Assembly (NCBI RefSeq): GCF_029227855.1
Contig: NZ_CP074356.1
Reading direction: 5' to 3' (one strand)
Length of the DNA: 64,000 nucleotides
Origin: Escherichia coli
GTDB taxonomy: Bacteria; Pseudomonadota; Gammaproteobacteria; Enterobacterales; Enterobacteriaceae
Shown here: positions 1 through 64,000 of the stretch, in pieces
Layout: every line of letters begins with the position of its first letter
Numbering within the stretch: the first letter of the stretch is position 1
Translations under genes and position numbers: made by a program
Notes under the pieces: model-generated
What the model saw: the letters and a program-made list of their open reading frames with translations, nothing else
Database searches by the model: none
What the model was told of the DNA's origin: nothing

Positions 1-1
1 G

Positions 2-307
2 GTCGGCCTGCAGTTGGATTGTCGAGAACTGCCCGATTATCTACCGCTGTATCTGGAGTACTTAAGCGTACTACCGGACGATCAGGCGAAAGAAGGCTTG
101 CTCAACGTTGCGCCGATCCTCGCCCTGCTTGGCGGACGCTTAAAACAACGCGAGGCACCGTGGTACGCGTTATTTGACACCCTGTTGCAACTGGCAGGAA
201 GTACACTTTCAAGTGACAGTGTCACAAAACAGGTGAACAGTGAGGAGCGCGATGACACCCGCCAGGCTGGATGCGGTGTGGGAAGAGGAACAGGTGAAGT
301 TTATTGA
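2..307 (+). CDS. narW: Nitrate reductase 2 assembly chaperone NarW, 3' portion (5' end lies outside window); upstream frame terminates at 307
   Basis: Open frame from window edge with NarJ/NarW-like sequence (LPDYLPLYLEYLSVLPDD...); immediately upstream of narV. See finding on 3' frame discontinuity. Confidence 0.75.
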   Translation, partial: VGLQLDCRELPDYLPLYLEYLSVLPDDQAKEGLLNVAPILALLGGRLKQREAPWYALFDTLLQLAGSTLSSDSVTKQVNSEERDDTRQAGCGVGRGTGEVY

Positions 308-412
308 AGATAACGCCACGGCGTGTGACAGCTCGCCGCTTAATCAATATCAGCGACGCTTTAGCCAGAATGTCGCGCCGCAGTATGTCGACATCAGTGC
401 GGGAGGTGGGAA

Positions 413-1093
413 ATGATTCAGTATCTGAACGTCTTTTTTTATGATATCTACCCGTACATTTGTGCGACAGTGTTTTTCCTCGGCAGCTGGCTGCGCTACG
501 ACTACGGGCAGTATACCTGGCGCGCCTCCTCGAGTCAGATGCTCGATAAACGCGGGATGGTGATATGGTCGAATCTGTTCCATATCGGCATTTTGGGGAT
601 TTTCTTCGGGCACCTGTTCGGCATGTTAACGCCGCACTGGATGTACGCGTGGTTTCTGCCGGTGGCGGTAAAACAGCAGATGGCGATGGTGCTCGGTGGT
701 ATTTGCGGTGTATTGACGCTGATTGGCGGCGCAGGACTGCTGTGGCGCAGGCTGACAAATCAGCGCGTGCGTGCCACTTCCACTACGCCGGATATTATCA
801 TCATGATCATTTTGCTGATTCAGTGTCTGCTAGGGCTAAGTACCATACCGTTTTCAGCACAGTATCCTGATGGTAGCGAAATGATGAAGCTGGTGGGTTG
901 GGCGCAAAGCATTGTCACTTTCCGTGGTGGATCGTCAGAAATGCTTAACGGCGTAGCGTTCGTTTTCCGCCTGCATCTGGTGTTGGGAATGACCATCTTC
1001 CTGCTCTTCCCGTTCACCCGACTGGTGCATGTGTGGAGCGCGCCGTTTGAGTACTTTACTCGTCGGTATCAGATTGTGCGCTCGCGGCGATAA
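413..1093 (+). CDS. narV: Respiratory nitrate reductase 2 gamma subunit
   Basis: 226-aa multi-helix membrane protein recognised as NarV/NarI family; ATG start; position after narW. Confidence 0.9.
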
Positions 1094-1171
1094 TTTCACC
1101 CTGGCCGGATAGCCCTTCGCTCTCCGGCCACTTGCAGGCTATGATAGTTCTCCAGTCACAGGAGAACGTTA

Positions 1172-2065
1172 ATGAAACCGCAGGTTTACCACGTCGATGC
1201 TTTTACCTCTCAACCATTTCGCGGCAATTCTGCCGGTGTTGTTTTCCCCGCCGATAATCTCAGTGAAGCGCAAATGCAGCTTATCGCCCGCGAATTAGGT
1301 CATTCCGAAACTGCTTTTCTGCTGCACAGCGACGACAGCGATGTGCGCATCCGCTACTTTACGCCAACAGTTGAAGTGCCGATTTGTGGTCACGCGACGG
1401 TAGCAGCGCATTATGTACGTTCGAAGGTATTAGGTTTGGGAAATTGCACGGTCTGGCAAACATCGCTGGCAGGAAAACACCGCGTGACTATAGAAAAGCA
1501 AAATGATGATTATCGTATTTCGCTGGAACAAGGTACTCCTGGCTTTGAGCTACCACTGACAGGTGAAACACGAGCGGCAATTATCAACGCGCTTCATCTC
1601 ACTGAAGACGATATTCTGCCAGGCTTGCCAATTCAGGTGGCTACCACAGGACACTCAAAAGTGATGATTCCACTGAAGCCGGAAGTGGATATCGACGCCC
1701 TTTCGCCTGACCTTAATGTGCTGACCGCTATCAGCAAACAGATTGGCTGCAATGGTTTCTTCCCGTTCCAGATCCGCCCAGGCAAAAACGAAACCGATGG
1801 TCGCATGTTCTCGCCTGCGATTGGTATTGTGGAAGATCCGGTGACCGGCAATGCCAATGGCCCGATGGGTGCATGGTTGGTACATCACAACGTATTGCCC
1901 CACGATGGCAACGTGTTGCGCGTTAAAGGCCATCAGGGGCGCGCATTGGGGCGTGACGGCGTGATTGAAGTGACGGTGACAATTCGCGATAACCAACCGG
2001 AGAAAGTCACCATTTCTGGCACAGCGGTGATTTTGTTTCATGCCGAATGGGCAATCGAATTCTGA
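1172..2065 (+). CDS. yddE: PhzF-family isomerase-like protein
   Basis: 297-aa ORF with GGAGA RBS 8 nt upstream; sequence recognised as YddE (PhzF superfamily). Confidence 0.9.
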   Translation: MKPQVYHVDAFTSQPFRGNSAGVVFPADNLSEAQMQLIARELGHSETAFLLHSDDSDVRIRYFTPTVEVPICGHATVAAHYVRSKVLGLGNCTVWQTSLAGKHRVTIEKQNDDYRISLEQGTPGFELPLTGETRAAIINALHLTEDDILPGLPIQVATTGHSKVMIPLKPEVDIDALSPDLNVLTAISKQIGCNGFFPFQIRPGKNETDGRMFSPAIGIVEDPVTGNANGPMGAWLVHHNVLPHDGNVLRVKGHQGRALGRDGVIEVTVTIRDNQPEKVTISGTAVILFHAEWAIEF

Positions 2066-2115
2066 AACCGTTGCCTGGTGCGCTTCTCTTATCAGGTCTA
2101 CAACCGAGCTAATGT

Positions 2116-2148
2116 ATGCCGGATAAGGCGTTTACGCCGCATCCGGCA
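2116..2148. repeat. REP (repetitive extragenic palindromic) element
   Basis: gccggataaggcgtttacgccgcatccggca imperfect palindrome typical of E. coli REP units in the yddE-nhoA convergent intergenic region. Confidence 0.6.
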
Positions 2149-2160
2149 ACCTGACATAAA

Positions 2161-3006
2161 TTATTTTCCCGCCTCCGGGTGCGTATCAAACGCCGCCATC
2201 ACCAGCGCTAACTCATCCACAGTAAAGCCATGTTTCACATCATCCACGCCCAGACCAAACTGTTCCTGCATCACGGCATATAACGACGCCACATCTGGTA
2301 GATTTCGCTGTTCCACCGCGTGCCCATTTTCATAATGGGTAAAATGAAAATTGGTCAGCGTTAGCTTGCCGCCGTCCGGCAAATGGCGGCACATCAGCAA
2401 ATGATGGCGAAAATGCGACTGTGGCCAGTGCGCCGACCAGAAATTGCCCATCACATAATCGCTTTGTTGCTGCTCGCAGAGATCAAAACGGTACATCGAC
2501 TGCCAGTGCTGATGATGATTAAACTGCAACACCCAATCATCACCCTCCTGTAACAACCGATACTCTCCGTGTGGCGTGATCTGCACGAGATCGGGAACTA
2601 AACGAATCGGCGCGGTTAGCGTCTGTCCACCGAAACCGACATCAGCAATCCATTTTTCCCCTTCCAGTTCCACCAACAGTAAACGATGGGTGCGCGGCGG
2701 CAATGCTGGCGGATTTGATAACACTACACGACCTAACAAGCTGCGAACGTTAAACCCCAGCTCGCGTAACACCCGCTCAAACACGCCATTCTGCTCAAAA
2801 CAGTAACCGCCACGACGGGCTGTCACCAGTTTCTCTTCCAGCGATTGATCATCAAGCTGTATTTCCCTCGGCAGCAAAACGTCGAGGTTTTCAAATGGAA
2901 TGGTGCAATTGTGTTTCAGGTGCAATGCACGCAGCGTATCAATATTGGCCGCAGCAGCTCCCAACCAGTTAATACGGGCAAAATAGTGATTCAGAATGGG
3001 CGTCAT
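2161..3006 (-). CDS. nhoA: Arylamine N-acetyltransferase (N-hydroxyarylamine O-acetyltransferase)
   Basis: 281-aa ORF recognised as NhoA/NAT family. Confidence 0.9.
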   Translation of the reverse strand: MTPILNHYFARINWLGAAAANIDTLRALHLKHNCTIPFENLDVLLPREIQLDDQSLEEKLVTARRGGYCFEQNGVFERVLRELGFNVRSLLGRVVLSNPPALPPRTHRLLLVELEGEKWIADVGFGGQTLTAPIRLVPDLVQITPHGEYRLLQEGDDWVLQFNHHQHWQSMYRFDLCEQQQSDYVMGNFWSAHWPQSHFRHHLLMCRHLPDGGKLTLTNFHFTHYENGHAVEQRNLPDVASLYAVMQEQFGLGVDDVKHGFTVDELALVMAAFDTHPEAGK

Positions 3007-3180
3007 CAGGCGTTTCCCTTAGTGGTTTTCTCAACTTATAACCTGGAATAGACGCCGCACTGGCTATTTTGTGCGATCGCGGACATGCATCACGTTCGCA
3101 AATCGCCAATCCCGTTAATTTCGTTACTTATTGCGTTACGAGCTACGCTTTTAAAACACCCTTCATAGCGAGGCGATATC

Positions 3181-3750
3181 GTGAGCCAATTCATTCCCGT
3201 CGAATTACACCATGCCAGCCGTCTGTTAAATCATGGCCCAACTGTCATGATCACCAGTTTCGATGAGCAATCCCAGCGGCGTAACATTATGGCAGCAGCC
3301 TGGTCAATGCCGGTGGAGTTTGAACCGCCACGCGTGGCGATTGTGGTAGATAAATCGACATGGACCAGGGAGTTGATTGAACGTAATGGTAAGTTTGGCA
3401 TCGTTATCCCGGGTGTTGCAGCAACTAACTGGACGTGGGCGGTGGGAAGTGTGTCGGGGCGTGATGAAGATAAGTTTAATTGCTATGGTATTCCGGTTGT
3501 GAAAGGTCCGGTGCTTGGTTTGCCGCTGGTCGAGGAAAAATGTCTGGCGTGGATGGAGTGTCGCCTGCTACCTGCAACTTCCGCGCAAGAAAAATACGAT
3601 ACGCTATTTGGCGAAGTGGTATCTGCAGCGGCAGACGCACGAGTATTTGTCGAAGGCCGCTGGCAGTTTGATGATGACAAACTCAATACGTTGCATCATT
3701 TAGGTGCTGGCACGTTTGTTACCAGCGGCAAGCGTGTTACGGCAGGTTAA
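3181..3750 (+). CDS. yddH: Flavin reductase-like domain protein
   Basis: 189-aa ORF recognised as YddH; synteny. Confidence 0.85.
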   Translation: MSQFIPVELHHASRLLNHGPTVMITSFDEQSQRRNIMAAAWSMPVEFEPPRVAIVVDKSTWTRELIERNGKFGIVIPGVAATNWTWAVGSVSGRDEDKFNCYGIPVVKGPVLGLPLVEEKCLAWMECRLLPATSAQEKYDTLFGEVVSAAADARVFVEGRWQFDDDKLNTLHHLGAGTFVTSGKRVTAG

Positions 3751-3753
3751 GCA

Positions 3754-3981
3754 TTACATGCTGTAACCGGGTTTCTTTATCAAAGCCTCCATTTGGGGCT
3801 CGATTTCGGCATCCCAGATAGCTTGCCAAGATTCTGGTTGAATCTGCTGTAGAGAAATGCTTATCGAGCTATCTTTACTGTTCAGATGGCGAATAATAAC
3901 GTCGGTAATATCTGCAGCAAGTGCTGCTTTTTGTTGTTCGTCCAGTTCACGCGGAAAACATTTAATGTCTATGTGCGGCAT
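3754..3981 (-). CDS. pptA: Tautomerase PptA (4-oxalocrotonate tautomerase family)
   Basis: Start at MPHIDIK (N-terminal Pro after Met is the tautomerase catalytic signature); 75 aa; longer ORF-track version adds a non-native N-terminal extension. Confidence 0.85.
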
Positions 3982-4286
3982 GATTGTGCTCCTTTTGAAA
4001 GATGTCAGTAAAATTAACACACGTTGTGAATGTCGTGTGTCCGGTAATGCGTTTTTACGGCAATAATGCCTACTTGAAATTGTACATATTTGTACTACAC
4101 ACTTTTAAATAAAGCGCCAATGAAAACGTTAACTTGCAGAATATATTCTTCGCCAACATGCCATTAAGAAAACATCAAGTTCCCGGCTTGCCAATTTGTT
4201 AACGCCCATTATAGTTATTCTTGCCCTCACTAAAAATTTTCATCCGTAATTACCCCCAATAAAAATCCATTCTGGAGACGCTTAAG

Positions 4287-6263
4287 ATGCAGCTTAATCA
4301 TATCGTTAAAAGTCTGCTAATAACGGGATTATTCACCACCAGTTCTTTACCTCTCCTCGCGGCGGAAGCTCCTAAAGACGCCACCGCAGCCACGCAACAA
4401 GCAAACAATTTACTCTACAACCAGTTGCCGTTTGCCGATAACACTGACTTTACTGATGCCCATAAAGGTTTTATTGCCCCTATCCCTCAAGACGTGATTA
4501 AGGGCGAACAAGGGAATGTTATCTGGGATCCACAACATTACGCTTTTATCAAAGAAGGCGATAAAGCCCCTGATACGGTGAATCCGAGTTTATGGCGTCA
4601 GGCGCAACTGATAAATATCAGCGGGTTATTCGAAGTAACTGAAGGTGTCTATCAGATTCGCAATCTCGATCTATCAAATATGACCATCATTGAAGGCAAA
4701 GAGGGTATTACCGTCGTTGATCCCCTTGTTTCAGCAGAAACAGCCAAAGTGGGTATGGATCTCTATTACAAAAATCGCGGCAAAAAACCGGTAGTGGCGG
4801 TTATCTATACACACAGTCATGTCGATCACTACGGTGGTGTTCGTGGCGTAATTGATGAAGCTGACGTTAAATCAGGCAAAGTTAAAATCTATGCGCCAGC
4901 CGGATTTTTGGAGGAAGCCGTTTCCGAAAACATCATGGCTGGCAATGTTATGAGCCGACGAGCCAGTTATATGTATGGCAACTTATTGAAACCTGATGTT
5001 AAAGGCCAGGTGGGGGCTGGACTGGGAACGACTACTTCAGCAGGAACAGTCACGTTGATTGCTCCTACTAACTACATCACCAAAACCGGACAAAAAGAAA
5101 CTATTGACGGGTTGACTTATGATTTCCTGATGGCGCCAGGTTCTGAAGCGCCTTCTGAAATGCTGTGGTTTATTGAAGAAAAGAAACTGATCGAAACCGC
5201 TGAAGATGTCACGCACACCCTTCATAACACCTATTCGCTGCGTGGGGCTAAAATTCGCCAACCGCTGCCGTGGTCAAAATATATTAATGAAGCTCTCAAT
5301 TTGTGGGGTGATAAAGCCGAGATTATTCTCGCTCAACATCACTGGCCAACCTGGGGCAACGATAACGTGGTCAAACTGCTTAAAAGCCAGCGTGATTTGT
5401 ATCGTTACATCAATGATCAAACTCTGCGCATGGCTAATCAAGGGATGACCCGTGATGAAATTGCCGCAAACTTTAAACTGCCCTCTTCACTGGCTAACAC
5501 CTGGGCGAATCGCGGCTATTACGGTTCGGTAAGTCATGACGTGAAAGCAACTTACGTGCTTTATCTCGGCTGGTTTGATGGTAACCCCGCGACGCTTGAT
5601 GAACTGCCGCCAGAAGAAGGCGCAAAAAAATTCGTCGAGTATATGGGCGGTGCTGATGCCATTTTACAGAAAGCCAAACAGGATTATGACCAGGGTAATT
5701 TCCGCTGGGTTGCCCAAGTTGTTAGTAAGGTGGTGTTTGCCGATCCAAACAACCAGGCAGCGAGAGATCTGGAAGCTGATGCGCTTGAGCAGTTAGGCTA
5801 TCAGGCTGAATCTGGGCCGTGGCGTAATTTCTATCTCACTGGTGCACAGGAATTGCGTAATGGCGTACAAAAATTACCAACACCAAATACTGCCAGCCCA
5901 GACACCGTGCGTGCGATGACGCCGGAGATGTTCTTTGATTATCTTGCCGTCCATATTAATGGTGAGAAAGCGGCAGATGCCAAAACCGTGTTGAATTTCG
6001 ATTTTGGTGAAGATGGCGGCACCTATAAAGTGGAGCTTGAAAATGGTGTTCTCAATCATACCGCTGGTGTAGAGGCTTCGGATGCTGATGCCACTATCAC
6101 TCTGTCTCGTGATGTATTGAACAAAATTGTACTGAAAGAAGAGACGCTGAAAGAAGCCACGGCCAAAGGAGATGTCAAAATTACTGGCAATGAGGAAAAA
6201 CTCAACGAGCTGTTAGGTTATATGGATAATTTTGAATTTTGGTTCAATATAGTGACACCATAA
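4287..6263 (+). CDS. Secreted YjcS/SdsA1-like alkyl (aryl) sulfatase, metallo-beta-lactamase fold
   Basis: 658 aa; N-terminal signal peptide (LLITGLFTTSSLPLLAAEA); THSHVDHYGG metal-binding motif; RBS GGAGA upstream. Accessory relative to the K-12 gene order as remembered. Confidence 0.8.
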   Translation: MQLNHIVKSLLITGLFTTSSLPLLAAEAPKDATAATQQANNLLYNQLPFADNTDFTDAHKGFIAPIPQDVIKGEQGNVIWDPQHYAFIKEGDKAPDTVNPSLWRQAQLINISGLFEVTEGVYQIRNLDLSNMTIIEGKEGITVVDPLVSAETAKVGMDLYYKNRGKKPVVAVIYTHSHVDHYGGVRGVIDEADVKSGKVKIYAPAGFLEEAVSENIMAGNVMSRRASYMYGNLLKPDVKGQVGAGLGTTTSAGTVTLIAPTNYITKTGQKETIDGLTYDFLMAPGSEAPSEMLWFIEEKKLIETAEDVTHTLHNTYSLRGAKIRQPLPWSKYINEALNLWGDKAEIILAQHHWPTWGNDNVVKLLKSQRDLYRYINDQTLRMANQGMTRDEIAANFKLPSSLANTWANRGYYGSVSHDVKATYVLYLGWFDGNPATLDELPPEEGAKKFVEYMGGADAILQKAKQDYDQGNFRWVAQVVSKVVFADPNNQAARDLEADALEQLGYQAESGPWRNFYLTGAQELRNGVQKLPTPNTASPDTVRAMTPEMFFDYLAVHINGEKAADAKTVLNFDFGEDGGTYKVELENGVLNHTAGVEASDADATITLSRDVLNKIVLKEETLKEATAKGDVKITGNEEKLNELLGYMDNFEFWFNIVTP

Positions 6264-6275
6264 ATTTACTGCATA

Positions 6276-6301
6276 CCGGGCAGGTATCCTGCCCTTTTTT
6301 G
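6276..6301 (+). terminator. Rho-independent terminator after sulfatase gene
   Basis: GC stem gggcagg-tat-cctgccc followed by T-run (tttttt). Confidence 0.7.
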
Positions 6302-6309
6302 GTTAAAAA

Positions 6310-7407
6310 ATGGCTGAACGAAGAAAAACTCATCACTCATGGAAAACCCGCCGCAATATGGTTATTCGCGGCATGACGATTAGTTTGCCATGGTTTGCTT
6401 TTATCAATGTCAGTTTTGCATTGATAATTTTGCTGCGCCGTGTTCTGTTTAATGACCTTACTCCACCCTGGTTAAATGAAAAAAGCCTTATACATTCTAT
6501 TGATATATCTGCAACGGGTATTCTGCTGATTTGCAGTGGTTTACTACTCATCCCTCGGCAAAAAACATTACCTATCCAGGTGCTATTAGTTGCCCTGAGC
6601 CTGCTATGGTCATGGTGTAGTTATCACTTTATTGCGTACTGGACGCTGCAGTTTGCTTATCCACTATGTGTATTATTAATGCTTAGTGGCGTTGTCGCAA
6701 TTTATTTCCATACCCCATCATTGCTCGCATTTGTCATTCCCTTATGGTTCACCACTCCAATAGCGAGTCTTATGCTTAATCAACAGATCAATATTCATTT
6801 TGCTGTTGTATGGTGTATTTTTTCACTGGCGCTATATGGTGGGCGACTCATTTTGTTACGTTGGTTTGAAGAAGCATGGGTACAAAACAGTTATAACAAC
6901 CAGTTAATTAATCGCCTTGATGCATTAGCACATCGTGCTCCTTTAACTGGGATAGCAAACCGACGTGCAATGAACAGTATCTTACACGACACGATGGATA
7001 ACGGCGGGTCATTTGCTCTTATTATGCTGGATGTCGATTTTTTTAAACGTTACAACGACACTTACGGGCATCCTGCTGGGGATCGTTGTCTAATACAAGT
7101 TGCCGACGCTCTACAGCGTTCAACTCGCCAGTCGGAGGATGTTGTTGTCCGTTATGGTGGCGAAGAGTTTGCCATCATACTTTTTAATGCAACATTGCCG
7201 GAAGCAGAGACGGTAGCAGCCAGAGTGAAGCAAGAACTTAAACTGGCAGCTATCCCACATCAGGCATCTGCTGTTAATGCATTCGTTACGGTTAGTCAGG
7301 GGATTACCTGTTCTGCTCCCGCAAAAACGGCTGAACAAATTATTTCAGATGCCGACGCTGCGTTATACCGGGCGAAAGAAAGTGGGCGAAATCGATGGGC
7401 TTTATAA
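6310..7407 (+). CDS. Membrane-anchored diguanylate cyclase (GGDEF domain, intact GGEEF active site)
   Basis: 365-aa ORF; N-terminal half has multiple hydrophobic helices, C-terminal half has the RYGGEEF motif. Exact start uncertain (alternative ATG at 6358). Confidence 0.75.
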   Translation: MAERRKTHHSWKTRRNMVIRGMTISLPWFAFINVSFALIILLRRVLFNDLTPPWLNEKSLIHSIDISATGILLICSGLLLIPRQKTLPIQVLLVALSLLWSWCSYHFIAYWTLQFAYPLCVLLMLSGVVAIYFHTPSLLAFVIPLWFTTPIASLMLNQQINIHFAVVWCIFSLALYGGRLILLRWFEEAWVQNSYNNQLINRLDALAHRAPLTGIANRRAMNSILHDTMDNGGSFALIMLDVDFFKRYNDTYGHPAGDRCLIQVADALQRSTRQSEDVVVRYGGEEFAIILFNATLPEAETVAARVKQELKLAAIPHQASAVNAFVTVSQGITCSAPAKTAEQIISDADAALYRAKESGRNRWAL

Positions 7408-7480
7408 GCATTAGGGGACTGGACAGATTACGTCTCTCCTCGCTTAACAAGGGCTGACGGAGGGTAATAATTGTCTATAG

Positions 7481-8032
7481 CTATCTTCTTAGCGATGTCT
7501 TTCTGGTATCACATTGGGTCGGTGCAATTATTTTTCCTTTAATACCCATTATGTTAAGAAATTCAGAAACAGCTGTAATCTCATTGTTTTTTTCATTCGT
7601 CTTGATCTTCCAAGGAATCTGACTGTGCATTATTGAGAACACACTAATAACGTGAATCGCTCCCTTGCGACGACTCTTGTCATAAGAGTACCGGAGCGTT
7701 TTTCCATCAATTGCAATGACGTCTTTATCATCTGAAGAATGGCAGTCAAGCATCCAGTTAATAAAGCACTCATGAAATTTTTCAGGACTGATACAGGATA
7801 CAACTCTGGCAATGGTATCGTGAACAGGAATACCATTATCAAAATCACCATATTGCTTCAAAAAATCGAGATGTGTTTCCCCAAAATCCTCTATATCTTC
7901 CCAGCCTTCTGCACCCGAAATAATGGCACAAATAGTCAACAGTAGAATATCCGATAATTTATGTTCCACTTTCCAGGCTTGTCTGTAATCGGGGGTAATA
8001 GAAATATGTTCCATCAATTTTTTAAATTCCAT
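7481..8032 (-). pseudogene. Truncated H-repeat-associated (ISAs1-family) transposase, N-terminal 5' fragment
   Basis: 183-aa ORF about 85 percent identical over roughly 170 aa to the N-terminus of the intact H-rpt ORF at 14075..15211, then diverges and terminates; shared upstream flank as well. Confidence 0.8.
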
Positions 8033-8617
8033 TTTGTTCTCCTTAATTATGTAAGGAGTATTTGATCATGTATAAGCAATAAAAAACAGCTTTAGGTAAT
8101 GAGGAATATCTCAATTTTTAAACATAAAATGCGAATTATTTAGTACAAAAAAGCAGCGTTACGTGATCTTTCCGTGGATCGTCAAATTGTTCGAGAGAAA
8201 ATACCAACATGATGGATTTTACTGTAAAAGTAATGTCGTAGTTTAAAAACTCATCATCCGGTAAAGCCTTGTGGGGCGTGGGCTTTCATACTTTTACCCT
8301 GATGTCTGCTATACGCCGGACACCCTTTACGTAGCATTCGGAATTCACCCGTAAATTTATCACGGCGGTATCACGAAACCTCCGGTTCTGATGCCGCTTA
8401 GGACTAACGACACGTCAACACAGGTTCGGGTTTATTCATTTCACTGTATCTCATATAATCTGAGCACTCCCCCTGCGCTCGCTACTATGACTCTTTACCA
8501 CAGCAACCGGGGTTGTTTGGGATCGGCTTTCAACAGCAGATCCCGGTGGCTATTGCAAGTAAGTCTACTTTCCACATCAGTGTTACTGACACAGAAAATA
8601 ATGAGTTATGATCCTTG

Positions 8618-9103
8618 TCATATTTTTAATATAGCCCCATGAGCTATAGGATCAAAACCTTCTAACCATGAGGTGTTTTTATCGAATAATGCACCTGTTA
8701 TATTTATATCGCCATATCTATCACATAATAAATTAGCGCCACATAAGTCAGCACCAGAAAAATTTGAATCTTTAACGTCTGCATTGCAAAAGGTTGAATT
8801 AGTTAATATAGCACCCTCAAAGTTTGCACCTATTGACCTTGAATTACTAAAGTCACTTCCAGTGAAATCTGAGTTATTAAGAATAGCGTTCATCAGAGCC
8901 GCATTGCGAAAGACAGCATTTCTAGTTGATGTATGTTGAATCATTACATTTCTTAAATGGGAATTTTCAAATTTCGCCCCATCAAGACAATAACCATTGA
9001 GGATGGCACGATGTAGATCCATCCCGCTAAAATCATATCCAGCAAGAGTGGTACTATCTATATCAAGAAATTTATTGGTTATTAAAAACGCGATTCTTAT
9101 CAT
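8618..9103 (-). CDS. Pentapeptide-repeat protein, predicted Rhs immunity protein (positional equivalent of K-12 ydcD)
   Basis: 161 aa; about 20 consecutive A(D/N)(L/F)xx-type pentapeptide repeats ([15 protein letters not shown] ... [15 protein letters not shown]); start codon overlaps the rhs stop in ATGA arrangement; AT-rich. Confidence 0.8.
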
Positions 9104-12100
9104 CTATTCCCCCAATCATCTAACTCCGGAAAAATTTGGCTAAACGGATATAGTGGTGCCGATAATGGACGCGTACCTGGCCGCTCAGGAGGAAGTTTAT
9201 CACATAACAGACCCGCAACCATCCTGTGATTACCATTAACAATCACATTCCCATCCATATCAACCGGTGGTGCTCCACTACCATCTTCCAGCATTTGTAC
9301 GTAGTGAGCTACTACGGGTACTGAGACTTTTTGTTGTACTGTCAACAAGGGACTGTTGGCCACAACCATCCTGATGTTTTCAGGTGTCGCAGGTAAACAT
9401 TTAGTCTTCTCTTGACTAAAGGTATCATCCCACAATTTTGTTAAACCCATCACTGCCTGTTGTCTGTATTTATCCATGGGGTCAGCAATCAACCAAGATG
9501 GACCTGACTGCTCTATGGAATCTTCTCCGGAGAGACCCAACGGATCTATCTTAGTAGTTGGATTCAATGGATACTGATACAGGTTCCATGCACCTCTTAG
9601 CCCAATGGGATCCTGGGTGATATACCGCCCCTGCAACGGGTCATAGTACCGGTTGCGGTTATAGTACAGCCCCGACTCCTCATCATACTGCTGCCCCGGC
9701 AGACGGTACGGCTGTTGCAGTTGCTGCGCGCTGGTTTCGCCCAGCAGGTTTCCCCACTCGTCATACTCCCCCTGCCACGCCGTTTCCCCTACCGGGCTGA
9801 TGAGCGCCTGCGGCAGCCCCCGGTGGTCGCAGTGGTAAAGATGAAGTGTCCTCTCCGGGATGTATTCCGCCTCCATCTGGTTTTTCATCTGTTCCGCCGT
9901 CAGCCCGCACTGCTGAAGCCATGCCTCACTCTCCGCACTCACCGCACCCGCGCGCAGTTCCCGCTCCAGCCTCCCCAGCATCACCGACAGCTCCGCCGGT
10001 AGCGTCACCCCCGTGTCCTCCTGCAACACCTCCGCCAGACTCCGGTGCCGCGCCTTCGCCTGTTCACCATTCTCTGTTTCGATTCTGATGAGCGGCGTGA
10101 AGCTCCCCGGCTGGTATACCGTCTGGATACGCGTGGTGCCGGTCTGTACCGTCGTCAGCCTGTCACCGTCCCACCCGTACCAGGTCTCCTCCGGTTTACG
10201 CGACAGCGACATCCACCCCGTCAGGTCACGCTCCCGCCGCCACACCCGTTTCCCCGTCCGGCGGCCCAGCGGGTCATAGAGGTAGCGGCTCTCCACCTGT
10301 GGTTCGCCGTGCTGTATCCGCGTGTAGAACACCAGGCGGTGCTGGCTGTCGTAATGGTAGTGGTGGGTCCGCTCGTCGTGCATCCGGATAACCCCTTCCG
10401 GGATACGATCCGTCTTCTCCGCCAGCCTGCCGTATTCATCGTGGCGGTAGACATAGTGCGCATCCTCCGCGATGCGGTTATCCGGCCACGCCGTGAAGGT
10501 GCTGTCCGGGTGCAGTTCCGGGTCCGGCAGCCGGTTTCCTGCCGGGTCCGTCGCATACGGGATATCGATATCCAGGTTCGCCGCCGTGGTGTGAACGCCC
10601 GTCAGTCTTCCCGTGTCGCTGTAACGGTACTTCCGGCTCTCCTGCGGGCCGCTGATGCGCACCAGTTGCCCGTTATCGTTCCACGTATACTCACGGTCAA
10701 GCTGCGGAAGGTTCAGGTGCCTGCTCCGGAGCTGCCCTGTGAGGGTGTACGCCATGGCCTGTTCGTACCCCGCTGTACTGCCCGCCCCGCCGAAGCTGCG
10801 GGCCGTCTCACGGTGCAGCCGGTCCCGCGTGTACTCGACCAGCGGCGTTCCGCCCAGCTTCATCCCCGCAAGATAACCGCTGCCATACGTCAGCCACTCC
10901 ACCGGCGGCAGACCGTCCGGCTCCTGACGGGTCGCCAGCCCCTGTTCGCTGTAGACGTGCCTCGTCTCATGCTCCCACAGCATCTCCCCCGTCTCCTGGT
11001 TCTCCACCGTCTGCCGTTCGCCCGTCAGGCGGCCTTTATCGTCATAGCCGTAGTGGACCGCCACACGGTGGCCTTCGCTCAGGTGGCTGATTTCTGTCAG
11101 CCAGCCGTGGTCGTCATACTGCCACTGCTCCGCCGGGTCGCCGTTCACCGTCCGGTGCGTGATGCGCCCGGCGTCATCGTAGTACCACTGCGTGACCTGC
11201 CCCTCATCCTCGCTGCGGATGAGCTGCCCTGTGGCGCTGTACCGGTAACGCTGTGTCCTGCCGTCAAAGCCGCGCTGCTCCGTCAGCCTGTCCACCGGGT
11301 CATACCGGAACGTGGACTGGCTGCCGTTCTCGTTGGTCAGCACGGTGATGCGCCCGGCGGCGTCATACTCCATGCTGCGCGTCAGTCCGCCCTGCGTGGT
11401 GCTGACGGCCTTTCCCCACGCATCATACTGTGTCTCACTCCGGCTGCCGTTCGGGGCAATGATAGCGGTGAGGTCGCCTGCGGCGCTGTACTCATAACGG
11501 GTTTCACGTCCCTGCGCATCCTTCTGACTGACCAGTTGACCACGCGGGTTATAACTGCTGTAAGTGCTGATGCCTTCCTCCCGGTGAACCGCCGTCCTCT
11601 GACCGTACCGGTCGTATTCATACCGCGTCGTGTACCCTGAACAGTCCGTAAATGCCTGAAGCTGACCGTACCGGTTTCGCGTTATTCTCCGCCTCACCCC
11701 GGTTCCGTCTTCCACCGCACAGGGCAGGCCACTGCGGGAAGAATCATAAAACCAGCGCGTAATGTTACCGTTGCGCGAGACCTCTTCCGCCAGCCTGCCC
11801 TGACGGTCATATTTCCGGCTGCGGCGCAGCCCGTCCGGGTACGTCACTGACGTCAGTTGCAACTGGTTGTTGTAACCATACCGTACCGTCCTGCCGTCCG
11901 GCAGTATCACTGAAGTCAGCTTTCCCGACGCCATATGCAGCCGGTACTCCGTCCGCCGTCCCGCCGCATCCGTCTGCGCCTTCAGCCTCCCCGCCTCATC
12001 ATACTCGCTGCGGGTGATGCTCCCGTCCCCATGCTCCTTCTTCACCACCCGCTTCAGGCCGCCCTCGCCCTCCGTGTACAGCACCTCCCGCCGGTTCAGG

Positions 12101-13311
12101 CTGTCCGTGATGGTCACGCGGTCCTGCCCGTACTCAAAGCGGTAGTCCAGCCCCTCCGGGTTGACCTGCTCCGTCACCCGACCGGTATCATCATACCGGT
12201 AGCGGCTCTCCGGCCTCCCCGCATAATGGTGCGCCACCATCCGCCCGGCGTGCTCCGCATCATAAGTAAACCCGCGCACCTGCGTCCCGCTGCGGTCATA
12301 CACCGCCCGCAGTTCTCCGCTGGCCGTGTACGTGTAGCGCGCCAGCGGCGCAGTCGGCAGTTCATCCAGGTATGCCAGGTCGTGTGTCAGCCATACCGCC
12401 TCCAGCCGGATACCGTTATCGGCACCGTACTCTGTACCGGTGGGCAGCGTGTCGGGGAAAACCTGAGAAGAGGAAACAGAACGGGGACTGGCCGGAGAAG
12501 ATAAAGAAGAGGCGCGCTGTTTACGGAAGGCTTTCGCCCGCTGCGCCTGTGTGGTCAGCGCCAGATGAAAACGGCGGCCCGCGCCGTCCGTCACCCCCGT
12601 CACCGCGCCCGCCGCTTCCCCCTCTGCCGCCCGGTGGAAGGCCAGCGTCCGCCCGAAGCTGTCCACCACGCCCGTCAGCACCCGGTATGCGGGCGGCTCC
12701 GGCGGCAGCACCTCGTCCGCCTCCGGCACCCGCTCCGGCCAGCCGAGTATCCACCACGGCCCCTGAAGGCTGTTTGTCGCCAGGTACACATGCGGGCTTA
12801 AGCGGAGACTCTCCGGCAGCACCTGCCAGAGCGCGCTTAGCGGCTGCGAACTGTGCTGCTCCGCCACCCCGCCCCTTGCCAGCCAGAACGACTCGCTGCG
12901 GCTGTAGCTTATCTCGCCGGGAAACAGCGGCTCAAAGTGAATGCTCCTGCCGCCACTGTCGTTGAGTATCAGTTCCCGCTCATGAACCTGTAAGCGGATA
13001 TCGAAGGGCGCTTTCCAGCCGGGACCAAACACCCCCACCGGCGCGGGTGTTCTGGTCCGGTAGCTGCTGTAGGCGCGGGAAAGAATAAACGGCAACGGGC
13101 CGGGCAGCGCAAGATCCGTCTCGCCCGGCAGCACCTTCGCACCCAGTAGCGGGTTCACCGGGTTACCCTTCTGCTCCTCCACCGGGCTGTTGGGACACAC
13201 CGAGCAGGCCACTCCCGTCGGCGCACCTATCAGCACCCCCGCTGAACCCTGCACAATATCCAGTCCCTTGCGGGTCATATCGCCCTGTCGCGCCGCCGGT
13301 TTTCCGCTCAT
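9100..13311 (-). CDS. Rhs polymorphic toxin, full length (PAAR-like N-terminus, YD-repeat core, variable C-terminal tip with ParB-like motif)
   Basis: 1403 aa; N-terminus [11 protein letters not shown]; long GC-rich YD-repeat core; core-end DPxGL motif (..DPIGL..KIDPLGL) followed by an AT-rich roughly 143-aa tip (about 9100..9531). Confidence 0.9.
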
Positions 13312-13731
13312 GGTTTATTCCTTAAATTATTTATGGTTTTATTCTGAGTGCAATCCATACTGATTCATAACCAGTGAATAAGATTTCCCCGAATAATCTA
13401 TATAAATTAGCGAAGTCCTCTTCACTAATTAACCGTAAAATCCCGTACCAATGAAATATAAAAATAACCACCCACACAAATTTATTGCAAATATTATTCA
13501 TTATTGTATATACATCATTCACTGAACGTTCTCAAACTGCATACCTTAGAACCATCAATTAAAGCCACAACAAAAAAATCGATTACTTTATGTCGCATGA
13601 CAAATATGAATTACATATTAATCAACCTTAAAAACAATCATCTCTTATAATTAACAGCATACCATGAGAAACACAAAATCAATTTACCATGCATACCAGG
13701 AGCATAATTAACCTCTCACCGCAGGGCGAAA

Positions 13732-14097
13732 TCATGAAGGCCCGCAGCCAGCAAGGATTAGAGAAAGGTATTCATTCTTACGTCCTGCCCGCTTTTGCTT
13801 GCGTTTAATACCCGCTTTAAAGCTATTCTCTGCGGTCAGTAAATTCATCGCGATATGTCGACAAACTGCCAGATTTTCTCCCGCTTCTCCACGAACAATC
13901 TGGCATTCATCTTCCCGCATCCCCATATCAAGTCGCCAGTGCAGTTGATTTTCTACCGACCAGTGTGCTCGTGTTGCTTCCAGGAGTTCTTTCGCCGTAA
14001 GCGTCACCGAACTTATGTAGTAGCGAAGAATACACTTCTCTGATTTCACCGCTGTTTCTCCTTCCAGGGCAAGATTACGAAAGCCCGCTCCCCGCAA
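13732..14097 (-). pseudogene. H-repeat (ISAs1-family) transposase C-terminal fragment, diverged copy
   Basis: 121-aa ORF whose C-terminal 95 aa align to the C-terminus of the intact H-rpt protein (HWxVENxLHWRLD motif). Confidence 0.65.
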
Positions 14098-15211
14098 GGA
14101 CTGACGCCAGATAGTTTCTGTCCATGGCTGCTTTTCGCATCTTACGTCTTAACCCTGCCTTGAATACCTTATCATTCGTTAAAATATTAATAGCGATGTG
14201 CCGTATCCCTGAAAATAATTCTGCGGCGTTTCCTCTTCCTATTTTGCAGTCGTCTTCATTCATTACCACGTCCAGACGCCAGTGCAGCTTATTCTCCACG
14301 TGCCAGTGGTTTCGGATTGCTGTGGCGAACTTCTCTGCGGTTAAATCAGCAGAACTGATATAATATCTGACCGTCATTTCTGGCTCTTTCTTTTGTTCTG
14401 CTATTATTGACCGAAAGGAGACTGCCACGCATAATTTCTTCAGTCCTTTCCATTCAAACATTAAATCAATAAGTTCATCAGGGACATCACAAACAATGTG
14501 AAGACGGATTTCTTCTCTGCCGTGACTCTTTTCACTAATTGCGTAACTGTCATGCTCTGGATTATTTAATTCTTTCAGTGGGAATTTTTCCTCAAAGGCT
14601 TTATTTAGCCGCCCCTGGTTTCCTTTTACAGCGAATAAATAATCACCTCCCTGTTTTTGTATCTTCTCTGCAATATCTTTCTGGCAACCCATCGCATCAG
14701 TTGTGATGATTTTTCCTTTAATATCCAGCATGTTAAGAAGTTCAGGGATAGCTGTAATTTCATTTGATTTCTCATCCGTCCTGATCTGTCCGATGACCAG
14801 ACTGTGCATTGTTGAGAACGCACTAATGACATGAATCGCTCCCTTGCGGCGACTCTTGTCATAAGGATGCCGGAGTGTTTTTCCATCAATTGCGATGACG
14901 TCTTTATCAGCTGAAGAATGGCAGTCACGCATCCAGTTAATAAAGCACTCGTGAAATTTTGCAGGACTGATACAGGATACAACTCTGGCAATGGTATCGT
15001 GAACAGGAATACCATTTTCAAAATCACCATATTGCTTCAAAAAATCGAGATGTGTTTCCCCAAAATCCTCTATATCTTCCCAGCATTCTGCACCAAAAAT
15101 AACGGCACAAATAGTCAACAGTAGAATATCCGACAATTTATGTTCCACTTTCCAGGCTTGTCTGTAATCGGGGATAATAGAAATATGTTCCATCAATTTT
15201 TTAAGTTCCAT
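14075..15211 (-). CDS. H-repeat-associated protein / ISAs1-family transposase (intact)
   Basis: 378 aa, recognised as E. coli H-rpt (YdcC/YhhI-like) protein. Confidence 0.9.
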
Positions 15212-15487
15212 TTTGTTCTCCTTAATTATGTAAGGAGTATTTGATCATGTATACGCAATAAAAAACAGCTTTAGGTAATAAGGAATATCTCAATTTTTAA
15301 ACATAAAATGCGAATTATTTAGTACAAAAAGTGAACTTCTGATGATCTTTCCCTGCCCATTGGGTTCATTAAGATCAAGAATAATGGGAATATGCTCAAG
15401 AAGACTTTGAATGTTCACCAGACGTCCTTTTCTAATATATTTAATTATTTGGCGATTAAATTTTAATCAAATCAACAAGGTAAAACC

Positions 15488-15525
15488 AAGATTAAAGTTG
15501 TGATGATAATCACAACTTTAATGAT
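15488..15525 (-). terminator. Hairpin downstream of Rhs copy-2 immunity gene (putative terminator)
   Basis: 14-bp perfect stem attaaagttgtgat/atcacaactttaat with a 4-nt loop; a short U-run follows on the minus strand. Confidence 0.45.
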
Positions 15526-15557
15526 CTTCCCCTGATTCCTCCAGTCCTTTTATTTGG

Positions 15558-15932
15558 TTACTCTAATGGTTTTATTAATTGTAAATTTTTAAATGTCATG
15601 CTTAATAAGCCATCAGAAAAATAAAGAAAAAATTTATATATCCTTTTGTTTTTTAATTTCTTTATATACCCATTACTTATATTACCTGACTTGTGATTAT
15701 CGATTAACTCAGCAGAATCCATAGCGAACACTAAATCATCTACATCAGAAAATTCAACTATCATTTTTTCCCTAATGTTCTCATTTTTATAAATGTCAAT
15801 AAATAACGTCATGTTAAAATGAGATTCTTTGAATGTCGTTTTTACTTCTAACAAAACCCCATCATGCCAGTCAATTGAACTCACAATGTCAAAATCGCTC
15901 ATTATATAATCTCCATTATCCGTTTTAATCAT
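15558..15932 (-). CDS. Predicted immunity protein for Rhs copy-2 toxin (hypothetical, AT-rich)
   Basis: Start chosen at MIKTDNGDY so that ATG overlaps the toxin stop (ATGA coupling); very AT-rich; no recognisable domain. Longer alternative start at 15965. Confidence 0.6.
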
Positions 15933-18900
15933 GGAGTAACAACGTTTGCAGGTATTGACCACCAAAGAGGTGGTGCAAGTGAAGGTATAAATCGAATCAC
16001 TCTATATATAACATACCCTGCGCCAATTGTAGCACCAGTTGCAAGAGCCGCATCAGTAGTTGATAGCCCAGAGGTTTTGCATGACAGATCTTTACTTGGT
16101 TCTGGCTCGAAACCATATTTTTTTGCACATTTCTTAATGCTATTTGGTGCTGATGAGTAATCCTCACCATGGGACATACCTCCAAATTCCCCCATTACAC
16201 CACTCCCATTTTTACACTCCCAATGCAAATGTCTTCCGTCACCAACAGCATCGCCATCTATTCGGATTCGACAACCTTTACCACAGTCCTTCCATTTTCC
16301 TGAAGTATGAGCTAATCCCAATGGATCAATCCATTGCACAGGATTGTTCATAACATAACTGTACGGGTTTATTCCCCCCGCCAGCCCTATCGGGTCCTGG
16401 ATGATATACCGCCCCTGCAACGGATCGTAGTACCGGTGACGGTTATAATACAGCCCCGACTCCTCATCGTGTTGCTGCCCTGGCAGACGGTACGGCTGGT
16501 GCAGGTGATGCGGGTTTTCCTCATTCAGCAGGTTCCCCACTCATCATACTCCCCGCTCCACGCCGTATTGCCGTCTTCGCTGATGAGCGCCAGCGGCAGG
16601 CCCCGGTGGTCGCAGTGGTAAAGATGAACTTTTCGCGCCGGTGTGTATTCCGGCTCCACCTGTCTGGCCAGTTGCTCCACCGTCAGCCCGCACTGCGCAA
16701 GCCACGCCCGGCTTTCGTTACTCACGCGGTCTGCCCGGATTTCTCCCTCCAGCCTGTCCAGCAGCCGCACCAGTTCAGCCGGGAACACCACACCGTGCCC
16801 GTCCTCACTCCCTTCCGACTGTAACTTCTCCGCCAGGCTGCGGCGCTGCGCTTTCTCCCGTTCGCCGTTCTCTGTTTCGATGCGGATGAGTGGCGTGAAG
16901 CTTCCCGGCTCGTATACCGTCTGGATACGTGTGGTGTCAGTCTGCACCGTCGTCAGCCTGTCGCCGTCCCACCCGTACCATGTCTCCTCCGGTTTACGCG
17001 ACAGCGACATCCACCCCGTCAGGTCACGCTCCCGCCGCCATACCCGTTTCGCCATTCGCCGTCCCAGCGGGTCGTAGAGGTAGCGGCTCTCGACCAGTGG
17101 CTCGCCATGCTGTATCCGCGTGTAGAACACCAGGCGGTGCTGGCTGTCGTAGTGGTAGTGGTGGGTCCGCTCGTCGTCCGTCCGTATCACACCCGCCGGG
17201 ATGCGGTCCGTCTTCTCTGTCAGCCTGCCGTATTCATCGTGGCGGTAGACATAGTGCGCATCCTCCGCGATGCGGTTATCCGGCCACGCCGTGAGTGTAC
17301 TGTCCGGGTGCAGCTCCGGGTCCGGCAGCCGGTTGCCCGCCGGGTCCGTGGCATACGGGATGCGGATGTCCAGGTCCGGTGCGAGGGTGCGTACACTCGC
17401 CAGCCTGCCCGTGGCACTGTAGCCGTATTCCCGCGTCTGTCGCGGGCCGCTGATGCGCACAAGGTCGCCGTTGTCATTCCACCCGTAGTCACGGTCATAC
17501 ACCAGGCTGTTCAGGTGCTGGCTCTGTAACTGGCCTGCAGGGGTGTATGTGCTGGTCAGTTCGTATGCGGCATTACTGCCTGCCATGCTGCCAAAGCTGC
17601 GCACCGTCTCCCGGTGCAGCCTGTCCCGCGTATACTCGACCCGCGGCGTCCCGCCCAGCTTCATTCCCGCCAGGTAACCGCTGCCATAGGTCAGCCACTC
17701 CACCGGCGGCAGGCTGTCCGGCGTGACGCGGTTTGCCAGCCCCTGTTCGTTGTATGCCTGTTTCGTCTCATGCTGCCACAGCAGTTCCCCCGTCTCCGGG
17801 TTCTTCACCGTCTGGCGCTCACTGGTCAGACGGCCTTTATCGTCATAGCCGTAGTGGACCGCCACACGGTGGCCTTCACTGGTATGGCTGAGGGTGGTTA
17901 ACCACCCGTGCTCATCATACTGCCACTGCTCTGCCGGGTCGCCGTTCACCGTCCGGTGCGTGATGCGGTCTGCTTCATCGTAGTACCACTGCGTGACCTG
18001 CCCCTCATCCTCGCTGCGGATGAGCTGCCCTGTGGCGCTGTACCGGTAACGCTGTGTCCTGCCATCAAAGCCGCGCTGCTCCGTCAGGCGGTCCAGCACA
18101 TCGTAGGTAAATTCACTCCGGCTGCCGTTCTCGTTGGTCAGCGTGGTGACACGTCCTGCCGCGTCATACTCCATACTGCGCGTCAGCCCGCCCTGCGTGG
18201 TGCTGACCGCTTTTCCCCACGCATCGTACTGTGTCTCGCTCCGGTTGCCGTCCGGGGTGATAACGGCAGTCAGGTCGCCTGCGGCGTTGTACTCATACTG
18301 CGTTTCACGGCCCTGTGCGTCTTTCACCGAGGTTAACCGGCCACGGTTGTCATAGCGGCGGTAACGGCTGATACCTTCCTCGCGGTGGACCGCCGTCATC
18401 TGACCAAAGCGGTCGTATTCATAGCGGGTCTGGTAGCCCGAGCAGTCGGTGAACGCCAGCAACTGACCGTAGCGGCTCCAGGTCATCTGCCGGGTGCTGC
18501 CCGTCGCATCCATTGTCGTCGCCGGTAACTCACTGTACGCGTCATCGTAGCGGTAGCGTACTGTCTCCCCGCTGCGCGATGTCTCCGTTACCAGCCTGCC
18601 CGGTTCATCATATGCCCGGCGGCTCTCCAGCCCGTCCGGGGACACCACTGCCGTCACCTGGTTCCCGTCGTTATAGTAAAATTTCGTCTCCCGCCCGTCC
18701 GGTGTGGTGATGTCCGTGATATCGCCTGACACCACATTCAGACCGTACTCTGTCCGCCGTCCCGCCGCGTCCGTCTGCGCCGTAAGCCTTCCTGCCGCGT
18801 CATACCCACTGTGCGTGGCGCTGCCGTCCGCCAGTTCTTTTTTCACCACCCGCCTCAGCCCGGCCCCGCCTTCTGTATGCAGCACCTCACGCCGGTTCAG

Positions 18901-20088
18901 GCTGTCCGTGACGGTGATGCGGTCCTGCTCATACTGGTAGCGGTAACTCAGGCCTGCCGGGTTCAGCTGCTCCACCACCCGCCCCGCATCGTCGTAGCGG
19001 TAGCGCATCTCCGGCCTTCCCGCGTAACGGTGCGCCACCATCCGGCCCGGGTGCTGCGCGTCATACGTGAAAGCGCGCACCTGCGTATTGCTGCGGTCAT
19101 ATACCGCCAGCAGTTCACCGGCTTCCGTATACGTGTACCGCGCCAGTGGCGCACCGGGCAGATTCTCCGGGTATGCCGGGTCATGCATCAGCCACACCGC
19201 TGAAAGACGGATGCCCCTGTCGGGGCCGTATTCCGTACCGGGCAGTGTGTCGGGGAACGCTGAGGCTGAGAGAGGGCGGGAACGGTCAGAAGAAGATAGC
19301 GAAGAGGTGCGGGCCTCTTCCGCCCGCTGCGCCTGCGTGGTCAGCACCAGACGGAACTTCCGCCCGGCACCGTCCGTCACGCCGGTGATTTCCCCGGCCA
19401 GGTCACCGGCGGCCTCACGCCGGTACGTCAGCGTCTGCCCGAAGCGGTCCGCCAGCCCGGTAAGCACCCGGTACGGCGGCAGCGGCGCTGGCAGTACGTC
19501 CTCAGTGCCCGGCACCCGCTCTGACCACCCCAGTATCCACCACGGTCCCTGTGCGCTGTTGGTCGCCAGGTAAAGATGCGGGCTTAACCGGATATCCGGC
19601 GGCAGCGACGGCCACAGCCGTGCCAGCGTGTGGCCGTCCGGCTGCGCTGCCTTACCACCGCGAACCAGCCACATTGACTCGCTGCGGCTGTACACCGCCT
19701 CCCCCGGCAGCAGCGGCTCAAAGTGAATGCTCCGCCCGCCGTTGTCGTTGAGTATCAGTCCGTCATCACGTATCTGTAAGCGGATATCAGAAGGCGCTTT
19801 CCAGCCGGGGCCAAAAATCCCCACCGGCGCAGGCGTCTTCGTCCGGTAGCTGCTGTAGGTGCGGGAGAGAATGAACGGCAGCGGGCCGGGCAGCGCAAGG
19901 TCCGTCTCGCCGGGCAGCACCTTCGCCCCCAGCAGCGGATTTACCGGGTTGCCCGAAGTCATCCCGCCCGGACACACCGAGCACGCCACGCCGGTGGACG
20001 CGCCAATTCTTACACCTGCCGAACCCTGGACAATGGGACCGCCATACTGAGTCATATCTCCCTGACGCGCCGCTGGTTTTCCGCTCAT
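15929..20088 (-). pseudogene. Rhs polymorphic toxin copy 2, interrupted by a 1-nt frameshift between core (16525..20088) and DPxGL/toxin tip (15929..16540)
   Basis: 1187-aa core ORF ends ..EYDEWGTC while a separate 203-aa ORF carries the core end ([38 protein letters not shown]) and a Cys/His-rich tip. Rhs copy 1 has tttcccca where copy 2 has ttcccca (around 16531..16539). Confidence 0.8.
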
Positions 20089-20154
20089 GATTCAATTCCT
20101 TCTTCTGTTTATTTTTAATGCTTGTTTGTTACTGAATACCGAACAGGTACGGGA

Positions 20155-22263
20155 TCAGTACTCTCTCATATCCGGCGTATCCTGCTTTTCATCAGGGGTC
20201 TTCGGTGGGGATTTCGAGGCTGCACAGTTCCAGTTAATCAACAGTGAGTCACCATTAACCTGCTCCTTACCCTGCAAATGAATTTTTGTGCCGTTGAGAA
20301 AAATTTGTCCGTCCTTAGTCAGCACCAGCCTTGCCTTACCACAGCAGAGTTCCAGATGCTCACCGGCGGAGTAAATCGCGGTCTGCCCGGTATCATCCTT
20401 TTTCGTTTTACCAACGGTGAAGGTAACGTTATTTCCGACTTTGACGTCATAACCCAGCCCGACCATCAACGACTTATGCAAACCGATCTGCGAGGACTGC
20501 ATCAGGGCCACCGAGGTGTTCATAATGCCACCTACCGTCGTCTGATACGCCACGCCCACGGTCAGCGCACGAACAAGTCCAATCGTTTCCACCTGAACAG
20601 AGCCCACTTTAATGATCTGGTTACTGCCCACCGTCTCTATCTGGTTAACGCCCACCGTCTGTATCTGATTGTTGGTAACCGCAATCACCTGATTGTTGCC
20701 GATGGTCTCAGCATGGCTGTTTATCACATCCGTGGTTCGGTTATTCAGCACCTCAGTGTTCATGTTCTTCTGCGCGTGGATGTAGACCTGTTCTTTCCCT
20801 GTCGCATCGTCAAACTTCAGTTCATTAAACCCGCTGCCCTTATAGGTTTTCGAACGAATGGTCATCTGCGTCTTTGTTCCCGGCAGGCTGCCGGGGGTGC
20901 GGTTTTCCTGGTGGTAGGTACGCCCCATAATAATCGGCTGGTCCGGATCGCCGTTGAGGAAGTCCACAATGACTTCCTGACCCACACGCGGTATCGCCAG
21001 GTTGCCAAAGCCGGTGCCTGCCCACGCCTGTGCCACACGGATCCAGCATGAACTGTCCTGGTTTGACGGGTTATAGCGGTCCCAGTTAAATTTCACCCGC
21101 ACGCGGCCATGTTCATCACAGAAGATTTCTTCTCCTGCCGGTCCCGTCACGACGGCGCTCTGCGGGCCGTCCACCAGCGGTTTCAGCAACGGCTGTGGCC
21201 GCCATGTTCTGTCTGCCGGTATTACCGCAAAGTGGTTATTCAGCGTGGTACCTGAACCCCTGCGTCCCGGCACCGCCTGCGGCTGCTCGCCGTGCAGTTC
21301 ACTTGCCACCACCTGCCATTCCCGGTTCAGGTTCGCCTGCGGATGCCCCGTCAGCGCAATTCGCCGTCCCGGCCATATCTCCGGCGAACGGCTTGTTCCG
21401 CGCGCCACTTCTGCGTTGTTTCGCCAGCCATCCATCTGCCAGCAGGCAAAGTTCTGCCCGTGGGCACCCTTGAAACGTCCGGGGTAGTCATACACTTCAT
21501 ACTGTGTGCGCTGGTAATCCTGGTGCTGGCCTTCCTGATCAAAACGCCCTGCCCAGCCGGGTCGTTTAAAGGTGTAGTCTTTGGTCACCACGGAAGATGG
21601 GCGGATTTGTGCGCTGTAGCGGAACTGGCTGATGCATAGGGTGCTCACCTCGGTACGGGTGTTCGGATTCCAGGGGATCTCAAAGGACTCCGGCAGATAA
21701 CGCACGGTGTCGCACAGGACCAGGCTCTGGTCGGTACTTTTTTGCGCGTGCTCCTCATAAAAGAAGATGCCTTCCTCCGCCGCCATCCGGCACAGGAAAT
21801 CGTAATCGGTTTCGCCGTACTGGACACAAAACTCACGGGAAGGATGCGGCTCGCTGAACAGCGGACTCCACTCGGTCACCCCGTTTTCTTTCAGGATCGT
21901 CGCGAGTATGCTTTCGATGTCCTCATTCTGGAAGATACGGAAGTTCTGGCGCAGCCCTGTGCGCCACAGCGGTGGGCACACCTTCATGCTGTACAGCATC
22001 TGGTTTTTGTCGTTCTCCCCCAGTTCAAACCAGGTCACCACACCTTTCACCCGGCGCTGTACGTCATCGCCCTGCCATACCGTCAGGTAGGCCATTTTGT
22101 CCAGCACCTGCGCAAATTCAAGGGAGAGAAACTGCTGGCTGACCAGAGAGAGATCGAGGGAAAAGAGCGAAGAGAGTGACTGGTTCAGATGAAAGGAGAC
22201 CACCGCAAACGCGTCCGGTGGCAGGCCGTCCACTTCCAGCGTGAAACGTAATCCGGTTGACAT
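20155..22263 (-). CDS. vgrG: Type VI secretion spike protein VgrG
   Basis: Start taken at MSTGLRFTLEVDG with GGAGG RBS (702 aa); recognised VgrG gp27/gp5-like sequence including repetitive beta-helix segment (VGVNQIETVGSNQIIKVGSVQVETIG); 66 nt upstream of the Rhs copy-2 start. Confidence 0.9.
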   Translation of the reverse strand: MSTGLRFTLEVDGLPPDAFAVVSFHLNQSLSSLFSLDLSLVSQQFLSLEFAQVLDKMAYLTVWQGDDVQRRVKGVVTWFELGENDKNQMLYSMKVCPPLWRTGLRQNFRIFQNEDIESILATILKENGVTEWSPLFSEPHPSREFCVQYGETDYDFLCRMAAEEGIFFYEEHAQKSTDQSLVLCDTVRYLPESFEIPWNPNTRTEVSTLCISQFRYSAQIRPSSVVTKDYTFKRPGWAGRFDQEGQHQDYQRTQYEVYDYPGRFKGAHGQNFACWQMDGWRNNAEVARGTSRSPEIWPGRRIALTGHPQANLNREWQVVASELHGEQPQAVPGRRGSGTTLNNHFAVIPADRTWRPQPLLKPLVDGPQSAVVTGPAGEEIFCDEHGRVRVKFNWDRYNPSNQDSSCWIRVAQAWAGTGFGNLAIPRVGQEVIVDFLNGDPDQPIIMGRTYHQENRTPGSLPGTKTQMTIRSKTYKGSGFNELKFDDATGKEQVYIHAQKNMNTEVLNNRTTDVINSHAETIGNNQVIAVTNNQIQTVGVNQIETVGSNQIIKVGSVQVETIGLVRALTVGVAYQTTVGGIMNTSVALMQSSQIGLHKSLMVGLGYDVKVGNNVTFTVGKTKKDDTGQTAIYSAGEHLELCCGKARLVLTKDGQIFLNGTKIHLQGKEQVNGDSLLINWNCAASKSPPKTPDEKQDTPDMREY

Positions 22264-23369
22264 AGCAACCTCCGTGAAAATGAATAATAATCCGCACATA
22301 TTGCATGTACAACATGTCGGGCGGATGAGATAAGCGAGTCGACATCTGGCGTTACCGGGGAATATCAAAAAAATGTCATGGTTATGTGATGATTTAGTCT
22401 GGGATTTTACTTCAGAGAAACGGGTGTCTGTTTAGTCAACAAAATAATCACAAACGCAACGGATGGGTTCTCGACGTTATTCACGACAGGCTCGTACATT
22501 ACAGCGAGTAATAAAAACCTGATATGCAAAGTCAAACCAATATTCATAATGTCTTTTTATTCACAACAATAAATAATTCAATAACAATCATTGAAATGAA
22601 TGATGGTTTGTATAAGGAATATACGCTACCGCCCCACCCTGATAACATGATCTGCACATTGCCATCTTAACGTCGTTAAACACTGGCTTAATAGTGGATA
22701 TTTAAAATTAGGAATTTATTAAATTCACCTGATGAATATCATAAGCAAATAGCATAGAAAATAATGACAACTCCCCCGAGGGGACCATTTCCAAAGCACT
22801 GCACCACCACCTGGTGCCCGGATGATCTTGCTTCAGTGGTAAGAGTACCTGATTCATTGTTCCCAAAATGGTGTTTTCCCGGGCCCCTCCAATAATGTGC
22901 AACTCTCACGTGATAATCTATTGATTAGGTTATATTAAGAATCAATATTTGAAATACATCCATTTTCTTGAATAAATCAACATGTTTATTTATCAATTGC
23001 TGTTTTAGCTCTGACTCATCAAGCTCTCCATATTTGTCCTACAGATAATCGCGAATAAATACAGAGAACGCCATTTATCCTTTTAGCATACCTGCCGGAT
23101 ATTTTTATTTGTATTAATATTAATTGCATCTCCAACTCCGGGCATATCCATCATTAAAAACATTTTGAGATTATAGAATGCCTGTGATAACAACTGAAAC
23201 ATCTGCACAATGTGAATAGTTAGTTTCTTTTCAGAGGAAATGAAATAGACAAGCTGAATGAAAGGGAGAGTGATATAAATTAAAAAAATAACATGAATCT
23301 AATTAATTACGTCCATCATTGTGGATAAAGTTACTGAATAATAAATAACATAATCTTCTGGTATCCCAC

Positions 23370-23987
23370 TCAAATAATTTCATTCCTTTTTAATACTTCT
23401 TGTAATTTCGGTAACTGACATACAGCTTCAGCGATCGCGCTGATATTCTGCGCATTATCGTGAAACCATTCATGCCCCGGCCCCCATGTGCGCATGGTGC
23501 AGAGATAACAGTCCACCAGCGTTAGTTGCTCGCCAAAGGCATAAGGTTCAGCGGTCAATTGTGAATTCAGCCAGATATAAAGCGATTTACGATATTCAAT
23601 AACATTCTTCTTTAACTGTTCGGGTGCGTCAGGAGCCCAACGCTCAGGGTAATCGGCGAAAGTGAATGTTGGATAGACATTAGCAACCAGCCAGACCAAT
23701 AGCCGTTGAAACTGCTGACGTTCGGCGCGCCCAACCGGTGGCGCAAGGTCCGGGCGACGATCGAGAACCATCAATGCAATCGCCGCTGTCTCCGTCATAA
23801 TCTCGTCATTTTCCAGCGCCAGTGTCGGAATCTGACACAACGGGTTCAGGGTTTTCAATAACTCGCGTGAAGTTCCCTCGTGGTCAAAACCACTGACATC
23901 AACGAACTGATAAGGAATATCAGCCAGTGTTAGCATCAGCTCACTGATTGTAGAGCCCCATCCGGGTACGCCATACACCTTAATCAT
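23370..23987 (-). CDS. yncG: Glutathione S-transferase-like protein
   Basis: 205-aa ORF recognised as YncG (GST fold). Confidence 0.85.
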   Translation of the reverse strand: MIKVYGVPGWGSTISELMLTLADIPYQFVDVSGFDHEGTSRELLKTLNPLCQIPTLALENDEIMTETAAIALMVLDRRPDLAPPVGRAERQQFQRLLVWLVANVYPTFTFADYPERWAPDAPEQLKKNVIEYRKSLYIWLNSQLTAEPYAFGEQLTLVDCYLCTMRTWGPGHEWFHDNAQNISAIAEAVCQLPKLQEVLKRNEII

Positions 23988-24253
23988 ATGCCCCTCACAA
24001 TCTTTTAAAGATTAAGTGTAGGACAGTACACAGGTTAACCAGCAAAAGGATTTGTCATTTTTTCGTCAGTTGTATTATTCCCCTTCAGGATTGTAAGGGG
24101 ATGTTTTGCATCGTTTATCGATAACGGGTAGGATGCTGCGCCGATAGTTTTATACCCATAAAGAATAATGGTGATAACTATCATCGCCAGGATGAATAAA
24201 CATTGTTCATGGCAACTTATATGACTTTTTCATTAAAGCAATCAGGGAGAGCA

Positions 24254-25753
24254 ATGAGTAAACACGACACCGACACTTCAGATCAACACGCCGCGAAACG
24301 CCGCTGGCTTAATGCCCACGAAGAGGGGTATCACAAAGCGATGGGCAATCGCCAGGTGCAGATGATCGCCATTGGCGGCGCGATTGGCACCGGCTTGTTT
24401 TTAGGTGCAGGAGCCCGACTGCAAATGGCGGGGCCAGCACTGGCACTGGTCTATTTAATCTGCGGCCTGTTTTCATTTTTTATTCTGCGTGCATTGGGTG
24501 AGCTGGTGCTACACCGCCCTTCCAGTGGCAGTTTTGTCTCTTATGCCCGTGAGTTTTTAGGAGAGAAAGCCGCTTACGTTGCAGGCTGGATGTACTTCAT
24601 CAACTGGGCGATGACGGGGATTGTCGATATTACCGCCGTTGCACTGTATATGCATTACTGGGGCGCATTTGGTGGTGTACCGCAGTGGGTCTTTGCGCTC
24701 GCTGCACTTACCATCGTTGGCACCATGAATATGATCGGTGTGAAATGGTTTGCGGAGATGGAGTTCTGGTTTGCGCTTATTAAAGTGCTCGCCATTGTGA
24801 CCTTTTTGGTCGTGGGTACAGTGTTCCTCGGTAGTGGTCAGCCGCTGGATGGCAACACCACTGGCTTTCATTTAATCACCGATAATGGCGGCTTCTTCCC
24901 CCACGGTTTGCTGCCTGCGCTGGTGTTGATTCAGGGCGTAGTGTTTGCTTTTGCCTCCATTGAAATGGTGGGTACAGCTGCCGGAGAATGTAAAGATCCG
25001 CAGACCATGGTGCCTAAAGCGATTAACAGTGTGATTTGGCGTATTGGCCTGTTTTACGTCGGCTCCGTGGTGTTGCTGGTTATGTTATTGCCGTGGAGCG
25101 CGTATCAGGCGGGGCAAAGTCCGTTCGTGACGTTTTTCTCTAAACTGGGTGTGCCGTACATCGGCAGCATTATGAACATTGTGGTGCTGACCGCTGCCCT
25201 CTCCAGCCTGAACTCAGGTCTGTACTGCACCGGACGTATTCTGCGCTCGATGGCGATGGGCGGTTCCGCACCGAGTTTTATGGCGAAAATGAGTCGTCAG
25301 CATGTGCCGTATGCCGGAATTCTGGCGACACTGGTTGTGTATGTCGTCGGCGTATTCCTCAACTATCTGGTGCCGTCGCGCGTATTTGAGATTGTGTTGA
25401 ACTTCGCGTCGCTGGGAATCATCGCTTCATGGGCGTTTATCATCGTGTGCCAGATGCGCCTGCGTAAAGCGATTAAAGAAGGCAAAGCAGCGGATGTCAG
25501 TTTTAAACTGCCTGGCGCGCCCTTCACTTCCTGGCTGACATTACTGTTTTTGCTGAGCGTCCTGGTGCTGATGGCGTTCGATTACCCGAACGGGACTTAT
25601 ACTATCGCGGCGCTGCCGATTATCGGTATTCTGCTGGTTATAGGCTGGTTTGGTGTGCGCAAACGCGTTGCTGAAATTCACAGCACTGCGCCAGTCGTCG
25701 AGGAAGATGAAGAACAACAGGAAATTGTGTTTAAGCCTGAAACGGCGAGTTAA
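24254..25753 (+). CDS. ansP: L-asparagine permease (APC family amino acid transporter)
   Basis: Start at MSKHDTD gives 499 aa; multi-helix APC transporter sequence. Confidence 0.9.
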   Translation: MSKHDTDTSDQHAAKRRWLNAHEEGYHKAMGNRQVQMIAIGGAIGTGLFLGAGARLQMAGPALALVYLICGLFSFFILRALGELVLHRPSSGSFVSYAREFLGEKAAYVAGWMYFINWAMTGIVDITAVALYMHYWGAFGGVPQWVFALAALTIVGTMNMIGVKWFAEMEFWFALIKVLAIVTFLVVGTVFLGSGQPLDGNTTGFHLITDNGGFFPHGLLPALVLIQGVVFAFASIEMVGTAAGECKDPQTMVPKAINSVIWRIGLFYVGSVVLLVMLLPWSAYQAGQSPFVTFFSKLGVPYIGSIMNIVVLTAALSSLNSGLYCTGRILRSMAMGGSAPSFMAKMSRQHVPYAGILATLVVYVVGVFLNYLVPSRVFEIVLNFASLGIIASWAFIIVCQMRLRKAIKEGKAADVSFKLPGAPFTSWLTLLFLLSVLVLMAFDYPNGTYTIAALPIIGILLVIGWFGVRKRVAEIHSTAPVVEEDEEQQEIVFKPETAS

Positions 25754-25865
25754 TTGCAAAATTGCCCGGCTACGTGCCGGGCAAATTCAAATTACTGACG
25801 AAGGTGCCGGATACGGCGTGATAAAAGTCAGGCAAGTCTCTCCGTTTTCACCCTCGCCATATCTA

Positions 25866-26927
25866 TTACAGCGCAATACGAATCACATCGTCCGGCTGGG
25901 TAGCTTCCTGCTGTTTAGTGGATTTTTGCTTCACACTGACATACAGCGTTTTACCATCGGCAGACAGCGCCAGGCTGTTCGGATGAGTCGGCGTATCGAA
26001 CGTTTTCACCACTTTATAGCTTTTCGCGTCAATCACACTGACTTTACCTGCCTGACGATGCGTTACATAGGCTTCATTACGCGCCGGGTTAAACAGCACA
26101 GCCAGTGATTCCGGTGCCGCAACCTTCGCCAGAATATTGCCATTACGGGTATCGACCACTAACACTTCTGCCGCTTTAGAATCGGTGATAAATGCACGCT
26201 GCCTGGCGGTATCAAGGCTAATGTTGATAAAGAAGTGCTCTTTGCCGTCATCCAGCAGCTTTTTACGGCTGAGGATTTTATTGTCGGCGGTGTCGATGGT
26301 AATCAATTCGCCGTCAGCGTTAGTGGTGTAAAGACGTTTGCCTTTGCTATCCAGCGCCAGACCGGTACTCATTTTACCGGTGTTCTGGATGGCGGTTTTC
26401 AGTTTGATATTCTCGCCATCAACGACCCAAATCACGCTCTCTTTACCAATACCACTGATGTAAACGGTGTTCGTGGCATCGTCTGCCACCAGCTCACGCG
26501 GTTGCAGCGGGCGCACCTCTTCAGTGCGCTTACGATCATCCAGCACCAGACGGCCTTTCACTTCGCCCGTTTTGGCATCTATCGCCGTGACCGCGCTGTT
26601 TACTGTGTTACCAAACCACAACGTCTGAGTCGTGTTATTGATGGTGGCACCAAACGGCTTGAGATCGTTATGGATCGCCTGCGTCACTTCCAGAGTGACC
26701 GGATCAAGACGATAAACCACGCCGCCTTTATCCAGTTTGCGACTTTGCGAAGTGGCGAGCCACAGCGCGTTTTCTTGCTGGCTATAAGCCATTTCGTAGG
26801 CACCTTTACCTACCGCTTTACGCAGCATTTCTTCTGCGGCCTGCGTACTGAATGATGAAGCAACAAGCAATGAACCTAACAGTAATGAACCACGCAGGCG
26901 CGATGAAAACAGATGACGTAAATGCAT
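25866..26927 (-). CDS. yncE: Periplasmic beta-propeller protein YncE
   Basis: 353 aa with signal peptide; recognised as YncE. Confidence 0.85.
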   Translation of the reverse strand: MHLRHLFSSRLRGSLLLGSLLVASSFSTQAAEEMLRKAVGKGAYEMAYSQQENALWLATSQSRKLDKGGVVYRLDPVTLEVTQAIHNDLKPFGATINNTTQTLWFGNTVNSAVTAIDAKTGEVKGRLVLDDRKRTEEVRPLQPRELVADDATNTVYISGIGKESVIWVVDGENIKLKTAIQNTGKMSTGLALDSKGKRLYTTNADGELITIDTADNKILSRKKLLDDGKEHFFINISLDTARQRAFITDSKAAEVLVVDTRNGNILAKVAAPESLAVLFNPARNEAYVTHRQAGKVSVIDAKSYKVVKTFDTPTHPNSLALSADGKTLYVSVKQKSTKQQEATQPDDVIRIAL

Positions 26928-27168
26928 GACGACTCCCTTTGATGAACCGATATTTGTGCTGCTTCACAATGCTTCGCTAAGCGTAATCATCGTTACGCTC
27001 TTGTTATAAATGGGAATGGTAATCATTATTTTCTCAAATGTGGAGCATTTCTTGCCGTTACGACTACAATTTTCTCAATTACTTAACGTATCGTGCCGTT
27101 TCGTTTTCCATAAATTTACAATTTTATTACCATAGCGGCGTTTTCCCATTCTTAACCTGGCTTTTTTC

Positions 27169-29271
27169 ATGAAGATTTTTTCCGTCCGACAGACCGTTTT
27201 GCCCGCACTGCTTGTCCTTTCCCCTGTTGTTTTTGCCGCTGATGAACAGACCATGATTGTCAGTGCCGCGCCGCAGGTGGTTTCAGAACTGGATACCCCA
27301 GCAGCCGTGAGCGTGGTGAATGGCGAGGAGATGCGTCTGGCAACACCGCGCATTAACTTGTCTGAATCACTGACCGGCGTGCCTGGTTTGCAGGTACAAA
27401 ACCGGCAGAACTATGCGCAAGATTTACAGCTGTCGATTCGCGGATTTGGCTCCCGCTCCACTTACGGAATTCGCGGTATTCGCCTGTATGTTGACGGTAT
27501 TCCCGCTACCATGCCCGACGGACAAGGGCAGACATCCAATATCGATTTAAGCAGTGTGCAAAATGTGGAAGTGCTGCGTGGCCCCTTCTCTGCCCTGTAT
27601 GGCAACGCGTCTGGCGGTGTAATGAATGTCACCACCCAGACCGGACAACAGCCACCAACCATTGAAGCCAGTAGTTATTACGGCAGTTTTGGCAGCTGGC
27701 GCTATGGGCTGAAAGCAACGGGCGCAACGGGAGACGGCACACAGCCCGGCGATGTCGATTACACCGTCTCAACCACGCGTTTTACGACCCACGGCTATCG
27801 TGACCATAGTGGCGCACAGAAAAATTTAGCCAATGCCAAACTGGGCGTACGCATTGATGACGCCAGCAAATTAAGCCTGATTTTCAATAGTGTGGATATC
27901 AAAGCAGATGACCCAGGTGGGCTAACCAAAGCAGAATGGAAGGCGAATCCGCAACAAGCGCCACGCGCTGAACAGTACGACACGCGAAAAACCATCAAGC
28001 AAACTCAGGCTGGGTTGCGCTATGAACGTAGCCTGAGCGCACAAGATGATATGAGTGTGATGATGTATGCCGGGGAGCGAGAAACGACCCAGTACCAGTC
28101 AATCCCGATGGCACCACAACTTAACCCGTCGCATGCGGGCGGCGTGATTACTCTGCAACGCCATTATCAGGGGATAGACAGCCGCTGGACACACCGTGGC
28201 GAGCTGGGCGTTCCGGTCACGTTCACTACTGGCCTGAACTACGAAAACATGAGTGAAAACCGCAAGGGCTACAATAACTTCCGCCTGAATAGCGGCGTGC
28301 CGGAATACGGGCAAAAAGGTGAGTTGCGCCGCGACGAACGCAATCTGATGTGGAACGTCGATCCCTATTTACAGACGCAGTGGCAGCTGAGCGAAAAACT
28401 GTCGCTGGATGCTGGCGTGCGCTACAGCTCCGTGTGGTTTGATTCCAACGACCATTACGTTACTCCGGGTAACGGCGATGACAGCGGTGATGCCAGTTAT
28501 CACAAATGGCTACCTGCCGGTTCGTTAAAATATGCAATGACCGATGCCTGGAATATCTATCTGGCAGCCGGGCGAGGTTTTGAAACGCCGACGATTAATG
28601 AGCTGTCTTATCGTGATGACGGTCAAAGCGGTATGAACTTTGGTTTAAAACCATCCACCAACGATACAATTGAGATCGGCAGTAAAACGCGTATTGGTGA
28701 TGGGCTGCTTAGTCTCGCATTGTTCCAGACCGACACCGATGATGAAATTGTTGTCGATAGCAGTAGCGGTGGGCGTACGACTTACAAAAATGCCGGAAAG
28801 ACCCGTCGCCAAGGCGCTGAACTGGCATGGGATCAACGTTTCGCGGGAGATTTTCGCGTAAAAGCGTCCTGGACCTGGCTTGATGCGACCTATCGCAGCA
28901 ATGTTTGCAATGAACAGGATTGTAACGGTAACCGGATGCCAGGGATCGCCCGTAATATGGGCTTTGCGTCGATAGGTTATGTACCGGAAGATGGCTGGTA
29001 TGCAGGTACGGAAGCGCGTTACATGGGCGATATTATGGCAGATGATGAAAATACGGCAAAAGCGCCGTCTTATACTCTCGTCGGCTTATTCACCGGGTAT
29101 AAATACAATTACCACAATTTAACTGTGGATTTATTTGGTCGTGTCGATAATTTATTCGATAAAGAATACGTTGGTTCTGTCATTGTCAATGAGTCAAACG
29201 GGCGATATTACGAACCTGCGCCCGGGCGAAATTATGGTGTGGGCATGAATATTGTGTGGCGATTTGAGTAA
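27169..29271 (+). CDS. yncD: TonB-dependent outer membrane receptor
   Basis: 700 aa; signal peptide, TonB box region, C-terminal aromatic residue (..IVWRFE). Confidence 0.9.
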   Translation: MKIFSVRQTVLPALLVLSPVVFAADEQTMIVSAAPQVVSELDTPAAVSVVNGEEMRLATPRINLSESLTGVPGLQVQNRQNYAQDLQLSIRGFGSRSTYGIRGIRLYVDGIPATMPDGQGQTSNIDLSSVQNVEVLRGPFSALYGNASGGVMNVTTQTGQQPPTIEASSYYGSFGSWRYGLKATGATGDGTQPGDVDYTVSTTRFTTHGYRDHSGAQKNLANAKLGVRIDDASKLSLIFNSVDIKADDPGGLTKAEWKANPQQAPRAEQYDTRKTIKQTQAGLRYERSLSAQDDMSVMMYAGERETTQYQSIPMAPQLNPSHAGGVITLQRHYQGIDSRWTHRGELGVPVTFTTGLNYENMSENRKGYNNFRLNSGVPEYGQKGELRRDERNLMWNVDPYLQTQWQLSEKLSLDAGVRYSSVWFDSNDHYVTPGNGDDSGDASYHKWLPAGSLKYAMTDAWNIYLAAGRGFETPTINELSYRDDGQSGMNFGLKPSTNDTIEIGSKTRIGDGLLSLALFQTDTDDEIVVDSSSGGRTTYKNAGKTRRQGAELAWDQRFAGDFRVKASWTWLDATYRSNVCNEQDCNGNRMPGIARNMGFASIGYVPEDGWYAGTEARYMGDIMADDENTAKAPSYTLVGLFTGYKYNYHNLTVDLFGRVDNLFDKEYVGSVIVNESNGRYYEPAPGRNYGVGMNIVWRFE

Positions 29272-29280
29272 TTACCTTGA

Positions 29281-29310
29281 TGCCCGGTATTTGCCGGGCA
29301 TTTAATTTAA
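29281..29310 (+). terminator. Putative intrinsic terminator after yncD
   Basis: Hairpin gcccgg-tatttg-ccgggc followed by a T-rich tract (atttaattt). Confidence 0.45.
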
Positions 29311-29972
29311 CGATTGTATTGCTGGTATAGAATAGCAATATTCTGTTGCATAATTTCAGCAAGACAATGTCTGCATCCCTCTTTGTCTTTTGCTTTTAGC
29401 GTGGCGAGTAATAGATGATAGTTTTCTATACGCTCCCGTAATTCCGCTGGATTAATCGCTTCATAGAGATAATGTAAACCAGGTCCCATCCTGACCCACA
29501 GTTGCTCAATCATCTCACACAGGATGGGCATATTTGAACGATGATAAATCGCTAAGCGAAATAGCCTGTTCGCATTAATGATTTGTTCCATGTCGCCCTT
29601 TTCTTGCGCCTGCTGTAATTTATCGAGCAATTCCTCGAGTTCCGCCAGGTCTTGCGGGGTGAGGTTTTCAACAGCCAGAGTAACTGCCATTAATTCCAGC
29701 TCGTAACGGATCCGATTGATTTCGTCTAATTGACGTTTCCCCACTTCCGGAACTGTAAATGCTTGCGCTGGTGCGACAGAAAGCGCATTCACCGAAACCA
29801 GACGTAATAATGCTTCACGCACAGGTGTAATACTCATACCTAATTGCTCTGCCAGATTTTTAGTAATCAGGCGTGCGCCAGGTTTTAGTGCGCCAATACA
29901 AAGCTGATGTTTCAGATCGTTCTCAACCTGCAGAGTCAAACTGACATGTTTCATTTTTTCCGTTCCAGGCAT
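29307..29972 (-). CDS. mcbR: GntR/FadR-family transcriptional regulator McbR
   Basis: Start at MPGTEK gives 221 aa; N-terminal winged-HTH then FCD domain. Confidence 0.85.
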   Translation of the reverse strand: MPGTEKMKHVSLTLQVENDLKHQLCIGALKPGARLITKNLAEQLGMSITPVREALLRLVSVNALSVAPAQAFTVPEVGKRQLDEINRIRYELELMAVTLAVENLTPQDLAELEELLDKLQQAQEKGDMEQIINANRLFRLAIYHRSNMPILCEMIEQLWVRMGPGLHYLYEAINPAELRERIENYHLLLATLKAKDKEGCRHCLAEIMQQNIAILYQQYNR

Positions 29973-30169
29973 TTTAATTCCTTCGCGTGTTTTCTGTCCA
30001 ACCCTGCCTGCATGGCAGAAGGAGTTCACCTGGTGTATTAAAGTGAATAATCATAAACCACTCACCTTTGTTGTTATTAGCAGCAGAACAATGACGTGGT
30101 TAGTTAATTAAAGCTGAAAATAAGCTTTTTGCCTGGATTTTTATGGCGGCTTACGCCGCCGTTGAAACT

Positions 30170-31207
30170 TTAATCATCACCCGCCACGCGGATCACCACT
30201 TTGCCGAAGTTTTTACCCTTCAGCAGGCCGATAAACGTCTGTGGCGCATTCTCTAAACCATCAGTAATTTCTTCGCGGTAGTGGATTTTATCCTCTTTCA
30301 CCCATTGCCCCATCTCCTTCTGAAACTCATGGATGCGGTGACCATAATCCTGAGCGATAATAAATCCTTGCAAGCGAATACGTTTTTTCAGCACTGTAGC
30401 CATCAACAGAGGTAAACGATCCGGACCGAGTGGTAGCTCTGGTGCGTTATAGCTGCTCACTAAGCCACAAACGGGAATGCGCGCAGATGTATTAAGTAAC
30501 GGTAGCACTGCATCAAATACCTTACCGCCCACGTTTTCATAATAGATATCAATACCTTTTGGGCACGCTTTCGCCAGTTGTTCGGCAAAATCATCCGCGT
30601 GATGGTCAAGACAAACATCGAAGCCCTGCACCTCAGTAGCATGGCGGCATTTTTCCGCGCCACCGGCCACCCCAACCACTCTACAACCTTTAAGTTTGCC
30701 GATTTGACCCACCGTCGCCCCTACTGGTCCTGTCGCCGCAGCTACCACCAGCGTTTCGCCCTCTTTAGGCTGGCCGATATCCAGTAGGCCCATATAAGCA
30801 GTAAAGCCTGGCATCCCCAGCACACCCAGCGACCACGATGGATTTTGCGGATGATCGCCAAGTTTCACCAAATCATCACCACTGGATATGTCATAGTCCT
30901 GCCATCCACTGTAGCCCAGCACCCAGTCGCCAGGCTGGTAATCAGGATGATTCGACTCCACGACACGGCTCACCGTACCGCCGACCATCACGCCGCCAAT
31001 ATCAACCGGCGGTGAATAAGATGGCTCATCGCTCATACGTCCACGCATATACGGGTCCAGTGACAAATAAACTGTGCGCAGTAACACCTGTCCTTCACCC
31101 GGTGTGGCGACATCATCTTCTTCAAGACGAAAATTCTCCGGAACCGGCGCGCCATGCGGACGCGAGGCCAGAACCCAACGTCGATTACGCTGCTTTTGTT
31201 GCCCCAT
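30170..31207 (-). CDS. curA: NADPH-dependent curcumin/dihydrocurcumin reductase (MDR family)
   Basis: Start at MGQQKQ gives 345 aa; medium-chain dehydrogenase/reductase sequence. Confidence 0.85.
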   Translation of the reverse strand: MGQQKQRNRRWVLASRPHGAPVPENFRLEEDDVATPGEGQVLLRTVYLSLDPYMRGRMSDEPSYSPPVDIGGVMVGGTVSRVVESNHPDYQPGDWVLGYSGWQDYDISSGDDLVKLGDHPQNPSWSLGVLGMPGFTAYMGLLDIGQPKEGETLVVAAATGPVGATVGQIGKLKGCRVVGVAGGAEKCRHATEVQGFDVCLDHHADDFAEQLAKACPKGIDIYYENVGGKVFDAVLPLLNTSARIPVCGLVSSYNAPELPLGPDRLPLLMATVLKKRIRLQGFIIAQDYGHRIHEFQKEMGQWVKEDKIHYREEITDGLENAPQTFIGLLKGKNFGKVVIRVAGDD

Positions 31208-31387
31208 AATGCTCTCCTGTGCTTTTGGCATGAATCCATCAATAGTAGCAGGCTCACAGGAATGGTTTTGTTTGCAGCCGTCACATCCCCTCTGCAACAC
31301 GCAATAATTTCATCGAGGAATCCGTTGCTTCGGGCTGTTTTCGATAGTATTGATAACGTCATCATCATTATTTAATCGAGGCCAAAC

Positions 31388-31906
31388 ATGTCCATCCGTT
31401 TTGCCCGCAAAGCCGACTGTGCTGCCATTGCGGAAATTTATAACCACGCCGTGTTGTATACGGCGGCTATCTGGAATGACCAAACGGTGGATGCAGATAA
31501 CCGCATTGCCTGGTTCGAAGCGCGGACTTTAGCAGGTTATCCAGTGCTGGTGAGCGAGGAAAACGGCGTAGTGACGGGATATGCCTCGTTTGGCGACTGG
31601 CGTAGTTTCGATGGTTTTCGCCATACCGTGGAACATTCGGTTTATGTCCATCCCGATCATCAGGGCAAAGGTCTGGGGCGTAAATTGTTAAGCCGATTGA
31701 TTGATGAAGCGCGGGATTGCGGGAAGCATGTCATGGTCGCCGGGATCGAATCGCAAAACCAGGCTTCGCTGCATCTCCACCAGTCGCTGGGATTTGTCGT
31801 CACCGCGCAAATGCCGCAGGTAGGCACTAAATTTGGTCGTTGGCTGGATCTGACATTTATGCAGTTGCAACTCGACGAGCGCACTGAACCGGACGCGATT
31901 GGATGA
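31388..31906 (+). CDS. mnaT: GNAT-family L-amino acid N-acyltransferase
   Basis: 172 aa; GNAT fold motifs; overlaps ydcZ start by 4 nt. Confidence 0.85.
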   Translation: MSIRFARKADCAAIAEIYNHAVLYTAAIWNDQTVDADNRIAWFEARTLAGYPVLVSEENGVVTGYASFGDWRSFDGFRHTVEHSVYVHPDHQGKGLGRKLLSRLIDEARDCGKHVMVAGIESQNQASLHLHQSLGFVVTAQMPQVGTKFGRWLDLTFMQLQLDERTEPDAIG

Positions 31907-32352
31907 ATCAGTCGCTCACCCTTGCTTTTTTGATTGCCGCCGGAATTGGTCTGGTAGTCCAGAACACGCTGATGGTGCGCATCACCCAGACCTCCTCTAC
32001 CATTCTCATCGCCATGTTGCTGAACTCACTGGTGGGGATTGTGCTATTCGTCTCCATTTTATGGTTTAAACAAGGGATGGCAGGGTTTGGCGAACTGGTT
32101 TCCAGCGTGCGTTGGTGGACACTGATTCCTGGCTTGCTGGGATCATTTTTTGTCTTTGCCAGTATCAGCGGATATCAAAACGTTGGCGCGGCAACGACCA
32201 TTGCAGTACTGGTCGCCAGTCAGTTGATTGGAGGGCTGGCGCTGGATATTTTGCGTAGCCATGGTGTGCCGCTGCGGGCGCTAATCGGCCCAATTTGTGG
32301 CGCGATTTTACTCGTGGTTGGCGCCTGGCTGGTGGCCAGGCGCACATTTTAA
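31903..32352 (+). CDS. ydcZ: Inner membrane protein YdcZ (DMT-like)
   Basis: 149-aa hydrophobic ORF; synteny. Confidence 0.8.
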   Translation: MNQSLTLAFLIAAGIGLVVQNTLMVRITQTSSTILIAMLLNSLVGIVLFVSILWFKQGMAGFGELVSSVRWWTLIPGLLGSFFVFASISGYQNVGAATTIAVLVASQLIGGLALDILRSHGVPLRALIGPICGAILLVVGAWLVARRTF

Positions 32353-32586
32353 TCAGAGGATGGTGCCACCTTTGGTTAACTGTTCGTGGCGCGCTTCCAT
32401 ATCTTCTTTATGTTTGCGACCGTGATGGGCGATCGCTGTGCGCAGACGCTGCTGCTGGGTATAGCGTTCTTCCCGACTTAACTCCGCATCATCGCTCAGG
32501 GCGATTAATAATTCGTTCATATGGGCAATGACGCTCTCTTCAATCGCGGCATCCACGCGCGCGATGACTTCATCCAGATGCGACAT
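32353..32586 (-). CDS. ydcY: Small protein YdcY
   Basis: 77-aa ORF; synteny. Confidence 0.75.
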   Translation of the reverse strand: MSHLDEVIARVDAAIEESVIAHMNELLIALSDDAELSREERYTQQQRLRTAIAHHGRKHKEDMEARHEQLTKGGTIL

Positions 32587-32671
32587 ACTTTCTCCTTAGC
32601 CACTTGTGAAATTTATCGATTCATCCAAATGATATAAGTCTGCGTGGTGCCGTCAAGCCAGTGAGTAAGAT

Positions 32672-32845
32672 TTAAAACAGTGAAAACAACAGCGCCACCG
32701 GGAAACTCATCGGCCATGTTGCCCCCACCAGAAAGGCGCTTAAGAAACGGATGCGTTTCTTATCGTGAGAAAGAAACCAGGTGATAAGAAATGAGATTGC
32801 TGCCATAACCGCATAAAAAACAAGCATATGTTGATAGAGAGACAT
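32672..32845 (-). CDS. ortT: Orphan small membrane toxin OrtT (YdcX)
   Basis: 57 aa starting MSLYQHMLVFYAV..; single hydrophobic helix. Confidence 0.75.
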   Translation of the reverse strand: MSLYQHMLVFYAVMAAISFLITWFLSHDKKRIRFLSAFLVGATWPMSFPVALLFSLF

Positions 32846-33039
32846 GTACGGGCGTCCAGCCAGATGAATAAAACGCGCGCAAATATGCGTCATTTTTTGA
32901 CGTACATCAAGTTTTTTAACCGGTTTGAGAAAAAAACATCAAACAGCAACTTGCCCTTATCCATCTTCAGAATGAGTATTATTGCGGATTTTCTTAACCC
33001 GTACTATACACATAGGGGCAATGATAAAAGGTGGCAAAA

Positions 33040-33135
33040 ATGAATGTTTCCAGTAGAACTGTAGTACTGATAAATGTCTTTGCTGCTGTTGGTTTGTTTA
33101 CTCTTATCTCTATGAGATTTGGCTGGTTTATTTGA
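33040..33135 (+). CDS. yncL: Small membrane protein YncL
   Basis: 31-aa ORF MNVSSRTVVLINVFAAVGLFTLISMRFGWFI with RBS aaaggtgg; below ORF-track length cut-off. Confidence 0.7.
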   Translation: MNVSSRTVVLINVFAAVGLFTLISMRFGWFI

Positions 33136-33157
33136 TGTAGTGATTTTGCACGCAGCA

Positions 33158-33192
33158 CGTACTGTCAGAGAAATCAGTGCTCTGACAGTACG
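33158..33192. repeat. Perfect 13-bp inverted repeat (hairpin) between yncL and patD
   Basis: cgtactgtcagag-aaatcagtg-ctctgacagtacg; no U-run follows, so not a canonical terminator. Confidence 0.5.
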
Positions 33193-33231
33193 CAAGATCT
33201 TCTCATACTCTTACGATCTGCAATATTATCC

Positions 33232-34656
33232 TTAATGTTTAACCATGACGTGGCGGACGACGGTGTAATCCTCCAGCCCATAAAGTGACATATCCTTGCC
33301 GTAACCAGAAAGTTTCTGCCCACCGTGCGGCATTTCACTTACCAGCATGAAATGGGTATTGACCCAGGTACAACCATATTGCAGCCGCGCGCTGACGCGA
33401 TGCGCCCTGCCCACATCTTTCGTCCATACCGAGGATGCAAGTCCGTACTGGCTGTCATTTGCCCAGTTTACCACCTGTTCTTCATTGTCGAAGAGCGTAA
33501 CACTCACTACTGGACCAAATACCTCTTTTTGCACGATGGCATCGTCCTGTAATGCGCCAGCCAGTAGCGTCGGCGCATAGTAATAGCCATTACCCTTGCG
33601 CTTTTCACCGCCAGTGATCACTTTGATGTGCCCTGTCGCTTTCGCCTCTTCTACCGCCTTGCTGACGCGTTCGAGATGCGCCAGCGAACTTAAAGGTCCA
33701 AGCTCCGTAGAGTCGTCATCCGGCGCACCCGATTTTAACGTTGCCACTGCAGCACCAAGTTTTTCCACCAGCGTATCGTAAATGCCTTTTTGCGCATAGA
33801 TCCGACAAGCCGCTGTACAATCCTGTCCGGCATTGTAATAGCCAAAAGTACGTACACCTTCGACCACCGCTTCAATATCCGCATCATCAAAAACTATCAC
33901 TGGCGCTTTGCCACCAAGTTCCATATGAGTACGCTTTATGGACGGCGCAGTATGGCTGATGATGTGTTCCCCAGTGGCGATAGAGCCCGTCAGCGACACC
34001 ATCCGCACTTTAGGATGTCCGGTCAGCGGATCGCCCACCGTTTTGCCTCTGCCAAACAGTACGTTAATCACGCCTGCCGGGAAGATATCTTTCGCCAGCT
34101 CTGCCAACTTCAACGCGGTCAGCGGGGTAATTTCTGATGGTTTAAGCACTACGCAGTTTCCTGCCGCCAGCGCCGGAGCCAGTTTCCACGCGGCCATCAT
34201 CAGCGGATAATTCCACGGTGCGATCGAAGCCACGACCCCCAACGGATCGCGACGGATCATCGAAGTATGACCTTTAAGATATTCACCTGCCGCCAGACCA
34301 TTCAGACAGCGCGCCGCACCAGCGAAAAAGCGAAAAACATCGACAATCGCCGGGATTTCATCATTGAACGCACTATGCAGCGGTTTGCCACAATTACGGG
34401 ACTCCAGTTCGGCAAAAACCTGACCATTTTCTTCGATAACATCAGCCAGTTTCAGCAGACATTCCGCACGCACTTTCGGCGTGGTTTGCCCCCATTCGGC
34501 AAATGCTGCATCTGCCGCGCGCACAGCAGCATCGACCTGCTCTGCGGATGCCTCGGCAATCTCCAGTAAAACGTCCCCCGTTGCCGGATTATAGACAGGC
34601 TGTTTTTCCCCTTCGCCGCTAACCAGTTCTCCGTTAATCAGTAAATTATGTTGCAT
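33232..34656 (-). CDS. patD: Gamma-aminobutyraldehyde dehydrogenase
   Basis: 474-aa aldehyde dehydrogenase family sequence. Confidence 0.9.
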
Positions 34657-34677
34657 AGCATATTCCTGTATCAGTGG

Positions 34678-35472
34678 TTATTGACCATTGTCGCCTTCGC
34701 GGGTTAGCCACCAGGCCCCCAGGATCGGCAAGGTTGTTACCAACATAACCAGCAGTGCCACCACGTTGGTTACCGGTACATCACGCGGTCGCCCAAGCTG
34801 ATTGAGCAACCACAACGGTAACGTTCGTTCATGACCTGCCGTAAAGGTCGTCACGATGATTTCATCGAACGACAAGGCAAACGCCAGCATTCCTCCTGCC
34901 AGTAGCGCCGAACTGAGATTCGGCAACACTACGTAGCGGAAGGTTTGCCAGCCATTGGCCCCAAGATCCATTGATGCCTCAACCAGACTCCACGAGGTGC
35001 GGCGAAAACGGGCGATGACATTGTTAAACACCACCACTACGCAAAAAGTCGCATGGCCGACCACGATGGTGAAAAATCCCGGCTCCAGATTGATGGTTTT
35101 AAAGGCGGTTAATAGCACCAGACCAGTGACAATGCCCGGCAGCGCAATGGGCAGCAGCAGTAACAGCGAAATGGCATTTTTGCCGAAAAAGTCTCGTCGC
35201 CACAGCGCAGCAGCTGCCAGCGTCCCTAACACCAGCGCGATTAATGTCGCCAGCGCTGCCACTTTAAGTGACAGTGTCACTGCATCAAGAATATCACTAC
35301 GCTGTGCTGCCACGCTAAACCAGCGCAGCGTCAGGCCTTGCGGTGGAAAACTAAACGCCGCATCTTCAGTGTTAAACGCATAGGCGGCGATAATCAGGAT
35401 GGGAAAATGTAGGAAAACCACGCCGCCCCAGGCCGCCAGTTTGAGGAAAAACGGTGCGCGTTCAGAGTGCAT
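34678..35472 (-). CDS. ydcV: ABC transporter permease
   Basis: 264-aa membrane permease; operon position. Confidence 0.85.
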
Positions 35473-36403
35473 CGAACGCTCCCAGACGTTTCACGAACGC
35501 CAGGTACAGTGCGATAAGAACAATCGGCACCAGGGTGAATGCCGCCGCCATCGGCATATTGCCAATCGCTCCCTGCTGGGAATAAACCATATTGCCGATA
35601 AAATATCCTGGAGGGCCAACCAGCTGAGGAACAATAAAATCGCCCAGTGTGAGTGAAAAGGTAAAGATAGAGCCAGCGGCAATACCAGGGATTGCCAGCG
35701 GCAGCACCACATAGCGAAAGGTTTGCCGTGGACGCGCGCCAAGATCAGCCGACGCCTGCAACAATGACAGCGGCAAACGCTCAAGCGCCGCCTGCACGGG
35801 CAGGATCATGAACGGCAACCAGATATAGAGAAACACCAGAAAGCGCCCCAGCCCGGAAGTTGACAGCGTATTGCCGCCCACCGCAGGTAATGTAAGGAAC
35901 GCAGTCAGCAGTGGTTCCAGCCCAAGATGTTGTAAAAACCACTGAGCCACGCCATCTTTTGCCAGCAATAACGTCCAGGCATAGGCTTTAACAATGTAGC
36001 TCGCCCACATCGGCAACATTACCGCAATATAAAAAAACGCTTTCATTTTCCCGCTGGTATAGCGCGCCATATACCACGCCATTGGAAAAGCCAGAATGGC
36101 GCTGGCGATAGTGACTGCCACAGCCATGGTCAGCGTGCGGAGAATGATGTCGTAATTCGCTGGATTAAACAGCGCACGGATATTCGCCAGCGTCAGTTCC
36201 GGCGTTACCGACATGGTGAAATCGTCAAAAGTATAAAAGCCCTGCCATAACAGCGTTAACAGCGAGCCGAAATAGACAATGCCAAACCACATTAGCGGGC
36301 CAAGCAGTAGCAAAAATAGCCCCAGTCCTGGTTTTCGCCAGAAAAAGCCGGATATCTTTCCAACTCCTGGACGTGAAGGTGATTGCAATACGTTCATCGC
36401 CAT
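35462..36403 (-). CDS. ydcU: ABC transporter permease
   Basis: 313-aa membrane permease; overlaps ydcV start. Confidence 0.85.
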
Positions 36404-37417
36404 TCACCTCTCCTCAACCAGCGATACCATCACATCACGCGACCAGGAAACCATCACCTGTTGTCCGGGCGTGAGCGTGGCGGGCAGTTCTTCGCCTGTC
36501 ATATTGGCCTGACTCACAAGCAGTTTTTCACCGCCGCTCAATTTCAGTTCAAAACGAGTTGCCGCGCCCTGATATTGCACCGCCTGGATCGTGCCATTGG
36601 CCTGCAGTTCACCAGGGGTGTTGAGGCGGATATGTTCCGGTCGCAGGGCGAAGCTTCCCGTCATGCCACAAAGTTTCTCTGCCATCAGTCCATCAAAAAC
36701 ATTCGATGTACCAACGAACCCGGCAACAAACGGCGTGCGCGGGCGCATATAGAGATCACGCGGGGAATCGACCTGCTCAATGCGTCCATTATTGAAAACC
36801 GCCACACGATCGGACATCGATAACGCTTCGCCCTGATCGTGGGTAACGAAGATAAAAGTGATACCGAGAGACTGTTGCAGCTTTTTCAGTTCCAGTTGCA
36901 TCTGCTCACGCAATTTGAGATCCAGTGCGCCGAGCGGTTCATCCAGCAATAACACACGCGGTTCGTTCACCAGTGCTCTGGCGATGGCGACTCGCTGGCG
37001 CTGACCACCAGAAAGTTGTGACGGTTTGCGTTGCTGTACAAACCCCAACGCCACTTTCTCCAGCGCCTCTTGCGCCATTGCGTGTCGCTGCTTTTTATTC
37101 ACGCCTTTGACCATCAGCCCATAGGCGACATTGTCAAGAATCGACATATGCGGAAATAGTGCGTAGTCCTGGAAGACAGTATTCACGTCCCGCTCCCACG
37201 GTGGCAGATTGCTGGCGGGTTTACCAAAGATAGAGATAGCCCCGCCGGAAAGCTGTTCGAAGCCAGCAATCAGGCGCAGGCAGGTGGTTTTGCCGGAGCC
37301 GGACGGCCCCAGCATAGAGAAGAACTCACCATCTTTTATCGCAATACTGACGCCATCTACTGCGCGCACGTCACCGTACAACCGCGAGACGTTGTCAAAC
37401 TCCACTGCGTACGTCAT
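36404..37417 (-). CDS. ydcT: ABC transporter ATP-binding protein
   Basis: 337 aa; Walker A GPSGSGKTT, signature LSGGQRQR. Confidence 0.9.
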   Translation of the reverse strand: MTYAVEFDNVSRLYGDVRAVDGVSIAIKDGEFFSMLGPSGSGKTTCLRLIAGFEQLSGGAISIFGKPASNLPPWERDVNTVFQDYALFPHMSILDNVAYGLMVKGVNKKQRHAMAQEALEKVALGFVQQRKPSQLSGGQRQRVAIARALVNEPRVLLLDEPLGALDLKLREQMQLELKKLQQSLGITFIFVTHDQGEALSMSDRVAVFNNGRIEQVDSPRDLYMRPRTPFVAGFVGTSNVFDGLMAEKLCGMTGSFALRPEHIRLNTPGELQANGTIQAVQYQGAATRFELKLSGGEKLLVSQANMTGEELPATLTPGQQVMVSWSRDVMVSLVEER

Positions 37418-37434
37418 AAAACACCCCAGCGAAG

Positions 37435-38580
37435 TTAGCGACCGCCCATAATGGCAATGTAATCCTGCGTCCAGCGACTGTAGGGAACAAACTTGCCCCC
37501 TTCTGCTATAGGTGTTTTCCAGAAGGCGATTTTATCGAAATAGTTAAAACCGTTTGTTTCACACCCTTTCTCGCCTAATAACGGACTGGCTTTACACCCT
37601 TCCGGCACTACCGGTAACGAGCCAAACCAGGCCGCCACATCGCCCTGCACTTTTGGCGTTAATGACCAGTTCATCCATTTGTAGGCGCAAACCGGATGTT
37701 TCGCTTCACTATGTAGCATGGTGGTGTCAGCCCAACCGGTAACGCCCTCTTTCGGGAATACGGTCGCGACAGGCTGGCCTTCGGCTTTCAGGGCGTTGGC
37801 CTGATAGGGCCATGCACTGGAAGCAACCACACCCTCGTTTTTGAAATCGCTCATTTGCACGGTAGTGTCATGCCAGTAGCGATGGATCAAACTATGTTGA
37901 TCGCGCAGCACTTTCAGCACCGCCTGGTACTGTTCTTCGGTGAGTTGATACGGATCGCTGATGCCCAACTGCGGCTGAGTGGCTTTAACGAACAACGCAG
38001 CGTCCGCAATGTAGATAGGGCCATCATAAGCCTGAACGCGGCCTTTATTGCTCTTGCCGTCCGGCAGATTCTGCTCAACAAAAACCACTTGCCAGCTATC
38101 CGGCGGCGTCGGGAAGGTTTTAGTGTTGTACATCAGCAGGTTCGGTCCCCATTGGTAAGGTGTGCCGTAAACTTTGCCGCCAACGTTAAACCAGTCGCCT
38201 TTAACCACGCGCGGATCGAGCGCTTTCCAGTTGGGAATCAAGGCGGTATTAATCGGCTGCACGCGTTTGCCCATAATCAAACGCAGCGAGGCATCGCCAG
38301 ATGCCGTAACCAGATCGTAACCCCCTTTGGTCATCAGACTGACCATTTCATCGGAAGTCGCGGCGGTTTTCACATTCACCGCGCAGCCTGTCTCTTTTTC
38401 GAATTGCGTTACCCAGTCGTATTGTTTATCAGTTTGTCCGCGTTCGATGTATCCCGGCCAGGCGATAATATCCAGTCGCCCTTCCGGTTTATCTAAATTG
38501 GTAGGCGGTTCGGCGGCGTGAGCGGTCATTATTGTCATGGTGAGCGCACACAGGCTGCTGCGGGCAAATGTCTTGCTCAT
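37435..38580 (-). CDS. ydcS: Periplasmic substrate-binding protein (polyamine-type) of ABC transporter
   Basis: 381 aa with signal peptide. Confidence 0.85.
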   Translation of the reverse strand: MSKTFARSSLCALTMTIMTAHAAEPPTNLDKPEGRLDIIAWPGYIERGQTDKQYDWVTQFEKETGCAVNVKTAATSDEMVSLMTKGGYDLVTASGDASLRLIMGKRVQPINTALIPNWKALDPRVVKGDWFNVGGKVYGTPYQWGPNLLMYNTKTFPTPPDSWQVVFVEQNLPDGKSNKGRVQAYDGPIYIADAALFVKATQPQLGISDPYQLTEEQYQAVLKVLRDQHSLIHRYWHDTTVQMSDFKNEGVVASSAWPYQANALKAEGQPVATVFPKEGVTGWADTTMLHSEAKHPVCAYKWMNWSLTPKVQGDVAAWFGSLPVVPEGCKASPLLGEKGCETNGFNYFDKIAFWKTPIAEGGKFVPYSRWTQDYIAIMGGR

Positions 38581-38824
38581 AAGGTCTTACTCCTGTCGTA
38601 ATTAATTGTTCAGCCGCCGTGCCGTAAAAATATCTCCTTGTTTAACCATAGACGGCGGCTTGCAGGCACACCTTCGCCCCTGAGAAAATTTAATCAGGTT
38701 GTGAGCTACCGCGCATTATGCCGTCTGTAAGGTTATCTTCTGGAGTATAGACAAGGAGTTAGGAAATATGACTGCTATTCGAAATTCATATTACTTAACC
38801 TGAGAGGAATTAAATTAAACGCTA

Positions 38825-40231
38825 TTACAGTCGTTCTTGAATAAGTTTGCCTAATTGTTTAACCGCCTGTTCTTCGCGCTCGCCCCACTGCCACGCGGTA
38901 TTAAAACGGAAAAAACGTGACCAGTTTTCACCGGTAGAAAACATTTTACCCGGCGCAATACTGATATGATGCGCCAGTGCCTCCAGGCTTAATTCGCCCG
39001 CATCTAACGGCGCGGGGAGCTCCAGCCAGAGAAAATAACCGCTGTCATTATGATGAATTTTCACTTCCGCAGGCAGATAACGCAGCAGTGCCTGCCAGGC
39101 ACGTTGTTTACGCTCCGCAAGCTGGCGACGCAAGCGACGAAGATGGGCGTCGTATCGGCGCGTGGAAAGGTAATCCACCAGTGCAAGCTGCATCGGTGAG
39201 CTGGTGGAAAGCGTACTCATCAACTGCAAGCGTTGAATTTTACGGGCATGTTTTCCGGCGGCGACCCAACCAATACGAAAACCAGGCACCAGACATTTCG
39301 AAAACGAAGAGCAATACAAAACGCCATCGTGGCGATCCCACGCTTTCGCAGGCAGCGGTTTTTCCCGTCCAAAATAAAGTTCGCTGTACACGTCATCTTC
39401 AATCAGCGTTACGTTGTACTGATTGAGCAACGCTACCAGACTCGCTTTTTTCTGCGGCGTTAAGGTAAATCCGAGTGGATTCTGGCTATTAGTCATCAGC
39501 CAGCACGCTTTCACCGGATACTCCTGCAACGCCAGTTCCAGCGCCTTGAGATCAATCCCTTCTTTAACGTCCGTCGCCACCGATAACGCCTTCAGCCGTA
39601 ACCGCTCCAGCGCCTGCAACGCGCCGTAGAAACAAGGATTCTCAACTATCACCCAATCGCCCGGTTCAGTTACCGCTTGCAAACTGAGGTTTAATGCCTC
39701 TAACGCCCCGGCGGTAATGACAATTTCATCAGGAGAGATAGTGATGCCCTGTAAGGCATAGCGACGAGCAATAGCCTGACGCAGTTCTGCGTTTCCTGGC
39801 GGTAAGTTTTCAATCACGCTCATCGCCGTGGCGGTTTTGCTTACCTGCGCCAACGAGCGGTTGAGTTGTTGAAGCGGAAACAGTCGCGGGTCGGGAAAGG
39901 CCGAGGCAAACGGAACTACCGACGGATCGCGACTGGCCTGCAACATATCAAAAATATAGGTGTTGATATCGACTGCTTCATCTCGAGTGACAGGAATGAC
40001 TGGCGCTTTCGGCATTTTTATTGCCTGTGGCGCAACGTAATAACCCGATTGCGGTCGAGCGATAATATGTCCCTGACTTTCGAGCAACTGATAGGCATGG
40101 CTGACAGTCATAAAGCTCATGCCAGAAAGCGCCACCTGGTCACGCAACGAAGGCAAACGATCGCCAGGTTGCCAGATACCCGACGCAATCTGCTCGCGTA
40201 ATTGTTCTGCAAGCTGCTGGTATTTTTTCAT
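38825..40231 (-). CDS. ydcR: MocR-family regulator (GntR HTH fused to aminotransferase-like domain)
   Basis: 468 aa; N-terminal HTH, C-terminal PLP-fold domain. Confidence 0.85.
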   Translation of the reverse strand: MKKYQQLAEQLREQIASGIWQPGDRLPSLRDQVALSGMSFMTVSHAYQLLESQGHIIARPQSGYYVAPQAIKMPKAPVIPVTRDEAVDINTYIFDMLQASRDPSVVPFASAFPDPRLFPLQQLNRSLAQVSKTATAMSVIENLPPGNAELRQAIARRYALQGITISPDEIVITAGALEALNLSLQAVTEPGDWVIVENPCFYGALQALERLRLKALSVATDVKEGIDLKALELALQEYPVKACWLMTNSQNPLGFTLTPQKKASLVALLNQYNVTLIEDDVYSELYFGREKPLPAKAWDRHDGVLYCSSFSKCLVPGFRIGWVAAGKHARKIQRLQLMSTLSTSSPMQLALVDYLSTRRYDAHLRRLRRQLAERKQRAWQALLRYLPAEVKIHHNDSGYFLWLELPAPLDAGELSLEALAHHISIAPGKMFSTGENWSRFFRFNTAWQWGEREEQAVKQLGKLIQERL

Positions 40232-40309
40232 TATCGAATCGTAATTATGTGCAGATGATTCGGCAGTCTATATCAGTTGTTAAAAATGACAACTTTTCGT
40301 TAACTGTAA

Positions 40310-40726
<417 letters not shown>

Positions 40727-40771
40727 AATTTCGACTGTCTCTCGCATGTCATTAACCTTTTTAATTGGCGA

Positions 40772-40948
40772 TTAACTCAAACCGAGTTGCTTCAGGATTG
40801 CTTTACGCAATGGTTCTTTTATCTCATCACTGGGGTGACGCGGCATGACACTGCGTCGCCCTTGAAACCTGAGTTTCAAATGGTTGCTGCCATTCGCTAC
40901 ATCGACGCCCTGAGATTCGAGCCAACGTCTGAACTCGCTTTGTTTCAC
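40772..40948 (-). CDS. hicA: Toxin HicA (mRNA interferase)
   Basis: Hand-translated 58-aa ORF MKQSEFRRWLESQGVDVANGSNHLKLRFQGRRSVMPRHPSDEIKEPLRKAILKQLGLS with GTG start; below ORF-track cut-off. Confidence 0.8.
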   Translation of the reverse strand: MKQSEFRRWLESQGVDVANGSNHLKLRFQGRRSVMPRHPSDEIKEPLRKAILKQLGLS

Positions 40949-41169
40949 ATCGCCTCCCTGCCGCTGAGTATATCAACAAAGTAAACATTAGTGTTTACCT
41001 CCGTGTGTAATTTGCTCGAAAATAGCACTAAATCGCCGCAACGGCAGAATGCAATGCAAAATCAGGAAGGAAGATTCCAGAATTTCTTTGCGCTAATTTG
41101 CAAAACTGAATAATAACCTCAAGAAACTATCGGCATCATAGCGGCAAAAGGTGAGAAAAAGGTGGCGGG

Positions 41170-41400
41170 ATGTTTACGAAGGCGTTATCGGTTGTCTTAT
41201 TAACGTGTGCGCTGTTCTCAGGACAACTCATGGCAGGGCACAAAGGACATGAATTTATGTGGGTAAAGAATGTGGATCATCAGCTACGTCATGAAGCGGA
41301 CAGCGATGAATTGCGTGCCGTGGCGGAAGAGTCGGCGGAAGGTTTGCGCGAGCATTTTTACTGGCAAAAATCGCGCAAACCAGAAGCGGGACAACGTTGA
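41170..41400 (+). CDS. yncJ: Small secreted protein YncJ
   Basis: 76 aa with signal peptide. Confidence 0.8.
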   Translation: MFTKALSVVLLTCALFSGQLMAGHKGHEFMWVKNVDHQLRHEADSDELRAVAEESAEGLREHFYWQKSRKPEAGQR

Positions 41401-41410
41401 GTCATTTATT

Positions 41411-41440
41411 GCCGGATGCGGCGTGACGCCTTACCCGGCC
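41411..41440. repeat. REP element
   Basis: gccggatgcggcgtgacgccttacccggcc matches the E. coli REP consensus. Confidence 0.65.
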
Positions 41441-41491
41441 AACAATATCATGCAGATTCAATAAGTTGTGAGTAACCAGAAAACTGGCGTT

Positions 41492-43495
41492 TTACCCTTT
41501 TCGCTTCGGCAATGTTTTCAGCAGCTCATCCGGACTTACGGAGGCGACAACACTTCCCGGTAACGGCATTTTCAGAATGTGATTTTTAATTTTGCCGATG
41601 ACGTGCATCTCGCATGGGCGGCAATCAAACTTTAGCGTTAATACTTCATCGCCGTTAACCAGTTGCATTGGCGTCGCCTTCCAGCTTTTGATATTGCCTT
41701 TCGCCTGTTTCGGGCACAGATTGAAGGCAAAGCGCAAACAATGCTTAGTGATCATCACCGGGACTTCGCCCTTCTCTTCATGTGCCTCATACGCCGCGTC
41801 AATCAGCTGCACACCGTAGCGATGATAAAATTCACGCGCTTTCTGGTTGTATACGTTCGCGAGGAAACTCAGATGCGTTTGCGGATAAACCGGCGCAGGA
41901 TCAGCAACCGGTTTACGGCTGCCCCGCTGGTAACCGGCAAGACGTGCAGCATCCAGCATGTCGGCGGCTTCACGGCGGAACTGGTTTAACAGACTGTTTG
42001 GTACAAACAGCGCACCCGGCAAATTAATTTGCACATCGCGGGCGTAATAGATGGTTTGCCCCAGTTTTGCCAGACCATCCTTTAGATTGTTCATTGCTTT
42101 TTCGGCGTTATTGGCTTCGTCGAACTGCCCATCCAGCGTATGCGTGATGCTGACACCCTCTTCACTGGTGAGGGTCAGAATCAGTTGTTCCTGCCAGCCG
42201 CCCAGTTCAATGTCTACCGCCACCCGACGTTCGCTGGAGGTTTTTGTCAGTGCCTGCTGCCAGTTATGATCAAGATTACGGTTTAGTGGGTGATGCGGGC
42301 GAATTTTGTGCAACTCTGCTGGCATTTCATTGGGCCAGACGCGGTACTGATTTTCTCCGGTTTTCTCGACCGTATTGGCACGAAAGCCGACGACTTCACG
42401 TTTAATCATCACGTTCAGGCCATCGCCATTTGCCAGTGGTTCGGAAACGGCAACATCGAGATGATCTTTCGCCACTTTCAATACTTCACCCACCGGCAGG
42501 CCGATAAATTTCGGCGAATCGAACGCGCCAATATCGCCTTTACGGGCATTCACAAAATAATCTGTGCTACCACGGTGGAAAGTCTTTTCCGTCGATGGAA
42601 CAAAGAAATGTTCAGTACGACCTGATGAAGCACGCGTCAGATCGCCACGTTCTTCAATAATGGCATCCAGCATCTGGCGATAATGGGCGGTGATATTCTT
42701 CACGTAGCTCATATCTTTGTAACGCCCTTCAATCTTGAAGGAGCGTACGCCAGCATCAATCAGCGCGCCGAGGTTGGCAGTCTGATCGTTATCTTTCATC
42801 GACAGCAGATGTTTTTCATAGGAAACCACCCGCCCCTGATCGTCTTTCAATGTGTATGGCAAACGGCACGCCTGCGAGCAATCGCCACGGTTGGCGCTAC
42901 GCCCTGTTTGCGCATGAGAAATGTAGCACTGACCCGAATAGGCCACGCACAGTGCGCCATGAATAAAGAATTCAATGGTCGCGTCCGTGGCCTGGTGAAT
43001 CGCGCGGATCTGCTCAAGATTCAGCTCTCGCGCCAGCACAATCTGCGTGAAGCCAACATCAGAGAGGAACTTCGCTTTTTCTACTGTACGAATGTCGCAC
43101 TGCGTACTGGCGTGCAGTTCAATCGGCGGAATATCAAGTTCCAGAATCCCCATATCCTGAACAATCAGCGCATCGACGCCGGTCTGGTAGAGGTCAGTAA
43201 TCAGCCGTTGCGCGGGTTCCAGCTCATCATCATGCAAAATTGTGTTAAGCGTGACGAAAATTTTTGCACCATAACGATGGGCAAACGGCACCAGCTCGGC
43301 AATATCTTTCAGGCTATTACTGGCATTATGACGGGCACCAAAACCAGGGCCGCCGATATAAACAGCATCGGCACCGTGCAAAATAGCTTCGCGGGCAATG
43401 GCGGCATCGCGTGCCGGACTTAACAGTTCAAGACGATGAGAAGATACGGTCACTTTCTTATCCAGTAGCTGAAAAATGGCGGCTATTTTAGCCAC
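41492..43495 (-). CDS. rlhA: Peptidase U32-family protein (RlhA/YdcP)
   Basis: 667-aa ORF as tracked (non-ATG start); U32 family sequence; true start may be about 14 codons downstream. Confidence 0.8.
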   Translation of the reverse strand: MAKIAAIFQLLDKKVTVSSHRLELLSPARDAAIAREAILHGADAVYIGGPGFGARHNASNSLKDIAELVPFAHRYGAKIFVTLNTILHDDELEPAQRLITDLYQTGVDALIVQDMGILELDIPPIELHASTQCDIRTVEKAKFLSDVGFTQIVLARELNLEQIRAIHQATDATIEFFIHGALCVAYSGQCYISHAQTGRSANRGDCSQACRLPYTLKDDQGRVVSYEKHLLSMKDNDQTANLGALIDAGVRSFKIEGRYKDMSYVKNITAHYRQMLDAIIEERGDLTRASSGRTEHFFVPSTEKTFHRGSTDYFVNARKGDIGAFDSPKFIGLPVGEVLKVAKDHLDVAVSEPLANGDGLNVMIKREVVGFRANTVEKTGENQYRVWPNEMPAELHKIRPHHPLNRNLDHNWQQALTKTSSERRVAVDIELGGWQEQLILTLTSEEGVSITHTLDGQFDEANNAEKAMNNLKDGLAKLGQTIYYARDVQINLPGALFVPNSLLNQFRREAADMLDAARLAGYQRGSRKPVADPAPVYPQTHLSFLANVYNQKAREFYHRYGVQLIDAAYEAHEEKGEVPVMITKHCLRFAFNLCPKQAKGNIKSWKATPMQLVNGDEVLTLKFDCRPCEMHVIGKIKNHILKMPLPGSVVASVSPDELLKTLPKRKG

Positions 43496-43525
43496 AAGCG
43501 CGACGTTGCGAAATAGTTTTCCCGC

Positions 43526-44062
43526 TTAACTGCGCGGGTAATGGATGAGGGAATGAAAATGTACGGTTTGCTCCCCTCCATTACGATAGACATGCGTGAC
43601 GTCTGCAGCAAATCGAGCGCCGTCCCCACAATTAAGGCTCTGCCATTCACCATCAACGCACAGATCAAGTTGTCCATCAATGACGACAACATGTTCGATT
43701 ACCCCCTTCTCATGGGGCGTCGATTCGCTTATTGCACCGGGTGCCATCTGAATCGAGAAGTGTTCAAAGCAGAGTTGTGGATCATAAGGAAACAGCGAAG
43801 TGATCACCATCGCCTGCTGTTGCGGATCATAAACTGAAGGCGTAGCGGACTGAGGCGGAGAAATAAATGTCGAAAATGGCACGTTCAACCCGGTGGCTAT
43901 TTTCCATAATGTCGCGACCGTCGGGCTGGATTCATTACGCTCAATCTGCCCTAACATCGCTTTAGAAACGCCCGTCGCTTCTGCCAGTCGCGAAAGACTC
44001 CAGCCGCGCTGCTGACGTAGTTGTTTAAGTGTGGTGGATAAAAAGCGAGCGAGATTTTCCAT
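43526..44062 (-). CDS. ydcN: XRE-family HTH regulator with cupin domain
   Basis: 178 aa; N-terminal HTH; divergent from ydcO. Confidence 0.85.
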   Translation of the reverse strand: MENLARFLSTTLKQLRQQRGWSLSRLAEATGVSKAMLGQIERNESSPTVATLWKIATGLNVPFSTFISPPQSATPSVYDPQQQAMVITSLFPYDPQLCFEHFSIQMAPGAISESTPHEKGVIEHVVVIDGQLDLCVDGEWQSLNCGDGARFAADVTHVYRNGGEQTVHFHSLIHYPRS

Positions 44063-44153
44063 GCGACTCCTCCGGCAAAACGTAAGTTTATCACTTGTGC
44101 GTTATAACGGACAAATGCTACGGTGCCTGTATGCTATAACGCACGAGGTGACT

Positions 44154-45326
44154 ATGCGTCTGTTTTCTATTCCTCCGCCCACGCTACTTGCGGGGTTTCT
44201 GGCGGTATTAATTGGCTACGCCAGTTCAGCGGCAATAATCTGGCAAGCAGCGATTGTCGCCGGAGCCACCACTGCACAAATCTCTGGCTGGATGACGGCG
44301 CTGGGGTTGGCAATGGGCGTCAGTACGCTGGCTCTGACATTATGGTATCGCGTACCTGTTCTCACCGCATGGTCAACGCCTGGCGCGGCTTTGTTGGTCA
44401 CCGGATTACAGGGACTAACACTTAACGAAGCCATCGGCGTTTTTATTGTCACCAACGCGTTAATAGTCCTCTGCGGCATAACGGGACTCTTTGCTCGTCT
44501 GATGCGCATTATTCCGCACTCGCTTGCGGCGGCAATGCTTGCCGGGATTTTATTACGCTTTGGTTTACAGGCGTTTGCCAGTCTGGATGGTCAATCTACG
44601 TTGTGTGGAAGTATGTTGCTGGCATGGCTGGCAGCCAAGGCCGTTGCGCCGCGCTATGCGGTAATTGCCGCGATGATTATTGGGATCGTCATCGTTATCG
44701 CGCAAGGTGACGTTGTCACAAATGATGTTGTCTTTAAACCCGTTCTCCCCACTTATATTACCCCTGATTTTGCGTTTGCTCACAGCCTGAGCGTTGCACT
44801 CCCCCTTTTTCTGGTGACGATGGCATCGCAAAACGCACCGGGTATCGCAGCAATGAAAGCCGCCGGATATTCGGCTCCTGTTTCGCCATTAATTGTATTT
44901 ACTGGATTACTGGCACTGGTTTTTTCCCCTTTCGGCGTTTATTCCGTCGGTATTGCGGCAATCACCGCGGCTATTTGCCAAAGCCCGGAAGCGCATCCGG
45001 ATAAAGATCAACGTTGGCTGGCCGCTGCCGTTGCAGGCATTTTCTATTTGCTCGCAGGTCTGTTTGGTAGTGCCATTACCGGGATGATGGCTGCCCTGCC
45101 CGTAAGTTGGATCCAGATGCTGGCAGGTCTGGCGCTGTTGAGTACCATTGGCGGCAGTTTGTATCAGGCGCTGCATAATGAGCGTGAGCGCGACGCGGCG
45201 GTGGTGGCATTTCTGGTAACGGCAAGTGGATTGACGCTGTTCGGGATTGGTTCTGCGTTTTGGGGATTAATTGCCGGAGGCGTTTGTTACGTGGTGTTGA
45301 ATTTAATCGCTAACAGAAACCGATAA
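44154..45326 (+). CDS. ydcO: BenE-family membrane transporter
   Basis: Start at MRLFSIPPPT gives 390 aa; highly hydrophobic. Confidence 0.8.
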   Translation: MRLFSIPPPTLLAGFLAVLIGYASSAAIIWQAAIVAGATTAQISGWMTALGLAMGVSTLALTLWYRVPVLTAWSTPGAALLVTGLQGLTLNEAIGVFIVTNALIVLCGITGLFARLMRIIPHSLAAAMLAGILLRFGLQAFASLDGQSTLCGSMLLAWLAAKAVAPRYAVIAAMIIGIVIVIAQGDVVTNDVVFKPVLPTYITPDFAFAHSLSVALPLFLVTMASQNAPGIAAMKAAGYSAPVSPLIVFTGLLALVFSPFGVYSVGIAAITAAICQSPEAHPDKDQRWLAAAVAGIFYLLAGLFGSAITGMMAALPVSWIQMLAGLALLSTIGGSLYQALHNERERDAAVVAFLVTASGLTLFGIGSAFWGLIAGGVCYVVLNLIANRNR

Positions 45327-45352
45327 TAAAAAGCGCCATCTAACGATGGCGC
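45326..45352 (-). terminator. Intrinsic terminator for ydcL (between convergent ydcO and ydcL)
   Basis: Hairpin gcgccatc-taac-gatggcgc followed on the minus strand by a U-run. Confidence 0.6.
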
Positions 45353-45360
45353 GTCTGGAA

Positions 45361-46029
45361 CTACTTTTTGTTAACGTCAAACATGGTGGCATCGGTCGCC
45401 ATGTCATCAATAACTTGTTTAATATTTTCGAAAGCCATTGGCGTACTTTCGTTATTCAGGTCTTTACCTTCGCCCTGACGAACGACTTTGATAACCGGTT
45501 TATTAGTCGCTGCATCAATCAGCTCACCTTCAAAATAGAGGCGAGTATCCATGGTACGGTGGCCTGTAGCCATTTGCGTCCCCGCAACCACTAATGCAAC
45601 AGGAACCACTTCATAGAATTGCAGCCCTTCTTTGCTGGTATCTACACCGGTAATGGCCCCACGGAAAATCAGACTATGCGGCCCAGCGGTGGTAACCAGT
45701 GGTTTACGCTGCGCTATCGCTTCTTTCATTTCGGTGTTGGTATAGTTCAAAATTTTATCCAGAACTTTCTGCCCTACCTGGGTAGAAGGTTTCGGTACCG
45801 GATAATAAGTGATTGGGTTCCAGACGATGCTGTCATATTTGCTTTGATCAAAACTTGGGTCTACCCAACGTAAAACAGGTTTACCTGTTGCCGAGGTTGT
45901 TTCTTTTAAATCAGAGTAATTGTTTAAAAAACCAGAATATTTATCTGGCTGGGTGATTTTAGAGGCACAACCAGACAGAGCCAACAAGCCGCATAAAGCT
46001 GCAACTTTCGCAAATGATGTGGTACGCAT
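45361..46029 (-). CDS. ydcL: Lipoprotein YdcL
   Basis: 222 aa; lipobox LALSGC. Confidence 0.85.
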   Translation of the reverse strand: MRTTSFAKVAALCGLLALSGCASKITQPDKYSGFLNNYSDLKETTSATGKPVLRWVDPSFDQSKYDSIVWNPITYYPVPKPSTQVGQKVLDKILNYTNTEMKEAIAQRKPLVTTAGPHSLIFRGAITGVDTSKEGLQFYEVVPVALVVAGTQMATGHRTMDTRLYFEGELIDAATNKPVIKVVRQGEGKDLNNESTPMAFENIKQVIDDMATDATMFDVNKK

Positions 46030-46331
46030 GAATAGTTTCCTGAGATGATTATATTACTTTCTAAGTTATAGCAAAAAGCGCCGCTTCGTGTTGTGGCAAA
46101 AAAAGTGTTGGTGAAAATAAATTTTTTAGCCCCTTTTCAGACGACATAGTCAATGCCGAAAAAGGGGCTAAGTCAATCATCAGTAGTTAAATTTCAGTAA
46201 GTTAAGCGGCTAAAAAACTTCGACTACTGTGATTAATTTCACATCCCTTCGATAAAAAATATGCTTACCGAAAAGAAGAACAGTAAACCATCTCAGCGTG
46301 GGGAATTTTCACGCGCTTTGTTCTTACCGGA

Positions 46332-46925
46332 TCATTTTTTACGTGCCAGCATCGTGGCGAAACGCAGTTTAATACGATTACCGTTGGCGTCGGTGCGGTG
46401 CAGCTCGCCGACGTCTTCATTGTATTTCACCATCTCCCAGCCTTCGTAATATCGACGTAATTCCCCCTCTTTGAAGGCAAACGGGAAGCCGACGGTACAT
46501 GGATAATCAGCGGTATCCATCGCCGCCACAATCAGGTTGTAACCGCCAGGTTTAGTGCAACGTTGCATATTGGCAATCAGCCCTGGGATGGTTTTAGCCT
46601 CAAGGAACATCAGCACCACAGTCGAAAGAATAAAATCGTACTGTCCATCAAATGTGAGGTTATTCAGATCAACGACCCGGGTGTGTAAATTATCCAGATT
46701 TTCAATGGACTTAATGCGCTCGACGTTGGCGATACTCATGGCATTTTTATCCCATGCGTCAACATCATAACCATTGGCTGCCAGGTAAAGACTGTTACGA
46801 CCATTGCCACAGCCCAGATCCAGCGTTTTACCCGGTTTAACCACTTTCACCGCTTCCAGTACTTCAGAGTGTGTGCGGGTTAATTCATATTTATCAGTAA
46901 AATAGTTTTCGTCACGAATGATCAT
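46332..46925 (-). CDS. tehB: Tellurite methyltransferase
   Basis: 197-aa SAM-dependent methyltransferase ([10 protein letters not shown]). Confidence 0.9.
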
Positions 46926-47914
46926 TCTTTGTCCTCTGCTTTCATTAAAACGGCGCGCTCGGTTCTGACTAACAATTTTCCCTGCATCAGAAGCGCAAAA
47001 GTACGGATGAGCAGTATTGCAATAATAAAATTGGTAAAGATAAACAGCGGCACCGCCAGCGTATGGAAAAATCCATTATCGCTGCCACTCCCCAGATGCA
47101 AACCGGTGGTTGCCAGTGCAGATACGCCGAACGAGAAACTCCAGAATGAAGCATTAAATGGCTGGGAGAGATACCATGGCATCAGACGTAGCATAAACAG
47201 CAGTTGCAGCAGTCCATAACCGAAAAGCATTTTCGCCAGCGTGTCACCCTCGCCGCCGTTGACGCTCAGCCAGGCACTACAGGCCACCAGCGCAGGAGCG
47301 AGCTGAATGCCGAGTGATGTCCGCAGCGCCGTGGGTAATTCTCCCGAACTGCGCAGACGCTGCAAGATCACAGGTTCAAGGCTTAGCCATGAGAAAACGC
47401 CTGCGCCTAAAAACACCAGACCGGCGTCGGTGTAGCCCAACGCACCACAGGCCATTGCGCTGATAAAGTTGTTGGCAACTGTCGGCAGATACAGTCCAGG
47501 CGTGGTAGCTTCTTCAGGGTGAGATCCGCGCCATAATCCCGCAGTTTGCCATGCGGCATAAGCCAGTTGCACCACGACACCAAAACTGAACAGGCACACC
47601 GCCAGTGGGCGAAACCACGGAACAAAACCAATCGCCACCAGCATCGTCGTTGCCGGAAACAAACTCACAAAACTACTCAGCACTGGATGGCGCACTTCCG
47701 CCAGCACGCTATGCGGAAAGCGTATGAGTCGGGTAATAAATGCGCTAGTTAATAATCCCCAGATGATCATCGCCAGAATCACCAGCCCATCCCCTAACCA
47801 GTGGCTGACCTGCCAAACCTGGCTGGCATAGCGCCAGGCAAATCCCATCCCTATCGTCCCCAACACAATACCAAAGTAGCCTGCCGGCAAATTGAGCACT
47901 TTATCGCTCTGCAT
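46922..47914 (-). CDS. tehA: Tellurite resistance membrane protein TehA
   Basis: Start at MQSDKVLNL gives 330 aa; 4-nt overlap with tehB. Confidence 0.85.
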
Positions 47915-48037
47915 CTTCTTACTCATTTTGTTTAATTTATAAAGTATATTTGAAATGCATTTTATGGAATTTTCTCGAGCATAGCCAGAGCCGCAGAATT
48001 TGCTACGGTTATAGTAAGTCACCTGTGGGAAAACGCT

Positions 48038-49018
48038 ATGCGCAAATATCGTCTAAGTGAAGAACAGCGAGCCTTTAGTTATCAGGAAGATGGCACTAAA
48101 AAAAGTGTGTTATTACGGCAGATTATCGCCATTAGCGATTTTAACGATGTGATAGCAGGAACCGCTGGCGGCTGGATCGATCGCGAAACGGTGTTAGCAC
48201 AGGAAGGAAATTGCTGGATTTACAACCAGAATGCTATTGCGTTCGGCGGAACGGTGATTTCCGGTAATACGCGTATCACCGGCACCAGCATGCTGTGGGG
48301 AGAGGTTTACGCAACGGATAACGTCTGGATCGATAATAGTGAAATCAGCCAGGGTGCATATATAAGTGACAGTGTCACCATTCATGACTCATTAGTTTAC
48401 GGGCAATGTAGAATATTTGGTCACGCCTTAATTGATCAACATTCTATGATCGTCGCCGCACAAGGCTTAACGCCCGACCATCAACTCCTGCTCCAAATTT
48501 ATGATCGCGCAAGGGTTAGCGCCTCGCGTATTGTCCACCAGGCACAAATTTATGGCGATGCCGTCGTCCGGTATGCTTTTATTGAACATCGCGCCGAAGT
48601 TTTTGATTTTGCCAGCGTTGAAGGTAATGAAGAGAACAACGTCTGGCTATGCGATTGCGCTAAAGTCTACGGTCACGCGCAGGTGAAAGCTGGCATAGAA
48701 GAAGATGCCATTCCGACGATTCATTACAGTTCGCAGGTGGCGGAATATGCCATTGTGGAAGGTAATTGTGTGTTAAAACATCATGTCTTGATTGGCGGAA
48801 ATGCCGTGGTATGTGGCGGACCGATTCTGCTCGACGAGCACGTTGTCATACAAGGTGAGAGCCGTATTACAGGTGCGGTGATAATTGAAAACCATGTGGA
48901 GTTAACCGACCACGCCGTCGTTGAAGCCTTTGATGGCGACACGGTTCATGTCCGTGGTCCAAAAGTCATTAACGGCGAGGAACGCATTACTCGAACGCCA
49001 CTGGCAGGGTTATTGTGA
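48038..49018 (+). CDS. ydcK: Hexapeptide-repeat (left-handed beta-helix) protein YdcK
   Basis: 326 aa with repetitive hexapeptide pattern. Confidence 0.85.
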
Positions 49019-49549
49019 ATCGATAATAAGCGCGTATAAGTTCACATCATCATAGGCATCATTCAGGAACTCAGCCTGTTTCAGGCAACCTTCAAGGATA
49101 AAACCATTGCGCAAAGCGACCTGGTTGCTTTGCGCATTGTCCACCCGACATTTGATCACGAAGCGTCTAAGTTCACCAGACTGAGCGTAATGATGAATCA
49201 ATGCCTGCAGCGCCTGAGAAATGATCCCCTGCCCCTGATGAGATTCGTCCAGCCAGTAGCCGATTTCAGCGGTTTTATTCAGTGGTTCAATACGATTAAA
49301 CGAGATAACGCCGATAAGTTCATCTTCTTTGAAAATCATGAACATTTTGGCATATCCGCGTTGATGCAACATTACATTGCCCTGCACCGTTTTTCGCGTG
49401 TCCTCTTCACTTTGAACAAACTGCGGCCAGTTTAGCGACTGCTGTAACCAGGTTTTATTTTTACAGATTAACTGATAAAGAGGTGTGACGTGATTTTCTG
49501 CAACAGCATGTAATTCAAGTGATTCGCTTACTTTTATCGTTTCAGTCAT
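49010..49549 (-). CDS. rimL: Ribosomal protein L7/L12 serine acetyltransferase
   Basis: Start at MTETIKV gives 179 aa; GNAT. Confidence 0.85.
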
Positions 49550-49604
49550 CTTATCTCCAGTCACTCCATGCAGTTGTTAATAAATATCCTCCGGCATAGC
49601 CGGA

Positions 49605-50320
49605 GGTTTTTCAAATGCGCCTATAAGGCTCTCTTACCAGCCGCGCCCTAACAGGCGCACACGATCTGACATTTGCATCCAACTTCGTTACTTACGGCCC
49701 GTAAACGGGCTGCCCGGATAGGGAATCGATAACTGCTCTCCCATTTTATCCTCTTCAAGCTGGTGCTTTGTGTAATCCTGTATCTTCGCCGTGTTCTTAC
49801 CCACTGTATCGACGTAGTACCCTCTGCACCAGAACTCCCTGTTCCTGTATTTGAATTTCAAATCACCAAACTGCTCGTAAAGCATCAGACTGCTTTTCCC
49901 TTTCAGATATCCCATAAACCCGGATACGCTCATTTTAGGCGGGATCTCCACAAGCATATGGATATGATCTGCACAGCATTCAGCTTCCAGAATCCGTACG
50001 CTTTTCCACTCACACAGCTTTCTCAAAATACTGCCTATTGCTCTACGCTTCTCTCTGTAGAACACCTGTCTTCGGTATTTTGGCGCAAAAACTATGTGAT
50101 ATTTACAGTTCCATCGGGTGTGCGCTAAGCTCTTTTCGTTCCCCATTGGGACCCCCTTTTGATTTCTTGTTTGACACTTGCAGTTGCCAGACCGCAAGGT
50201 GTTTTAACAAATCAAAAGGGGTTTTAATAACAGGCTCAAAGCTGAAAGCTTTCCGGAACCCCCAGCCTAGCTGGGGGTTTTCTGTGCACAAAAAAGCCGC
50301 CTGGCTGGCGGCTTAGGAAA
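49605..50320 (-). mobile_element. IS200 insertion sequence (IS200/IS605 family)
   Basis: About 0.71 kb element with 459-bp tnpA, perfect palindrome near the tnpA-proximal end (aacccccagcctagctgggggtt, about 50260..50283) and a second hairpin; boundaries approximate. Confidence 0.75.
49688..50146 (-). CDS. tnpA: IS200 Y1 (HUH) transposase TnpA
   Basis: 152 aa starting MGNEKSLAHTRWNCKYHIVFAPKYRR; catalytic HxH (DHIHMLVEIPP) and Tyr region; near-identical to IS200 TnpA as remembered. Confidence 0.9.
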   Translation of the reverse strand: MGNEKSLAHTRWNCKYHIVFAPKYRRQVFYREKRRAIGSILRKLCEWKSVRILEAECCADHIHMLVEIPPKMSVSGFMGYLKGKSSLMLYEQFGDLKFKYRNREFWCRGYYVDTVGKNTAKIQDYTKHQLEEDKMGEQLSIPYPGSPFTGRK

Positions 50321-50322
50321 GT

Positions 50323-50547
50323 TTACACCTCTTTGACGCTCTCCTGCTGCAGGATTTTGAGCATCTCATCTTTTAACTGTAGCTTTTGTTTTTTCATGCG
50401 GACCACTTCCGCATTGTACCCTCGACCGTCGGAACCTTCCTTTCTGGCAATTTCATGATCAAGTTTATTGTGTTTATCGAACAAGGACATAAAGCGAGGA
50501 TTTTCGTTTTTCAGACGGGATATTAAATCTCGATATTCTGGAAACAT
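50323..50547 (-). CDS. ydcH: Small protein YdcH (DUF465)
   Basis: 74 aa from the second in-frame Met; synteny. Confidence 0.75.
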   Translation of the reverse strand: MFPEYRDLISRLKNENPRFMSLFDKHNKLDHEIARKEGSDGRGYNAEVVRMKKQKLQLKDEMLKILQQESVKEV

Positions 50548-50686
50548 ACGCACTCCCTGTTAGTGGCTGACAAGGTGTATCTGAAATACACACCATCAGA
50601 TTACTCATTTAACTTAGGGAAAAATGCGAGCGGGATCGTGTTTAACCAGACGGCACCTCCCGAAGAAGGTGCCGAAGAAAAAACGA

Positions 50687-52342
50687 CTAACTCATCACGC
50701 GGTCGTCAACATACTGACGTTTATCCGGCGCTGGCGGGAAATACTGATACAGCCATGTTTCACTGATAGCGTCCCCCTGACAACGCAGATACATCCGCAT
50801 ATCGACCGGATCAGTGGAGTCCGAAGTCGGATACCAGTCAAACTGAATACGATAACCATCAATTGGTTCAATATAGAGAATTTCGATTTGCTTCGCTTCC
50901 CCACTGGAAAGCGTAATCACCGGCTCAATGCCTTTTGGCGCGGCAGCTTTCAGATCACCACCAACGAAATCGACGGCAAAACGACGCGCCCATTTTTCGG
51001 GATAGTGTTCACCTGGAGCCCAACCTTCCGGGAAACCGCCCATGCCGGTACGCGTCGCCATAACGCGCGCTAATGGGCAATGAACAGGCGGTTGCGCGCT
51101 CCAGTACAAACGATACTGGAATGCAAACTCATCACCCGCTTTTACAGCTTTTTCTGGCTGCCAGAAGCAGACAATGTTATCCAGCGTTTCACCCGTAGTA
51201 GGGATTTCCATCAGGCCGATGGTGCCCTTACCCCACTTGTTACGCGGCTCCACCCACAGACTTGGGCGTTTGTTATACCAGCCCATAATGTCCTGATAAT
51301 GAGAGAAATCACGATCCAGTTGCAATAAACCAAACCCTTTCGGGTTGTTGTCGGTGTAAGCATTGAACTGCAATTTTTGCGGATTGTTCAGCGGACGACA
51401 AATCCACTCGCCATTGCCCCGCCACATGGACAGACGATCTGAGTCATGGATTTGCGGATGAATGGTGTCGCACATCCGACGTTCATTAGTACCGCAGCTG
51501 AACATGCTGGTCATCGGCGCAATGCCCAGCTGTTTAATGTCTTTGCGCGCATACAGGTGATTTTCCACATCCATAATCACCTGACTTTTCTCACAATGGA
51601 TAGTGAACTTATAGGCACCAGTAATGCTGGCGCTATCGAGCAACGCATAAACGGTAAAGGTGGTTGCCCCCGGTTTTACCGTATCAAACCAGAAGGCAGT
51701 AAAGTCGGGGAACTCTTCTTTACTGTCGGTGTAAGTGTCGATCGCCAGGCCGCGAGCCGACAAACCGTATTGATATGTATCATCAACCGCGCGGAAATAA
51801 CTCGCGCCGAGGAATGATACGACATCACGGCGCGCCAGTTCGGGGGCTTTAAACACGCGAAAACCGGCAAAACCGAGATCGCTTTGCCCTTCTAATTGTT
51901 TGGTATCAACACCCGCATCGTTGTATTTGAACAACTCCGGGCGAAAGTGAATTTCACGCGCCAGATGTGTTGCGGGATCAACAGAAAACATACGAACGCG
52001 GCGGCGGAATCCCATTCCCATATGGAAGAACTGAGCGTCTAGTTGACGGTTCTCAACGTTATGCCAGAGCGATTTTTCGGCGTCGTATTGAATACTGTTA
52101 TAAGCCTGCGGCGTCATTGTCGCCAGCGTGTCAGGTAACGGACGAGGCGCACCACGCCACGCGGTTTGCGCTAAGTCGTGCGCCATTGACTGTAGAATGG
52201 AGAAGTCAAAACGTTGGGTTTGCCCGTCGGCAATATCAGAATCTGCCGCGAATGCCGCCTGAGAAAAAAGAGAAGCAATGCCGCTGGTACCGCACACGGC
52301 GGCCATAGCCATTGAACCTTTAATAAATCGTCTACGATCCAT
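50687..52342 (-). CDS. opgD: Glucans biosynthesis protein D (periplasmic, Tat signal)
   Basis: 551 aa; twin-arginine signal [10 protein letters not shown]. Confidence 0.9.
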
Positions 52343-52566
52343 ACCTGAAAGTGAGTCCTTCTGGTGTTGTGAATGGTCCCGCGCTGGTCGTTTTCAGCGG
52401 CAAGAAAGTGCTTATTTATGACCGCTCACTCTAGACAATATTTATTAATAATCCAATTGTTGAACTGAGAGAATATGCATAAATCGGCAATTTTTTTATG
52501 TCGATGGGATGAGCCTGATTCGTTTGTAAAATCAGGCAAATTTTTGCAAAGGCGGATGGTCAGAAT

Positions 52567-53910
52567 TTAAAGCAAACCACAGCGACGTTTACTGCGTTCT
52601 TCCGCTTCCTGATAAAGCTGGAACTCATCCAAAACCGGGCAGCCCAACGCCTGCTCAAATGCTTCGCGACTGGCATTACCGTGACTGCGTGCCTGCGTTT
52701 CATTACCCAGATTTGACTGGAAGATCCCCGCCGCGCTAACAGGCAAGAAATCTTCATAGGTAATGGGTTGCGCCACTACCCAACCACGTTCAATTAAGGG
52801 CTGTGGATCGTCTCCGGGATGAATCGCCTGACGATGCGCCTCACCTGAAGGCGTCAGACGGTACCGGAACCATGCCAACCCTTGCTGACGCATTAAAAAC
52901 TCACTGTCAGGAAAAGTGCGGAAGGTTTCCTGTAAATGCATTTGGTGAGTGAGATTATCCTGCCCGGTTCCAGCGTTCCGCAGTAGATCATCATACAGTT
53001 GTCGTCCTTTCGGCGTTAATGCCACGCCACGCTGCTCTATTTCACCAAAGCGCGCGGTATGCGTGCCCTGTTTCTGCCCTGCAAACAACACCGTCTCTTC
53101 CAGTGCTTTAAAACTGGTCTGGCGTAGTAAAATGGGTACATCGCGGCGCGGCGGCCCTTCGATCAGAATTTTGGGTTCAATTCCGCATTCAGGCATCATC
53201 GACTGCACCCGGTCAATATCCAGCGTGCGTGGCGTCAGGTGGTTGATATGGCATCCAGGAAAACAGACCACATCAGCAATCAGCCGATGTTCGTTATGCA
53301 AGGCGCGATAGGTTACTTCATCCACCGTTGCTGACTGGTGCCAGCGAAACGTTTCCAGGGCTTCCTGCACAAATTCCTGTGCCTGTGTTTCGTTAAAACC
53401 GCCCCGCTGCTCATACTCCTCTAACAGTTGTCGACAACGTGGGGTGAAGATATCGCGCTGACGCAGAATCTCCGCCGCTTTCTGGCGCAAAAATTCGTTC
53501 TCGATAAGCTCAAGGCGGAGTAATGAGGTAAAAATGCGGAAGGGATTATGCGCCAGAGAAGCATCATCAATGGGCCGAAATGCTGTGGAATGTACCGGCA
53601 CTCCCGCCTGCGAGAGATCGTAATAGCTCACCGGGTACATCCCCATAATGGCAAACATCCGCCGAAGAGTAGCAAGCTCTTGTGCAGTCCCAACGCGAAT
53701 TGCCCCATGACGTTCAACATTCAGTCGCGCCAGCTCGTCTGCATTTACCATTTTTTCGTGCAGTTGAGGATTGTTTTCCAGCACAGCCAGATTCACATCA
53801 GCTACCAGTTCCTGCAGCGTGCCGTACTGCGGAACTTCTTGCTGGTACATGGCTGACATTGCCTGCGAAAACTGTTCCCGAATCTCATCCGCCGTGATGC
53901 TGTTCGCCAT
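52567..53910 (-). CDS. ydcJ: DUF1338-family protein YdcJ
   Basis: 447-aa ORF; synteny. Confidence 0.85.
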   Translation of the reverse strand: MANSITADEIREQFSQAMSAMYQQEVPQYGTLQELVADVNLAVLENNPQLHEKMVNADELARLNVERHGAIRVGTAQELATLRRMFAIMGMYPVSYYDLSQAGVPVHSTAFRPIDDASLAHNPFRIFTSLLRLELIENEFLRQKAAEILRQRDIFTPRCRQLLEEYEQRGGFNETQAQEFVQEALETFRWHQSATVDEVTYRALHNEHRLIADVVCFPGCHINHLTPRTLDIDRVQSMMPECGIEPKILIEGPPRRDVPILLRQTSFKALEETVLFAGQKQGTHTARFGEIEQRGVALTPKGRQLYDDLLRNAGTGQDNLTHQMHLQETFRTFPDSEFLMRQQGLAWFRYRLTPSGEAHRQAIHPGDDPQPLIERGWVVAQPITYEDFLPVSAAGIFQSNLGNETQARSHGNASREAFEQALGCPVLDEFQLYQEAEERSKRRCGLL

Positions 53911-54126
53911 AGTGTCTGCCTCCAGTGGTCAGTAATCTGGAGTGTAGGTAACCGCATTCACTCCGGCGGGAAGAATTTACAAACTGTGATCTCGCCGCGA
54001 AAACATCAATATTATCCATTTTGCTGTAACATAATTACTTTAATTGTTAATAATATTTTGCAATCAAGTTATCATAATCAAACAACTTCACTTGTCAGCG
54101 ACACCGCTTCGTTTTTAACATCGCTT

Positions 54127-55050
54127 ATGGAAAAAAATAGTCTGTTTAGTCAGCGCATCCGTTTGCGCCACCTTCATACATTCGTAGCTGTCGCACAACA
54201 AGGAACTTTGGGGCGCGCGGCTGAAACCCTTAATTTGAGTCAACCTGCGCTCTCTAAGACATTGAATGAACTGGAGCAGCTGACGGGCGCTCGCTTGTTT
54301 GAGCGTGGTCGTCAGGGGGCGCAACTTACCTTACCCGGCGAACAATTTTTAACGCATGCAGTCAGAGTTCTTGACGCCATCAACACTGCTGGACAGTCGC
54401 TTCATCGTAAAGAAGGTCTTAATAATGATGTCGTCAGGGTTGGTGCACTACCGACCGCGGCACTGGGGATATTACCTTCGGTTATAGGTCAGTTTCATCA
54501 GCAACAAAAAGAGACGACCTTGCAAGTTGCGACAATGAGTAACCCTATGATTCTTTCGGGTTTAAAAACCGGGGAAATCGATATCGGCATTGGTCGGATG
54601 TCAGATCCTGAACTGATGACCGGACTTAATTACGAACTGCTGTTTCTTGAATCGCTGAAGCTGGTTGTCCGCCCTAATCACCCGCTACTTCAGGAAAACG
54701 TAACGCTAAGCCGGGTGCTGGAATGGCCGGTCGTTGTATCACCAGAAGGCACTGCGCCACGCCAGCATTCAGATGCATTAGTGCAGAGCCAGGGATGTAA
54801 AATTCCTTCGGGTTGTATCGAAACGCTGTCTGCTTCGCTATCTCGTCAACTTACGGTTGAATACGACTACGTGTGGTTTGTCCCTTCTGGCGCTGTAAAA
54901 GACGACCTGCGTCATGCCACGCTGGTGGCCCTGCCTGTTCCGGGACATGGTGCAGGCGAACCGATTGGAATACTGACCCGCGTAGATGCAACGTTCTCTT
55001 CTGGTTGCCAGTTGATGATTAACGCTATTCGAAAATCAATGCCGTTCTGA
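54127..55050 (+). CDS. ydcI: LysR-family transcriptional regulator
   Basis: Start at MEKNSLF gives 307 aa; N-terminal HTH. Confidence 0.85.
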   Translation: MEKNSLFSQRIRLRHLHTFVAVAQQGTLGRAAETLNLSQPALSKTLNELEQLTGARLFERGRQGAQLTLPGEQFLTHAVRVLDAINTAGQSLHRKEGLNNDVVRVGALPTAALGILPSVIGQFHQQQKETTLQVATMSNPMILSGLKTGEIDIGIGRMSDPELMTGLNYELLFLESLKLVVRPNHPLLQENVTLSRVLEWPVVVSPEGTAPRQHSDALVQSQGCKIPSGCIETLSASLSRQLTVEYDYVWFVPSGAVKDDLRHATLVALPVPGHGAGEPIGILTRVDATFSSGCQLMINAIRKSMPF

Positions 55051-55088
55051 AAGGTGAAGGGATCTGTCGATCCCTTCCTTGAACATTT

Positions 55089-56729
55089 TCACACCGTAGC
55101 GAAACTAACTGGTTCACCCGCTCCGCGAGGTACTGCCGACACGGAATGTTTGTTCAGACGGAATACGTCCACCGCCTCAGTTAATCGTGCAGCCTGTTCT
55201 TCAAGGGACACCGCCGCCGCTGAGGCCTCTTCTACCAGAGAAGCATTCTGTTGCGTCACCTTATCCATTTCAGAAATCGCCTGGCTAACCTGCGTTATGC
55301 CTCTACTTTGTTCATCCGAGGCGGCGGCGATTTCCTGCATGATATGTGTGACACTCGCGACGGCATCAACAATAGTGCTCATGGTTTTACCTGCCGTTGC
55401 CACCTCATCCGATCCCAGGTCAATTAATCTGACTGATTCACTGATCAAGCCTTCAATCTCTTTCGCCGCCTGAGCGCTGCGGCTTGCGAGTGTCCGTACT
55501 TCGCTGGCGACAACGGCAAATCCACGTCCTTGCTCACCCGCTCGCGCGGCTTCAACGGCAGCATTCAGTGCCAGAATATTCGTCTGGAAAGCAATACTGT
55601 TGATGACGGAAGTGATCTCGGAAATTTTCTTCGAACTCGTGGAGATAGCGCCCATCGTTTTTACTACACCGGAAACCGTCTGCCCGCCATCGCTGGCTTT
55701 AATAGAAGCCTCTTGCGCCAGTTTGCTGGCATGATGCGCGTTATCCGCATTCTGTTTCACCGTCGCAGTGAGTTGCTCCATGCTGGCGGCAGTTTGTTCG
55801 ATTGCCGCCGCTTGTTCTTCGGTGCGAGATGAAAGGTCCGCATTGCCAGCGGAAATTTCGCTGGTGCCACGATAAATCTCTTCCGCACCCTGTCGAACAG
55901 TCCCTACTGTCATCCCCAGTGAATGCTGCATTTGCTGTAAATGACGACTTAAGCGACCGATTTCATTACGACTCGCCGGTTCATCATTCATCGTCAGATC
56001 GCCACTGGCGATTTTTTCAATTCGTTGTGCGGCATGTTGCAGTGGACGAATGACGATCCGACGTAGCACTATAAATGTTATCAGCGTCATGACCAGGGCA
56101 AGCACAAACGCGCCAATCATGAACATCCCACCCAGGCGGGTGCGCTGATGGGCCAGTTCCGCCAGTTGGTTGGCTCTGGTGCTACGTATCTTAACGGCTT
56201 TGCTCAAAATATCGGTATAAGCATTATCCAGCGGTCGGATCTGCTCACTTTCATGATTGATAATCGCTTCAAACATGCCATTTTTGGCATATTTCAACAT
56301 CGGTTGCATACCCGTGATATAAGCCTGGAAGCGTTGATTTAATTCAGTGTCGAGGGCTTCATCAGCAGGTGTTTTCACCGACCGATTCTGATAAGCACGA
56401 TAACCTTGCTGCGACTGTTTAATCTCCGATTCGGCTTGCGCAATATTTCGCTTCATTGCTTCCATTTCCGCAATACGACTCGCAGCACCGGCCTGAATCA
56501 TATTGATCCGGGCTGAACGCAAAAAATCTGAACTGTTCGCTAACCCGGTCCGAATCTCAATCTCCGCAGTAACATCACGCTGATCGCGATCGGCCTGCCA
56601 AAGGAAATAGCCGGCCAGGGCTGAACTTAATGCGAATAGAACTAAGATACCGCCAAGAATGCAGGCAAATAACGGAACCAGCCTGATGTGATGCAAAAAA
56701 CCTAATCGCTGTGAGGGAGTTGTATTCAT
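55089..56729 (-). CDS. trg: Methyl-accepting chemotaxis protein III (ribose/galactose sensor)
   Basis: 546 aa; two TM segments, HAMP, MCP signalling domain. Confidence 0.9.
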
Positions 56730-56994
56730 TACCGTTGTCTCTCTTCCAGGTTTACTCCTGATAGAAAGTCATCGGCACTTGACGGTAATTTCTTACGACC
56801 AAAAACCTCTTTGCGTCACATTTTTACAACAATTATGGCAGAGAAGAATAATGCCATTGGAATGAAGAGAGTAACGAATGATTAAACTGGCTAAACCGAA
56901 TGACGAAAAATTCTGGAAAACAGCACGCAATTTCGTGAAGTGATTATTTTCGTCCCTAAGGAAACCTCATAGGATGCCTGCGGGTGCCTGAGAC

Positions 56995-57069
56995 TTTCTG
57001 TTTTCAGGCTAACCGGGAATCAGAAAGACGAAGGCCCCGACCGATATTTCTATCAACCGAGGCCAACGA

Positions 57070-57075
<6 letters not shown>
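56995..57075 (-). ncRNA. sokB: sokB antisense RNA (approximate position, inferred from hok/sok architecture)
   Basis: Not delimited from sequence; placed opposite the mokB translation initiation region by analogy with hok/sok loci. Confidence 0.3.
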
Positions 57076-57277
<202 letters not shown>

Positions 57278-57348
57278 GGGCAAGCGCGGGGATTTTCCCC
57301 GCGCATCTGACTAGCAGATTCATTTTCTCATGGCACCCCTTTTACACT

Positions 57349-57522
57349 TCAGTTAGTGCATGTTTTTTTCGATGCACTAATAGAACCATCATTACAGACA
57401 AATTTGCCGCCTGCCGTACAGTGTGAGATCCCCCCTTTCGAACCAGAACAGGGTTTGCGCCCGGCATCGGCATAAAAGGAAACAAGCGTTCCCATAAACA
57501 AGATAAGTGCCAGTTTTTTCAT
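57349..57522 (-). CDS. ydcA: Small secreted protein YdcA
   Basis: Hand-translated 57 aa MKKLALILFMGTLVSFYADAGRKPCSGSKGGISHCTAGGKFVCNDGSISASKKTCTN. Confidence 0.75.
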   Translation of the reverse strand: MKKLALILFMGTLVSFYADAGRKPCSGSKGGISHCTAGGKFVCNDGSISASKKTCTN

Positions 57523-57692
57523 ATAACCTCCATGGTTTATCGAATCTTATGTTCGATTTGAACGTTATACGCTGGTTTATTTTGATACCGTTGATGAGAT
57601 CAAAGATCGGGTGAATTGATTAAAGATAAGCCAGATGGACGTATGGATAAGGATTATGGTTTTATTTGTCATACAAATAAATATAATAGGCG

Positions 57693-57756
57693 CTTCCGAT
57701 GTAGACCCGTATTCTTCGCCTGTACCACGGGTCGGTTTTAGTACAGGCGTTTTCTT
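57693..57756 (+). ncRNA. rydC: Hfq-dependent small RNA RydC
   Basis: Sequence cttccgatgtagacccgtattcttcgcctgtaccacgggtcggttttagtacaggcgttttctt matches RydC as remembered, with terminal hairpin and U-run. Confidence 0.8.
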
Positions 57757-57766
57757 TAAATATCCT

Positions 57767-58297
57767 TCAGGAACGTTTACGCGGCATCATGCGTAGAAGT
57801 GTGTTGTCCTTCCAGAAATAGTGGTGTGCCAGTGCAGCCGCAGCGTGCAACCCGATGACAAAATATCCCAGATTCGCCAGCATTTCATGCCACGACTTTA
57901 AGCTATCAACCCGTTCGAAATTGGTCTCTGATGCATAAGGCATCGTCAAACCAAACGCAAACCACGGGTTGCCTCGGTTATACATCATCACCAAACCAAT
58001 CACTGGCAGCGCAATAAACAGGAGATAAATCACCAAATGTCCCAAATGCGCCAGTCCCGTCATCATCGGTTTTGGCTTAGGTATAATCGGCGGGGTTGGG
58101 TATTTCAGCCTTAACAAAAGACGAACGACCATCAGCACGAGAATTGATATGCCACAGGAAACATGAATCATGTTGATGAGTGGCCGATCGCTACGTGGGA
58201 AGAAACCCCGAAACTCCATTGCGCAATACGCTGCAATAACCAGCAAAAAGACCAGCCAGTGAATGCTGATTTGTAACCTTGAGTATTTATTTCCCAT
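57767..58297 (-). CDS. cybB: Cytochrome b561
   Basis: Start at MGNKYS gives 176 aa; four hydrophobic helices with conserved His. Confidence 0.85.
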   Translation of the reverse strand: MGNKYSRLQISIHWLVFLLVIAAYCAMEFRGFFPRSDRPLINMIHVSCGISILVLMVVRLLLRLKYPTPPIIPKPKPMMTGLAHLGHLVIYLLFIALPVIGLVMMYNRGNPWFAFGLTMPYASETNFERVDSLKSWHEMLANLGYFVIGLHAAAALAHHYFWKDNTLLRMMPRKRS

Positions 58298-58485
58298 AAC
58301 ATTTCCTGCTTTAACATAATTTGCCGTTAACATAACGAGCTTTTCTTAAAATTTCATTAAATATTGTTCACCCGTTTTCAGTACGTTACGTTTCACGGCA
58401 AGAATGTAGATTGCCCATCCCGCCATCGTGGTCTAAGCCTGGAAAGGATCAATTTTCATCCGAACGTTCCTGACAGGAGAAGACC

Positions 58486-59487
58486 ATGAGTAAAGTTGGT
58501 ATTAATGGTTTTGGTCGTATCGGTCGACTGGTGTTGCGTCGATTACTTGAAGTCAAAAGCAACATAGACATTGTTGCTATTAATGATCTCACTTCCCCAA
58601 AAATTCTCGCCTACCTGTTGAAACATGATTCAAACTACGGACCGTTCCCCTGGAGCGTTGATTTTACGGAAGATTCACTTATCGTTGATGGAAAAAGTAT
58701 CGCGGTTTACGCCGAAAAAGAGGCTAAAAATATTCCGTGGAAAGCGAAAGGCGCAGAAATCATTGTCGAATGTACTGGCTTTTATACCTCCGCCGAGAAA
58801 TCGCAGGCGCATCTTGATGCTGGTGCGAAGAAGGTGTTGATTTCCGCCCCTGCCGGTGAAATGAAAACCATCGTTTATAACGTCAATGACGACACACTGG
58901 ATGGCAACGACACCATTGTTTCCGTGGCGTCATGCACCACTAATTGTCTTGCACCGATGGCCAAAGCCTTGCACGACAGTTTCGGAATAGAAGTCGGCAC
59001 GATGACGACCATTCATGCCTATACCGGCACTCAGTCACTGGTGGATGGCCCGCGTGGTAAAGATCTACGCGCTTCACGTGCAGCGGCAGAAAATATCATT
59101 CCCCACACTACGGGGGCGGCAAAAGCCATTGGTCTGGTGATCCCAGAACTGAGCGGCAAACTGAAAGGTCATGCACAACGCGTACCCGTGAAAACCGGTT
59201 CGGTGACTGAACTGGTGTCTATTCTTGGAAAAAAAGTGACTGCCGAAGAGGTGAACAACGCGCTTAAAAACGCGACAAACAATAACGAGTCATTTGGTTA
59301 TACCGATGAAGAAATAGTCTCTTCCGATATCATTGGCAGCCATTTCGGTTCGGTGTTTGATGCCACGCAAACCGAAATTACCGCCGTGGGCGATTTACAG
59401 CTGGTGAAAACGGTCGCCTGGTATGATAACGAATATGGCTTCGTCACGCAGCTTATTCGCACCCTCGAAAAATTCGCTAAACTCTGA
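58486..59487 (+). CDS. gapC: Glyceraldehyde-3-phosphate dehydrogenase C, apparently intact
   Basis: Uninterrupted 333-aa GAPDH ([18 protein letters not shown] active-site Cys). Confidence 0.85.
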
Positions 59488-59496
59488 CGCACACAG

Positions 59497-59517
59497 GCGG
59501 AGGAAAAACCTCCGCCT
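59497..59517. terminator. Hairpin between convergent gapC and aldA (putative bidirectional terminator)
   Basis: ggcggagg-aaaaa-cctccgcc perfect stem-loop. Confidence 0.5.
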
Positions 59518-59527
59518 CTTCCACTCA

Positions 59528-60967
59528 TTAAGACTGTAAATAAACCACCTGGGTCTGCAGATATTCATGCAGGCCATGTTTACCATCTGCGCCGCCAATA
59601 CCGGATTTACGCCATCCGGCGTGGAATCCTTGCATAGCTTCGAAGTTTTCACGGTTGATGTAAGTTTCACCAAACTTCAGCCCTTTAATGGCTTTCATCG
59701 CGACGTTCAGATTTTGGGTATAGATTGATGAGGTCAGGCCGTAATCACTGTCATTAGCCATTGCGATAGCCTCTTCCAGCGTGTCAAATGCGACCACTGG
59801 CAGCACCGGGCCAAAGGTTTCCTCGTGCATAATCGACATATCCTGGCGAACATCCAGCAGCAATGTCGGCGGATAATAATATCCTTTCCCCTCTACCGCT
59901 TTGCCACCCAACGCCACTCTCGCCCCTTCTTCTACTGCGCGCGCCACTTTTTGCTCGACCCTTTCCAGCGCCGCGGCGTTAATCAACGGCCCCATCGCAA
60001 TGTCGTTGCGTTCAGCGGGGTTACCAAATTGAACCGCCTGCAACGCTTCACCCAGCCGATTGACGAACTGATCATAAATGCCTTTCTGTACATAAACACG
60101 TTCTGCACAGTTACACACTTGCCCACTATTAATGACGCGTGAATCAACGATGGCTTTGACTGCCAGTTCAAGATCGGCATCGTCCATTACGATAGCCGGT
60201 GCTTTACCCCCCAGTTCCAGGCACACTTTGGTGATGTTTTTCGCCGCAGTCGCCATAATCTTTTCACCTGCAGAGACGCTGCCTGTCATACTGACCATTG
60301 CGACCTTTGGGTTACCCGCCAGTTCTTGCCCAACGGTTTCACCACGCCCCAGAACAAGGTTAAACACGCCGCGCGGAAGGCCTATTTCATCGACGATTTT
60401 GGCGAATGCAATCGCATTGTTTGGCGTAAATTCACTGGGTTTAATGACGATGGTATTACCGGTCAAAAGAGCGGGAGCCATTTTGCGGGCAATGAGGAAG
60501 AACGGGAAGTTCCACGGCAGAATGCCGGTAGTCACGCCAAGCGCACGTTTGAACAGAAGAATATTTTCTCCTGGACGATCGCTTTGAATAATCTCGCCTT
60601 CATAACGCCGTGCCCACTCCGCCATGTAATCGATATAGTCCGCAGTAAAAGCCACTTCGACTTCAGCCAGCTGCTGGATCTTGCCCCCTTCTTCAACAAT
60701 CAGCGCACTGATTTCGCTGGCGCGTTTGCGGATCCCGGCGGAGATTTTGCGCAACCAACTGGCGCGTTCAATAGCAGGCAACGCTTCCCATTCTGGTTGT
60801 GCACGTTCTGCTGCATCGATTGCCTTACGGGCATCCTCGGCCTGACCATCGGGAATGCGGGAAATGACAGCCTCTGTAGCAGGGTTTACCACATCAATCC
60901 ATGCGTCTCCACGCCAGGTAACAAACTGTCCATCAATATACATAGGATGTTGAACGGGTACTGACAT
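59528..60967 (-). CDS. aldA: Lactaldehyde dehydrogenase
   Basis: 479-aa aldehyde dehydrogenase. Confidence 0.9.
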   Translation of the reverse strand: MSVPVQHPMYIDGQFVTWRGDAWIDVVNPATEAVISRIPDGQAEDARKAIDAAERAQPEWEALPAIERASWLRKISAGIRKRASEISALIVEEGGKIQQLAEVEVAFTADYIDYMAEWARRYEGEIIQSDRPGENILLFKRALGVTTGILPWNFPFFLIARKMAPALLTGNTIVIKPSEFTPNNAIAFAKIVDEIGLPRGVFNLVLGRGETVGQELAGNPKVAMVSMTGSVSAGEKIMATAAKNITKVCLELGGKAPAIVMDDADLELAVKAIVDSRVINSGQVCNCAERVYVQKGIYDQFVNRLGEALQAVQFGNPAERNDIAMGPLINAAALERVEQKVARAVEEGARVALGGKAVEGKGYYYPPTLLLDVRQDMSIMHEETFGPVLPVVAFDTLEEAIAMANDSDYGLTSSIYTQNLNVAMKAIKGLKFGETYINRENFEAMQGFHAGWRKSGIGGADGKHGLHEYLQTQVVYLQS

Positions 60968-61163
60968 GAGCGGCTCCTGTGATTTATATGTTTGTTTTTG
61001 GTAAATACATTGTTAATTAACATCAATCATCAGAGAGACGGCATCATGAAAGGACAATTCTGTGAAGGGCTTCATAAAAACAAGTGTAAAAGGAATAAGA
61101 GGCAGAAATAAAAGGCAGGAGTTATGCCCGTTTGCAAACAAGTGGTTCACAAACGGGCAATTT

Positions 61164-61964
61164 TTAACGTAACGAGCGACTTTCCATCGCCTCGATGAGC
61201 ACCGCATCGTGTTTCAGAGTTTGCCATGCATGGATGACTTCTGCCGGAAAATCAACGTGAACGATAAAATCTCGCCCGCGGGGACCGTAGCCATCGCTAT
61301 CATCGCGTAAACGCGGCAGCTCGCCAGTGAGTAGTGAGAGATAACGCTCAACCGGCCATAATCCTTGCAACGGATTAACAAAGATTACACTGTCTGCGTT
61401 ATTTCCTAACTGAGGAACGAATCCGGGATAACTTAACCAGCGTGGTGCATCGGGATTGTCCCCAGTCATACGGCGGAACGTCGCCATCGTGCGCCGCTGC
61501 ATGGTGGGGTCCTGAACAACGATAGCCGTATGAACTCGTTCTACGGCCTGATTCAATAGCGCGATGCTAAAGCGTGCGTTTTCACCGCAGTTTGTTGACT
61601 GGTCTTCAATCCAGATTTTTTCATGCGGAATGTGCCAGAACTGATGAGCGATATCCGCCAGGATGGTCGCTTCTGCTCTGCCAGTGGTGCGGATAGTGTT
61701 GTAGTGCAGATGCTGTGCGATGGCGCTATACAAAAAAGTTGTCGAGTGACCGATACCACCACTAATCAGTAAAGGAATTTGCTGATCGCGGGCAATCTTA
61801 CATGCCGCATCTATAGTCGGCATAACCGCATTGCCTGCAAGGATCACGCAATCGGCCTGATACGGCATCTCACCGGAGAAATCATCCTGCGCCAGCCACT
61901 GACCGATAACATTTATGGCATCTATGGTTGCCGGCGAAAGCGTCGGAAACGGGGTAATGTTCAT
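61164..61964 (-). CDS. ydcF: DUF218 domain protein YdcF
   Basis: 266-aa ORF; synteny. Confidence 0.85.
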
Positions 61965-62232
61965 GGTTCCTCCTTATCGTTCCCTTAAGAATACTGCGTG
62001 AGATAATAATGAGAAGCGGAGCACTCTGAAAGGAGGAAGTCGTATGTCCTTAACCGCCACTCCGAAAGCCTGACATATCTTTTAAGGAAATGCTGTAGAT
62101 AAACATTATTCATCTTGCAGCAGAGAATTGTATTTTTCTGAATTCCTGAATTTTTACCCTTACCGTTTTAGAATTAATAAACCCGGCGCTAGATGCTTAC
62201 CGGGTTTTAGATTTATCAGGCAAATAGCAGGG

Positions 62233-64000
62233 TTAACCGCTAATCTGCTCCATCGCCTGCAAAATACGCTTATCCGAAATCGGATAAGGCGTACCCAGTC
62301 GTTGAGCGAAGTAGCTGACGCGCAGCTCTTCTATCATCCAGCGGATCTCTTTCACGTCTTCATCCTCACGACGTGCAGGCGGTAGTTTGTTGAACCATTG
62401 CTGCCACGCCTGCTGGACGTTTTCGACTTTCAGCATCTGAGCACGGTCACGATGCGGATCAACCGCCAGTTTTTCCAGTCGTTTTTCAATCGCCTGCAAA
62501 TAACGCAGCGTGTCGCCCAGCCGTTTAAAACCGTTACCAGTGACAAAACCGCGATACACCAGCCCGCCCATCTGCGCTTTAATGTCAGAAAGCCCCAGCG
62601 CCATGGTCATATCCACCCGCCCTTTCAGACGTTTATTGATATTGAACACCGCAGTGAGGATTTGCTCGACCTGCTTCGCAATATCCACCACCGTGTCGTT
62701 CAGTTCAGCACGGACTTTTTCATGCAGCGCAGCAAAACCTTCTTCCGTCCAGACCGGGCCACCATTGGCATCGATCAGTTGATCCACACCGCAGGAGATA
62801 CAGTCGTCGATCAGCTCCAGCACTTTGCCATACGGGTTAAAGTAAAGTCCCAGCTTGGCTTTGTTTGGTAACTTCTCATGCAAATACTTGATCGGCGATG
62901 GAATATTCAGCAGCAGTAGACGGCGAAGACCGTTCCACATTGCCTGTTTTTGCTCCAGCGGGTTATCAAACAGTTTGATCGCCACACTGTCGCGCTCATC
63001 CACCAACGCTGGCCACGCCTTCACTTTGTAGTTGCCACGCTTCTGTTCGTAGCTTTCCGGCAGTTGCCCAAAACTCCAGATATGTAAGCCGCTCTGCTCG
63101 ATACCGTCATCCGCCACCGCAGACAGCGTTTCCTGCACTTTGCCTTTCAGCGCATCTTTCAGATCTTGTAGAGAGCGCCCTTCTTTTAGCTTCTTGTTTT
63201 TGTCATCCACCACGCGGAAGGTGATTTTCAGGTGATCAGGCACCTGATCCCAGTGCCAGTCTTCGCGGTCAACGGTAACGCCGGTCATCCGCCGTAACTC
63301 GCGCTCAAGGCTGTCGAGCAACGGTAACTCCAGCGGTGTGACGCGGCCTAAAAACGCTTCGGCGTAGTTTGGCGCGGGCACAAAATTACGGCGTACCGGT
63401 TTCGGCAACGATTTAATCAGTGCGATGATCAGTTCACGACGCAGGCCGGGGATTTGCCATTCAAACCCGCTCTCTTCTACCTGATTAAGCAGCGGCAGCG
63501 GAATATGCACGGTCACACCGTCCGCGTCCGCGCCGGGCTCAAACTGATAGCTCAAACGCAGCTTGAGATTGCCCTGATGCCAGAAGTTCGGATAATCCAG
63601 CTTGCTGATTTTTTCCGCCCCTTCTTTGATCAACATGCTCTTTTCAAAGTTGAGCAAATCAGGCGTTTCGCGGCTGACTTTTTTCCACCAGCTATCGAAG
63701 TGACGAGCGGAGATTACATCGTGGCTGATGCGCTGGTCGTAGAACTCAAACAGCGTTTCGTCATCAACCAGAATATCGCGGCGACGTGATTTGTGCTCCA
63801 GCTCTTCCACTTCGGCCCGTAGTTTCAGGTTTTCACGGAAGAATGCGTGACGCGTCTGCCAGTCACCTTCCACCAGCGCGTGGCGAATAAAGAGTTCACG
63901 ACATAACGCCGGATCGATCTGGCTGTAGTTGACCTTGCGCGCGGCAACAATCGGCAAGCCATAAACAGTGACTTTTTCCGTTGCCATCACCGCGCCCTGC
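62233..64000 (-). CDS. hrpA: ATP-dependent RNA helicase HrpA, C-terminal portion (5' end outside window)
   Basis: Open frame running to window edge; C-terminal HrpA-like sequence ending ..ILQAMEQISG. Confidence 0.85.
   Translation of the reverse strand, partial: QGAVMATEKVTVYGLPIVAARKVNYSQIDPALCRELFIRHALVEGDWQTRHAFFRENLKLRAEVEELEHKSRRRDILVDDETLFEFYDQRISHDVISARHFDSWWKKVSRETPDLLNFEKSMLIKEGAEKISKLDYPNFWHQGNLKLRLSYQFEPGADADGVTVHIPLPLLNQVEESGFEWQIPGLRRELIIALIKSLPKPVRRNFVPAPNYAEAFLGRVTPLELPLLDSLERELRRMTGVTVDREDWHWDQVPDHLKITFRVVDDKNKKLKEGRSLQDLKDALKGKVQETLSAVADDGIEQSGLHIWSFGQLPESYEQKRGNYKVKAWPALVDERDSVAIKLFDNPLEQKQAMWNGLRRLLLLNIPSPIKYLHEKLPNKAKLGLYFNPYGKVLELIDDCISCGVDQLIDANGGPVWTEEGFAALHEKVRAELNDTVVDIAKQVEQILTAVFNINKRLKGRVDMTMALGLSDIKAQMGGLVYRGFVTGNGFKRLGDTLRYLQAIEKRLEKLAVDPHRDRAQMLKVENVQQAWQQWFNKLPPARREDEDVKEIRWMIEELRVSYFAQRLGTPYPISDKRILQAMEQISG

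Follow-up and report, generated by a model that had tools for sequence, protein, structure and literature searches.

The C-terminal tip of Rhs copy 1 of Escherichia coli and the pentapeptide-repeat protein (PRP) encoded directly behind it are best explained as a toxin–immunity pair. The tip core belongs to a family of C-terminal toxin domains that share a nucleotide-binding type motif, and PRPs follow these domains in a conserved gene order and diverge together with them. The first-pass annotation had read the pair as a DNase of the ParB/Srx fold and a DNA-mimicking inhibitor; the fold was assigned correctly, whereas the DNase mechanism is probably wrong. With modest confidence, we propose instead that the tip is an NTP-dependent toxin and that the PRP confers immunity by blocking its nucleotide pocket.

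Organization of the rhs locus

The window, i.e. the whole stretch of 64,000 nucleotides that was analysed, contains all features of an Rhs/YD polymorphic toxin of the T6SS: a YD core, a DPxGL motif followed by a compositionally distinct tip, a small downstream gene and a VgrG gene (Table 1). The NCBIfam model RHS_core (NF041261) matched the N-terminal 270 aa of Rhs copy 1 with an E-value of 6.5e-156, and in RefSeq the gene is labelled 'RHS element core protein' and its downstream neighbour 'pentapeptide repeat-containing protein'. Exactly 143 residues follow DPLGL, containing the stretch described at first inspection, [24 protein letters not shown]. The GC content is 0.640 in the Rhs core (9532..13311), 0.452 in the tip (9103..9531) and 0.346 in the PRP gene, compared with 0.502 in the window, and the drop from 0.64 to 0.45 coincides with the DPLGL core end. 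Translation of 9100..9546 (-) and these GC values confirm the low-GC tip of 143 aa that had been claimed, and the sequence at 9100..9103 does the same for the ATGA coupling to a downstream gene of 161 aa. Such a 4-bp overlap of toxin stop and PRP start codons was also found in many related loci.

Table 1. Features of the Rhs copy 1 locus (positions in the window).
Feature	Position	Strand	Basis or remark
VgrG (T6SS spike) gene, upstream of both Rhs genes	20155..22368	-	NCBIfam TIGR03361, E 5.4e-188
Rhs copy 1, toxin carrier of 1403 aa	9100..13311	-	ORF list; intact ORF
Parts of Rhs copy 1 in order: N-terminal region, YD shell, DPLGL core end, C-terminal tip			
DPLGL core-end motif, Rhs autoproteolysis/demarcation site before the variable tip	9532..9546	-	Translation of 9100..9546
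Tip residues 1–40, variable linker/putative entry helix, not part of the conserved domain	9412..9531	-	Not conserved in family alignment
Tip residues 41–143, toxin core of 103 aa, predicted ParB/Srx fold	9103..9411	-	
G-N-H-R codons, tip residues 100–103 (core 60–63), P-motif GxxRxxA	9223..9234	-	Alignment of 83 sequences
ATGA, Rhs stop codon overlapping the PRP start codon	9100..9103	-	Read from sequence
PRP of 161 aa, proposed cognate immunity gene	8618..9103	-	Pfam match, coupling to toxin, conserved synteny

The linkage to VgrG was taken as indicating the T6SS as the delivery route of Rhs copy 1. VgrG sits upstream of Rhs copy 2, and IS elements separate the two Rhs copies. A frameshift disrupts copy 2, and ISEc31 interrupts the counterpart of copy 1 in strain KE55. 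Of 5426 complete E. coli genomes, 143 (approximately 2.6%), urinary isolates among them, carry the tip and the PRP gene with at least 99% identity, a frequency which makes the system easy to study.

Fold and conserved motif of the tip

The tip core showed the alpha/beta fold characteristic of the ParB/Srx (ParB-NTPase) superfamily, and the modelled structure thereby bears out the fold that had been proposed from the motif. Sequence profiles gave a different picture. The ParBc profile (PF02195), recommended earlier as a check, did not match the tip even at E ≤ 10, and none of 83 family members matched it at E ≤ 0.1; the nearest Pfam signal among these 83 was ddrB-ParB (E 0.34), located on the motif. 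Thus, the fold assignment rests on the structure and not on the ParBc HMM. Searches of the tip against Pfam and NCBIfam returned no matches, sequence-profile searches of the PDB from two family alignments returned chance matches alone (E > 0.2), and nothing was significant in a Foldseek comparison with the PDB, in which 2hwj ranked first and 5k5d third. For the region preceding the core, an AF2 run with four sequences gave a low-confidence helix at tip residues 18–38 and was uninformative (overall pLDDT 47).

The P-motif (Box II) of the E. coli core reads G60-N-H62-R63-M-V-A66 in core numbering. Across the 83 aligned sequences G60 and H62 never vary, and R63 (95%), A66 (93%) and N61 (81%) are highly conserved; Q26 and S30 complete the set of conserved core residues, and all near-invariant ones are intact in E. 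coli. The family consensus is DGNHR, with H in place of N in 13% of the sequences, and E. coli has NGNHR, the N occupying position 59, where the residue differs between family members. A set of invariant acidic metal-binding residues is missing from these 83 sequences, D53, D96 and D99 being only 73–76% conserved. The 103-aa core contains no HTH or other DNA-binding module and comprises the nucleotide-binding N-domain of the fold alone. Toxin domains of the family are mostly basic (median pI 8.7), whereas the E. coli tip core is acidic (pI 5.6).

Characterized members of the ParB/Srx fold bind or use NTPs, namely CTP in the case of ParB and KorB and ATP in the case of Srx, SerK and SbnI (PMC12704722). 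The E. coli toxin core differs from ParB and KorB by the absence of an HTH and a dimerization domain and from Srx by the absence of the catalytic Cys. The toxin family as a whole is set apart from Sulfiredoxin, SerK, SbnI, ParB (N-domain), KorB and PadC by its own C-terminal extension ending in D-W-G-N and by its secreted-toxin context.

Distribution of the toxin family and genes in the immunity position

When the tip alone served as query, a word-indexed protein search yielded only four relatives; the family was revealed by an exhaustive profile search and comprises 381 representatives, with the domain C-terminal in every case. Its carriers are Rhs, DUF637/FHA (CdiA-type), Hint and wall-associated proteins, and orphan standalone modules occur as well. 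This family of ParB-fold toxins exceeds the 'rare' CdiA-ToxB group described in 2026 in size and spread and is missed by the Pfam and NCBIfam models.

To survey the neighbourhood, 80 genome loci drawn from bacteria at one genome per species were used. A PRP, usually of about 160 aa, lies directly downstream of the toxin in 62 of them, and 52 of these 62 are full-length proteins with a match to the PRP HMM at E < 1e-25. Nine loci have a HAD-like gene at this position and the remaining ones other genes. Three close relatives and two distant ones also have a PRP downstream, and homologous PRPs lie behind the toxin at the loci L002, L003, L006 and L009. The PRP accompanies the toxin domain whatever the carrier, also in Gram-positives without T6SS, and the clade of about 160 aa extends over Pseudomonadota, Bacteroidota, Bacillota, Myxococcota, Planctomycetota, Verrucomicrobiota and Actinomycetota. 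This recurrent pairing across phyla suggests that many PRPs serve in immunity and places a conserved clade of such proteins in the cognate-immunity position beside a toxin domain. No earlier description of the toxin–PRP pairing was found in the searchable literature.

Identities among the toxins and among the immunity proteins are correlated (r = 0.64; Mantel test, 0/2000 permutations), and the immunity protein evolves faster than the toxin, with a mean identity of 35% versus 44%. In sister clades the immunity position is taken by unrelated folds, including HAD-phosphatase-like proteins. The presence of the latter hints at a phosphoryl-transfer chemistry and is a concrete lead on how ParB-fold toxins act; in the mini-HAD set the motifs are invariant, but its five sequences are close relatives of one another, with a mean column identity of 72%.

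The pentapeptide-repeat protein

Pentapeptide-repeat proteins are numerous, and the few with a known role mostly protect gyrase. For the 161-aa ORF, the proposed check with the Pfam model Pentapeptide (PF00805) was positive (E 1.8e-8), and Pentapeptide_4 (PF13599) matched with an E-value of 1.8e-6. The protein had been described as consisting of about 20 repeats. Its repetitive nature is far beyond chance, but the count was too low: residues 18–142 form 25 consecutive in-register pentapeptides, 23 of them with a hydrophobic centre, and the period of 20 residues per coil corresponds to approximately six four-sided coils. A chance ORF was ruled out by the Pfam repeat matches and by the recurrence of PRPs downstream of family toxins. 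The protein is acidic, with a net charge of −5 in E. coli and a median of −7 in the family (pI 4.8–5.2, family median 4.8). In contrast, the best-conserved exposed residues, the near-invariant H31, R32 and R51, are basic.

Weak similarity was seen to the NCBIfam models of MfpA (E 2.5e-9) and Qnr (E 4e-8) and to QnrB1 structures. The bit scores lie far below the curated cut-offs (MfpA, 37.2 vs 360; Qnr, 32.3 vs 240; QnrB, 33.5 vs 460), so that this is a generic similarity of repeats, and orthology to Qnr or MfpA was rejected on this basis. The PRP is also shorter, with 161 aa compared with profile lengths of about 183 (MfpA) and 211–218 (Qnr). With Qnr, MfpA, McbG and AlbG it shares the right-handed quadrilateral beta-helix repeat family, the acidic character and, as proposed here, a function in protection from a toxic agent; unlike them, it is encoded in genetic coupling with a protein toxin, with which it co-diverges. 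Because of this coupling and co-divergence, the PRP probably binds the toxin and not the toxin's target. PRPs are also known as T6SS accessory proteins of the TagAB type. Pantoea TseG was considered as a parallel and dropped, as the pentapeptide repeats there are part of the effector and not of the immunity protein.

Comparison with ToxB, Tox-ParB and Tse6

The one ParB-fold toxin that has been characterized, CdiA-ToxB, is the nearest analogue and is an ATPase (Kaljevic et al., bioRxiv 10.64898/2026.05.05.722872). It compacts the nucleoid without DNA damage, SOS induction or DNA binding, and its R108A variant has lost both ATP binding and toxicity; its immunity protein iToxB acts by direct binding, occluding the nucleotide pocket and contacting the nucleotide (bioRxiv 10.64898/2026.05.05.722872). 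The word 'pentapeptide' is absent from that paper, and the fold of iToxB is not described there.

ToxB and the E. coli tip are both single-domain toxins of the ParB-NTPase fold (about 150 and 143 aa) at the C-terminus of a polymorphic toxin, each with a short N-terminal entry segment (putative in the tip) and a small immunity gene directly downstream; tip residues 1–40 may correspond to the 'cytoplasm entry' segment of ToxB. The G-N-H-R of the P-motif is identical, G105-N106-H107-R108 in ToxB and residues 100–103 in the tip, and in both proteins 30 residues separate the base-contact residue from the P-motif Gly (D75–G105 in ToxB, S30–G60 in the E. coli core). The base-contact residue itself is D75 in ToxB and S in the E. 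coli toxin, the latter like S74 of ParB. ToxB is carried by CdiA after VENN (T5SS), and the E. coli tip by Rhs after DPLGL (T6SS); moreover, ToxB was found via PF02195, to which the E. coli toxin family is invisible. The two were likened by published description and not by sequence, and ToxB may be a distant cousin with a different chemistry. VENN at a ToxB-like spacing was found in none of the 255 toxin-family proteins scanned, and no Stenotrophomonas, Mycobacteroides or Erwinia protein appears among the approximately one-quarter of proteins named by the family profile search. A tblastn search of plasmids for a link to ToxB/iToxB and Tse6/Tsi6a gave one Pseudomonas match.

Zhang, Aravind et al. 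(2012; PMC3482391) defined Tox-ParB in silico as a ParB-fold domain on RHS and filamentous-haemagglutinin toxins and predicted it to be a nuclease. As described, Tox-ParB resembles the E. coli family in its C-terminal position on RHS/FilH carriers, in a motif of the type DG[H/N]HR and in a wide phyletic spread. By description only, the motif is DGHHR in Tox-ParB, compared with the family consensus DGNHR and the NGNHR of E. coli. Immunity partners differ: Imm20, Imm27 and Imm-SuFu are given for Tox-ParB, with pentapeptide repeats unmentioned (PMC3482391), and a PRP, a HAD-like or another protein is found in the E. coli family. For Tse6 of Stenotrophomonas rhizophila, a functionally uncharacterized toxin at an Rhs C-terminus, the predicted immunity protein Tsi6a resembles a protein annotated as pentapeptide-repeat protein, and Tse6 orthologues in distant phyla are carried by Rhs, HINT and TPS proteins (bioRxiv 10.64898/2026.07.13.738213). 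The authors report no ParB/Srx similarity and a rare domain (37 strains), and it is set beside the E. coli family by description only.

Proposed mode of action and alternatives

In the mechanism that we favour, cleavage at DPLGL would free the 143-aa tip with its 103-aa single-domain enzyme of the ParB/Srx fold. Q26, S30 and G60-N61-H62-R63-x-x-A66 would make up the predicted NTP-binding pocket, and the recipient would be poisoned by NTP binding together with hydrolysis or phosphoryl transfer and not by DNA cutting. The producer would be guarded by the six-coil beta-helix of the PRP, which may bind the toxin directly and block the nucleotide pocket, with H31, R32 and R51 as candidate contact residues. 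The layout of the locus, the fold, the motif, the family and the synteny and co-divergence of toxin and PRP are observed; direct binding we infer from synteny and co-divergence only. Gene coupling, the upstream VgrG, the conservation of the motif, the synteny and co-divergence of the PRP, the analogy to ToxB and the use of NTPs by members of the fold all speak for an NTP-dependent toxin. The lack of a ParBc match in the family counts against it.

In a related but unlikely scheme, the toxin would phosphorylate an essential target (a metabolite, a protein or the end of a nucleic acid), as a kinase or phosphotransferase comparable to the fold members Srx, SerK and SbnI; the PRP would block the enzyme or mimic its substrate, and an enzymatic immunity protein in the sister clades would remove the phosphate. 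No acceptor substrate is known, and the E. coli clade has a PRP and not a HAD protein. HAD-like immunity proteins could, furthermore, work through binding alone, and motif invariance among five such close mini-HADs is weak evidence. A broader and doubtful version is that ParB-fold polymorphic toxins in general (the E. coli family and possibly ToxB) are more than plain NTPases, being NTP-dependent kinases of a conserved cellular target, be it a nucleotide, a metabolite or the terminus of a nucleic acid, and meet two kinds of immunity: in E. coli and the majority a PRP that plugs the nucleotide or substrate site or mimics the substrate, and otherwise a small HAD phosphatase (mini-HAD, HAD_SAK_2) that erases the modification. 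If true, it would explain the slow ATP hydrolysis by ToxB in vitro and its unresolved mode of killing, and would give a defined function to a large clade of PRPs.

Most polymorphic toxins are nucleases, and this prior favours the reading of the tip as a ParB-like DNase, with the PRP as a negatively charged, DNA-shaped beta-helix lying in its DNA groove, as MfpA and Qnr do on gyrase. The acidity of the PRPs (family median −7) combined with mostly basic toxin domains still fits nucleic-acid mimicry and, like the nuclease prior, counts against an NTP-dependent toxin, as does the nuclease prediction for the DGHHR toxins (Zhang et al. 2012). PRP genes also adjoin Rhs toxins of the GH-E (HNH) type for which a search revealed no further immunity gene (PMC5714182), so that PRPs might be general nucleic-acid mimics. 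Nevertheless, we regard this reading as improbable. The tip has the nucleotide-binding domain and no DNA-binding module, its conserved residues form an NTP-phosphate motif and include no invariant acidic metal-binding set, and ToxB with the same GNHR neither damages nor binds DNA and does not induce SOS. The E. coli core is itself acidic, and basic residues as the best-conserved exposed positions of the PRP are not DNA-like. The DNase activity and the occupation of a DNA-binding surface by the PRP, as originally suggested, are thus unsupported.

That the PRP shields the toxin's target, such as gyrase, topoisomerase or another DNA machine, without touching the toxin, in the manner of Qnr, MfpA, McbG and AlbG, seems very improbable to us. 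The similarity to MfpA and Qnr models and to QnrB1 structures and the disturbed nucleoid organization upon ToxB intoxication would agree with it. However, scores of 32.3–37.2 bits compare with cut-offs of 240–460, and the protein is shorter than MfpA and Qnr. Divergence of the PRP outpaces that of the toxin and follows the toxin's lineage from phylum to phylum, a pattern typical of direct binding between cognate partners; in sister clades immunity proteins of unrelated fold take its place, and iToxB works by direct binding.

Finally, it is hardly credible that the pair has no toxin–immunity function, with either a tip that has decayed to a relic in E. coli or a PRP that is a T6SS accessory protein of the TagAB type, as the N at position 59 instead of the consensus D, the damaged Rhs copy 2 and KE55 Rhs, and the known accessory PRPs might suggest, because the ORF is intact with all near-invariant residues kept, position 59 varies throughout the family, the locus is at least 99% conserved in 143 genomes, and the PRP tracks the toxin domain on any carrier, including Gram-positives without T6SS.

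A putative toxin–immunity cassette in the rhs island

The features described in the first-pass annotation were all found in the sequence at the coordinates given. The window, a region of the E. coli chromosome, spans the rhs island flanked by nhoA-yddH-pptA and by the yncG/ansP side, in which VgrG, Rhs copy 2, ISAs1/ISEc1, Rhs copy 1, the 161-aa ORF and an ISAs1 fragment follow each other on the minus strand. In Rhs copy 1, the DPLGL core end (9532..9546) is followed by a C-terminal tip of exactly 143 residues, including [24 protein letters not shown]. The GC content is 0.640 in the Rhs core, drops to 0.452 across the tip and reaches 0.346 in the downstream gene, whose start shares an ATGA overlap with the Rhs stop. 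The 161-aa product of this gene is indeed a pentapeptide-repeat protein (PRP): Pfam identifies Pentapeptide (E 1.8e-8) and Pentapeptide_4 (E 1.8e-6) in it, and it contains 25 in-register pentapeptides across residues 18-142, corresponding to about six coils. As a candidate Qnr or MfpA orthologue it was rejected on NCBIfam scores. Among 5426 complete E. coli genomes, 143 contain the same cassette at an identity of at least 99%.

Features of the rhs island
Feature	Coordinates	Strand	Remarks
VgrG spike gene	20155..22368	-	TIGR03361 E 5.4e-188
Rhs copy 2, frameshifted	15929..20088	-	break immediately 3' of ...GEYDEWG
Rhs copy 2 first ORF, 1187 aa	16525..20088	-	resumes in another frame as 15929..16540
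Rhs copy 2 second ORF	15929..16540	-	DPLGL core end and different tip, Tox-WTIP PF15654 E 4.7e-13
135-aa AT-rich ORF	15558..15965	-	directly 3' of Rhs copy 2 Tox-WTIP tip
ISAs1/ISEc1 (H-repeat) transposase genes	13732..15211	-	between the two Rhs copies
Rhs copy 1, intact, 1403 aa	9100..13311	-	
161-aa ORF (PRP)	8618..9103	-	
Truncated ISAs1 gene	7481..8032	-	3' of PRP gene

Rhs copy 2 is either a pseudogene or the result of a sequencing error. The 135-aa ORF behind it had no NCBIfam match and is presumably the immunity gene of the Tox-WTIP tip. IS elements are remodelling the island; in strain KE55, ISEc31 also interrupts the orthologous Rhs.

The tip belongs to a large family of putative toxins with a predicted ParB/sulfiredoxin fold

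The tip matched no family in Pfam or NCBIfam, and a word-indexed search recovered only four close relatives. Exhaustive searching of 1.84 billion representative proteins with a profile yielded 381 matches at E<=1e-3, of which 190 reached E<=1e-10. In all matches listed, the domain lies at most a few residues from the C-terminus, on proteins of 73-2388 aa. Such C-terminal placement on proteins of variable length is the signature of a polymorphic-toxin warhead; the carriers include Rhs, DUF637/filamentous-haemagglutinin (CdiA-type), Hint and wall-associated proteins. In an alignment of the 103-aa core (83 sequences), G60 and H62 are invariant, Q26, S30, G44, I57, R63 and A66 are at least 90% conserved and a C-terminal D-W-G-N end is frequent. 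D53, D96 and D99 are conserved at just 73-76%, and the first position of DGxHR holds N in E. coli and D, E, N or G across the family.

The suggested relationship of the tip to ParB/sulfiredoxin (Srx) domains proved correct at the fold level, as judged from an AF2 model, structural matches and an hhalign alignment to Srx. The Pfam ParBc profile proposed for its recognition matched none of the 83 family members, the sole trace being ddrB-ParB (E 0.34) at the motif. The AF2 model built with the core alignment reached a mean pLDDT of 95.4 and a pTM of 0.89; a model from four sequences was poor. Structure comparison gave scores of 5.3 for Atu1540 (2hwj) and plant sulfiredoxin (6ky4), 5.2 for SbnI (5ujd), 4.8 for the free serine kinase SerK (5x0b), 4.6 for human sulfiredoxin (1yzs), 4.5 for PadC (6ryk) and KorB (8qa8), 4.1 for pNOB8 ParB-N (5k5d) and 3.6 for Spo0J (1vz0). 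Foldseek found no significant match to the tip model in the PDB and 71 matches at E<=1e-3 in AFDB50, many named 'ParB/Sulfiredoxin domain-containing protein'. By hhalign, KVQSLV..PPIDV..GGCHRYAA of human Srx (sequence identical to PDB chains) was matched to VQxYV..PPIxV..GNHRYxA in the tip family at E 7e-4 and 26% probability. In this fold, GxxRxxA is the P-motif that binds phosphate, and G60-N-H-R63-x-x-A66 represents it in the tip family.

PRPs are conserved partners of the toxin domain

The two closest relatives, an orphan module of Citrobacter portucalensis (L003) and L002, are each followed by a PRP (160-163 aa) whose gene overlaps theirs by 4 bp. The same is true of a metagenomic 1552-aa Rhs (L006), and a 150-aa PRP ORF (9864..10316), uncalled in the source annotation, lies 3' of a 2288-aa TcdB/Rhs-type toxin (L009). 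Uncalled ORFs of this kind could make automated neighbourhood surveys undercount the toxin–PRP pairing.

When one genome from each of 100,044 species was scanned, 80 loci were identified, in Neisseria, Aggregatibacter, Psychrobacter, Pseudomonas, Achromobacter and Budvicia as well as in Bacteroidota, Bacillota, Myxococcota, Planctomycetota, Verrucomicrobiota, Gemmatimonadota and Actinomycetota. The gene directly downstream encodes a PRP, called by an HMM of five known partners, at 62 loci, a HAD-like protein at nine and something else at six; at three the contig ends. Most of the PRPs have 158-167 aa, and 52 of the 62 are complete and match the HMM at E<1e-25. Over 50 pairs, toxin and PRP identities were correlated (Pearson r 0.64, reached in 0 of 2000 label permutations), and the PRP diverges faster (mean identity 35% versus 44% for the toxin). 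This fits inheritance as a cassette with a fast-evolving cognate immunity protein. At the sequence level, conserved pairing and co-divergence support the proposed immunity role of the PRP. Within the PRP family, H31, R32 and R51 are near-invariant and share one corner of coils 1 and 2, and a C-terminal cap, T144-x-W146-P-x-G-F-x-P, is conserved. The PDB chains matched by the PRP included no PRP–toxin complex.

Of the toxin domains in the genome scan, those of loci L010 and L012 (Neisseria), L011 (Aggregatibacter), L013 and L014 lie nearest the E. coli clade (42-61% identity). Their PRPs are a shorter, Cys/Asn/Phe-rich variant (130-179 aa, repeats like NCxF) matching the immunity HMM weakly (E 1e-11 to 1e-17), which suggests rapid turnover of PRP subtypes.

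Proposed mode of action

While the observation, the fold assignment and the putative immunity role of the first-pass annotation are supported, its mechanism, a DNase neutralized by a DNA-mimicking PRP, is not. In ParB proteins a separate HTH domain binds DNA; the tip consists of the nucleotide-binding domain of the fold only and lacks the HTH. Its conserved residues form the NTP-phosphate site and not a recognizable nuclease metal site. For characterized members of the fold, the ligand or substrate is an NTP, namely CTP in ParB and KorB and ATP in Srx, SerK and SbnI (PMC12704722). The closest analogue, the ParB-fold CdiA-CT toxin ToxB (P-motif G105-N106-H107-R108), binds ATP with slow hydrolysis, loses toxicity upon R108A exchange, does not bind DNA and causes nucleoid compaction with neither DNA damage nor SOS induction (10.64898/2026.05.05.722872, May 2026 preprint). 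It is neutralized by a dimeric immunity protein, which closes off the active site and contacts the bound nucleotide with Arg, His and Trp side chains (10.64898/2026.05.05.722872). ToxB and the E. coli tip share the P-motif residues GNHR and a spacing of 30 residues between the base-contact residue and the P-motif Gly (D75 to G105 and S30 to G60, respectively), compared with 27 in Caulobacter ParB (S74 to G101). From the missing DNA-binding module, the NTP-phosphate site and the analogy with ToxB, we infer that the tip would be an NTP-dependent toxin and that the PRP may bind it directly, covering the nucleotide pocket. Since the tip has S at the base-contact position, as ParB does, its nucleotide specificity may differ from that of ToxB.

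Relation to known systems

ParB-fold polymorphic toxins are already known. Zhang et al. 2012 (PMC3482391) described 'Tox-ParB' in silico as an Rhs/FilH-borne predicted nuclease with a DGHHR motif and with Imm20, Imm27 and Imm-SuFu as immunity partners; pentapeptide repeats are not mentioned there, and no other paper in the literature searched uses the name. T6SS studies mention PRPs as accessory proteins or as unexplained neighbours of GH-E Rhs toxins (PMC5714182), and in a July 2026 preprint (10.64898/2026.07.13.738213) an Rhs tip that looks unrelated is noted to have a PRP-like immunity protein. The profile that led to ToxB, PF02195, misses the E. coli tip family; the ToxB preprint (10.64898/2026.05.05.722872) nowhere mentions Rhs, and none of 255 tip-family proteins has a VENN-type architecture at ToxB-like spacing. 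The tip family and ToxB are therefore probably sister families. A large, Pfam-undetected toxin family with a conserved PRP as putative immunity partner is undescribed in the literature searched.

Other genes in the immunity position

A sister clade of Rhs tips ending '..QPWTAPLT..NLQIQP' comprises five loci, L040 (Paucibacter), L015 (Mitsuaria), L090, L091 and L092; besides L040 and L015, its Rhs proteins are P0026, P0058 and P0022. In place of a PRP, HAD proteins of 115-118 aa lie 3' of these toxins, with a 4-bp overlap in four of five cases and a gap of 185 nt at the frameshifted L015. The four HAD catalytic motifs (DVDDT, CWSSGG, KPN and IDDQ) are all invariant in these proteins, with matches to Pfam DUF705 (E 9.5e-5) and to the 'viral phosphatase' model TIGR01684 (E 1.6e-6). 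At seven Bacteroidota loci (L068, L069, L080, L081, L083, L086 and L089), a standalone ParB/Srx-like protein of about 128 aa with the motif DGHHRY is followed, 16-85 nt 3', by a HAD_SAK_2 protein of 152-158 aa (PF18143 E 1.5e-22 with full-length coverage, scored for L068 alone; its DIDGV start recurs in the other six). The ParB/Srx-like proteins carry an extra C-terminal helix, and in Pedobacter (L086) the pair adjoins genes that look unrelated. This pair may be an intracellular toxin–antitoxin-like or kinase–phosphatase module.

The presence of two different HAD lineages in the immunity position beside a fold with phosphotransferases as its enzymatic members suggests the hypothesis that the toxin makes a phosphorylated product, which the HAD proteins would remove. 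This would fit the remark of the ToxB authors that a missing acceptor cannot be excluded (10.64898/2026.05.05.722872). Unrelated genes lie downstream at L007/L008 (metagenome Rhs P0049), L075, L076 and L087. One product, of 96 aa, looks helical; the others have 158, 255 and 306 aa and matched no family where tested. They are candidates for further immunity types.

Follow-up and report, generated by a model that had tools for sequence, protein, structure and literature searches.

A probable T6SS accessory cargo locus with two Rhs modules at the rhsE site of Escherichia coli

Gene content of the locus

We investigated a vgrG and rhs gene island within a 64-kb window (the whole stretch of DNA that was analysed) of an Escherichia coli chromosome. 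The island occupies the site of the K-12 rhsE locus, in the yncH–pptA interval, and all of its genes lie on the minus strand, in the order vgrG, a 66-nt gap, rhs1, ISAs1 pieces and rhs2 (Table 1). The locus type is already known, and the present sequence is held in RefSeq with an annotation that is essentially correct.

Much of what an earlier sequence-only reading had described was recovered. The vgrG–rhs gap is exactly 66 nt on the same strand, with the rhs1 ATG at 20088; the N-terminal start claimed for both Rhs proteins is seen in both; the cores are GC-rich (59-68% GC) and the tips AT-rich (approximately 44% GC, with 27-35% GC in the small ORFs); the tips show no relation to each other beyond the DPLGL motif; and each rhs gene is followed by a small ORF overlapping it in an ATGA (9100-9103 and 15929-15932). 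The cores themselves, which that reading had called near-identical, proved to share only 77.9% nucleotide identity over 3764 nt and 73.7% amino acid identity, and belong to different Rhs lineages. The ISAs1 sequences, both those between the rhs genes and the fragment beyond rhs2, and the AT-rich gap before rhs2 had gone unmentioned in that reading.

Table 1. Coordinates of the features of the island within the 64-kb window
Feature	Position	Strand	Evidence or remark
N-terminal ISAs1 transposase fragment, far edge of the rhs2 module	7481..8032	minus	NF033564 positions 1-142 of 314
Group II intron fragment (Rfam group-II-D1D4-2)	8442..8550	minus	48 bits against a gathering score of 36
Pentapeptide-repeat protein, 161 aa	8618..9103	minus	ATGA overlap with the rhs2 stop
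CT2 tip, Rhs2 residues 1261-1403	9103-9531	minus	C-terminal part of rhs2
rhs2, intact, 1403 aa	9100..13311	minus	aspV T6SS cluster lineage
AT-rich non-coding stretch upstream of rhs2, ~420 nt	13312..13731	minus	34-40% GC; RBS AAGGA before the ATG
C-terminal fragment of a divergent ISAs1 transposase	13732..14097	minus	NF033564 positions 246-314 of 314, E 3.4e-26
Intact ISAs1-family (H-rpt) transposase gene, K-12 ydcC counterpart	14075..15211	minus	NF033564 E 2.6e-121
Perfect 14-bp hairpin with T-rich tail	15491..15522	minus	Pattern scan; just after the rhs1 small ORF
rhs1 small AT-rich ORF, 124 aa from the ATGA-overlapping ATG	15558..15932	minus	Presumed CT1 immunity; sequence
rhs1 3' reading frame, 203 aa, out of the shell frame	15929..16540	minus	TIGR03696 E 1.3e-27
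rhs1 frameshift, G4 run	16535..16538	minus	Intact relatives one base longer; TGGGGGAAC to TGGGGAAC
rhs1 5' reading frame, 1187 aa	16525..20088	minus	NF041261 profile positions 1-1189 of 1261
vgrG–rhs1 spacer, 66 nt	20089..20154	minus	Sequence, ORF list
vgrG, alternative T6SS spike protein, 702 aa	20155..22263	minus	TIGR03361 E 4.7e-188

The VgrG protein scores 626 bits against TIGR03361 (cut-off 186) and contains the Pfam domains Phage_GPD, Phage_base_V and Gp5_trimer_C, that is, a gp27-like hub, a gp5 OB-fold and a beta-helix. A GGAGG ribosome-binding site precedes the ATG at 22263, and this start context favours the ATG over a 737-aa TTG-started ORF in the mechanical list, which we rejected as an over-extension. 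We found no adaptor, chaperone or separate PAAR gene in the sequence or ORF list of the spacer that separates vgrG from rhs1.

The 5' frame of rhs1 encodes a PAAR-like N-terminus, a DUF6531 plug (Pfam, E 1.6e-18) and a YD-repeat shell with Pfam RHS repeats, and ends in a premature TGA. Its core is 94.1% identical in nucleotide sequence to K-12 rhsD, 94.6% to rhsE and 76.6% to rhsA, assigning it to the RhsD/E lineage. The frameshift precedes the toxin and both catalytic Asp motifs, some 50 codons before the cleavage site, so that these motifs are in a shifted frame relative to the shell; adding one G at this point gives a stop-free ORF of 1386 aa. The same core-tip junction was found with one extra base in 49 other genomes, and in the short form only in one other genome, JNEC-KY178. 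In the 3' frame lie the end of the Rhs-associated core (…DPIGL…IDPLGL) and a tip of approximately 127 aa, CT1, which has a hydrophobic tail of Tox-WTIP type with the motifs RVIR … WWSIP (Pfam Tox-WTIP E 4.8e-13, model positions 40-79 of 79).

The small ORF behind rhs1 presumably encodes the CT1 immunity protein. RefSeq starts this ORF at 15902, 30 nt further in, giving 114 aa. It has no match in NCBIfam or Pfam, and accompanies CT1 in approximately 370 genomes, in most of which the two stand as an orphan module after a different tip. The hairpin that follows is possibly the terminator of the vgrG–rhs1 unit; this is offered as a suggestion, since promoter- and terminator-like matches, hairpin-type sites included, are not more frequent in the region than in shuffled controls.

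In rhs2, by contrast with the split rhs1, a single uninterrupted frame encodes the PAAR-like N-terminus, DUF6531 plug, YD shell and the Asp motifs TQDPIGL … IDPLGL, with the core end (TIGR03696 E 1.4e-22; …TQDPIGL…IDPLGL followed by SGED) in frame with the shell. Both Rhs proteins exceed the curated cut-off of the RHS_core model NF041261 (2552 and 2505 bits, against 2000), and their shells are homologous to those of Tse5, Photorhabdus Rhs1 and other solved shells. The N-terminus of each is one PAAR-type unit (KPAARQGD…GSAGVxIG) in approximately 45 residues, with weak matches to the Pfam PAAR_motif (E 0.14 and 0.89); residues 1-46 had no match in a PDB sequence search. The rhs2 core is 89.9% identical in nucleotide sequence to the Rhs of the aspV T6SS cluster, 72-77% to K-12 rhsA and rhsD and 80.8% to the rhsE remnant, placing rhs2 outside both K-12 subfamilies. 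The first 40 residues of Rhs2 differ at one position from those of the aspV-cluster Rhs, and the two cores are 88.7% identical.

Module B, as we term rhs2 and its surroundings, has no vgrG of its own, and no vgrG remnant was seen in the sequence of the non-coding stretch before rhs2; thus any rhs2 promoter must lie in that stretch, where a pattern scan called no promoter-like site. Nucleotide similarity between rhs1 and rhs2 sets in just 13 nt ahead of the start codon. Of 5426 complete E. coli genomes, 143 contain the rhs2 tip with its immunity module, at 99% identity or more, and 438 contain the adjacent sulfatase/GGDEF segment, also absent from K-12. Most E. coli genomes with the vgrG–rhs part are missing rhs2 and its flank.

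ISAs1 (H-rpt) sequences separate the two rhs genes and bound Module B. The intact copy belongs to a homologous element spanning approximately 14064-15355, with 96.7% nucleotide identity to the K-12 ydcC region. The fragment next to it has no nucleotide similarity to this copy, whereas that at the far edge of the rhs2 module is similar over 7482-8151 (91.2% to 14660-15330). The group II intron fragment falls between the immunity gene and this last fragment, in a spacer that carries no annotation; the 458-nt spacer is found at approximately 100% identity in 143 genomes, and is unannotated in them.

The tip of rhs2, CT2, is confidently modelled as a ParB/Srx fold, with no Pfam match (the best being ddrB-ParB, at E 0.36) and no PDB sequence match. 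Its neighbour, named "pentapeptide repeat-containing protein" in RefSeq, matches 16 NCBIfam pentapeptide models (best E 2.2e-14), all below the equivalog cut-offs, and is the presumed CT2 immunity protein. We identified a homologous or pentapeptide-type ORF directly 3' of CT2 relatives in five clear cases and one weak case out of eight contexts. Toxin and partner are respectively 64% and 45% identical to those of the island in L008, 45% and 38% in L009, and 41% and 27% in L016 (partner E 4e-18); in L015 a pentapeptide ORF that had not been called lies at the stop codon, L010 has a weak partner match, and the remaining two contexts (L017 and L018) have an unrelated downstream gene. A decayed pentapeptide copy was additionally found in the rhsA-locus immunity array of another strain.

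A probable alternative spike for a T6SS encoded elsewhere

As the sequence-only reading had stated, no T6SS structural genes are present across the 64-kb window. JNEC-KY178, which is 99.98% identical to the window and collinear with it over all 64 kb, contains a complete T6SS at aspV/yafT, consisting of hcp, tssA-C, tssE-H, tssJ-M, tagH and vgrG-rhs. The tssL of this cluster is annotated as IcmH/DotU. The island VgrG is 92% identical in amino acid sequence to the aspV-cluster VgrG overall, with 99.6% identity over residues 1-500 and approximately 75% over the last 200. An alternative spike serving the same machine would be expected to show this pattern. Thus, the T6SS of JNEC-KY178, together with a VgrG match that diverges at the cargo end, supports the reading of the island as an auxiliary locus.

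We therefore regard the island as probably a T6SS accessory cargo locus that depends on a machine encoded elsewhere in the chromosome, and that consists of two separate modules and not of a single array. Module A comprises vgrG, the 66-nt gap, the RhsD/E-lineage rhs1 with its Tox-WTIP-type tip, and the small immunity ORF; vgrG and the immunity gene are intact, and the rhs1 product as sequenced would be a toxin-less, unsealed shell. Module B comprises the intact Rhs2 and the presumed pentapeptide-repeat immunity gene, with the ISAs1 pieces at its borders. Of the two full-length Rhs genes previously proposed, only rhs2 is intact, and rhs1 is split by a 1-nt deletion. Similarly, the proposed pairs of toxin and immunity genes are indeed two and different, but with the rhs1 toxin gene frameshifted, one pair at most can act as a weapon in the island as sequenced.

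Homology with Tse5 and further T6SS Rhs effectors of solved structure suggests the following mode of action. Rhs2 would dock, by its short PAAR-like N-terminus, on the tip of a VgrG trimer, formed by the VgrG of the island or its near-identical counterpart in the cluster. The toxic tip would be enclosed by the YD-repeat shell, and released by the two Asp motifs after DPLGL. Firing of the aspV T6SS would then deliver the spike and its cargo to a neighbouring cell, where the ParB/Srx-fold tip may attack a nucleotide or DNA substrate. Sister cells would be shielded by the pentapeptide-repeat protein, plausibly through DNA-like occupation of the toxin's binding surface. Loading, secretion, toxicity, target and immunity are inferred steps of this scheme.

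Qnr and MfpA, which are pentapeptide-repeat proteins, protect gyrase by DNA mimicry. We tentatively suggest, as a possibility in some doubt, that CT2 and its partner belong to a toxin-immunity family not described before, in which a minimal ParB/Srx-fold toxin is blocked through DNA mimicry by a pentapeptide-repeat beta-helix. Tips of the CT2 type, on the same reading, would be C-terminal domains of approximately 100 residues in the polymorphic toxins of many bacteria, Rhs and SpvB/TcdB-type proteins among them. This pair is the only part of the island worth following: if it is a true toxin-immunity pair, pentapeptide-repeat proteins would gain a defined role in inter-bacterial conflict, and a compact ParB/Srx-fold enzyme would join the list of T6SS toxins.

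Alternative explanations

We considered, as a somewhat unlikely alternative, that the island is a silent and decaying remnant from which neither Rhs is delivered, and in which selection, if any, maintains the immunity genes against E. coli with the same tips. The frameshifts fit this explanation, rhs1 being interrupted both here and in JNEC-KY178, and rhs2 in JNEC-KY178, the sole other genome with the exact configuration; this last frameshift in particular raises the prospect that the island is decaying. So do the ISAs1 pieces and group II intron fragment scattered through the island, the position of rhs2 without a vgrG or detected promoter, the orphan or decayed immunity genes of the same type in other strains, and K-12, as an example of the locus eroding by deletion. 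However, the 4.2-kb rhs2 ORF is intact in the window, as are vgrG and both small ORFs, the rhs2 tip and immunity module is almost unchanged across the 143 genomes that have it, and the sister genome retains a complete T6SS, whose VgrG is near-identical in its core to that of the island.

It is unlikely that the rhs1 frameshift is a homopolymer sequencing error and that both Rhs toxins are functional. The change amounts to one G lost from a G5 run, the extra base is present at this junction in the 49 other genomes, and the sole indel between the window and JNEC-KY178 also adjoins homopolymer runs. Against this, the short form occurs in two assemblies with five differences between them over 27.5 kb, and the JNEC-KY178 gene is annotated as frameshifted by RefSeq.

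An accessory cargo locus is compatible with a further proposal, to which we attach a low probability, in which the tip and immunity pairs act mainly in the producing cell, as internally transcribed modules resembling toxin-antitoxin systems, of the kind reported for Salmonella rhs. On this view the ORF left by the rhs1 frameshift, which starts with a GTG at 16540 and is 203 aa long, could still be made, and retains the cleavage motif, the tip and the immunity gene. Internal promoters have been shown for Rhs tips in Salmonella, and reported upstream of E. coli Rhs tips (PMC7043789). The pattern scan of this island, however, gave no promoter evidence above the shuffled controls.

Finally, a single contiguous ancestral vgrG-rhs-rhs array, with near-identical duplicated cores both served by the upstream vgrG, as first proposed, is very improbable: the genes share a strand and an N-terminal motif, and their cores exact identity blocks of up to 89 nt, but cores at 78% nucleotide identity from different lineages already contradict it, ISAs1 elements and the hairpin lie between rhs1 and rhs2, rhs2 has no vgrG of its own, and most E. 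coli with the vgrG–rhs part have neither rhs2 nor its flank.

Comparison with known systems

Accessory vgrG-Rhs islands, the swapping of Rhs tips, and an association with H-rpt/ISAs1 elements are textbook features of E. coli. The K-12 RhsE element (rhsE' - ydcD - yncI - ydcC) shares the site of the island, from yncH to pptA, and as previously noted consists there of just a 5'-truncated rhsE, ydcD and H-rpt genes. The remainder of rhsE matches the rhs1 core, and ydcC the intact ISAs1, at the identities given above. K-12 differs in having neither vgrG nor the first 2.2 kb of rhs, in its other tip and other immunity gene (ydcD), and in the absence of the whole of 4070-14064, which includes rhs2, the pentapeptide-repeat gene and the sulfatase and GGDEF genes. 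The K-12 alignment jumps from window position 22331, 68 nt upstream of the vgrG ATG, to 17901 within the rhs1 core, and K-12 rhsE accordingly looks like a deletion derivative of the vgrG–rhs1 part. The proposal that the island is an ancestral-type array finds support in this part, and is not shown for the rhs2 half, whose tip and immunity module are in 143 of 5426 genomes. As an illustration, the island shows how the K-12 rhsE remnant may have arisen by deletion, how one T6SS may be served by alternative spikes with a common core and different cargo ends, and how fast such loci may decay, with single-base frameshifts in one Rhs gene here and in both in the sister genome.

E. coli vgrG-Rhs-CT islands have already been described, as have "neighbourless" Rhs genes with kinship to the T6SS2 Rhs (Ma et al. 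2017, as reviewed in PMC6730261), and in EHEC rhsE lies behind vgrG2 (PMC7216683). Module A resembles the former, with a vgrG followed by a PAAR-type Rhs, a polymorphic tip and a small immunity ORF, and Module B matches the "neighbourless" genes of that review. Two differences are that the island contains no eagR/DUF1795 chaperone gene, and that its vgrG-linked toxin gene is frameshifted. The passages of PMC6730261 considered here list CT1, CT3 and CT5, in that review's numbering, in a table and assign putative activities to CT3-CT8, and neither tip of the island is among the Rhs-CT effectors that they name.

The best solved-structure match to Rhs2 (E 1.4e-118) is Tse5 of Pseudomonas aeruginosa (PDB 8cp6), which is encoded beside vgrG. 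The Tse5 shell chain begins with PVNP, aligned with Rhs2 residue 51, and is likewise preceded by a short N-terminal fragment; in Tse5 this fragment has 47 residues and is described as a PAAR-like domain that secretion requires (PMC10684867). A DUF6531 plug is common to both proteins, as is a C-terminal site for self-cleavage with two Asp residues, predicted in Rhs2; in Tse5 the tip is freed by two Asp residues (PMC10684867). Unlike the tips of the island, that of Tse5 is a pore-former, and cleavage and VgrG docking in the E. coli proteins are predicted from homology.

In ending with a hydrophobic helix and the motifs RxxR and Wx[ST]IP, CT1 resembles Tox-WTIP (Pfam PF15654), as defined in PMC3482391. 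It matches only the second half of the model, and the approximately 50 residues before this belong to no family; the product of its downstream ORF seems to be soluble, as immunity proteins against membrane toxins usually are not.

Polymorphic toxin tips with Tox-ParB or ParB-Srx folds are known (Zhang et al. 2012, PMC3482391), as are ParB-motif Rhs tips in Pectobacterium and Dickeya (bioRxiv 10.1101/2025.05.08.652813). CT2 similarly is a polymorphic-toxin C-terminal tip with a predicted ParB/Srx fold, and has a conserved G-N/H-H-R loop at the ParB/Srx phosphate-binding position, but differs in having no ParB Pfam match, in the small size of its domain (approximately 100 residues), and in its pentapeptide-repeat partner, where Imm20, Imm27 or SuFu partners are listed for Tox-ParB (PMC3482391). 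This partner belongs to the same repeat family as Qnr and MfpA, and weakly matches the NCBIfam models of both; as its scores are far below the curated cut-offs, it is no orthologue of either, and the immunity role and DNA mimicry suggested for it are proposed by analogy. Pentapeptide proteins are known beside other Rhs toxins, with YjbI-like proteins next to GH-E tips (PMC5714182) and Tsi6a in Stenotrophomonas (bioRxiv 10.64898/2026.07.13.738213), and these occupy the same place as the CT2 partner, directly after the Rhs tip.

The island and its genomic site

We identified the island at 8618-22263 as real, correctly located and of a well-known kind, with all of its genes on the minus strand (table). 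The sequence-only reading was right in outline: its limits are the exact first and last codons of the gene set, vgrG is followed after 66 nt by rhs1 on the same strand, and the two Rhs proteins share their N-terminal start, with GC-rich cores (59-68% GC) and AT-rich tips (~44%). The tips are unrelated, as had been proposed, with no alignment between that of rhs1 (CT1) and that of rhs2 (CT2, residues 1261-1403) past the DPLGL motif, and each is followed by a small ORF (27-35% GC), an ATGA overlap joining the rhs stop to the ATG of that ORF. It was wrong on core identity, intactness and contiguity; ISAs1 elements, which the reading did not mention, lie between the two rhs genes of the supposed contiguous array and also past the second.

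Features of the island and its neighbours, listed in the direction of the minus strand
Feature	Position	Strand	Remark
yncG, yncH			5' of vgrG
vgrG	22263→20155	-	702 aa, RBS GGAGG
vgrG-rhs1 spacer			66 nt
rhs1	20088→15929	-	
Small AT-rich ORF	15932→15558	-	after rhs1
Hairpin	15522→15491	-	after the small ORF
ISAs1 transposase gene	15211→14075	-	intact
Fragment of a second, divergent ISAs1	14097→13732	-	
AT-rich non-coding DNA			~420 nt, 5' of rhs2
rhs2	13311→9100	-	
Pentapeptide-repeat ORF	9103→8618	-	
Unannotated spacer	8160-8617		458 nt, with group II intron fragment
N-terminal ISAs1 fragment	8032→7481	-	
GGDEF and sulfatase genes, then pptA, yddH, nhoA		opposite	beyond the ISAs1 fragment

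Promoter and terminator scans did not rise above shuffled sequence (19 against 14.9 expected, and 16 against 14.8), and operon boundaries were therefore not drawn from them. The ISAs1 fragments around rhs2 were considered as halves of one copy split by insertion, a reading rejected because the C-terminal piece lies upstream and the N-terminal piece downstream, the wrong order for such a split, and because the upstream piece does not resemble the other copies at the nucleotide level. We additionally identified an isolated group II intron fragment (Rfam group-II-D1D4-2, 8442-8550 (-), 48 bits against a gathering score of 36) between the pentapeptide-repeat gene and the downstream ISAs1 fragment; the spacer around it recurs at ~100% conservation, without annotation, in 143 E. 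coli genomes. Elsewhere in the window, Rfam matches to STnc490 (50156-50279 (-), beside an IS200C copy between rimL and ydcH), the sok antitoxin RNA of hokB (56982-57133 (+)) and the sRNA RydC (57693-57756 (+)) are ordinary features of this chromosomal region.

The window is collinear over all 64 kb, at 99.98% identity, with JNEC-KY178 (NZ_AP045174.1), a sister genome used as a stand-in for the window's own. In the 27.5 kb around the island, four substitutions and a single indel separate the two; of these five differences, one lies at 6355 in the GGDEF gene. At window position 12871, within rhs2, JNEC-KY178 is one G short between two C-runs, and rhs2 is annotated as frameshifted there while the window copy is intact; this loss reflects either genuine decay or a fault in the assembly. 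Elsewhere in JNEC-KY178, lateral-flagellar (Flag-2) genes adjoin dinB (locus L004, 34432-50000), and a retron-like RNA-directed DNA polymerase gene lies in the same locus beside an AbiE pair, near the tRNA-Thr gene by proA.

The island site, yncH-pptA in the RefSeq annotation of JNEC-KY178, is the rhsE site of K-12. Alignment to K-12 ends at 22331, which is 68 nt upstream of the vgrG ATG, and restarts at 17901 in the rhs1 core; from this jump, rhsE would be the expected remnant of a 4.4-kb deletion that removed vgrG together with the first 2.2 kb of an rhs1-type gene. The statement that K-12 has a 5'-truncated rhsE here, and its reading as a deletion, are thus confirmed for the vgrG-rhs1 half. 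The further claim of a fuller, ancestral-type locus is not supported for 4070-14064. K-12 lacks this stretch, its ydcC element directly adjoining the pptA flank, and at this site has neither the alkyl/aryl-sulfatase gene nor the GGDEF-domain gene that lie between pptA and the island (4287-7407 (+)). Of 5426 complete E. coli genomes, 143 have the rhs2 tip/immunity module, 438 the sulfatase/GGDEF segment and 2996 a vgrG of the island type.

Two Rhs lineages and the rhs1 frameshift

Both rhs genes score above the cut-off of the NCBI RHS_core equivalog, and their products begin identically ([11 protein letters not shown]). Their cores, previously described as near-identical, share only 77.9% nucleotide identity over 3764 nt and 73.7% amino acid identity. 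The rhs1 core is closest to K-12 rhsD and rhsE (94% nucleotide identity, against 77% to rhsA), whereas that of rhs2 shows 72-77% identity to K-12 rhsA and rhsD and 90% identity to the Rhs gene of the aspV cluster of JNEC-KY178, from whose product the first 40 residues of Rhs2 (1403 aa) differ at one position. A recent duplication is rejected by the 78% identity and the different nearest relatives. Exact identity blocks of 89, 74 and 59 nt are common to both cores, the 89-nt block lying at 17975-18063 in rhs1 and 11174-11262 in rhs2. They should be enough for RecA-mediated deletion, which could possibly bring the 3' end of rhs2, tip included, into place right after vgrG and remove the frameshift.

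This frameshift lies in rhs1, so that of the two genes read as full-length only rhs2 is. The G-run at 16535-16538 lacks one base, which ends the rhs1 shell ORF at residue 1187 and puts the end of the Rhs-associated core, both catalytic Asp motifs and the tip out of frame; one added G gives an ORF of 1386 aa. We probed 321 nt spanning the core-tip junction and found it contiguous in 50 genomes, 49 of which match over 322 nt, with one extra base, JNEC-KY178 alone having the short form, which argues that the base loss is recent and lineage-specific. The change falls in a homopolymer (G5→G4) and may be a sequencing error, although the short run is common to two assemblies and RefSeq flags rhs1 of JNEC-KY178 as frameshifted. 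Programmed frameshifting at the G-run is without support and is rejected, given the plain in-frame version in 49 genomes. Downstream of the lesion, an ORF with a GTG start (15929-16540 (-)) retains the cleavage motif and the tip, along with the immunity gene.

CT1 ends in the Tox-WTIP motifs RVIR and WWSIP and a hydrophobic helix, matching the second half of the Pfam model (E 4.8e-13). No family matches the ~50 residues between DPLGL and this tail (…[23 protein letters not shown]…), and the small ORF after rhs1, the CT1 partner, has no family in Pfam or NCBIfam. CT1 and this ORF occur in ~370 genomes, mostly as an orphan module ~1.1 kb behind a main rhs gene with another tip. The orphan CT1 modules fit a known model in which recombination fuses such tips to the Rhs core.

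The CT2 tip and its pentapeptide-repeat partner

CT2 has no sequence match in Pfam, NCBIfam or the PDB. A word-indexed protein search gave four relatives and an exhaustive search 329 cluster representatives, the former count probably being low because full-length Rhs proteins cluster by their cores, hiding the tips. In all 49 full-length domain matches the domain ends within 5 residues of the protein C-terminus, and a DPxGL motif lies upstream in 18 of them; the proteins that carry it vary in size, from short fragments up to very large ones of 1500-2400 aa. We conclude that CT2 is a minimal tip of predicted ParB/Srx fold.

The ORF after rhs2 gives weak matches to many pentapeptide-repeat models. 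We compared eight CT2 contexts, the window included, chosen as divergent relatives. A clear pentapeptide-repeat ORF directly follows the tip at L008, L009, L016 and L015, a weakly similar repeat protein at L010, and unrelated genes at L017 and L018. At L015 (~9660-10150) the ORF is uncalled and begins where a 2388-aa SpvB/TcdB-type toxin with a CT2-like tip has its stop codon; some partner genes are missed by gene callers.

At the rhsA/yibA locus of E. coli AR_0067 (L013, 5036-5401) we additionally identified a decayed copy of the pentapeptide-repeat gene, 95% identical over 320 nt. It includes the last 35 nt of the toxin tip and lies behind rhsA in a group of orphan immunity genes, NTF2-fold ones included. 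Partial matches of this kind occur in the 143 genomes with the full tip/immunity module and in 132 others. The adjacency in divergent relatives and this decayed copy are good comparative evidence for the pentapeptide-repeat protein as the putative cognate immunity protein of CT2. By analogy with Qnr and MfpA, it might act through DNA mimicry. Earlier hints of such partners of Rhs tips are the YjbI-like pentapeptide genes adjoining GH-E Rhs tips (PMC5714182) and the pentapeptide-like immunity protein Tsi6a of a Stenotrophomonas Rhs tip (2026 preprint, bioRxiv 10.64898/2026.07.13.738213). CT2 and its partner are the sole element of the island that might repay experiments.

VgrG, proposed delivery and relation to known systems

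The spike gene is unambiguously a VgrG, as first read: it matches TIGR03361 at E 5e-188, and its domains are Phage_GPD, Phage_base_V and Gp5_trimer_C. The 64-kb window holds no T6SS machine genes, in agreement with the initial reading. JNEC-KY178 has a complete T6SS cluster at aspV/yafT (hcp, tssB, tssC, tssE, tssF, tssG, tagH, tssJ, tssK, tssL, tssH, vasI, tssA, tssM, vasL and a second hcp), which also holds its own vgrG-rhs-immunity-ISAs1 set. The island VgrG and that of the cluster (L005, 11283-13424) have 498 of their first 500 residues in common and are ~75% identical over the last 200; hub and needle base are thus common to both, and the cargo-binding end differs. In this proxy genome, the VgrG identity is the strongest evidence supporting the island as a probable source of an alternative spike for the aspV T6SS. 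The mosaic pair suggests recombination or gene conversion through which the paralogues keep a uniform hub.

Among solved structures, P. aeruginosa Tse5 is the nearest match (E 1.4e-118); its shell chain starts with PVNP, at the equivalent of Rhs2 residue 51. The 47 residues of Tse5 before this start form a PAAR-like fragment that secretion requires, and the tip is freed by two Asp residues; most of the N-terminus is unresolved in the cryo-EM map, which lacks residues 1-29 (PMC10684867). Rhs2 has the equivalent Asp motifs in frame. At the Rhs N-termini PAAR gives weak profile scores (E 0.14 and 0.89), and a sequence search of solved structures gave it no support. From the homology to Tse5, Rhs2 would be expected to dock on the VgrG tip, its shell to enclose CT2, self-cleavage to free CT2, and the aspV T6SS to deliver this cargo.

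Module A (vgrG, rhs1 and the small ORF) fits the vgrG-Rhs-CT islands described in the E. coli literature, but without an eagR chaperone gene. In module B (rhs2 and the pentapeptide-repeat gene, with ISAs1 pieces either side), rhs2 has neither a vgrG nor an adaptor gene upstream, and it fits the E. coli 'neighbourless' Rhs genes related to T6SS2 Rhs, as described in PMC6730261. CT2, without a match in existing sequence models, is closely akin to the Tox-ParB class described by Zhang et al. (PMC3482391).

Follow-up and report, generated by a model that had tools for sequence, protein, structure and literature searches.

A unique, AT-rich and apparently non-coding segment between a decayed insertion sequence and an Rhs gene in a variant of the Escherichia coli rhsE locus

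The DNA that directly precedes the Rhs copy 1 gene (Rhs1) in the rhsE region of Escherichia coli is best explained, with a probability that we put at roughly 60%, as a non-coding, lineage-restricted leader of an alternative form of this locus, left behind by an IS-mediated rearrangement and serving Rhs1 either through weak transcription of its own or through read-through from upstream. The segment is real but ordinary, a piece of unique, apparently non-coding DNA found in one variant of the rhsE locus. In the course of events that we favor, the segment probably derives from AT-rich DNA that belonged to the non-core part of an older Rhs array; an IS would then have inserted, and an IS-associated rearrangement would subsequently have removed the upstream parts of the array, vgrG together with its leader. 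The upstream limit of the segment coincides exactly with the right end of a decayed ISAs1-family IS, and its downstream limit with the Rhs1 start codon. With 70% A+T, it offers several weak sigma-70-like sites along with H-NS-type motifs, and it probably provides Rhs1 with low, H-NS-repressible transcription or merely relays read-through on the same strand.

The entire stretch of DNA that we analyzed, 64 kb in length and referred to here as the window, represents the E. coli rhsE region (nhoA-yddH-pptA ... yncG-ansP-yncE-pqqU-mcbR), and the genes of interest are all located on its minus strand (Table 1). Read along this strand, the order is vgrG, Rhs2, a small ORF, ISEc1, 343 nt of an element labeled ISAs1* in this analysis (a decayed IS that is not ISEc1), the AT-rich segment, Rhs1, the gene for a pentapeptide-repeat protein, and a 5' fragment of H-rpt. 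The C-terminal 148 amino acids of Rhs1 (after DPLGL; 9100-9545) gave no match in Pfam, and a pentapeptide-repeat protein would be an uncommon type of Rhs immunity protein. The frameshift in Rhs2 lies near the end of the core (16525-16540), where the 203-aa ORF overlaps the 1187-aa ORF; the JNEC-KY178 copy of this gene is annotated as frameshifted as well.

Table 1. Positions of the features discussed in the text, in the numbering of the 64-kb window
Feature	Position	Strand	Remarks
Pentapeptide-repeat protein	8618..9103	-	presumed Rhs1 immunity gene
Rhs copy 1 (Rhs1)	9100..13311	-	intact, 1403 aa, ATG at 13311; DUF6531, RHS repeats
Shine-Dalgarno region AAGGAATAAACC	13312..13323	-	last 12 nt before the Rhs1 ATG
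AT-rich segment proper	13312..13721	-	410 bp, GC 30.5%; unique, unannotated, from IS end to Rhs1 start codon
63-aa ORF	13331..13522	-	GTG start; stop codon 19 nt ahead of the Rhs1 ATG; most likely due to chance
Best sigma-70-like site, TTGAGA-17-TATATA	13507..13535	-	PWM 9.42; weak, below the typical best of shuffles
Second candidate, TTGATT-15-TGgTATGCT	13656..13682	-	extended -10-like (13664-13656); weak
ISAs1* 3' end	13722..14064	-	final 343 nt, terminal inverted repeat included, of a decayed member of the ISAs1 family; NCBIfam transpos_ISAs1 E=3e-26
ISEc1 (H-rpt)	14065..15355	-	complete, 1291 bp; transposase ORF 15211-14075
Rhs2	20088-16525	-	1187-aa ORF, frameshift, then 203-aa continuation with Tox-WTIP tip
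vgrG	22368-20155	-	
37-nt block	22621..22657	-	directly abuts the ISAs1* left end in the majority layout; in the window ~250 nt upstream of vgrG

An AT-rich stretch upstream of Rhs copy 1 had been proposed to extend from 13312 to 13731. Its base composition is indeed extreme, with a GC content of 30.5% over 13312-13721 as compared with ~50% for the whole window and 60-70% for the adjoining Rhs core; within the 64 kb, a comparable AT-richness is reached in the tip/immunity region of Rhs2 alone (15200-16000, 29-30% GC). The lower limit of the proposed span is correct, whereas the upper one has to be moved to 13721, as positions 13722-13731 are already part of the IS, namely of its terminal inverted repeat; this repeat, CAGGGCGAAATCATGAAGGCCC, begins at 13722 on the plus strand. 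In several genomic contexts, copies of the closest relatives of ISAs1* all terminate at ...CTTCATGATTTTGCCCTG (homologous ...GCCCTG) and diverge thereafter, which places the end of the IS in the window at 13722. The inverted-repeat pattern CAGGG-AAA-ATGAA-GCCC-...-CAAG is legible at the left and right ends of both types of IS, and the segment lies outside these terminal repeats. The neighbor on the upstream side had been taken for the 3' fragment of an H-rpt element. It is no piece of ISEc1: 14064-13722 represents the last 343 nt of a different ISAs1-family element. When 13312-14097 served as the megablast query, similarity to ISEc1 was confined to the first 33-40 nt, the true end of a complete ISEc1, and a 121-aa ORF (13732-14097) spans the junction between ISEc1 and ISAs1*.

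Within E. coli, ISAs1* is found at this locus only, and it is decayed, with an internal stop; in the comparison locus L003 it occupies 12413-13730. Other E. coli elements of the ISAs1 family match it at ~68% nucleotide identity and over partial stretches only. Its nearest protein relatives are encoded on metagenome contigs with a GC content of ~44-46% (75-81% amino-acid identity), followed among the named relatives by those of Oceanisphaera and Vibrio (60-65% identity) and by the ISAs1-family transposases of Salmonella and Citrobacter (~50%), a pattern of sequence relatedness which suggests that ISAs1* came from outside E. coli. We also considered the segment as a part of the IS, or as DNA traveling with it, and excluded this, given that the flanks of the nearest ISAs1* relatives (75-76% amino-acid identity) are unrelated to the segment. 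A search for a target-site duplication around ISAs1* found none. As a separate observation, both ISAs1* and the 5' H-rpt fragment downstream of Rhs1 (8020-8305) possess a left arm that is ~130 nt longer than that of ISEc1 (compared with ISEc1 at 15200-15355; L001 ~14040-14170). This arm has its own repeat, CAGGG...ATGAAAGCCC, and precedes the start of the 1291-bp ISEc1 (CAGGGAAAGATCA); the H-rpt elements present here consequently have two nested left ends.

Searched with a 420-bp query, 144 of 5426 complete E. coli genomes contain the segment, each as a single copy of at least 99% identity that is always chromosomal and always located in the rhsE locus. Blastn searches at word size 11 detected no diverged copies in E. 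coli, and there was no match in plasmids or phages. In searches of genome collections that relied on exact 18- or 20-mers, which copies below ~90% identity would escape, an 18-mer of the segment produced no more than two chance matches (Fimbriimonadaceae and Hymenobacter) in 100,044 species, each represented by one genome, and a 20-mer retrieved eight contigs from the JGI metagenomes, all of them with the same E. coli locus, layout and majority haplotype. Comparison by sensitive blastn and tblastx with the rest of the window and with two RhsH loci carrying dsORF-h1 yielded nothing above chance, and no donor sequence for the segment emerged from these searches. Since the copies of the segment are 99.5-100% identical, their conservation is uninformative with respect to constraint.

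The metagenome contigs add a different kind of information. Behind an unchanged segment, the Rhs gene falls to 92-93% identity from ~50 nt into the ORF on one contig and from ~600 nt on another, and a third contig carries a different C-terminal Rhs tip behind the same segment. With the Rhs body varying and the segment not, the latter is best viewed as a stable unique flank to an Rhs body that recombines with its paralogues; in these contigs, the breakpoints of recombination inside the Rhs gene adjoin the stable flank. The segment itself is interrupted in NMBU_W05E18 (5288-8025), where a copy of IS1 cuts it at approximately window position 13515; the half on the ISAs1* side is inverted between two IS1 copies in this genome, and Rhs1 has been lost along with its neighbors up to yddG.

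In the majority layout, found in 141 of the 144 carriers, a yncG pseudogene is followed by a full-length ISAs1* with an internal stop, the segment, Rhs1, the pentapeptide-repeat protein, a 5' H-rpt fragment, a GGDEF gene, a sulfatase gene and pptA. The premise of the original prediction, namely that Rhs1 is cut off from vgrG, accordingly holds in an even stronger form, for in these 141 genomes neither a vgrG nor a second Rhs gene lies upstream of Rhs1 at all. The junction of ISEc1 with ISAs1* as found in the window is present in only three complete genomes (KE55, JNEC-KY178, and GMF065), and JNEC-KY178 alone among the complete genomes possesses both Rhs genes and the full layout of the window. 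In KE55, the left 130 nt of ISAs1* are followed by a complete ISEc1 and then by the right 343 nt of ISAs1*.

The ordinary rhsE form has the order yncG-yncH-vgrG-RhsE(Tox-WTIP)-imm-ISEc1, and the alternative form the order ISAs1*-segment-Rhs1. The junction that links the Rhs2 tip and its immunity region to ISEc1 (ydcC) in the window is that of the ordinary layout, present in 359 genomes. With this junction so common and the alternative form represented by 141 genomes, the tandem-Rhs layout of the window is best read, from the junctions, as a rare fusion of the ordinary and the alternative form that would have occurred at ISEc1. In the majority layout, the left end of ISAs1* is immediately adjacent to a block of 37 nt that lies ~250 nt upstream of vgrG in the window, which fits a loss of vgrG through IS-associated rearrangement. 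This block (GTGCAGATCATGTTATCAGGG..GCGGTAGCGTAT) is kept in both forms of the locus with differing flanks; it contains a CAGGG motif like those of IS ends and may represent an old solo IS end.

Does the segment encode anything? The 63-aa ORF is present on the minus strand exactly where it had been predicted. That it is the only ORF holds for a minimum length of at least 60 aa; below this limit, nine further ORFs of 23-57 aa lie inside the segment or overlap it. All six frames are otherwise full of stops. The hydrophobic character attributed to the 63-aa product proved to be only moderate, with a GRAVY value of 0.54 and a best Kyte-Doolittle mean over 19 residues of 1.49. ORFs of at least 63 aa arise in 6% of shuffled random 410-mers of matched composition and in 12% of those generated by a first-order Markov model, and the length of this ORF is therefore not beyond chance. 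PGAP annotation leaves the segment empty in all complete genomes listed, a search with the Rfam covariance models gave no match at E<=1, and RNA folding of the segment against shuffles revealed no unusual stability (z = -0.44). From this absence of evidence we infer that the segment is non-coding and that the 63-aa ORF most likely arose by chance. A gene of very recent origin would present the same picture.

It had been suggested that the small ORF might be a relic immunity gene. More broadly, the segment could be the decayed toxin tip and/or immunity gene (dsORF) of a former upstream Rhs gene that was cut by ISAs1*, with the 63-aa ORF as a remnant of the immunity frame. Such an origin would agree with the GC content of 30%, which is like that of Rhs tip/immunity DNA (15200-16000), with the placement of immunity genes just before the next Rhs start in tandem Rhs arrays, and with the typical location of H-rpt/ISAs1 elements downstream of Rhs tips. 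The ORF is furthermore on the Rhs strand and terminates shortly before the Rhs1 start codon, and in an RhsH-type locus 76 nt separate the end of dsORF-h1 from an Rhs gene with an identical ribosome-binding site of 12 nt. The search of the ORF against immunity protein families that had been proposed as a check nevertheless yielded no match: neither the 63-aa nor a 48-aa ORF of the segment hit any family in Pfam (Imm families included) or NCBIfam at E<=1. Among 5.8 billion clustered proteins (word-indexed search), the 63-aa ORF recovered its own E. coli cluster only. An exhaustive phmmer search of 1.84 billion representatives returned this cluster and two proteins of 844 and 3806 aa that have no alignable stretch and were set aside as composition artefacts. 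A tblastx comparison of the segment with the immunity genes in the window and in the RhsH loci was negative as well, and the stop codons throughout the six frames and the chance-level length of the ORF argue in the same direction. In all 144 genomes, the upstream neighbor of the segment is an IS end and not an Rhs toxin tip. We therefore consider the relic immunity gene unsupported, and a descent of the segment from a tip or immunity gene unlikely.

It is scarcely probable that the ORF encodes a genuine small membrane protein of very recent origin, which would be translated just before Rhs1 and might be an accessory factor, an immunity-like one or a peptide resembling a type I toxin. The ORF contains one hydrophobic stretch (residues ~14-32), shares the strand of Rhs1 with tight spacing to it, and is called a hypothetical protein by some gene callers; yet no clear Shine-Dalgarno sequence accompanies its GTG start, its peak hydropathy remains under the usual transmembrane threshold, no homologues turned up in either of the two protein searches, its length is within chance, and no complete genome listed carries a PGAP call for it.

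The one part of the segment that has a recognizable counterpart elsewhere is its very end. Starting at the ATG, Rhs1 and Rhs2 share 74-90% identity up to the end of the core, and this similarity ceases a few bases upstream of the ATG. The alignment of other E. coli Rhs genes with Rhs1 begins either at the ATG or 12 nt ahead of it (query position 98), and the same 12 nt, AAGGAATAAACC, precede the Rhs gene that follows dsORF-h1 in RhsH-type loci. Of the segment, only these 12 nt are common to other Rhs genes, and the remaining 398 bp are unique; the sharing marks the ribosome-binding site as a property of the Rhs family. The notion that the segment might represent the usual spacer between vgrG and Rhs was rejected, the corresponding spacer in the window measuring 66 nt and being unrelated to it except for a few bases around the ATG.

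As the sole non-IS DNA between the IS and Rhs1 in the majority layout, the segment is the only place for a native promoter, and in this respect its nomination as a promoter candidate stands. The sequence itself does not strengthen the case, for no sigma-70-like site rises above what the composition predicts. A consensus scan picked out a single sigma-70-like site, located on the strand opposite to that of Rhs1, and none on the strand of Rhs1 itself; this count is within the number expected from shuffles. With a position weight matrix (PWM), whose hexamer frequencies are approximate and follow published compilations, the best score on the Rhs strand was 9.42 versus a best of 10.86 +/- 1.47 in shuffles, and six sites scored at least 8 versus 6.3 +/- 2.7 in shuffles. 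With the consensus scan empty and the PWM no better than shuffles, the argument for a promoter role is purely positional.

Work on Salmonella gives no reason to expect a strong promoter here: a stretch of 200 nt upstream of the full-length rhs gene (P1 region) was without reporter activity, the full-length rhs gene and the T6SS genes of SPI-6 are reported to be silenced by H-NS, and internal promoters drive the expression of Rhs toxin tips (PMC7043789). With up to two mismatches permitted, the 410-bp segment contains five matches to the H-NS-type motif TCGATAAATT versus 96 in the 64 kb, as expected from composition alone; the segment possesses the high A+T content and the nucleation motifs of an H-NS-bound AT-rich island, as would any stretch with 70% A+T.

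Read-through into Rhs1 is equally open, since the upstream genes (the IS transposase and yncG', and in the window also vgrG-Rhs2) are on the same strand and no convincing terminator intervenes. The only terminator-like hairpin, formed by the IS end at 13731-13714, is weak (seven pairs, three of them G-C, with a poor T tract), and the number of such sites is within chance. One may consequently ask whether the segment has no promoter at all, Rhs1 being transcribed solely by read-through from the ISAs1*/ISEc1 transposase, yncG' or, in the window, vgrG-Rhs2, or not at all, which would reduce the segment to an inert spacer with a ribosome-binding site. The lack of a sigma-70-like site on the Rhs strand, the PWM scores at or below those of shuffles, the common orientation of every upstream gene, the weakness of the hairpin, and the inactivity of the Salmonella P1 region in the reporter assay (PMC7043789) are all compatible with this proposal. 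Against it, the internal stop of ISAs1* in the majority layout and the frameshift of Rhs2 would each invite Rho-dependent polarity upstream of Rhs1, weak starts are usually numerous in AT-rich DNA of this type, and Rhs1 is intact in several examined assemblies in which no operon lies upstream. On balance, we regard a segment wholly devoid of promoter activity as somewhat unlikely.

The leader that we favor can be set beside several known systems. In E. coli Rhs elements, AT-rich tips, dsORFs and H-rpt/ISAs1 sequences flank a core that is rich in GC (PMC3032704). Like these non-core parts, the segment is located within an rhsE element, combines 30% GC with a neighboring core of 60-70% GC, adjoins an IS of the H-rpt type, and occurs in several rearranged layouts. 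Unlike them, it lies upstream of an Rhs start instead of downstream of a core, has no coding content, and lacks relatives in other Rhs elements. In E. coli, it is common for Rhs genes to lack a neighboring vgrG, rhsA-D being examples (PMC7216683). Rhs1 resembles these in having no vgrG neighbor in the majority layout and in the ribosome-binding 12-mer that it has in common with other Rhs genes, whereas no sequence similarity was found between the segment and the regions upstream of rhsA-D, and it is an IS end rather than a housekeeping gene that bounds the segment. With acquired AT-rich DNA silenced by H-NS, it shares 70% A+T and a local density of H-NS-type motifs, a resemblance in composition only. 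Finally, the location immediately before an Rhs start, within a possible former tandem array, the strand, and the AT-richness recall Rhs immunity genes (dsORFs/RhsI), from which the segment differs in having no gene-length open frame, no family match and no homologue.

A more ambitious interpretation would turn the same DNA into a functional module: an IS-mediated rearrangement would have cost the locus its vgrG and brought a PAAR-like Rhs toxin under the control of a new promoter, gated by H-NS and located in foreign AT-rich DNA, perhaps together with a newly arisen 63-aa membrane peptide translated immediately before Rhs1. We think this very improbable. Were it true, toxin expression would be uncoupled from the VgrG partner in one lineage of E. 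coli. For the leader that we prefer, the importance beyond annotation is little, and neither it nor the read-through, relic and small-protein readings would surprise a specialist. What the segment does delineate is an alternative form of rhsE. In this form, represented by 141 of the 5426 complete E. coli genomes, a decayed IS precedes an intact Rhs toxin gene and vgrG is lacking. Anyone who studies Rhs expression in carrier strains and looks for a promoter directly upstream of Rhs1 has no non-IS DNA to turn to except this segment.

Follow-up and report, generated by a model that had tools for sequence, protein, structure and literature searches.

The 3' end of the second Rhs gene in the 64,000-nucleotide stretch of Escherichia coli DNA analysed here (the window) encodes a toxin cassette made up of a small Cys/His-rich module, a hydrophobic tail matching the Pfam family Tox-WTIP, and, in a gene of its own, a soluble immunity protein with the fold of PIM7. 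The module itself is small, uncharacterised, and possibly a DNase. The reading that we favour, with a confidence just short of an even chance, is that a metal-dependent, PT7-like nuclease module is fitted with a WTIP tail for membrane entry or anchoring and is countered by the PIM7-fold protein. Soluble modules with soluble immunity proteins and interchangeable hydrophobic tails form a widespread, unannotated family of which the cassette is a member, and the PIM7-like immunity protein and PT7-like catalytic pattern are the first functional lead for this pair of "hypothetical proteins."

Architecture of the cassette

The cassette lies at the 3' end of a PAAR-Rhs gene in a vgrG-rhs island (ansP-yncGH...ydcC) and is made up of the following features.

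16525..20088, minus strand: Rhs copy 2 main ORF (PAAR-like N-terminus and YD-repeat core), 1187 aa, ending in ...EYDEWGTC and a stop
16534..16535, minus strand: 1-nt deletion, TGGGG-AACC here vs TGGGGCAACC in intact alleles, from alignment with the E. coli PCN033 allele
16313..16540, minus strand: conserved Rhs core end, read in the shifted frame (...YYDPLQGRY...WIDPLGL)
16313..16327, minus strand: DPLGL autocleavage motif, with the same motif before the module in all family members
16312..15932, minus strand: tip proper, AHTSGKW...ANVVTP, 127 aa, with its stop at 15931..15929
16097..16312, minus strand: Cys/His-rich module, tip residues 1-72, delimited by AF2, conservation, and 63 cluster representatives
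16055..16096, minus strand: polar linker, tip residues 73-86, of low pLDDT, variable and often Pro-rich among homologues
15932..16054, minus strand: Tox-WTIP tail, tip residues 87-127, from the PF15654 match and hydropathy
15911..15914, minus strand: GGAG Shine-Dalgarno, 8 nt 5' of the 15902 start
15558..15902, minus strand: immunity gene, 114 aa, WP_001279013.1
15491..15522, minus strand: terminator-like hairpin with a 14-bp stem, then a T-rich run, 36 nt past the immunity stop

The hallmark of an Rhs tip is present, as a YD-repeat core closing with a PxxxxDPxGL autocleavage motif (WIDPLGL, starting at 16333 on the minus strand) gives way to a tip of lower G+C content (~64% to ~43%). By segment, the G+C values drop stepwise, being 61-68% for the Rhs core, 41-47% for the tip, and 26-31% for the downstream ORF. 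A sequence-only reading of this DNA had proposed a C-terminal Rhs toxin tip with a coupled immunity gene, and this is borne out by the DPLGL motif, the low-G+C tip, and the co-occurrence of the downstream gene. The CGKGC...HLHWEC cluster and the Gly/Ala-rich hydrophobic end that it quoted are likewise present, on the minus strand. What it treated as a single module is, however, two, the Cys/His module and the WTIP tail.

The same tip and downstream ORF are found in 370 of 5426 complete E. coli genomes (about 7%), and the cassette also occurs in Salmonella, Citrobacter, Hafnia, Paraburkholderia, Lysobacter, and others. Given this recurrence across genomes, the pair is not the product of a chance ORF.

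The Cys/His module

The AF2 model of the module has four β-strands and one helix, with pLDDT above 90 over residues 1-72. The conserved residues are C10, C14, R17, D19, R27, H28, H30, W31, C33, E42, S47, H48, and C62. The Cys/His cluster that the sequence-only reading had picked out is conserved throughout the family, each of its residues (C10, C14, H28, H30, C33, H48, and C62) being retained in 49-52 of 52 members. H28, W31, C33, H48, and C62 are found in all 52, E42 in 51, and R17 and H30 in 50, while position 19 is acidic in 51. With near-invariant residues and a confident AF2 model, the module looks enzymatic.

Family and fold searches, which had been proposed along with the earlier reading, matched the tail to PF15654 and gave the immunity protein a PIM7-like fold, but left the module without a family match. 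Scans of Pfam and NCBIfam, using single sequences and every alignment member, returned no match for the module or the immunity protein. When single sequences and profiles were searched against PDB sequences, the tip had no more than chance matches (dodecin, E about 1) and the immunity protein had none. There was no confident structure or sequence match between the module and any nuclease. A His-Me finger or HNH nuclease was considered and rejected, as the module has neither a ββα-metal fold nor an HNH-type family match.

The profile of the module covers 63 cluster representatives, 51 of them at E<=1e-10, and a locus scan with a 15-sequence subset of the alignment found 6 genomes. The module always stands directly after DPxGL and 30-78 aa from the C-terminus, and the tails that follow it are mutually unrelated. 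Six members carry a WTIP tail, six a glycine-zipper type that we call AEPCG, and most others a single hydrophobic helix, with the hydrophobic tail absent in about 5 of 52. Each of the 9 related loci examined has an immunity homologue downstream. In one locus (L003), the module is joined to another tail, but the ORF after it is still homologous to the immunity protein of the window (36% identity, E 2e-22), and the same pairing of module and immunity gene is seen in Citrobacter, Paraburkholderia, a gammaproteobacterial MAG, Pseudoxanthomonas, Lysobacter, Ignatzschineria, Salmonella, and Hafnia. Conversely, a WTIP tail on a different module (L004) is followed by an unrelated gene. The immunity gene tracks the module, not the tail.

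The immunity protein

The downstream ORF had been described as a 124-aa frame overlapping the toxin stop in ATGA fashion. That ORF does exist, opening at an upstream ATG at 15932 and ending at 15558, but it is the second ATG, at 15902, that is conserved as the start (MSDFDIV..., 114 aa); RefSeq chooses it, and all homologues align there. Translation most likely begins at this ATG, 10 codons past the ATGA overlap.

The protein is soluble and acidic (pI 5.3) and contains an invariant H13-D14 pair located between a helix (residues 3-8) and a strand (residues 16-25). The earlier statement that it lacks a recognisable domain is true for Pfam and NCBIfam; its fold, however, is that of PIM7, with an acidic residue at the tip of the α1-βA loop. 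The hmmsearch comparison with PIM7 gave no match, and hhalign gave scores of 17-19, above all 25 negative controls (7.8-14.8), with weak bridging via other "hHD" immunity proteins. Beyond the 114-aa ORF in the 3' direction there are only the hairpin and an ISAs1 element, and a second, membrane-embedded immunity gene sought there was not found.

Possible relation to PT7-PIM7

PT7 is a 78-aa Mg-dependent DNase that PIM7 neutralises via D17, a residue at the tip of the α1-βA loop (bioRxiv 10.1101/2021.10.19.465003). Its essential residues D37, H47, H49, and H73 lie in the pattern ...IRMRID-x9-HVH...-x23-H and form the catalytic, Mg-binding site (bioRxiv 10.1101/2021.10.19.465003). The module pattern, CRIRID19-x8-H28LH30-x17-H48, has the PT7 catalytic order at similar spacing, and the equivalent positions are conserved in the module family (D19 acidic in 51/52, H28 in 52/52, H30 in 50/52, H48 in 52/52). 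A PT7 homologue from Listeria reads MRIRID. On the immunity side, the invariant H13-D14 of the window protein sits in the same loop as D17 of PIM7. Like PT7 of Bacillus cereus (PDB 8owu), the window module is a small C-terminal toxin module of about 75 aa belonging to a polymorphic toxin, and the two share the order of the acidic residue of R-x-R-I-D, the H-x-H, and the third His. They differ in their cysteines (none in PT7, four conserved ones in the window module) and in the position of a helix, N-terminal in PT7 and C-terminal in the window module. PT7 is also found in Firmicutes on LXG/T7SS and similar carriers and lacks a hydrophobic tail, and it has no significant sequence similarity to the window module, for which the activity is putative.

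Profile comparison tempers the likeness. Searches with phmmer and hmmsearch of the module against PT7 found nothing. With hhalign the catalytic segments were aligned at P 0.005-0.024 and a probability of 2-7%, similar scores being seen between unrelated families, and the observed score was reached by 0-2 of 150 column-shuffle controls. Scores of 16-19 also occur between real unrelated module families; as these score equally, hhalign was rejected as proof of PT7 homology and the PT7 likeness was demoted to a motif-level coincidence. A fold search with the module model did not recover the PT7 chain 8owu_B, and a shared fold was not found. Bridging PT7 homologues sought in plasmids came only from Bacillus and Listeria. 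In addition, PIM7-like immunity proteins also adjoin other His-rich modules, and therefore the immunity fold does not fix the activity of the toxin.

The earlier guess of a metal-dependent nuclease fits the putative PT7 link through the immunity fold and catalytic motif, although not in its HNH/His-Me finger form. Under the reading that we favour, the 72-aa globular module would be an enzymatic toxin, most likely a small metal-dependent nuclease working like PT7, in which D19, H28, H30, and H48 would make up the metal and active site and the four conserved cysteines a structural zinc site or disulfides. The soluble PIM7-fold protein would bind the module in the cytoplasm, probably with its Asp14 loop inserted into the module His cluster.

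Alternatively, the module may be an enzyme acting on a membrane-proximal substrate (a phospholipid, a lipid-linked cell-wall precursor, or a membrane protein), held by its tail at the cytoplasmic face of the inner membrane. The invariable order of module, flexible linker, and terminal hydrophobic segment would suit such an enzyme, as would a soluble, cytoplasmic immunity protein and the absence of a confident nuclease match for the module. We nevertheless hold it to be quite improbable. Both the immunity protein, of PIM7 type, and the D/HxH/H pattern, of PT7 type, indicate a nuclease, and neither family scans nor fold searches found any lipase, phosphatase, or peptidase similarity in the module.

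The Tox-WTIP tail

The tip had been considered unassignable, but its tail matches Pfam Tox-WTIP (PF15654) at E 1.7e-13 (E 4.7e-13 in a second scan), a partial match over model positions 36/40-79 of 79. Both motifs of the family are present, RxxR (RVIR) on the hydrophobic helix and Wx[ST]IP (WWSIP) near the C-terminus. The earlier proposal that the hydrophobic end is a membrane element is supported. The best 19-aa hydropathy window of the tail scores 1.32. In the AF2 model of the tail there is one helix (residues 88-107) with low pLDDT values of 50-66, and the WWSIP segment is short and Pro-rich.

Tox-WTIP was defined as a predicted stand-alone pore-former with two membrane helices and no known immunity protein (Zhang et al. 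2012, PMC3482391), and this was the only report returned by literature searches for Tox-WTIP, PF15654, or "WTIP motif." The window tail resembles the family in its HMM match, its two motifs, and its setting, the family being found in proteobacterial Rhs toxins. Unlike the described stand-alone, two-helix form, it is confined to the final 41 residues, shows a single clear helix, and follows a conserved soluble module that the immunity gene tracks. Among 120 metagenome WTIP loci, WxxIP is exactly 6 residues from the C-terminus in 118/118. Only 17 of the 120 carry a module of the window type, the others bearing at least 10 other, unrelated modules, and the ORFs downstream form 29 clusters. The WTIP tail is a shared appendage of many unrelated modules, and these comparative data suggest that its role may be that of an accessory entry or anchoring segment.

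Several toxins provide points of comparison. Tse5-CT of P. aeruginosa is a pore-forming interbacterial toxin with a short hydrophobic segment of this sort. EsxX of S. aureus also resembles the window tip in its short Gly-rich hydrophobic C-terminal segment, able to enter membranes (PMC12744356). In the EsxX/Tse5-CT type, immunity recognises the hydrophobic segment and membrane immunity proteins are known, whereas the window immunity protein is soluble and goes with the module that precedes the tail. In Tde1, a T6SS DNase of Agrobacterium tumefaciens, a glycine zipper is needed for crossing the target cytoplasmic membrane (PMC10240207). Tde1 is similar to the window tip in combining a nuclease with a short membrane-active segment and a cytoplasmic immunity protein, but its zipper is N-terminal, its nuclease is of the Ntox15/HxxD type, and it has no sequence relation to the window tip. 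By likeness to Tde1, we infer that the window tail may serve in entry. A membrane tail on a DNase is unusual.

It is possible that the tail is itself the toxin, forming pores or depolarising the membrane, and that the Cys/His module has no catalytic role and serves as a scaffold, such as a zinc-stabilised domain for oligomerisation or solubility. The immunity protein would then grip the module and so block membrane insertion. This would agree with the definition of Tox-WTIP as a predicted pore-former (Zhang et al. 2012, PMC3482391), with the fit of the tail to that family and both its motifs, and with the glycine-zipper-like character of many sister tails, comparable to known depolarising toxins. 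There is even precedent for a soluble cytoplasmic immunity protein against a glycine-zipper toxin in ExiAB, which counters EsxX (PMC12744356). Against it, the immunity protein co-varies with the module rather than the tail, tails of unrelated sequence can replace one another, and a hydrophobic tail is missing altogether from about 5 of 52 members. No membrane immunity gene lies beside WTIP tails, a TM-like segment being found in only 1 of 98 ORFs downstream of WTIP toxins. Furthermore, the invariant residues of the module are polar and catalytic in type, and the tail has only about 41 aa and one clear helix. On balance, we find a toxic tail unlikely.

In the nuclease reading, the Tox-WTIP tail would enter the target inner membrane and carry or anchor the module at its cytoplasmic face, without being a toxin itself. 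How T6SS/Rhs tips that act in the cytoplasm cross the inner membrane is still largely unexplained. A broader and more doubtful proposal is that interchangeable short hydrophobic tails (Tox-WTIP, AEPCG glycine zippers, and others) are not toxins but inner-membrane entry or anchoring devices, added by Rhs and other polymorphic toxins to many unrelated small modules that act in the cytoplasm, with the window module being one such cargo, a cysteine-stabilised proteobacterial branch of the PT7 DNase superfamily. If true, this would explain in general how Rhs tips, once released, get across the cytoplasmic membrane of the target.

State of the allele in this strain

Compared with the intact allele of E. 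coli PCN033 (WP_047938343.1), the window sequence is missing a single C (TGGGG[C]AACC) ~220 nt 5' of the tip. The main ORF therefore stops at ...EYDEWGTC, and the tip falls in a separate 203-aa frame. The frame from carrier to tip is interrupted in this strain and intact in PCN033 and WP4-S18-ESBL-07. RefSeq labels Rhs copy 2 "RHS element core protein, frameshifted" (a pseudogene). The sequence-only reading did not mention this frameshift in the carrier gene. The deletion would uncouple the tip from its Rhs carrier and probably leave the toxin undeliverable, with the immunity gene intact.

The cassette in this strain is probably a decaying relic, its toxin neither made nor delivered and its immunity gene, if anything, a shield against kin with the intact allele. 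The frameshift and the pseudogene status both favour this, and the locus decays in other strains too: H2 has a frameshift plus an internal stop, the elppa4 tip is split up, strains with an intact rhs have a frameshifted vgrG, and databases contain many fragmentary versions. However, the deletion could be a sequencing error, and the tip and immunity sequences show no other damage and are 99-100% identical to alleles that look functional. A relic would concern the state of this allele only and would fit any of the proposed mechanisms. The intact allele is present in E. coli strains such as PCN033, which makes the cassette a simple experimental system.

Locus organization

Rhs copy 2 lies on the minus strand within an ansP-yncG-yncH/vgrG/rhs/ISAs1 island, and JNEC-KY178 is 100% identical to the window across the query. 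The locus is genuine: an Rhs toxin-immunity cassette whose family has so far gone unannotated. When coordinates and frames were re-read, what the sequence-only reading had stated about the tip, its motifs, and the downstream ORF proved correct throughout.

Features of the Rhs copy 2 cassette, from ORF reading and sequence
20088 to 16525, minus strand: Rhs copy 2 ORF, from its start (PAAR-like N-terminus) to a premature end (...EYDEWGTC, then stop)
from 16540, minus strand: end of the Rhs core in the other frame (...WIDPLGL), then the tip
16312 to 15932, minus strand: tip proper, 127 aa (AHTSGKW...ANVVTP)
ending at 15558, minus strand: ORF directly after the tip
15522 to 15491, minus strand: terminator-like hairpin after the immunity gene

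G+C content drops stepwise from about 64% in the Rhs core to 43% in the tip and 28% in the downstream ORF, and the latter two are found in 370 of 5426 complete E. coli genomes. Alignment to the intact allele of strain PCN033 places one absent base between 16535 and 16534 (TGGGG[C]AACC), and RefSeq labels the gene "frameshifted." In strains PCN033 and WP4-S18-ESBL-07 the gene is unbroken, encodes 1384-1386 aa, and carries the same tip; the rhs genes of further strains have lesions of other kinds. Because the window allele is frameshifted, its toxin is probably undeliverable, whatever the mechanism.

The upstream vgrG (20155 to 22368, minus strand) is an open 737-aa ORF in the window, whose rhs is frameshifted. 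In PCN033 and WP4-S18-ESBL-07, both of which have an intact rhs bearing the same tip, the annotation gives vgrG a frameshift, and in strain elppa4 both genes are damaged (loci L015, L016, and L017). At least one of the two is damaged in every strain examined.

A conserved Cys/His module

The Cys/His-rich part of the tip (residues 1-72) has no match in Pfam, NCBIfam, or PDB sequences. Of the 63 cluster representatives that an exhaustive profile search returned, 51 reached E<=1e-10 and two were spurious repeat proteins. In all real matches the module sits directly behind the DPxGL motif of Rhs, with 30-78 residues separating it from the C-terminus, in carriers as varied as PAAR-Rhs proteins, one VgrG fusion, and Sec-signal Rhs/YD proteins. 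In the module alignment, H28, W31, C33, H48, and C62 are kept in 52/52 sequences, C14, E42, and S47 in 51/52, H30 and R17 in 50/52, and C10 in 49/52, while the D19 position is acidic in 51/52. The module is followed by a linker, either polar or rich in Pro, and this in turn by a hydrophobic end that comes in several unrelated forms: WTIP in 6/52, an "AEPCG" glycine-zipper type in another 6/52, and assorted single helices in most of the remainder, with about five lacking a hydrophobic segment. The Cys/His part is a separate conserved module, distinct from the tail.

The Tox-WTIP tail

The main interest of the cassette lies in its implications for Tox-WTIP and similar tails. The sequence-only reading could not name a toxin family, which still holds for the module, but Pfam assigns tip residues 87-127 to Tox-WTIP (PF15654, E 4.7e-13 and 1.7e-13). 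Two motifs define this family, RxxR on its first hydrophobic helix and Wx[ST]IP, and it was predicted to be a two-helix pore-former, with no immunity protein listed (Zhang et al., PMC3482391). The window tail carries both motifs (RVIR and WWSIP), whereas its AF2 model, of low confidence, has a single helix (88-107).

Scanning metagenome DNA with the pattern RxxRx[IL]PSLxP[PA]LWx[ST]IP yielded at least 120 loci with at least 105 distinct sequences. Among the matches listed, WxxIP stands six residues from the C-terminus in 118/118, and the Cys/His module is present at only 17 loci. The others have at least 10 unrelated upstream modules, with signatures including YKHC, FQRWFH, GTHGLxHRF, DHWHH, H.HDWxW, WCxWC, GGNRH, and HWDxDDG. 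The downstream ORFs belong to differing families (29 clusters), and only 1/98 has a TM-like window, again among the matches listed. Because modules and ORFs vary and TM-like windows are so rare, WTIP is a general appendage without a WTIP-specific membrane immunity protein among the matches listed, and the upstream module sets immunity specificity.

It is unlikely, though conceivable, that the tail is itself the pore-former and the module an accessory. The chief points in favour of this reading are that tails of this type are able to depolarise membranes and that a soluble immunity protein to a glycine-zipper toxin is known from ExiAB-EsxX (PMC12744356).

In the metagenome loci with WTIP tails (L022-L141), several of the modules other than the Cys/His one are His-rich (DHWHH, H.HDWxW, HWDxDDG), and seven of the ORFs downstream of these other modules have an N-terminal "aromatic-H/W-D-[AGS]-x-[VIL]" motif, as in PIM7-like immunity proteins. 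This shared motif hints at a broad toxin/immunity superfamily outside Pfam.

The immunity gene

The 124-aa ORF that had been described as overlapping the tip stop in ATGA fashion is present, but its product is most likely a 114-aa protein. The overlapping ATG at 15932 has no Shine-Dalgarno sequence, while the second ATG, at 15902, has GGAG 8 nt upstream and is the RefSeq start for WP_001279013.1 (114 aa). Every homologue's start lines up with this second ATG, as seen with MSDFGSLNSIEWHDG from Paraburkholderia and MNEYNILNEIEWHDG from Citrobacter. The family is acidic, has no hydrophobic segment, and keeps H13, D14, R44, D62, D68, G73, and G98 invariant in its alignment.

The downstream gene tracks the module rather than the tail. 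In L003, a metagenomic orphan cassette, the module is 78% identical, has Tyr in place of its first Cys, and is joined to an "AEPCG" tail; the ORF that comes next encodes a protein homologous to that of the window, at 36% identity (E 2e-22). Regardless of tail type, a gene of this immunity family follows the module in Citrobacter youngae, Paraburkholderia lycopersici, a gammaproteobacterial MAG, Pseudoxanthomonas, Lysobacter, Ignatzschineria, Salmonella, and Hafnia. In L004, a different N-terminal part with a near-identical WTIP tail is followed by an unrelated gene.

The L003 contig (1 to 7708) is an orphan toxin-tip/immunity array that includes Imm-NTF2-2, a TseH-like gene, and Imm58, with the module cassette last. 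In Hafnia alvei (L007, 7690 to 8587) and Ignatzschineria (L014, 4842 to 5856), this tip occurs as an orphan fragment, located downstream of a different Rhs/toxin gene that is complete. These orphan tips are themselves frameshift-broken, with an unbroken immunity ORF, as is usually seen when orphan immunity is retained.

Comparison with PT7/PIM7 and proposed mechanism

PT7, a 78-aa domain from a Bacillus cereus polymorphic toxin, is a non-specific, EDTA-sensitive DNase of "new topology" whose immunity protein is PIM7. Its pocket holds H47, H49, H73, and Mg2+, toxicity is abolished by D37A, H47A, and H73A, and D17 at the tip of the PIM7 alpha1-betaA loop salt-bridges the catalytic residues (bioRxiv 10.1101/2021.10.19.465003). 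In the window protein, the invariant H13-D14 occupies the equivalent loop, which joins helix 3-8 to strand 16-25, and hhalign pairs its WHD14GV with Y(C/W)D17A(W/R)V of PIM7. The hhalign scores are 17-19, against 7.8-14.8 for 25 negative-control ORFs, and other "hHD" immunity proteins weakly bridge the two in both directions.

On the toxin side, the module has a conserved counterpart for each of the four PT7 catalytic residues, in the same order and at similar spacing.

Catalytic segments compared
PT7 family: ...VRDGNGTIRMRID37PPDKVTKYDH47VH49LYD...SPDAH73IPYKK
Listeria PT7 homologue: GQMRIRIDPPD...QHMHIYD...DGHLP
Module: ...D19GDAVGDGRH28LH30WEC...MSH48GED

The catalytic segments of PT7 and the module are exactly those aligned by hhalign, with weak statistics (P 0.005-0.024, probability 2-7%). 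Column-shuffled nulls reached the observed score in as few as 0-2/150 cases, but unrelated real module families scored equally against one another (10/36 pairs at P<0.05). Unlike the module, PT7 lacks cysteines and carries its helix at the N-terminus. Given the weak statistics and these differences, that the module works like PT7 is a hypothesis; it is the best supported one, with a likelihood approaching but not exceeding even, and that the module belongs to the PT7 family is unproven.

In the proposed mechanism, the tip would be autocleaved at DPLGL and delivered to the target, where the tail would insert in the inner membrane and bring or tether the small module to the cytoplasmic face. There the module would act, probably on DNA, and the cytoplasmic immunity protein would block its His cluster. 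The proposed membrane role of the tail has an analogy in the DNase Tde1, whose glycine zipper is needed for passage across the prey cytoplasmic membrane (PMC10240207). As a third option, the substrate of the module could be membrane-proximal rather than DNA.

Neighbouring elements

9100 to 13311, minus strand: Rhs copy 1, an intact 1403-aa ORF with a tip unlike that of copy 2
8618 to 9103, minus strand: 161-aa pentapeptide-repeat protein, in ATGA overlap with Rhs copy 1
14075 to 15211, minus strand: ISAs1-family (H-repeat) transposase gene, between the two Rhs cassettes
13732 to 14097, minus strand: second, truncated ISAs1-family copy, adjoining the first
15290 to 15418, minus strand: 42-aa ORF whose start, MNIQSLLEHIPIILD, resembles the N-terminus of the transposase

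The pentapeptide-repeat protein is presumably the immunity partner of Rhs copy 1. RefSeq marks Rhs copy 1 as frameshifted in the identical strain, though its ORF is intact in the window.

Follow-up and report, generated by a model that had tools for sequence, protein, structure and literature searches.

The closest systems with solved structures are two T6SS Rhs effectors, Rhs1/Tre23 of Photorhabdus laumondii (PMC8636562) and RhsA of P. protegens (PMC8765631). The plug at their C-terminal side carries two DPxGL motifs and is followed by an encapsulated C-terminal toxin; the beta-cocoon of YD-repeats and the linkage to vgrG are further features which they share with the rhs gene described here, and their N-terminal PAAR-type region has a putative counterpart in it. 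The C-terminal plug is an aspartyl-protease domain with cleavage after the second DPLGL, and mutation of the cleavage site abolished toxicity (PMC8636562). In the 64,000 nucleotides of Escherichia coli DNA that we analysed (the window), the reading frame of the cocoon does not continue into plug and toxin. The toxin is a predicted membrane/pore-forming protein of the Tox-WTIP type, whereas Rhs1/Tre23 and RhsA carry an ADP-ribosyltransferase or a nuclease. Unlike the systems with solved structures, this rhs gene showed no prePAAR/TM segment and no Eag chaperone was seen.

A second kind of relative are the orphan rhs-CT/immunity modules (PMC2935791, PMC7043789), which the locus resembles in having a tip ORF with a short core piece, no delivery domain on it and an immunity gene as partner. 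However, the tip in the window is not displaced; it directly continues a full-length core and is set off from it by a 1-nt frame break. Where the same tip occurs as a true orphan, it is preceded by a main rhs of 1406 aa and an immunity gene of 132 aa; orphan tip fragments often carry frameshifts or stops.

Intact vgrG-linked Rhs proteins with the Tox-WTIP tip are encoded in strains SCU-102 (WP_172636120.1) and WP4-S18-ESBL-07 (WP_182920509.1). They agree with the window in chromosomal site (yncG/yncH ... ydcC-yddH), tip and 114-aa immunity gene, and the tip region is 99.7% identical. In contrast to the window they are in frame, with GAATGGGGCAACC at the site; they have another core mosaic, and the pseudogene there is vgrG. 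The E. coli K-12 rhsE pseudogene at the ydcC locus presumably shares the neighbourhood (ydcC/H-repeat, yddH, nhoA, narZYWV) and would be an instance of rhs decay there too, though we take it to be a truncated remnant and not a single-base frameshift of a full-length gene.

The closest match is JNEC-KY178 (NZ_AP045174.1), in which the identical gene lacks the same base. Its locus AC0J0T_RS12470 bears the PGAP/RefSeq label 'RHS element core protein, frameshifted', so the rhs frameshift is already known from public annotation of this sister strain. The 18.5 kb around it are 99.99% identical and have vgrG, the immunity gene, ISAs1 and the second rhs in common with the window; JNEC-KY178 is a close relative. 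On the other hand, both rhs genes are broken in JNEC-KY178, copy 1 by a 1-nt deletion of its own, and narW is intact, while the window shows the reverse pattern.

Division of rhs copy 2 into two reading frames

The features at the break and its comparator are:

20155-22263, minus strand: vgrG, intact, 702 aa, T6SS spike protein, directly upstream of the broken rhs
15929-20088, minus strand: whole rhs gene, copy 2, vgrG-linked, 4160 nt, no multiple of 3
16525-20088, minus strand: upstream ORF, 1187 aa, with N-terminal PAARQGD segment, DUF6531 and YD/RHS-repeat shell
16533-16534, minus strand: frameshift site, coding AA within TGGGG-AA-CCTG; in-frame alleles have AAA or CAA
15929-16540, minus strand: downstream ORF, 203 aa, GTG start; residues 2-76 are the Rhs-associated core domain, 77-203 the toxin
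16313-16396, minus strand: two DPxGL motifs with 18 residues between them (DPIGL, 16382-16396; DPLGL, 16313-16327)
15932-16312, minus strand: toxin domain, 127 aa, the last 40 residues matching Pfam Tox-WTIP (E=6e-13)
15558-15902, minus strand: presumed cognate immunity gene, intact, 114 aa; the same DNA in JNEC-KY178 encodes WP_001279013.1
9100-13311, minus strand: rhs copy 1, intact, 1403 aa, with a different tip; DNA about 78% identical to copy 2

Copy 1, which reads GGGGAAACC at the equivalent site, served as comparator. Its pairwise alignment with copy 2 showed a lone 1-nt gap (TGGGGAAACCTG versus TGGGG-AACCTG): the coding strand at the lesion changes from GGGGAAACC to GGGGAACC, one base fewer, and the plus strand at 16533-16534 is TT where TTT is expected of a gene in frame. 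The original prediction had quoted a string from each copy and had read one T fewer in copy 2. Both strings are present, at plus-strand positions 9742 (copy 1) and 16526 (copy 2), and the count of Ts was right. The 1187-aa and 203-aa ORFs into which it had split an otherwise intact gene were found at their positions, with one missing base uncoupling the toxin tip from the delivery part. The single ORF of roughly 1390 aa that it expected on restoring the base came out at 1386 aa without a further stop when one A was re-inserted, and the immunity ORF is retained intact as it had said. Its description of the run as a homopolymer is correct against comparators with AAA, which has the form GGGGAAACC in the closest core relative CFSAN018748, in ybbP-locus paralogues and in copy 1, but incorrect against the same-tip alleles, which read GGGGCAACC. 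Neither does the 203-aa ORF begin mid-core, since its start lies 74 model positions before the core end.

The upstream ORF ends in EYDEWGTC* at a premature TGA (16525-16527) and is without C-terminal plug/protease and without toxin. It scored 2551.9 bits over residues 1-1186 against RHS_core NF041261 (cut-off 2000 bits), and its shell holds six YD_repeat_2x stretches and many Pfam RHS_repeat matches. The NCBIfam model RHS_core has 1261 positions; positions 1-1189 fall on the 1187-aa ORF and positions 1188-1261 on residues 2-76 of the 203-aa ORF (E=9e-35). The two ORFs are thus adjoining pieces of one gene. Compared along its whole length with the intact Rhs of SCU-102 (1384 aa), the restored 1386-aa protein is 94.7% identical. 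The plug domain (TIGR03696, 96.1 bits; DPIGL and DPLGL) sits on the 203-aa ORF in a frame other than that of the shell and becomes continuous with it only after re-insertion of one base. By homology, the DPxGL pair is a putative aspartyl autoprotease/cleavage signature; both motifs lie out of frame with the shell. The break parts the beta-cocoon shell from the C-terminal plug/protease and the toxin.

At its N-terminus copy 2 has a literal PAARQGD and DUF6531; the Pfam PAAR_motif match is weak (E=0.26). The gene for VgrG (TIGR03361, 626 bits) lies 66 nt upstream. At the other end, the variable tip directly follows a PxxxxDPxGL-type motif and is itself followed, 27 nt downstream, by the small putative immunity ORF, for which a family search gave no match. 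The Tox-WTIP part contains RVIR (RxxR), WWSIP (Wx[ST]IP) and a hydrophobic segment.

Occurrence of the deletion in other genomes

An exact match to the 75-nt segment with the deletion occurred in one of the 2340 complete genomes that hold the segment, JNEC-KY178, and the best 29 next matches of the 2340 all span 76 nt. Full-length, single-piece alleles with the same tip numbered about 45 among the matches listed; JNEC-KY178 was the only one with a frame-breaking length, and nearly all remaining same-tip alleles among the matches listed were one base longer. CFSAN018748 has an identical VgrG protein and across 16385-16629 differs from the window by the deletion alone. Neither the 1187-aa nor the 203-aa ORF has its exact product on record in an index of 153 billion genes. 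Thousands of assemblies contain the tip counted from its first ATG (140 aa), but they have it as a true orphan module; it cannot discriminate and was rejected as a marker of the frameshift allele. A metagenome scan yielded no contig with the deletion allele and four with the in-frame AAA allele, a denominator too small to mean much. Disruption as such is frequent here: vgrG or rhs is a pseudogene at the locus in SCU-102, WP4-S18-ESBL-07 and JNE070796, and of 10 non-redundant loci, 4 have a disrupted main rhs.

Over the 64 kb, the window and JNEC-KY178 differ by eight SNPs, six of them transversions, one 2-nt indel and one 1-nt indel, and derived states occur in both. A private indel is present in each assembly, CCAGGC[AC]TGG in narW of the window and GGGGCGGGG to G8 in copy 1 of JNEC-KY178. 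The presence of the same deletion in two non-identical assemblies implies that it predates their split, if it is genuine. At the same time, a private indel in each makes residual indel errors plausible. The putative deletion lineage rests on these two assemblies, which may not be independent in method.

Origin of the missing base

We consider it probable that a recent, lineage-specific deletion inactivated a T6SS Rhs effector gene whose immunity gene was kept. One A would have been lost from a run of three (GGA AAC to GGA AC) near the rhs 3' end, making a pseudogene of the vgrG-linked effector gene. From the normal start a 1187-aa protein would then be made, consisting of the N-terminal part and the YD-repeat shell and lacking the 127-aa Tox-WTIP toxin as well as the plug/aspartyl-protease region with its two DPxGL motifs, with immunity ORF and vgrG intact. 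Judging by the structures and biochemistry of homologous Rhs proteins, such a shell could presumably no longer be closed, loaded or autoprocessed, and we infer a loss of toxin delivery from the copy 2 gene. The cell would stay immune to the same toxin, which other E. coli strains commonly carry. We further infer that the deletion arose, by replication slippage or as an ordinary deletion, on a CFSAN018748-type core (AAA). It would have followed or accompanied the recombination that brought in the Tox-WTIP tip, with the crossover in the 150 conserved nt before the tip. A gene conversion by copy 1 was considered and is not needed, because the CFSAN018748-type core already has GAG...AAA.

If genuine, the deletion is a further case of rapid decay and turnover of vgrG-rhs effectors in E. 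coli, in a lineage that lost delivery of the widespread Tox-WTIP toxin and keeps the immunity. The correct call is one frameshifted rhs pseudogene and not two genes, as RefSeq has it for the sister strain. The finding is an ordinary one and matters little beyond annotation.

A genuine mutation was among the readings offered by the original prediction, and it is favoured by the comparison with related strains that was also proposed there: the deletion is common to a second, non-identical assembly and absent from all other alleles inspected, which carry the extra base. Sequencing error in a homopolymer was offered as well. Here the private indels of both assemblies speak for such errors, yet the reading is less favoured than mutation. 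A slippery site is disfavoured (see below), and the suggested fate of an orphaned module does not apply, the affected gene being the main vgrG-linked rhs and not already an orphan.

An artefact of assembly or basecalling is doubtful but has to be taken seriously. The strain would then possess an in-frame gene (GGGGAAACC or GGGGCAACC), and two related assemblies of similar technology would share one consensus error. The site lies at the boundary of a G4 and an A3 run, and the private indels in narW and copy 1 are gene-breaking and stand in error-prone contexts of the long-read type. In repeated genes such as rhs, short-read polishing works poorly and residual indel errors preferentially persist. 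Moreover, the deletion is in no third independent assembly or metagenome contig, and a share of six transversions in eight SNPs is unusual for natural polymorphism. Against this, the same error would be needed twice, in assemblies whose remaining indels are not shared. Both read the 18-nt context GAGTGGGGAAACCTGCTG, which is identical in copy 1, correctly with AAA there, an internal control that speaks against a basecalling error driven by context. No other complete genome with the 75-nt context gave an exact match to the deletion, and the extra base is present in all 29 inspected, among them several of the JNE series from Japan. Reads mis-mapped from paralogues would carry this base, and their effect would be to hide a deletion, not to produce one. 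Should it prove an artefact, it would be a reminder to confirm single-base indels of repeated rhs genes at the level of reads when an assembly is built from long reads.

It is improbable that the base was lost in, or carried along by, the C-terminal displacement that joined the CFSAN018748-type core to the Tox-WTIP tip. The site does lie at the margin of the putative crossover interval: on the side below 16535 the window is almost the same as the same-tip alleles (one difference in about 950 nt), from 16540 upward it follows the CFSAN018748-type core, and the two positions at which it departs from the same-tip alleles, 16535 and 16540, fall together in a stretch of 6 nt. However, the haplotype of G at 16540 with AAA is intact in the core lineage, so that one plain deletion explains everything, and loss of a base is not normal for homologous recombination. 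The common orphan form of the tip has core homology from about 16480 only, hence the site was not inherited from an orphan; descent from the decayed core remnant of an orphan was rejected on the same ground, its homology beginning about 55 nt downstream of the site.

Finally, that the split is tolerated and a useful product still made is highly improbable, whether by a rare, low-level -1 slip at G GGA, where a shift of tRNA-Gly from GGA onto GGG would give W-G-N-L-L and with it exactly the ancestral, wild-type Rhs, or by termination-reinitiation at the GTG at 16540, whose 203-aa plug and toxin, held in check inside the cell by the immunity protein, would form a toxin-antitoxin-like addiction module. 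Salmonella Rhs C-terminal toxins are indeed expressed internally and act as type II TA modules (PMC7043789), and the GTG has GGAG 8 nt upstream and the TGA stop 13 nt downstream. Yet GGAG and GTG are forced by the G-E-Y-D-E-W-G codons conserved in all Rhs genes, and a simple sigma-70 scan for an internal promoter of tip or immunity gene did no better than shuffles (4 sites versus 3.7 expected). As to slippage, the zero frame G GGA ACC is no X XXY YYZ heptamer; ACC cannot re-pair as AAC, leaving only the P-site codon, and the ancestral G GGA AAC was destroyed by the deletion itself. For the 93 nt downstream the folding energy was -21.5 kcal/mol, no better than that of shuffles (mean -25.1, z=+1.01), so that no stimulatory structure is seen, and a shift in one of 2340 genomes is no conserved recoding signal. 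Thus a programmed frameshift was rejected on heptamer, structure and conservation. The A2 run (A3 in frame) beside G4 is well below the length at which transcriptional slippage or phase variation would be expected, tracts of this kind typically having a run of 7 or more.

Surroundings of the broken gene

Around the two rhs units we located the following features:

15491-15522, minus strand: terminator-like hairpin 3' of the immunity ORF
14075-15211, minus strand: ISAs1-family (H-repeat, ydcC-like) transposase gene between the two rhs units
13732-14097: ISAs1 fragment after the transposase gene
8618-9103: pentapeptide-repeat immunity gene of copy 1

A Pfam search of the copy-1 tip gave no match. 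A second full-length rhs lies 2.6 kb downstream of the broken rhs.

A single-base frameshift in rhs copy 2

The window covers the E. coli chromosome from narW/narI/yddE/nhoA/yddH through yncG/ansP to hrpA. The features around the vgrG-linked rhs gene (copy 2) were, in minus-strand gene order:

20155..22263, minus strand: vgrG, intact, 702 aa (TIGR03361, 626 bits)
15929..20088, minus strand: rhs copy 2, 4160 nt, after vgrG
15558..15902, minus strand: putative immunity gene, an intact 114-aa ORF after copy 2
14075..15211, minus strand: ISAs1/H-repeat transposase gene between the two rhs units
13732-14097, minus strand: 121-aa ORF, an ISAs1 C-terminal fragment that shares 23 nt with the end of the intact transposase gene
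9100..13311, minus strand: rhs copy 1, intact, 1403 aa, the second rhs of the window
8618..9103, minus strand: putative pentapeptide-repeat immunity gene of copy 1, after copy 1
past the copy-1 immunity gene, minus strand: another ISAs1 fragment

A terminator-like hairpin follows the 114-aa immunity ORF.

The original prediction held that one missing base splits an otherwise intact copy 2 and cuts its toxin tip off from the core. Both strings quoted for the two copies were located, at 9742 and 16526, and the ORF table agreed with a long ORF at 16525..20088 (1187 aa) and a short ORF at 15929..16540 (203 aa, GTG start). Alignment of copy 1 with copy 2 showed a single 1-nt gap, TGGGGAAACCTG versus TGGGG-AACCTG, where the plus strand reads TT (16533-16534). 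The long ORF ends in ...EYDEWG-T-C-stop with TGA at 16525-16527. It covers positions 1-1189 of the NCBIfam model RHS_core (1261 positions), while residues 2-76 of the short ORF match positions 1188-1261 (E=9e-35). Because the match is split at about 1188, the two ORFs are adjoining pieces of one gene. The break lies 74 model positions before the core end and not mid-core as had been described. Re-insertion of one A yielded a single ORF of 1386 aa with no further stop (roughly 1390 aa had been expected), and from end to end the restored protein shared 94.7% identity with the intact Rhs (1384 aa) of SCU-102, a strain with the same tip. Thus the gap, the split RHS_core match and the restored ORF confirmed a single-base frameshift that separates the copy-2 core from its tip.

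The short ORF contains the Rhs-associated core domain (TIGR03696, 96 bits) and two motifs:

16382-16396, minus strand: DPIGL
16313-16327, minus strand: DPLGL, 18 residues from DPIGL

The tip of 127 aa comes after DPLGL. In the structure of Photorhabdus Rhs1 the C-terminal region is both the plug closing the beta-barrel and an aspartyl-protease domain, the cleavage site follows the second DPLGL, and mutation of the DPLGL aspartate abolishes cleavage and toxicity (PMC8636562). By homology, the 1187-aa product would be a shell without plug, protease or cargo. A match to Pfam Tox-WTIP (E=6e-13) covers the final 40 residues of the tip. This part includes RVIR, WWSIP and a hydrophobic segment, in keeping with a family described as toxins predicted to form pores, with two membrane helices and the motifs RxxR and Wx[ST]IP (PMC3482391). 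As predicted, the tip was uncoupled while the putative immunity gene was kept: the frameshift disables the main Rhs effector gene, the one linked to vgrG, and the immunity gene stays intact. Copy 2 is an unremarkable pseudogene within a well-known family, and the lesion is already annotated, the gene being labelled 'RHS element core protein, frameshifted' by RefSeq/PGAP in the sister genome JNEC-KY178.

Mutation, artefact or recoding

A 75-nt query across the frameshift site matched 2340 of 5426 complete E. coli genomes, exactly so only in JNEC-KY178. The next-best 29 matches listed were all 76 nt long, and these alleles therefore have the extra base. A 1041-nt query (site, tip and immunity gene) found the module in 397 genomes; among the listed full-length single-piece matches only JNEC-KY178 had a frame-breaking length and nearly all others were longer by one base. 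The comparison with related strains that had been proposed as a check thus found the deletion in JNEC-KY178 and in none of the other alleles inspected.

JNEC-KY178 is a close relative, but its sequence is not identical. Over 64 kb it differs by eight substitutions (6355, 9791, 28197, 28809, 39245, 47825, 50864 and 62065), one 2-nt and one 1-nt indel. In narW (plus strand) the window is missing AC at 268 (within 266-270, CCAGGC[AC]TGG), which shifts the frame after ...ERDDTRQA; AC is present in JNEC-KY178 and four other genomes, and its loss marks a private pseudogene or else an assembly error beside a CCWGG site. At 12871 in copy 1 the window has GGGGCGGGG and JNEC-KY178 G8, which frameshifts copy 1 there and is so annotated, while copy 1 of the window is intact. 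Therefore the sister strain has neither rhs gene intact. Outgroup comparison placed derived states on either side, so the copy-2 deletion predates the split of the two genomes or is an artefact of both.

We consider a genuine mutation likely, most probably a recent and lineage-specific one, and an artefact rather unlikely. An artefact would agree with the private gene-breaking indel in each assembly, at a sequence where long-read errors typically arise, with the repetitive nature of rhs genes, where polishing is weakest, and with transversions making up six of the eight substitutions. Three of the six transversions are G:C/T:A; such a spectrum is odd for polymorphism arising naturally in E. 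coli, and errors or a mutator history may lie behind it. Exact-product look-ups and a scan of metagenome contigs, of which only 4 held the in-frame allele, likewise revealed no third carrier of the deletion. On the other hand, two assemblies that are not identical both have the deletion, and neither has the indel private to the other. Both also read AAA in copy 1, where the 18-nt context is identical, and no other genome with the local context has the exact deletion allele. Furthermore, genes at this locus frequently decay. The same-tip strains SCU-102, WP4-S18-ESBL-07 and JNE070796 have pseudogenes of vgrG and/or rhs, and 4 of 10 non-redundant loci (a sample biased towards diversity) have a disrupted main rhs. 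Several strains with this rhs intact instead carry an upstream vgrG pseudogene with an internal stop or frameshift (L002 544-2652, L004 339-2446, L005 331-2438), which suggests that selection on the vgrG-rhs unit as a whole is often relaxed.

The 203-aa ORF may, with low probability, be expressed internally as a toxin-antitoxin-like module, as are Rhs tips in Salmonella (PMC7043789), yet a promoter scan of the tip/immunity region gave nothing above chance. Recoding across the break, the slippery site of the original prediction, is disfavoured. If the P-site tRNA slipped from GGA to GGG, W-G-N-L-L would be restored exactly, and for reinitiation there is a GTG that overlaps the long-ORF end and has GGAG 8 nt before it; however, this geometry follows of necessity from the G-E-Y-D-E-W-G codons, which every rhs gene conserves. 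No X XXY YYZ heptamer is present in the zero frame G GGA ACC, the deletion having destroyed the ancestral G GGA AAC; the downstream 93 nt fold no better than shuffles (z=+1.0), and the shift is limited to one lineage. For phase variation or transcriptional slippage the A2/A3 run is too short.

Ancestral state of the site

The same-tip alleles read GAA TGG GGC AAC at the site; their differences from the window cluster at 16540 and 16535, with almost none downstream. CFSAN018748, retrieved via its identical 702-aa VgrG, is the closest core relative and has a different tip. It reads GAG TGG GGA AAC, as do the ybbP-locus paralogues, and the missing A is its sole difference from the window over 16385-16629. 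The description of the lesion as a short homopolymer reduced by one base therefore holds for the core lineage with its AAA, but not for the same-tip alleles with GGC AAC. The simplest history, as read from these alleles, is that a CFSAN018748-type core would have gained the Tox-WTIP tip by recombination within the conserved 16385-16535 and would then have lost one A from AAA. Elsewhere in the core, a 15-nt in-frame indel at 17642-17656 distinguishes the window from CFSAN018748.

The Tox-WTIP tip occurs very commonly as a true orphan, preceded by a main rhs of 1406 aa and an immunity gene of 132 aa and frequently trailed by ISAs1 and another full-length rhs (1413 aa). A 140-aa tip (from MNNPVQ..., 15932-16351) is identical in thousands of assemblies, where it is an orphan module (6001-6423 in comparison loci L013-L022). 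Core homology of the orphan begins only near 16480, and thus inheritance of the lesion from an orphan was ruled out.

Layout of the two rhs units

The segment 7481-22263 looks like two common layouts fused at ISAs1 copies. One is yncG-yncH-vgrG-rhs-imm-ISAs1-yddH (e.g. SCU-102), the other ISAs1'-rhs(copy-1 type)-pentapeptide immunity-ISAs1 fragment-GGDEF-sulfatase-pptA-yddH (e.g. GMF054, CFSAN061763). JNEC-KY178 was alone among the inspected genomes in combining the two. The overlap of the ISAs1 fragment with the transposase gene (13732-14097 and 14075-15211) is the apparent junction. A Pfam search with the copy-1 tip (143 aa, 9100-9530) gave no match; the copy-1 tip/immunity pair was found in 143 complete genomes. 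The copy-1 immunity protein has weak matches to Qnr/MfpA-type DNA mimics.
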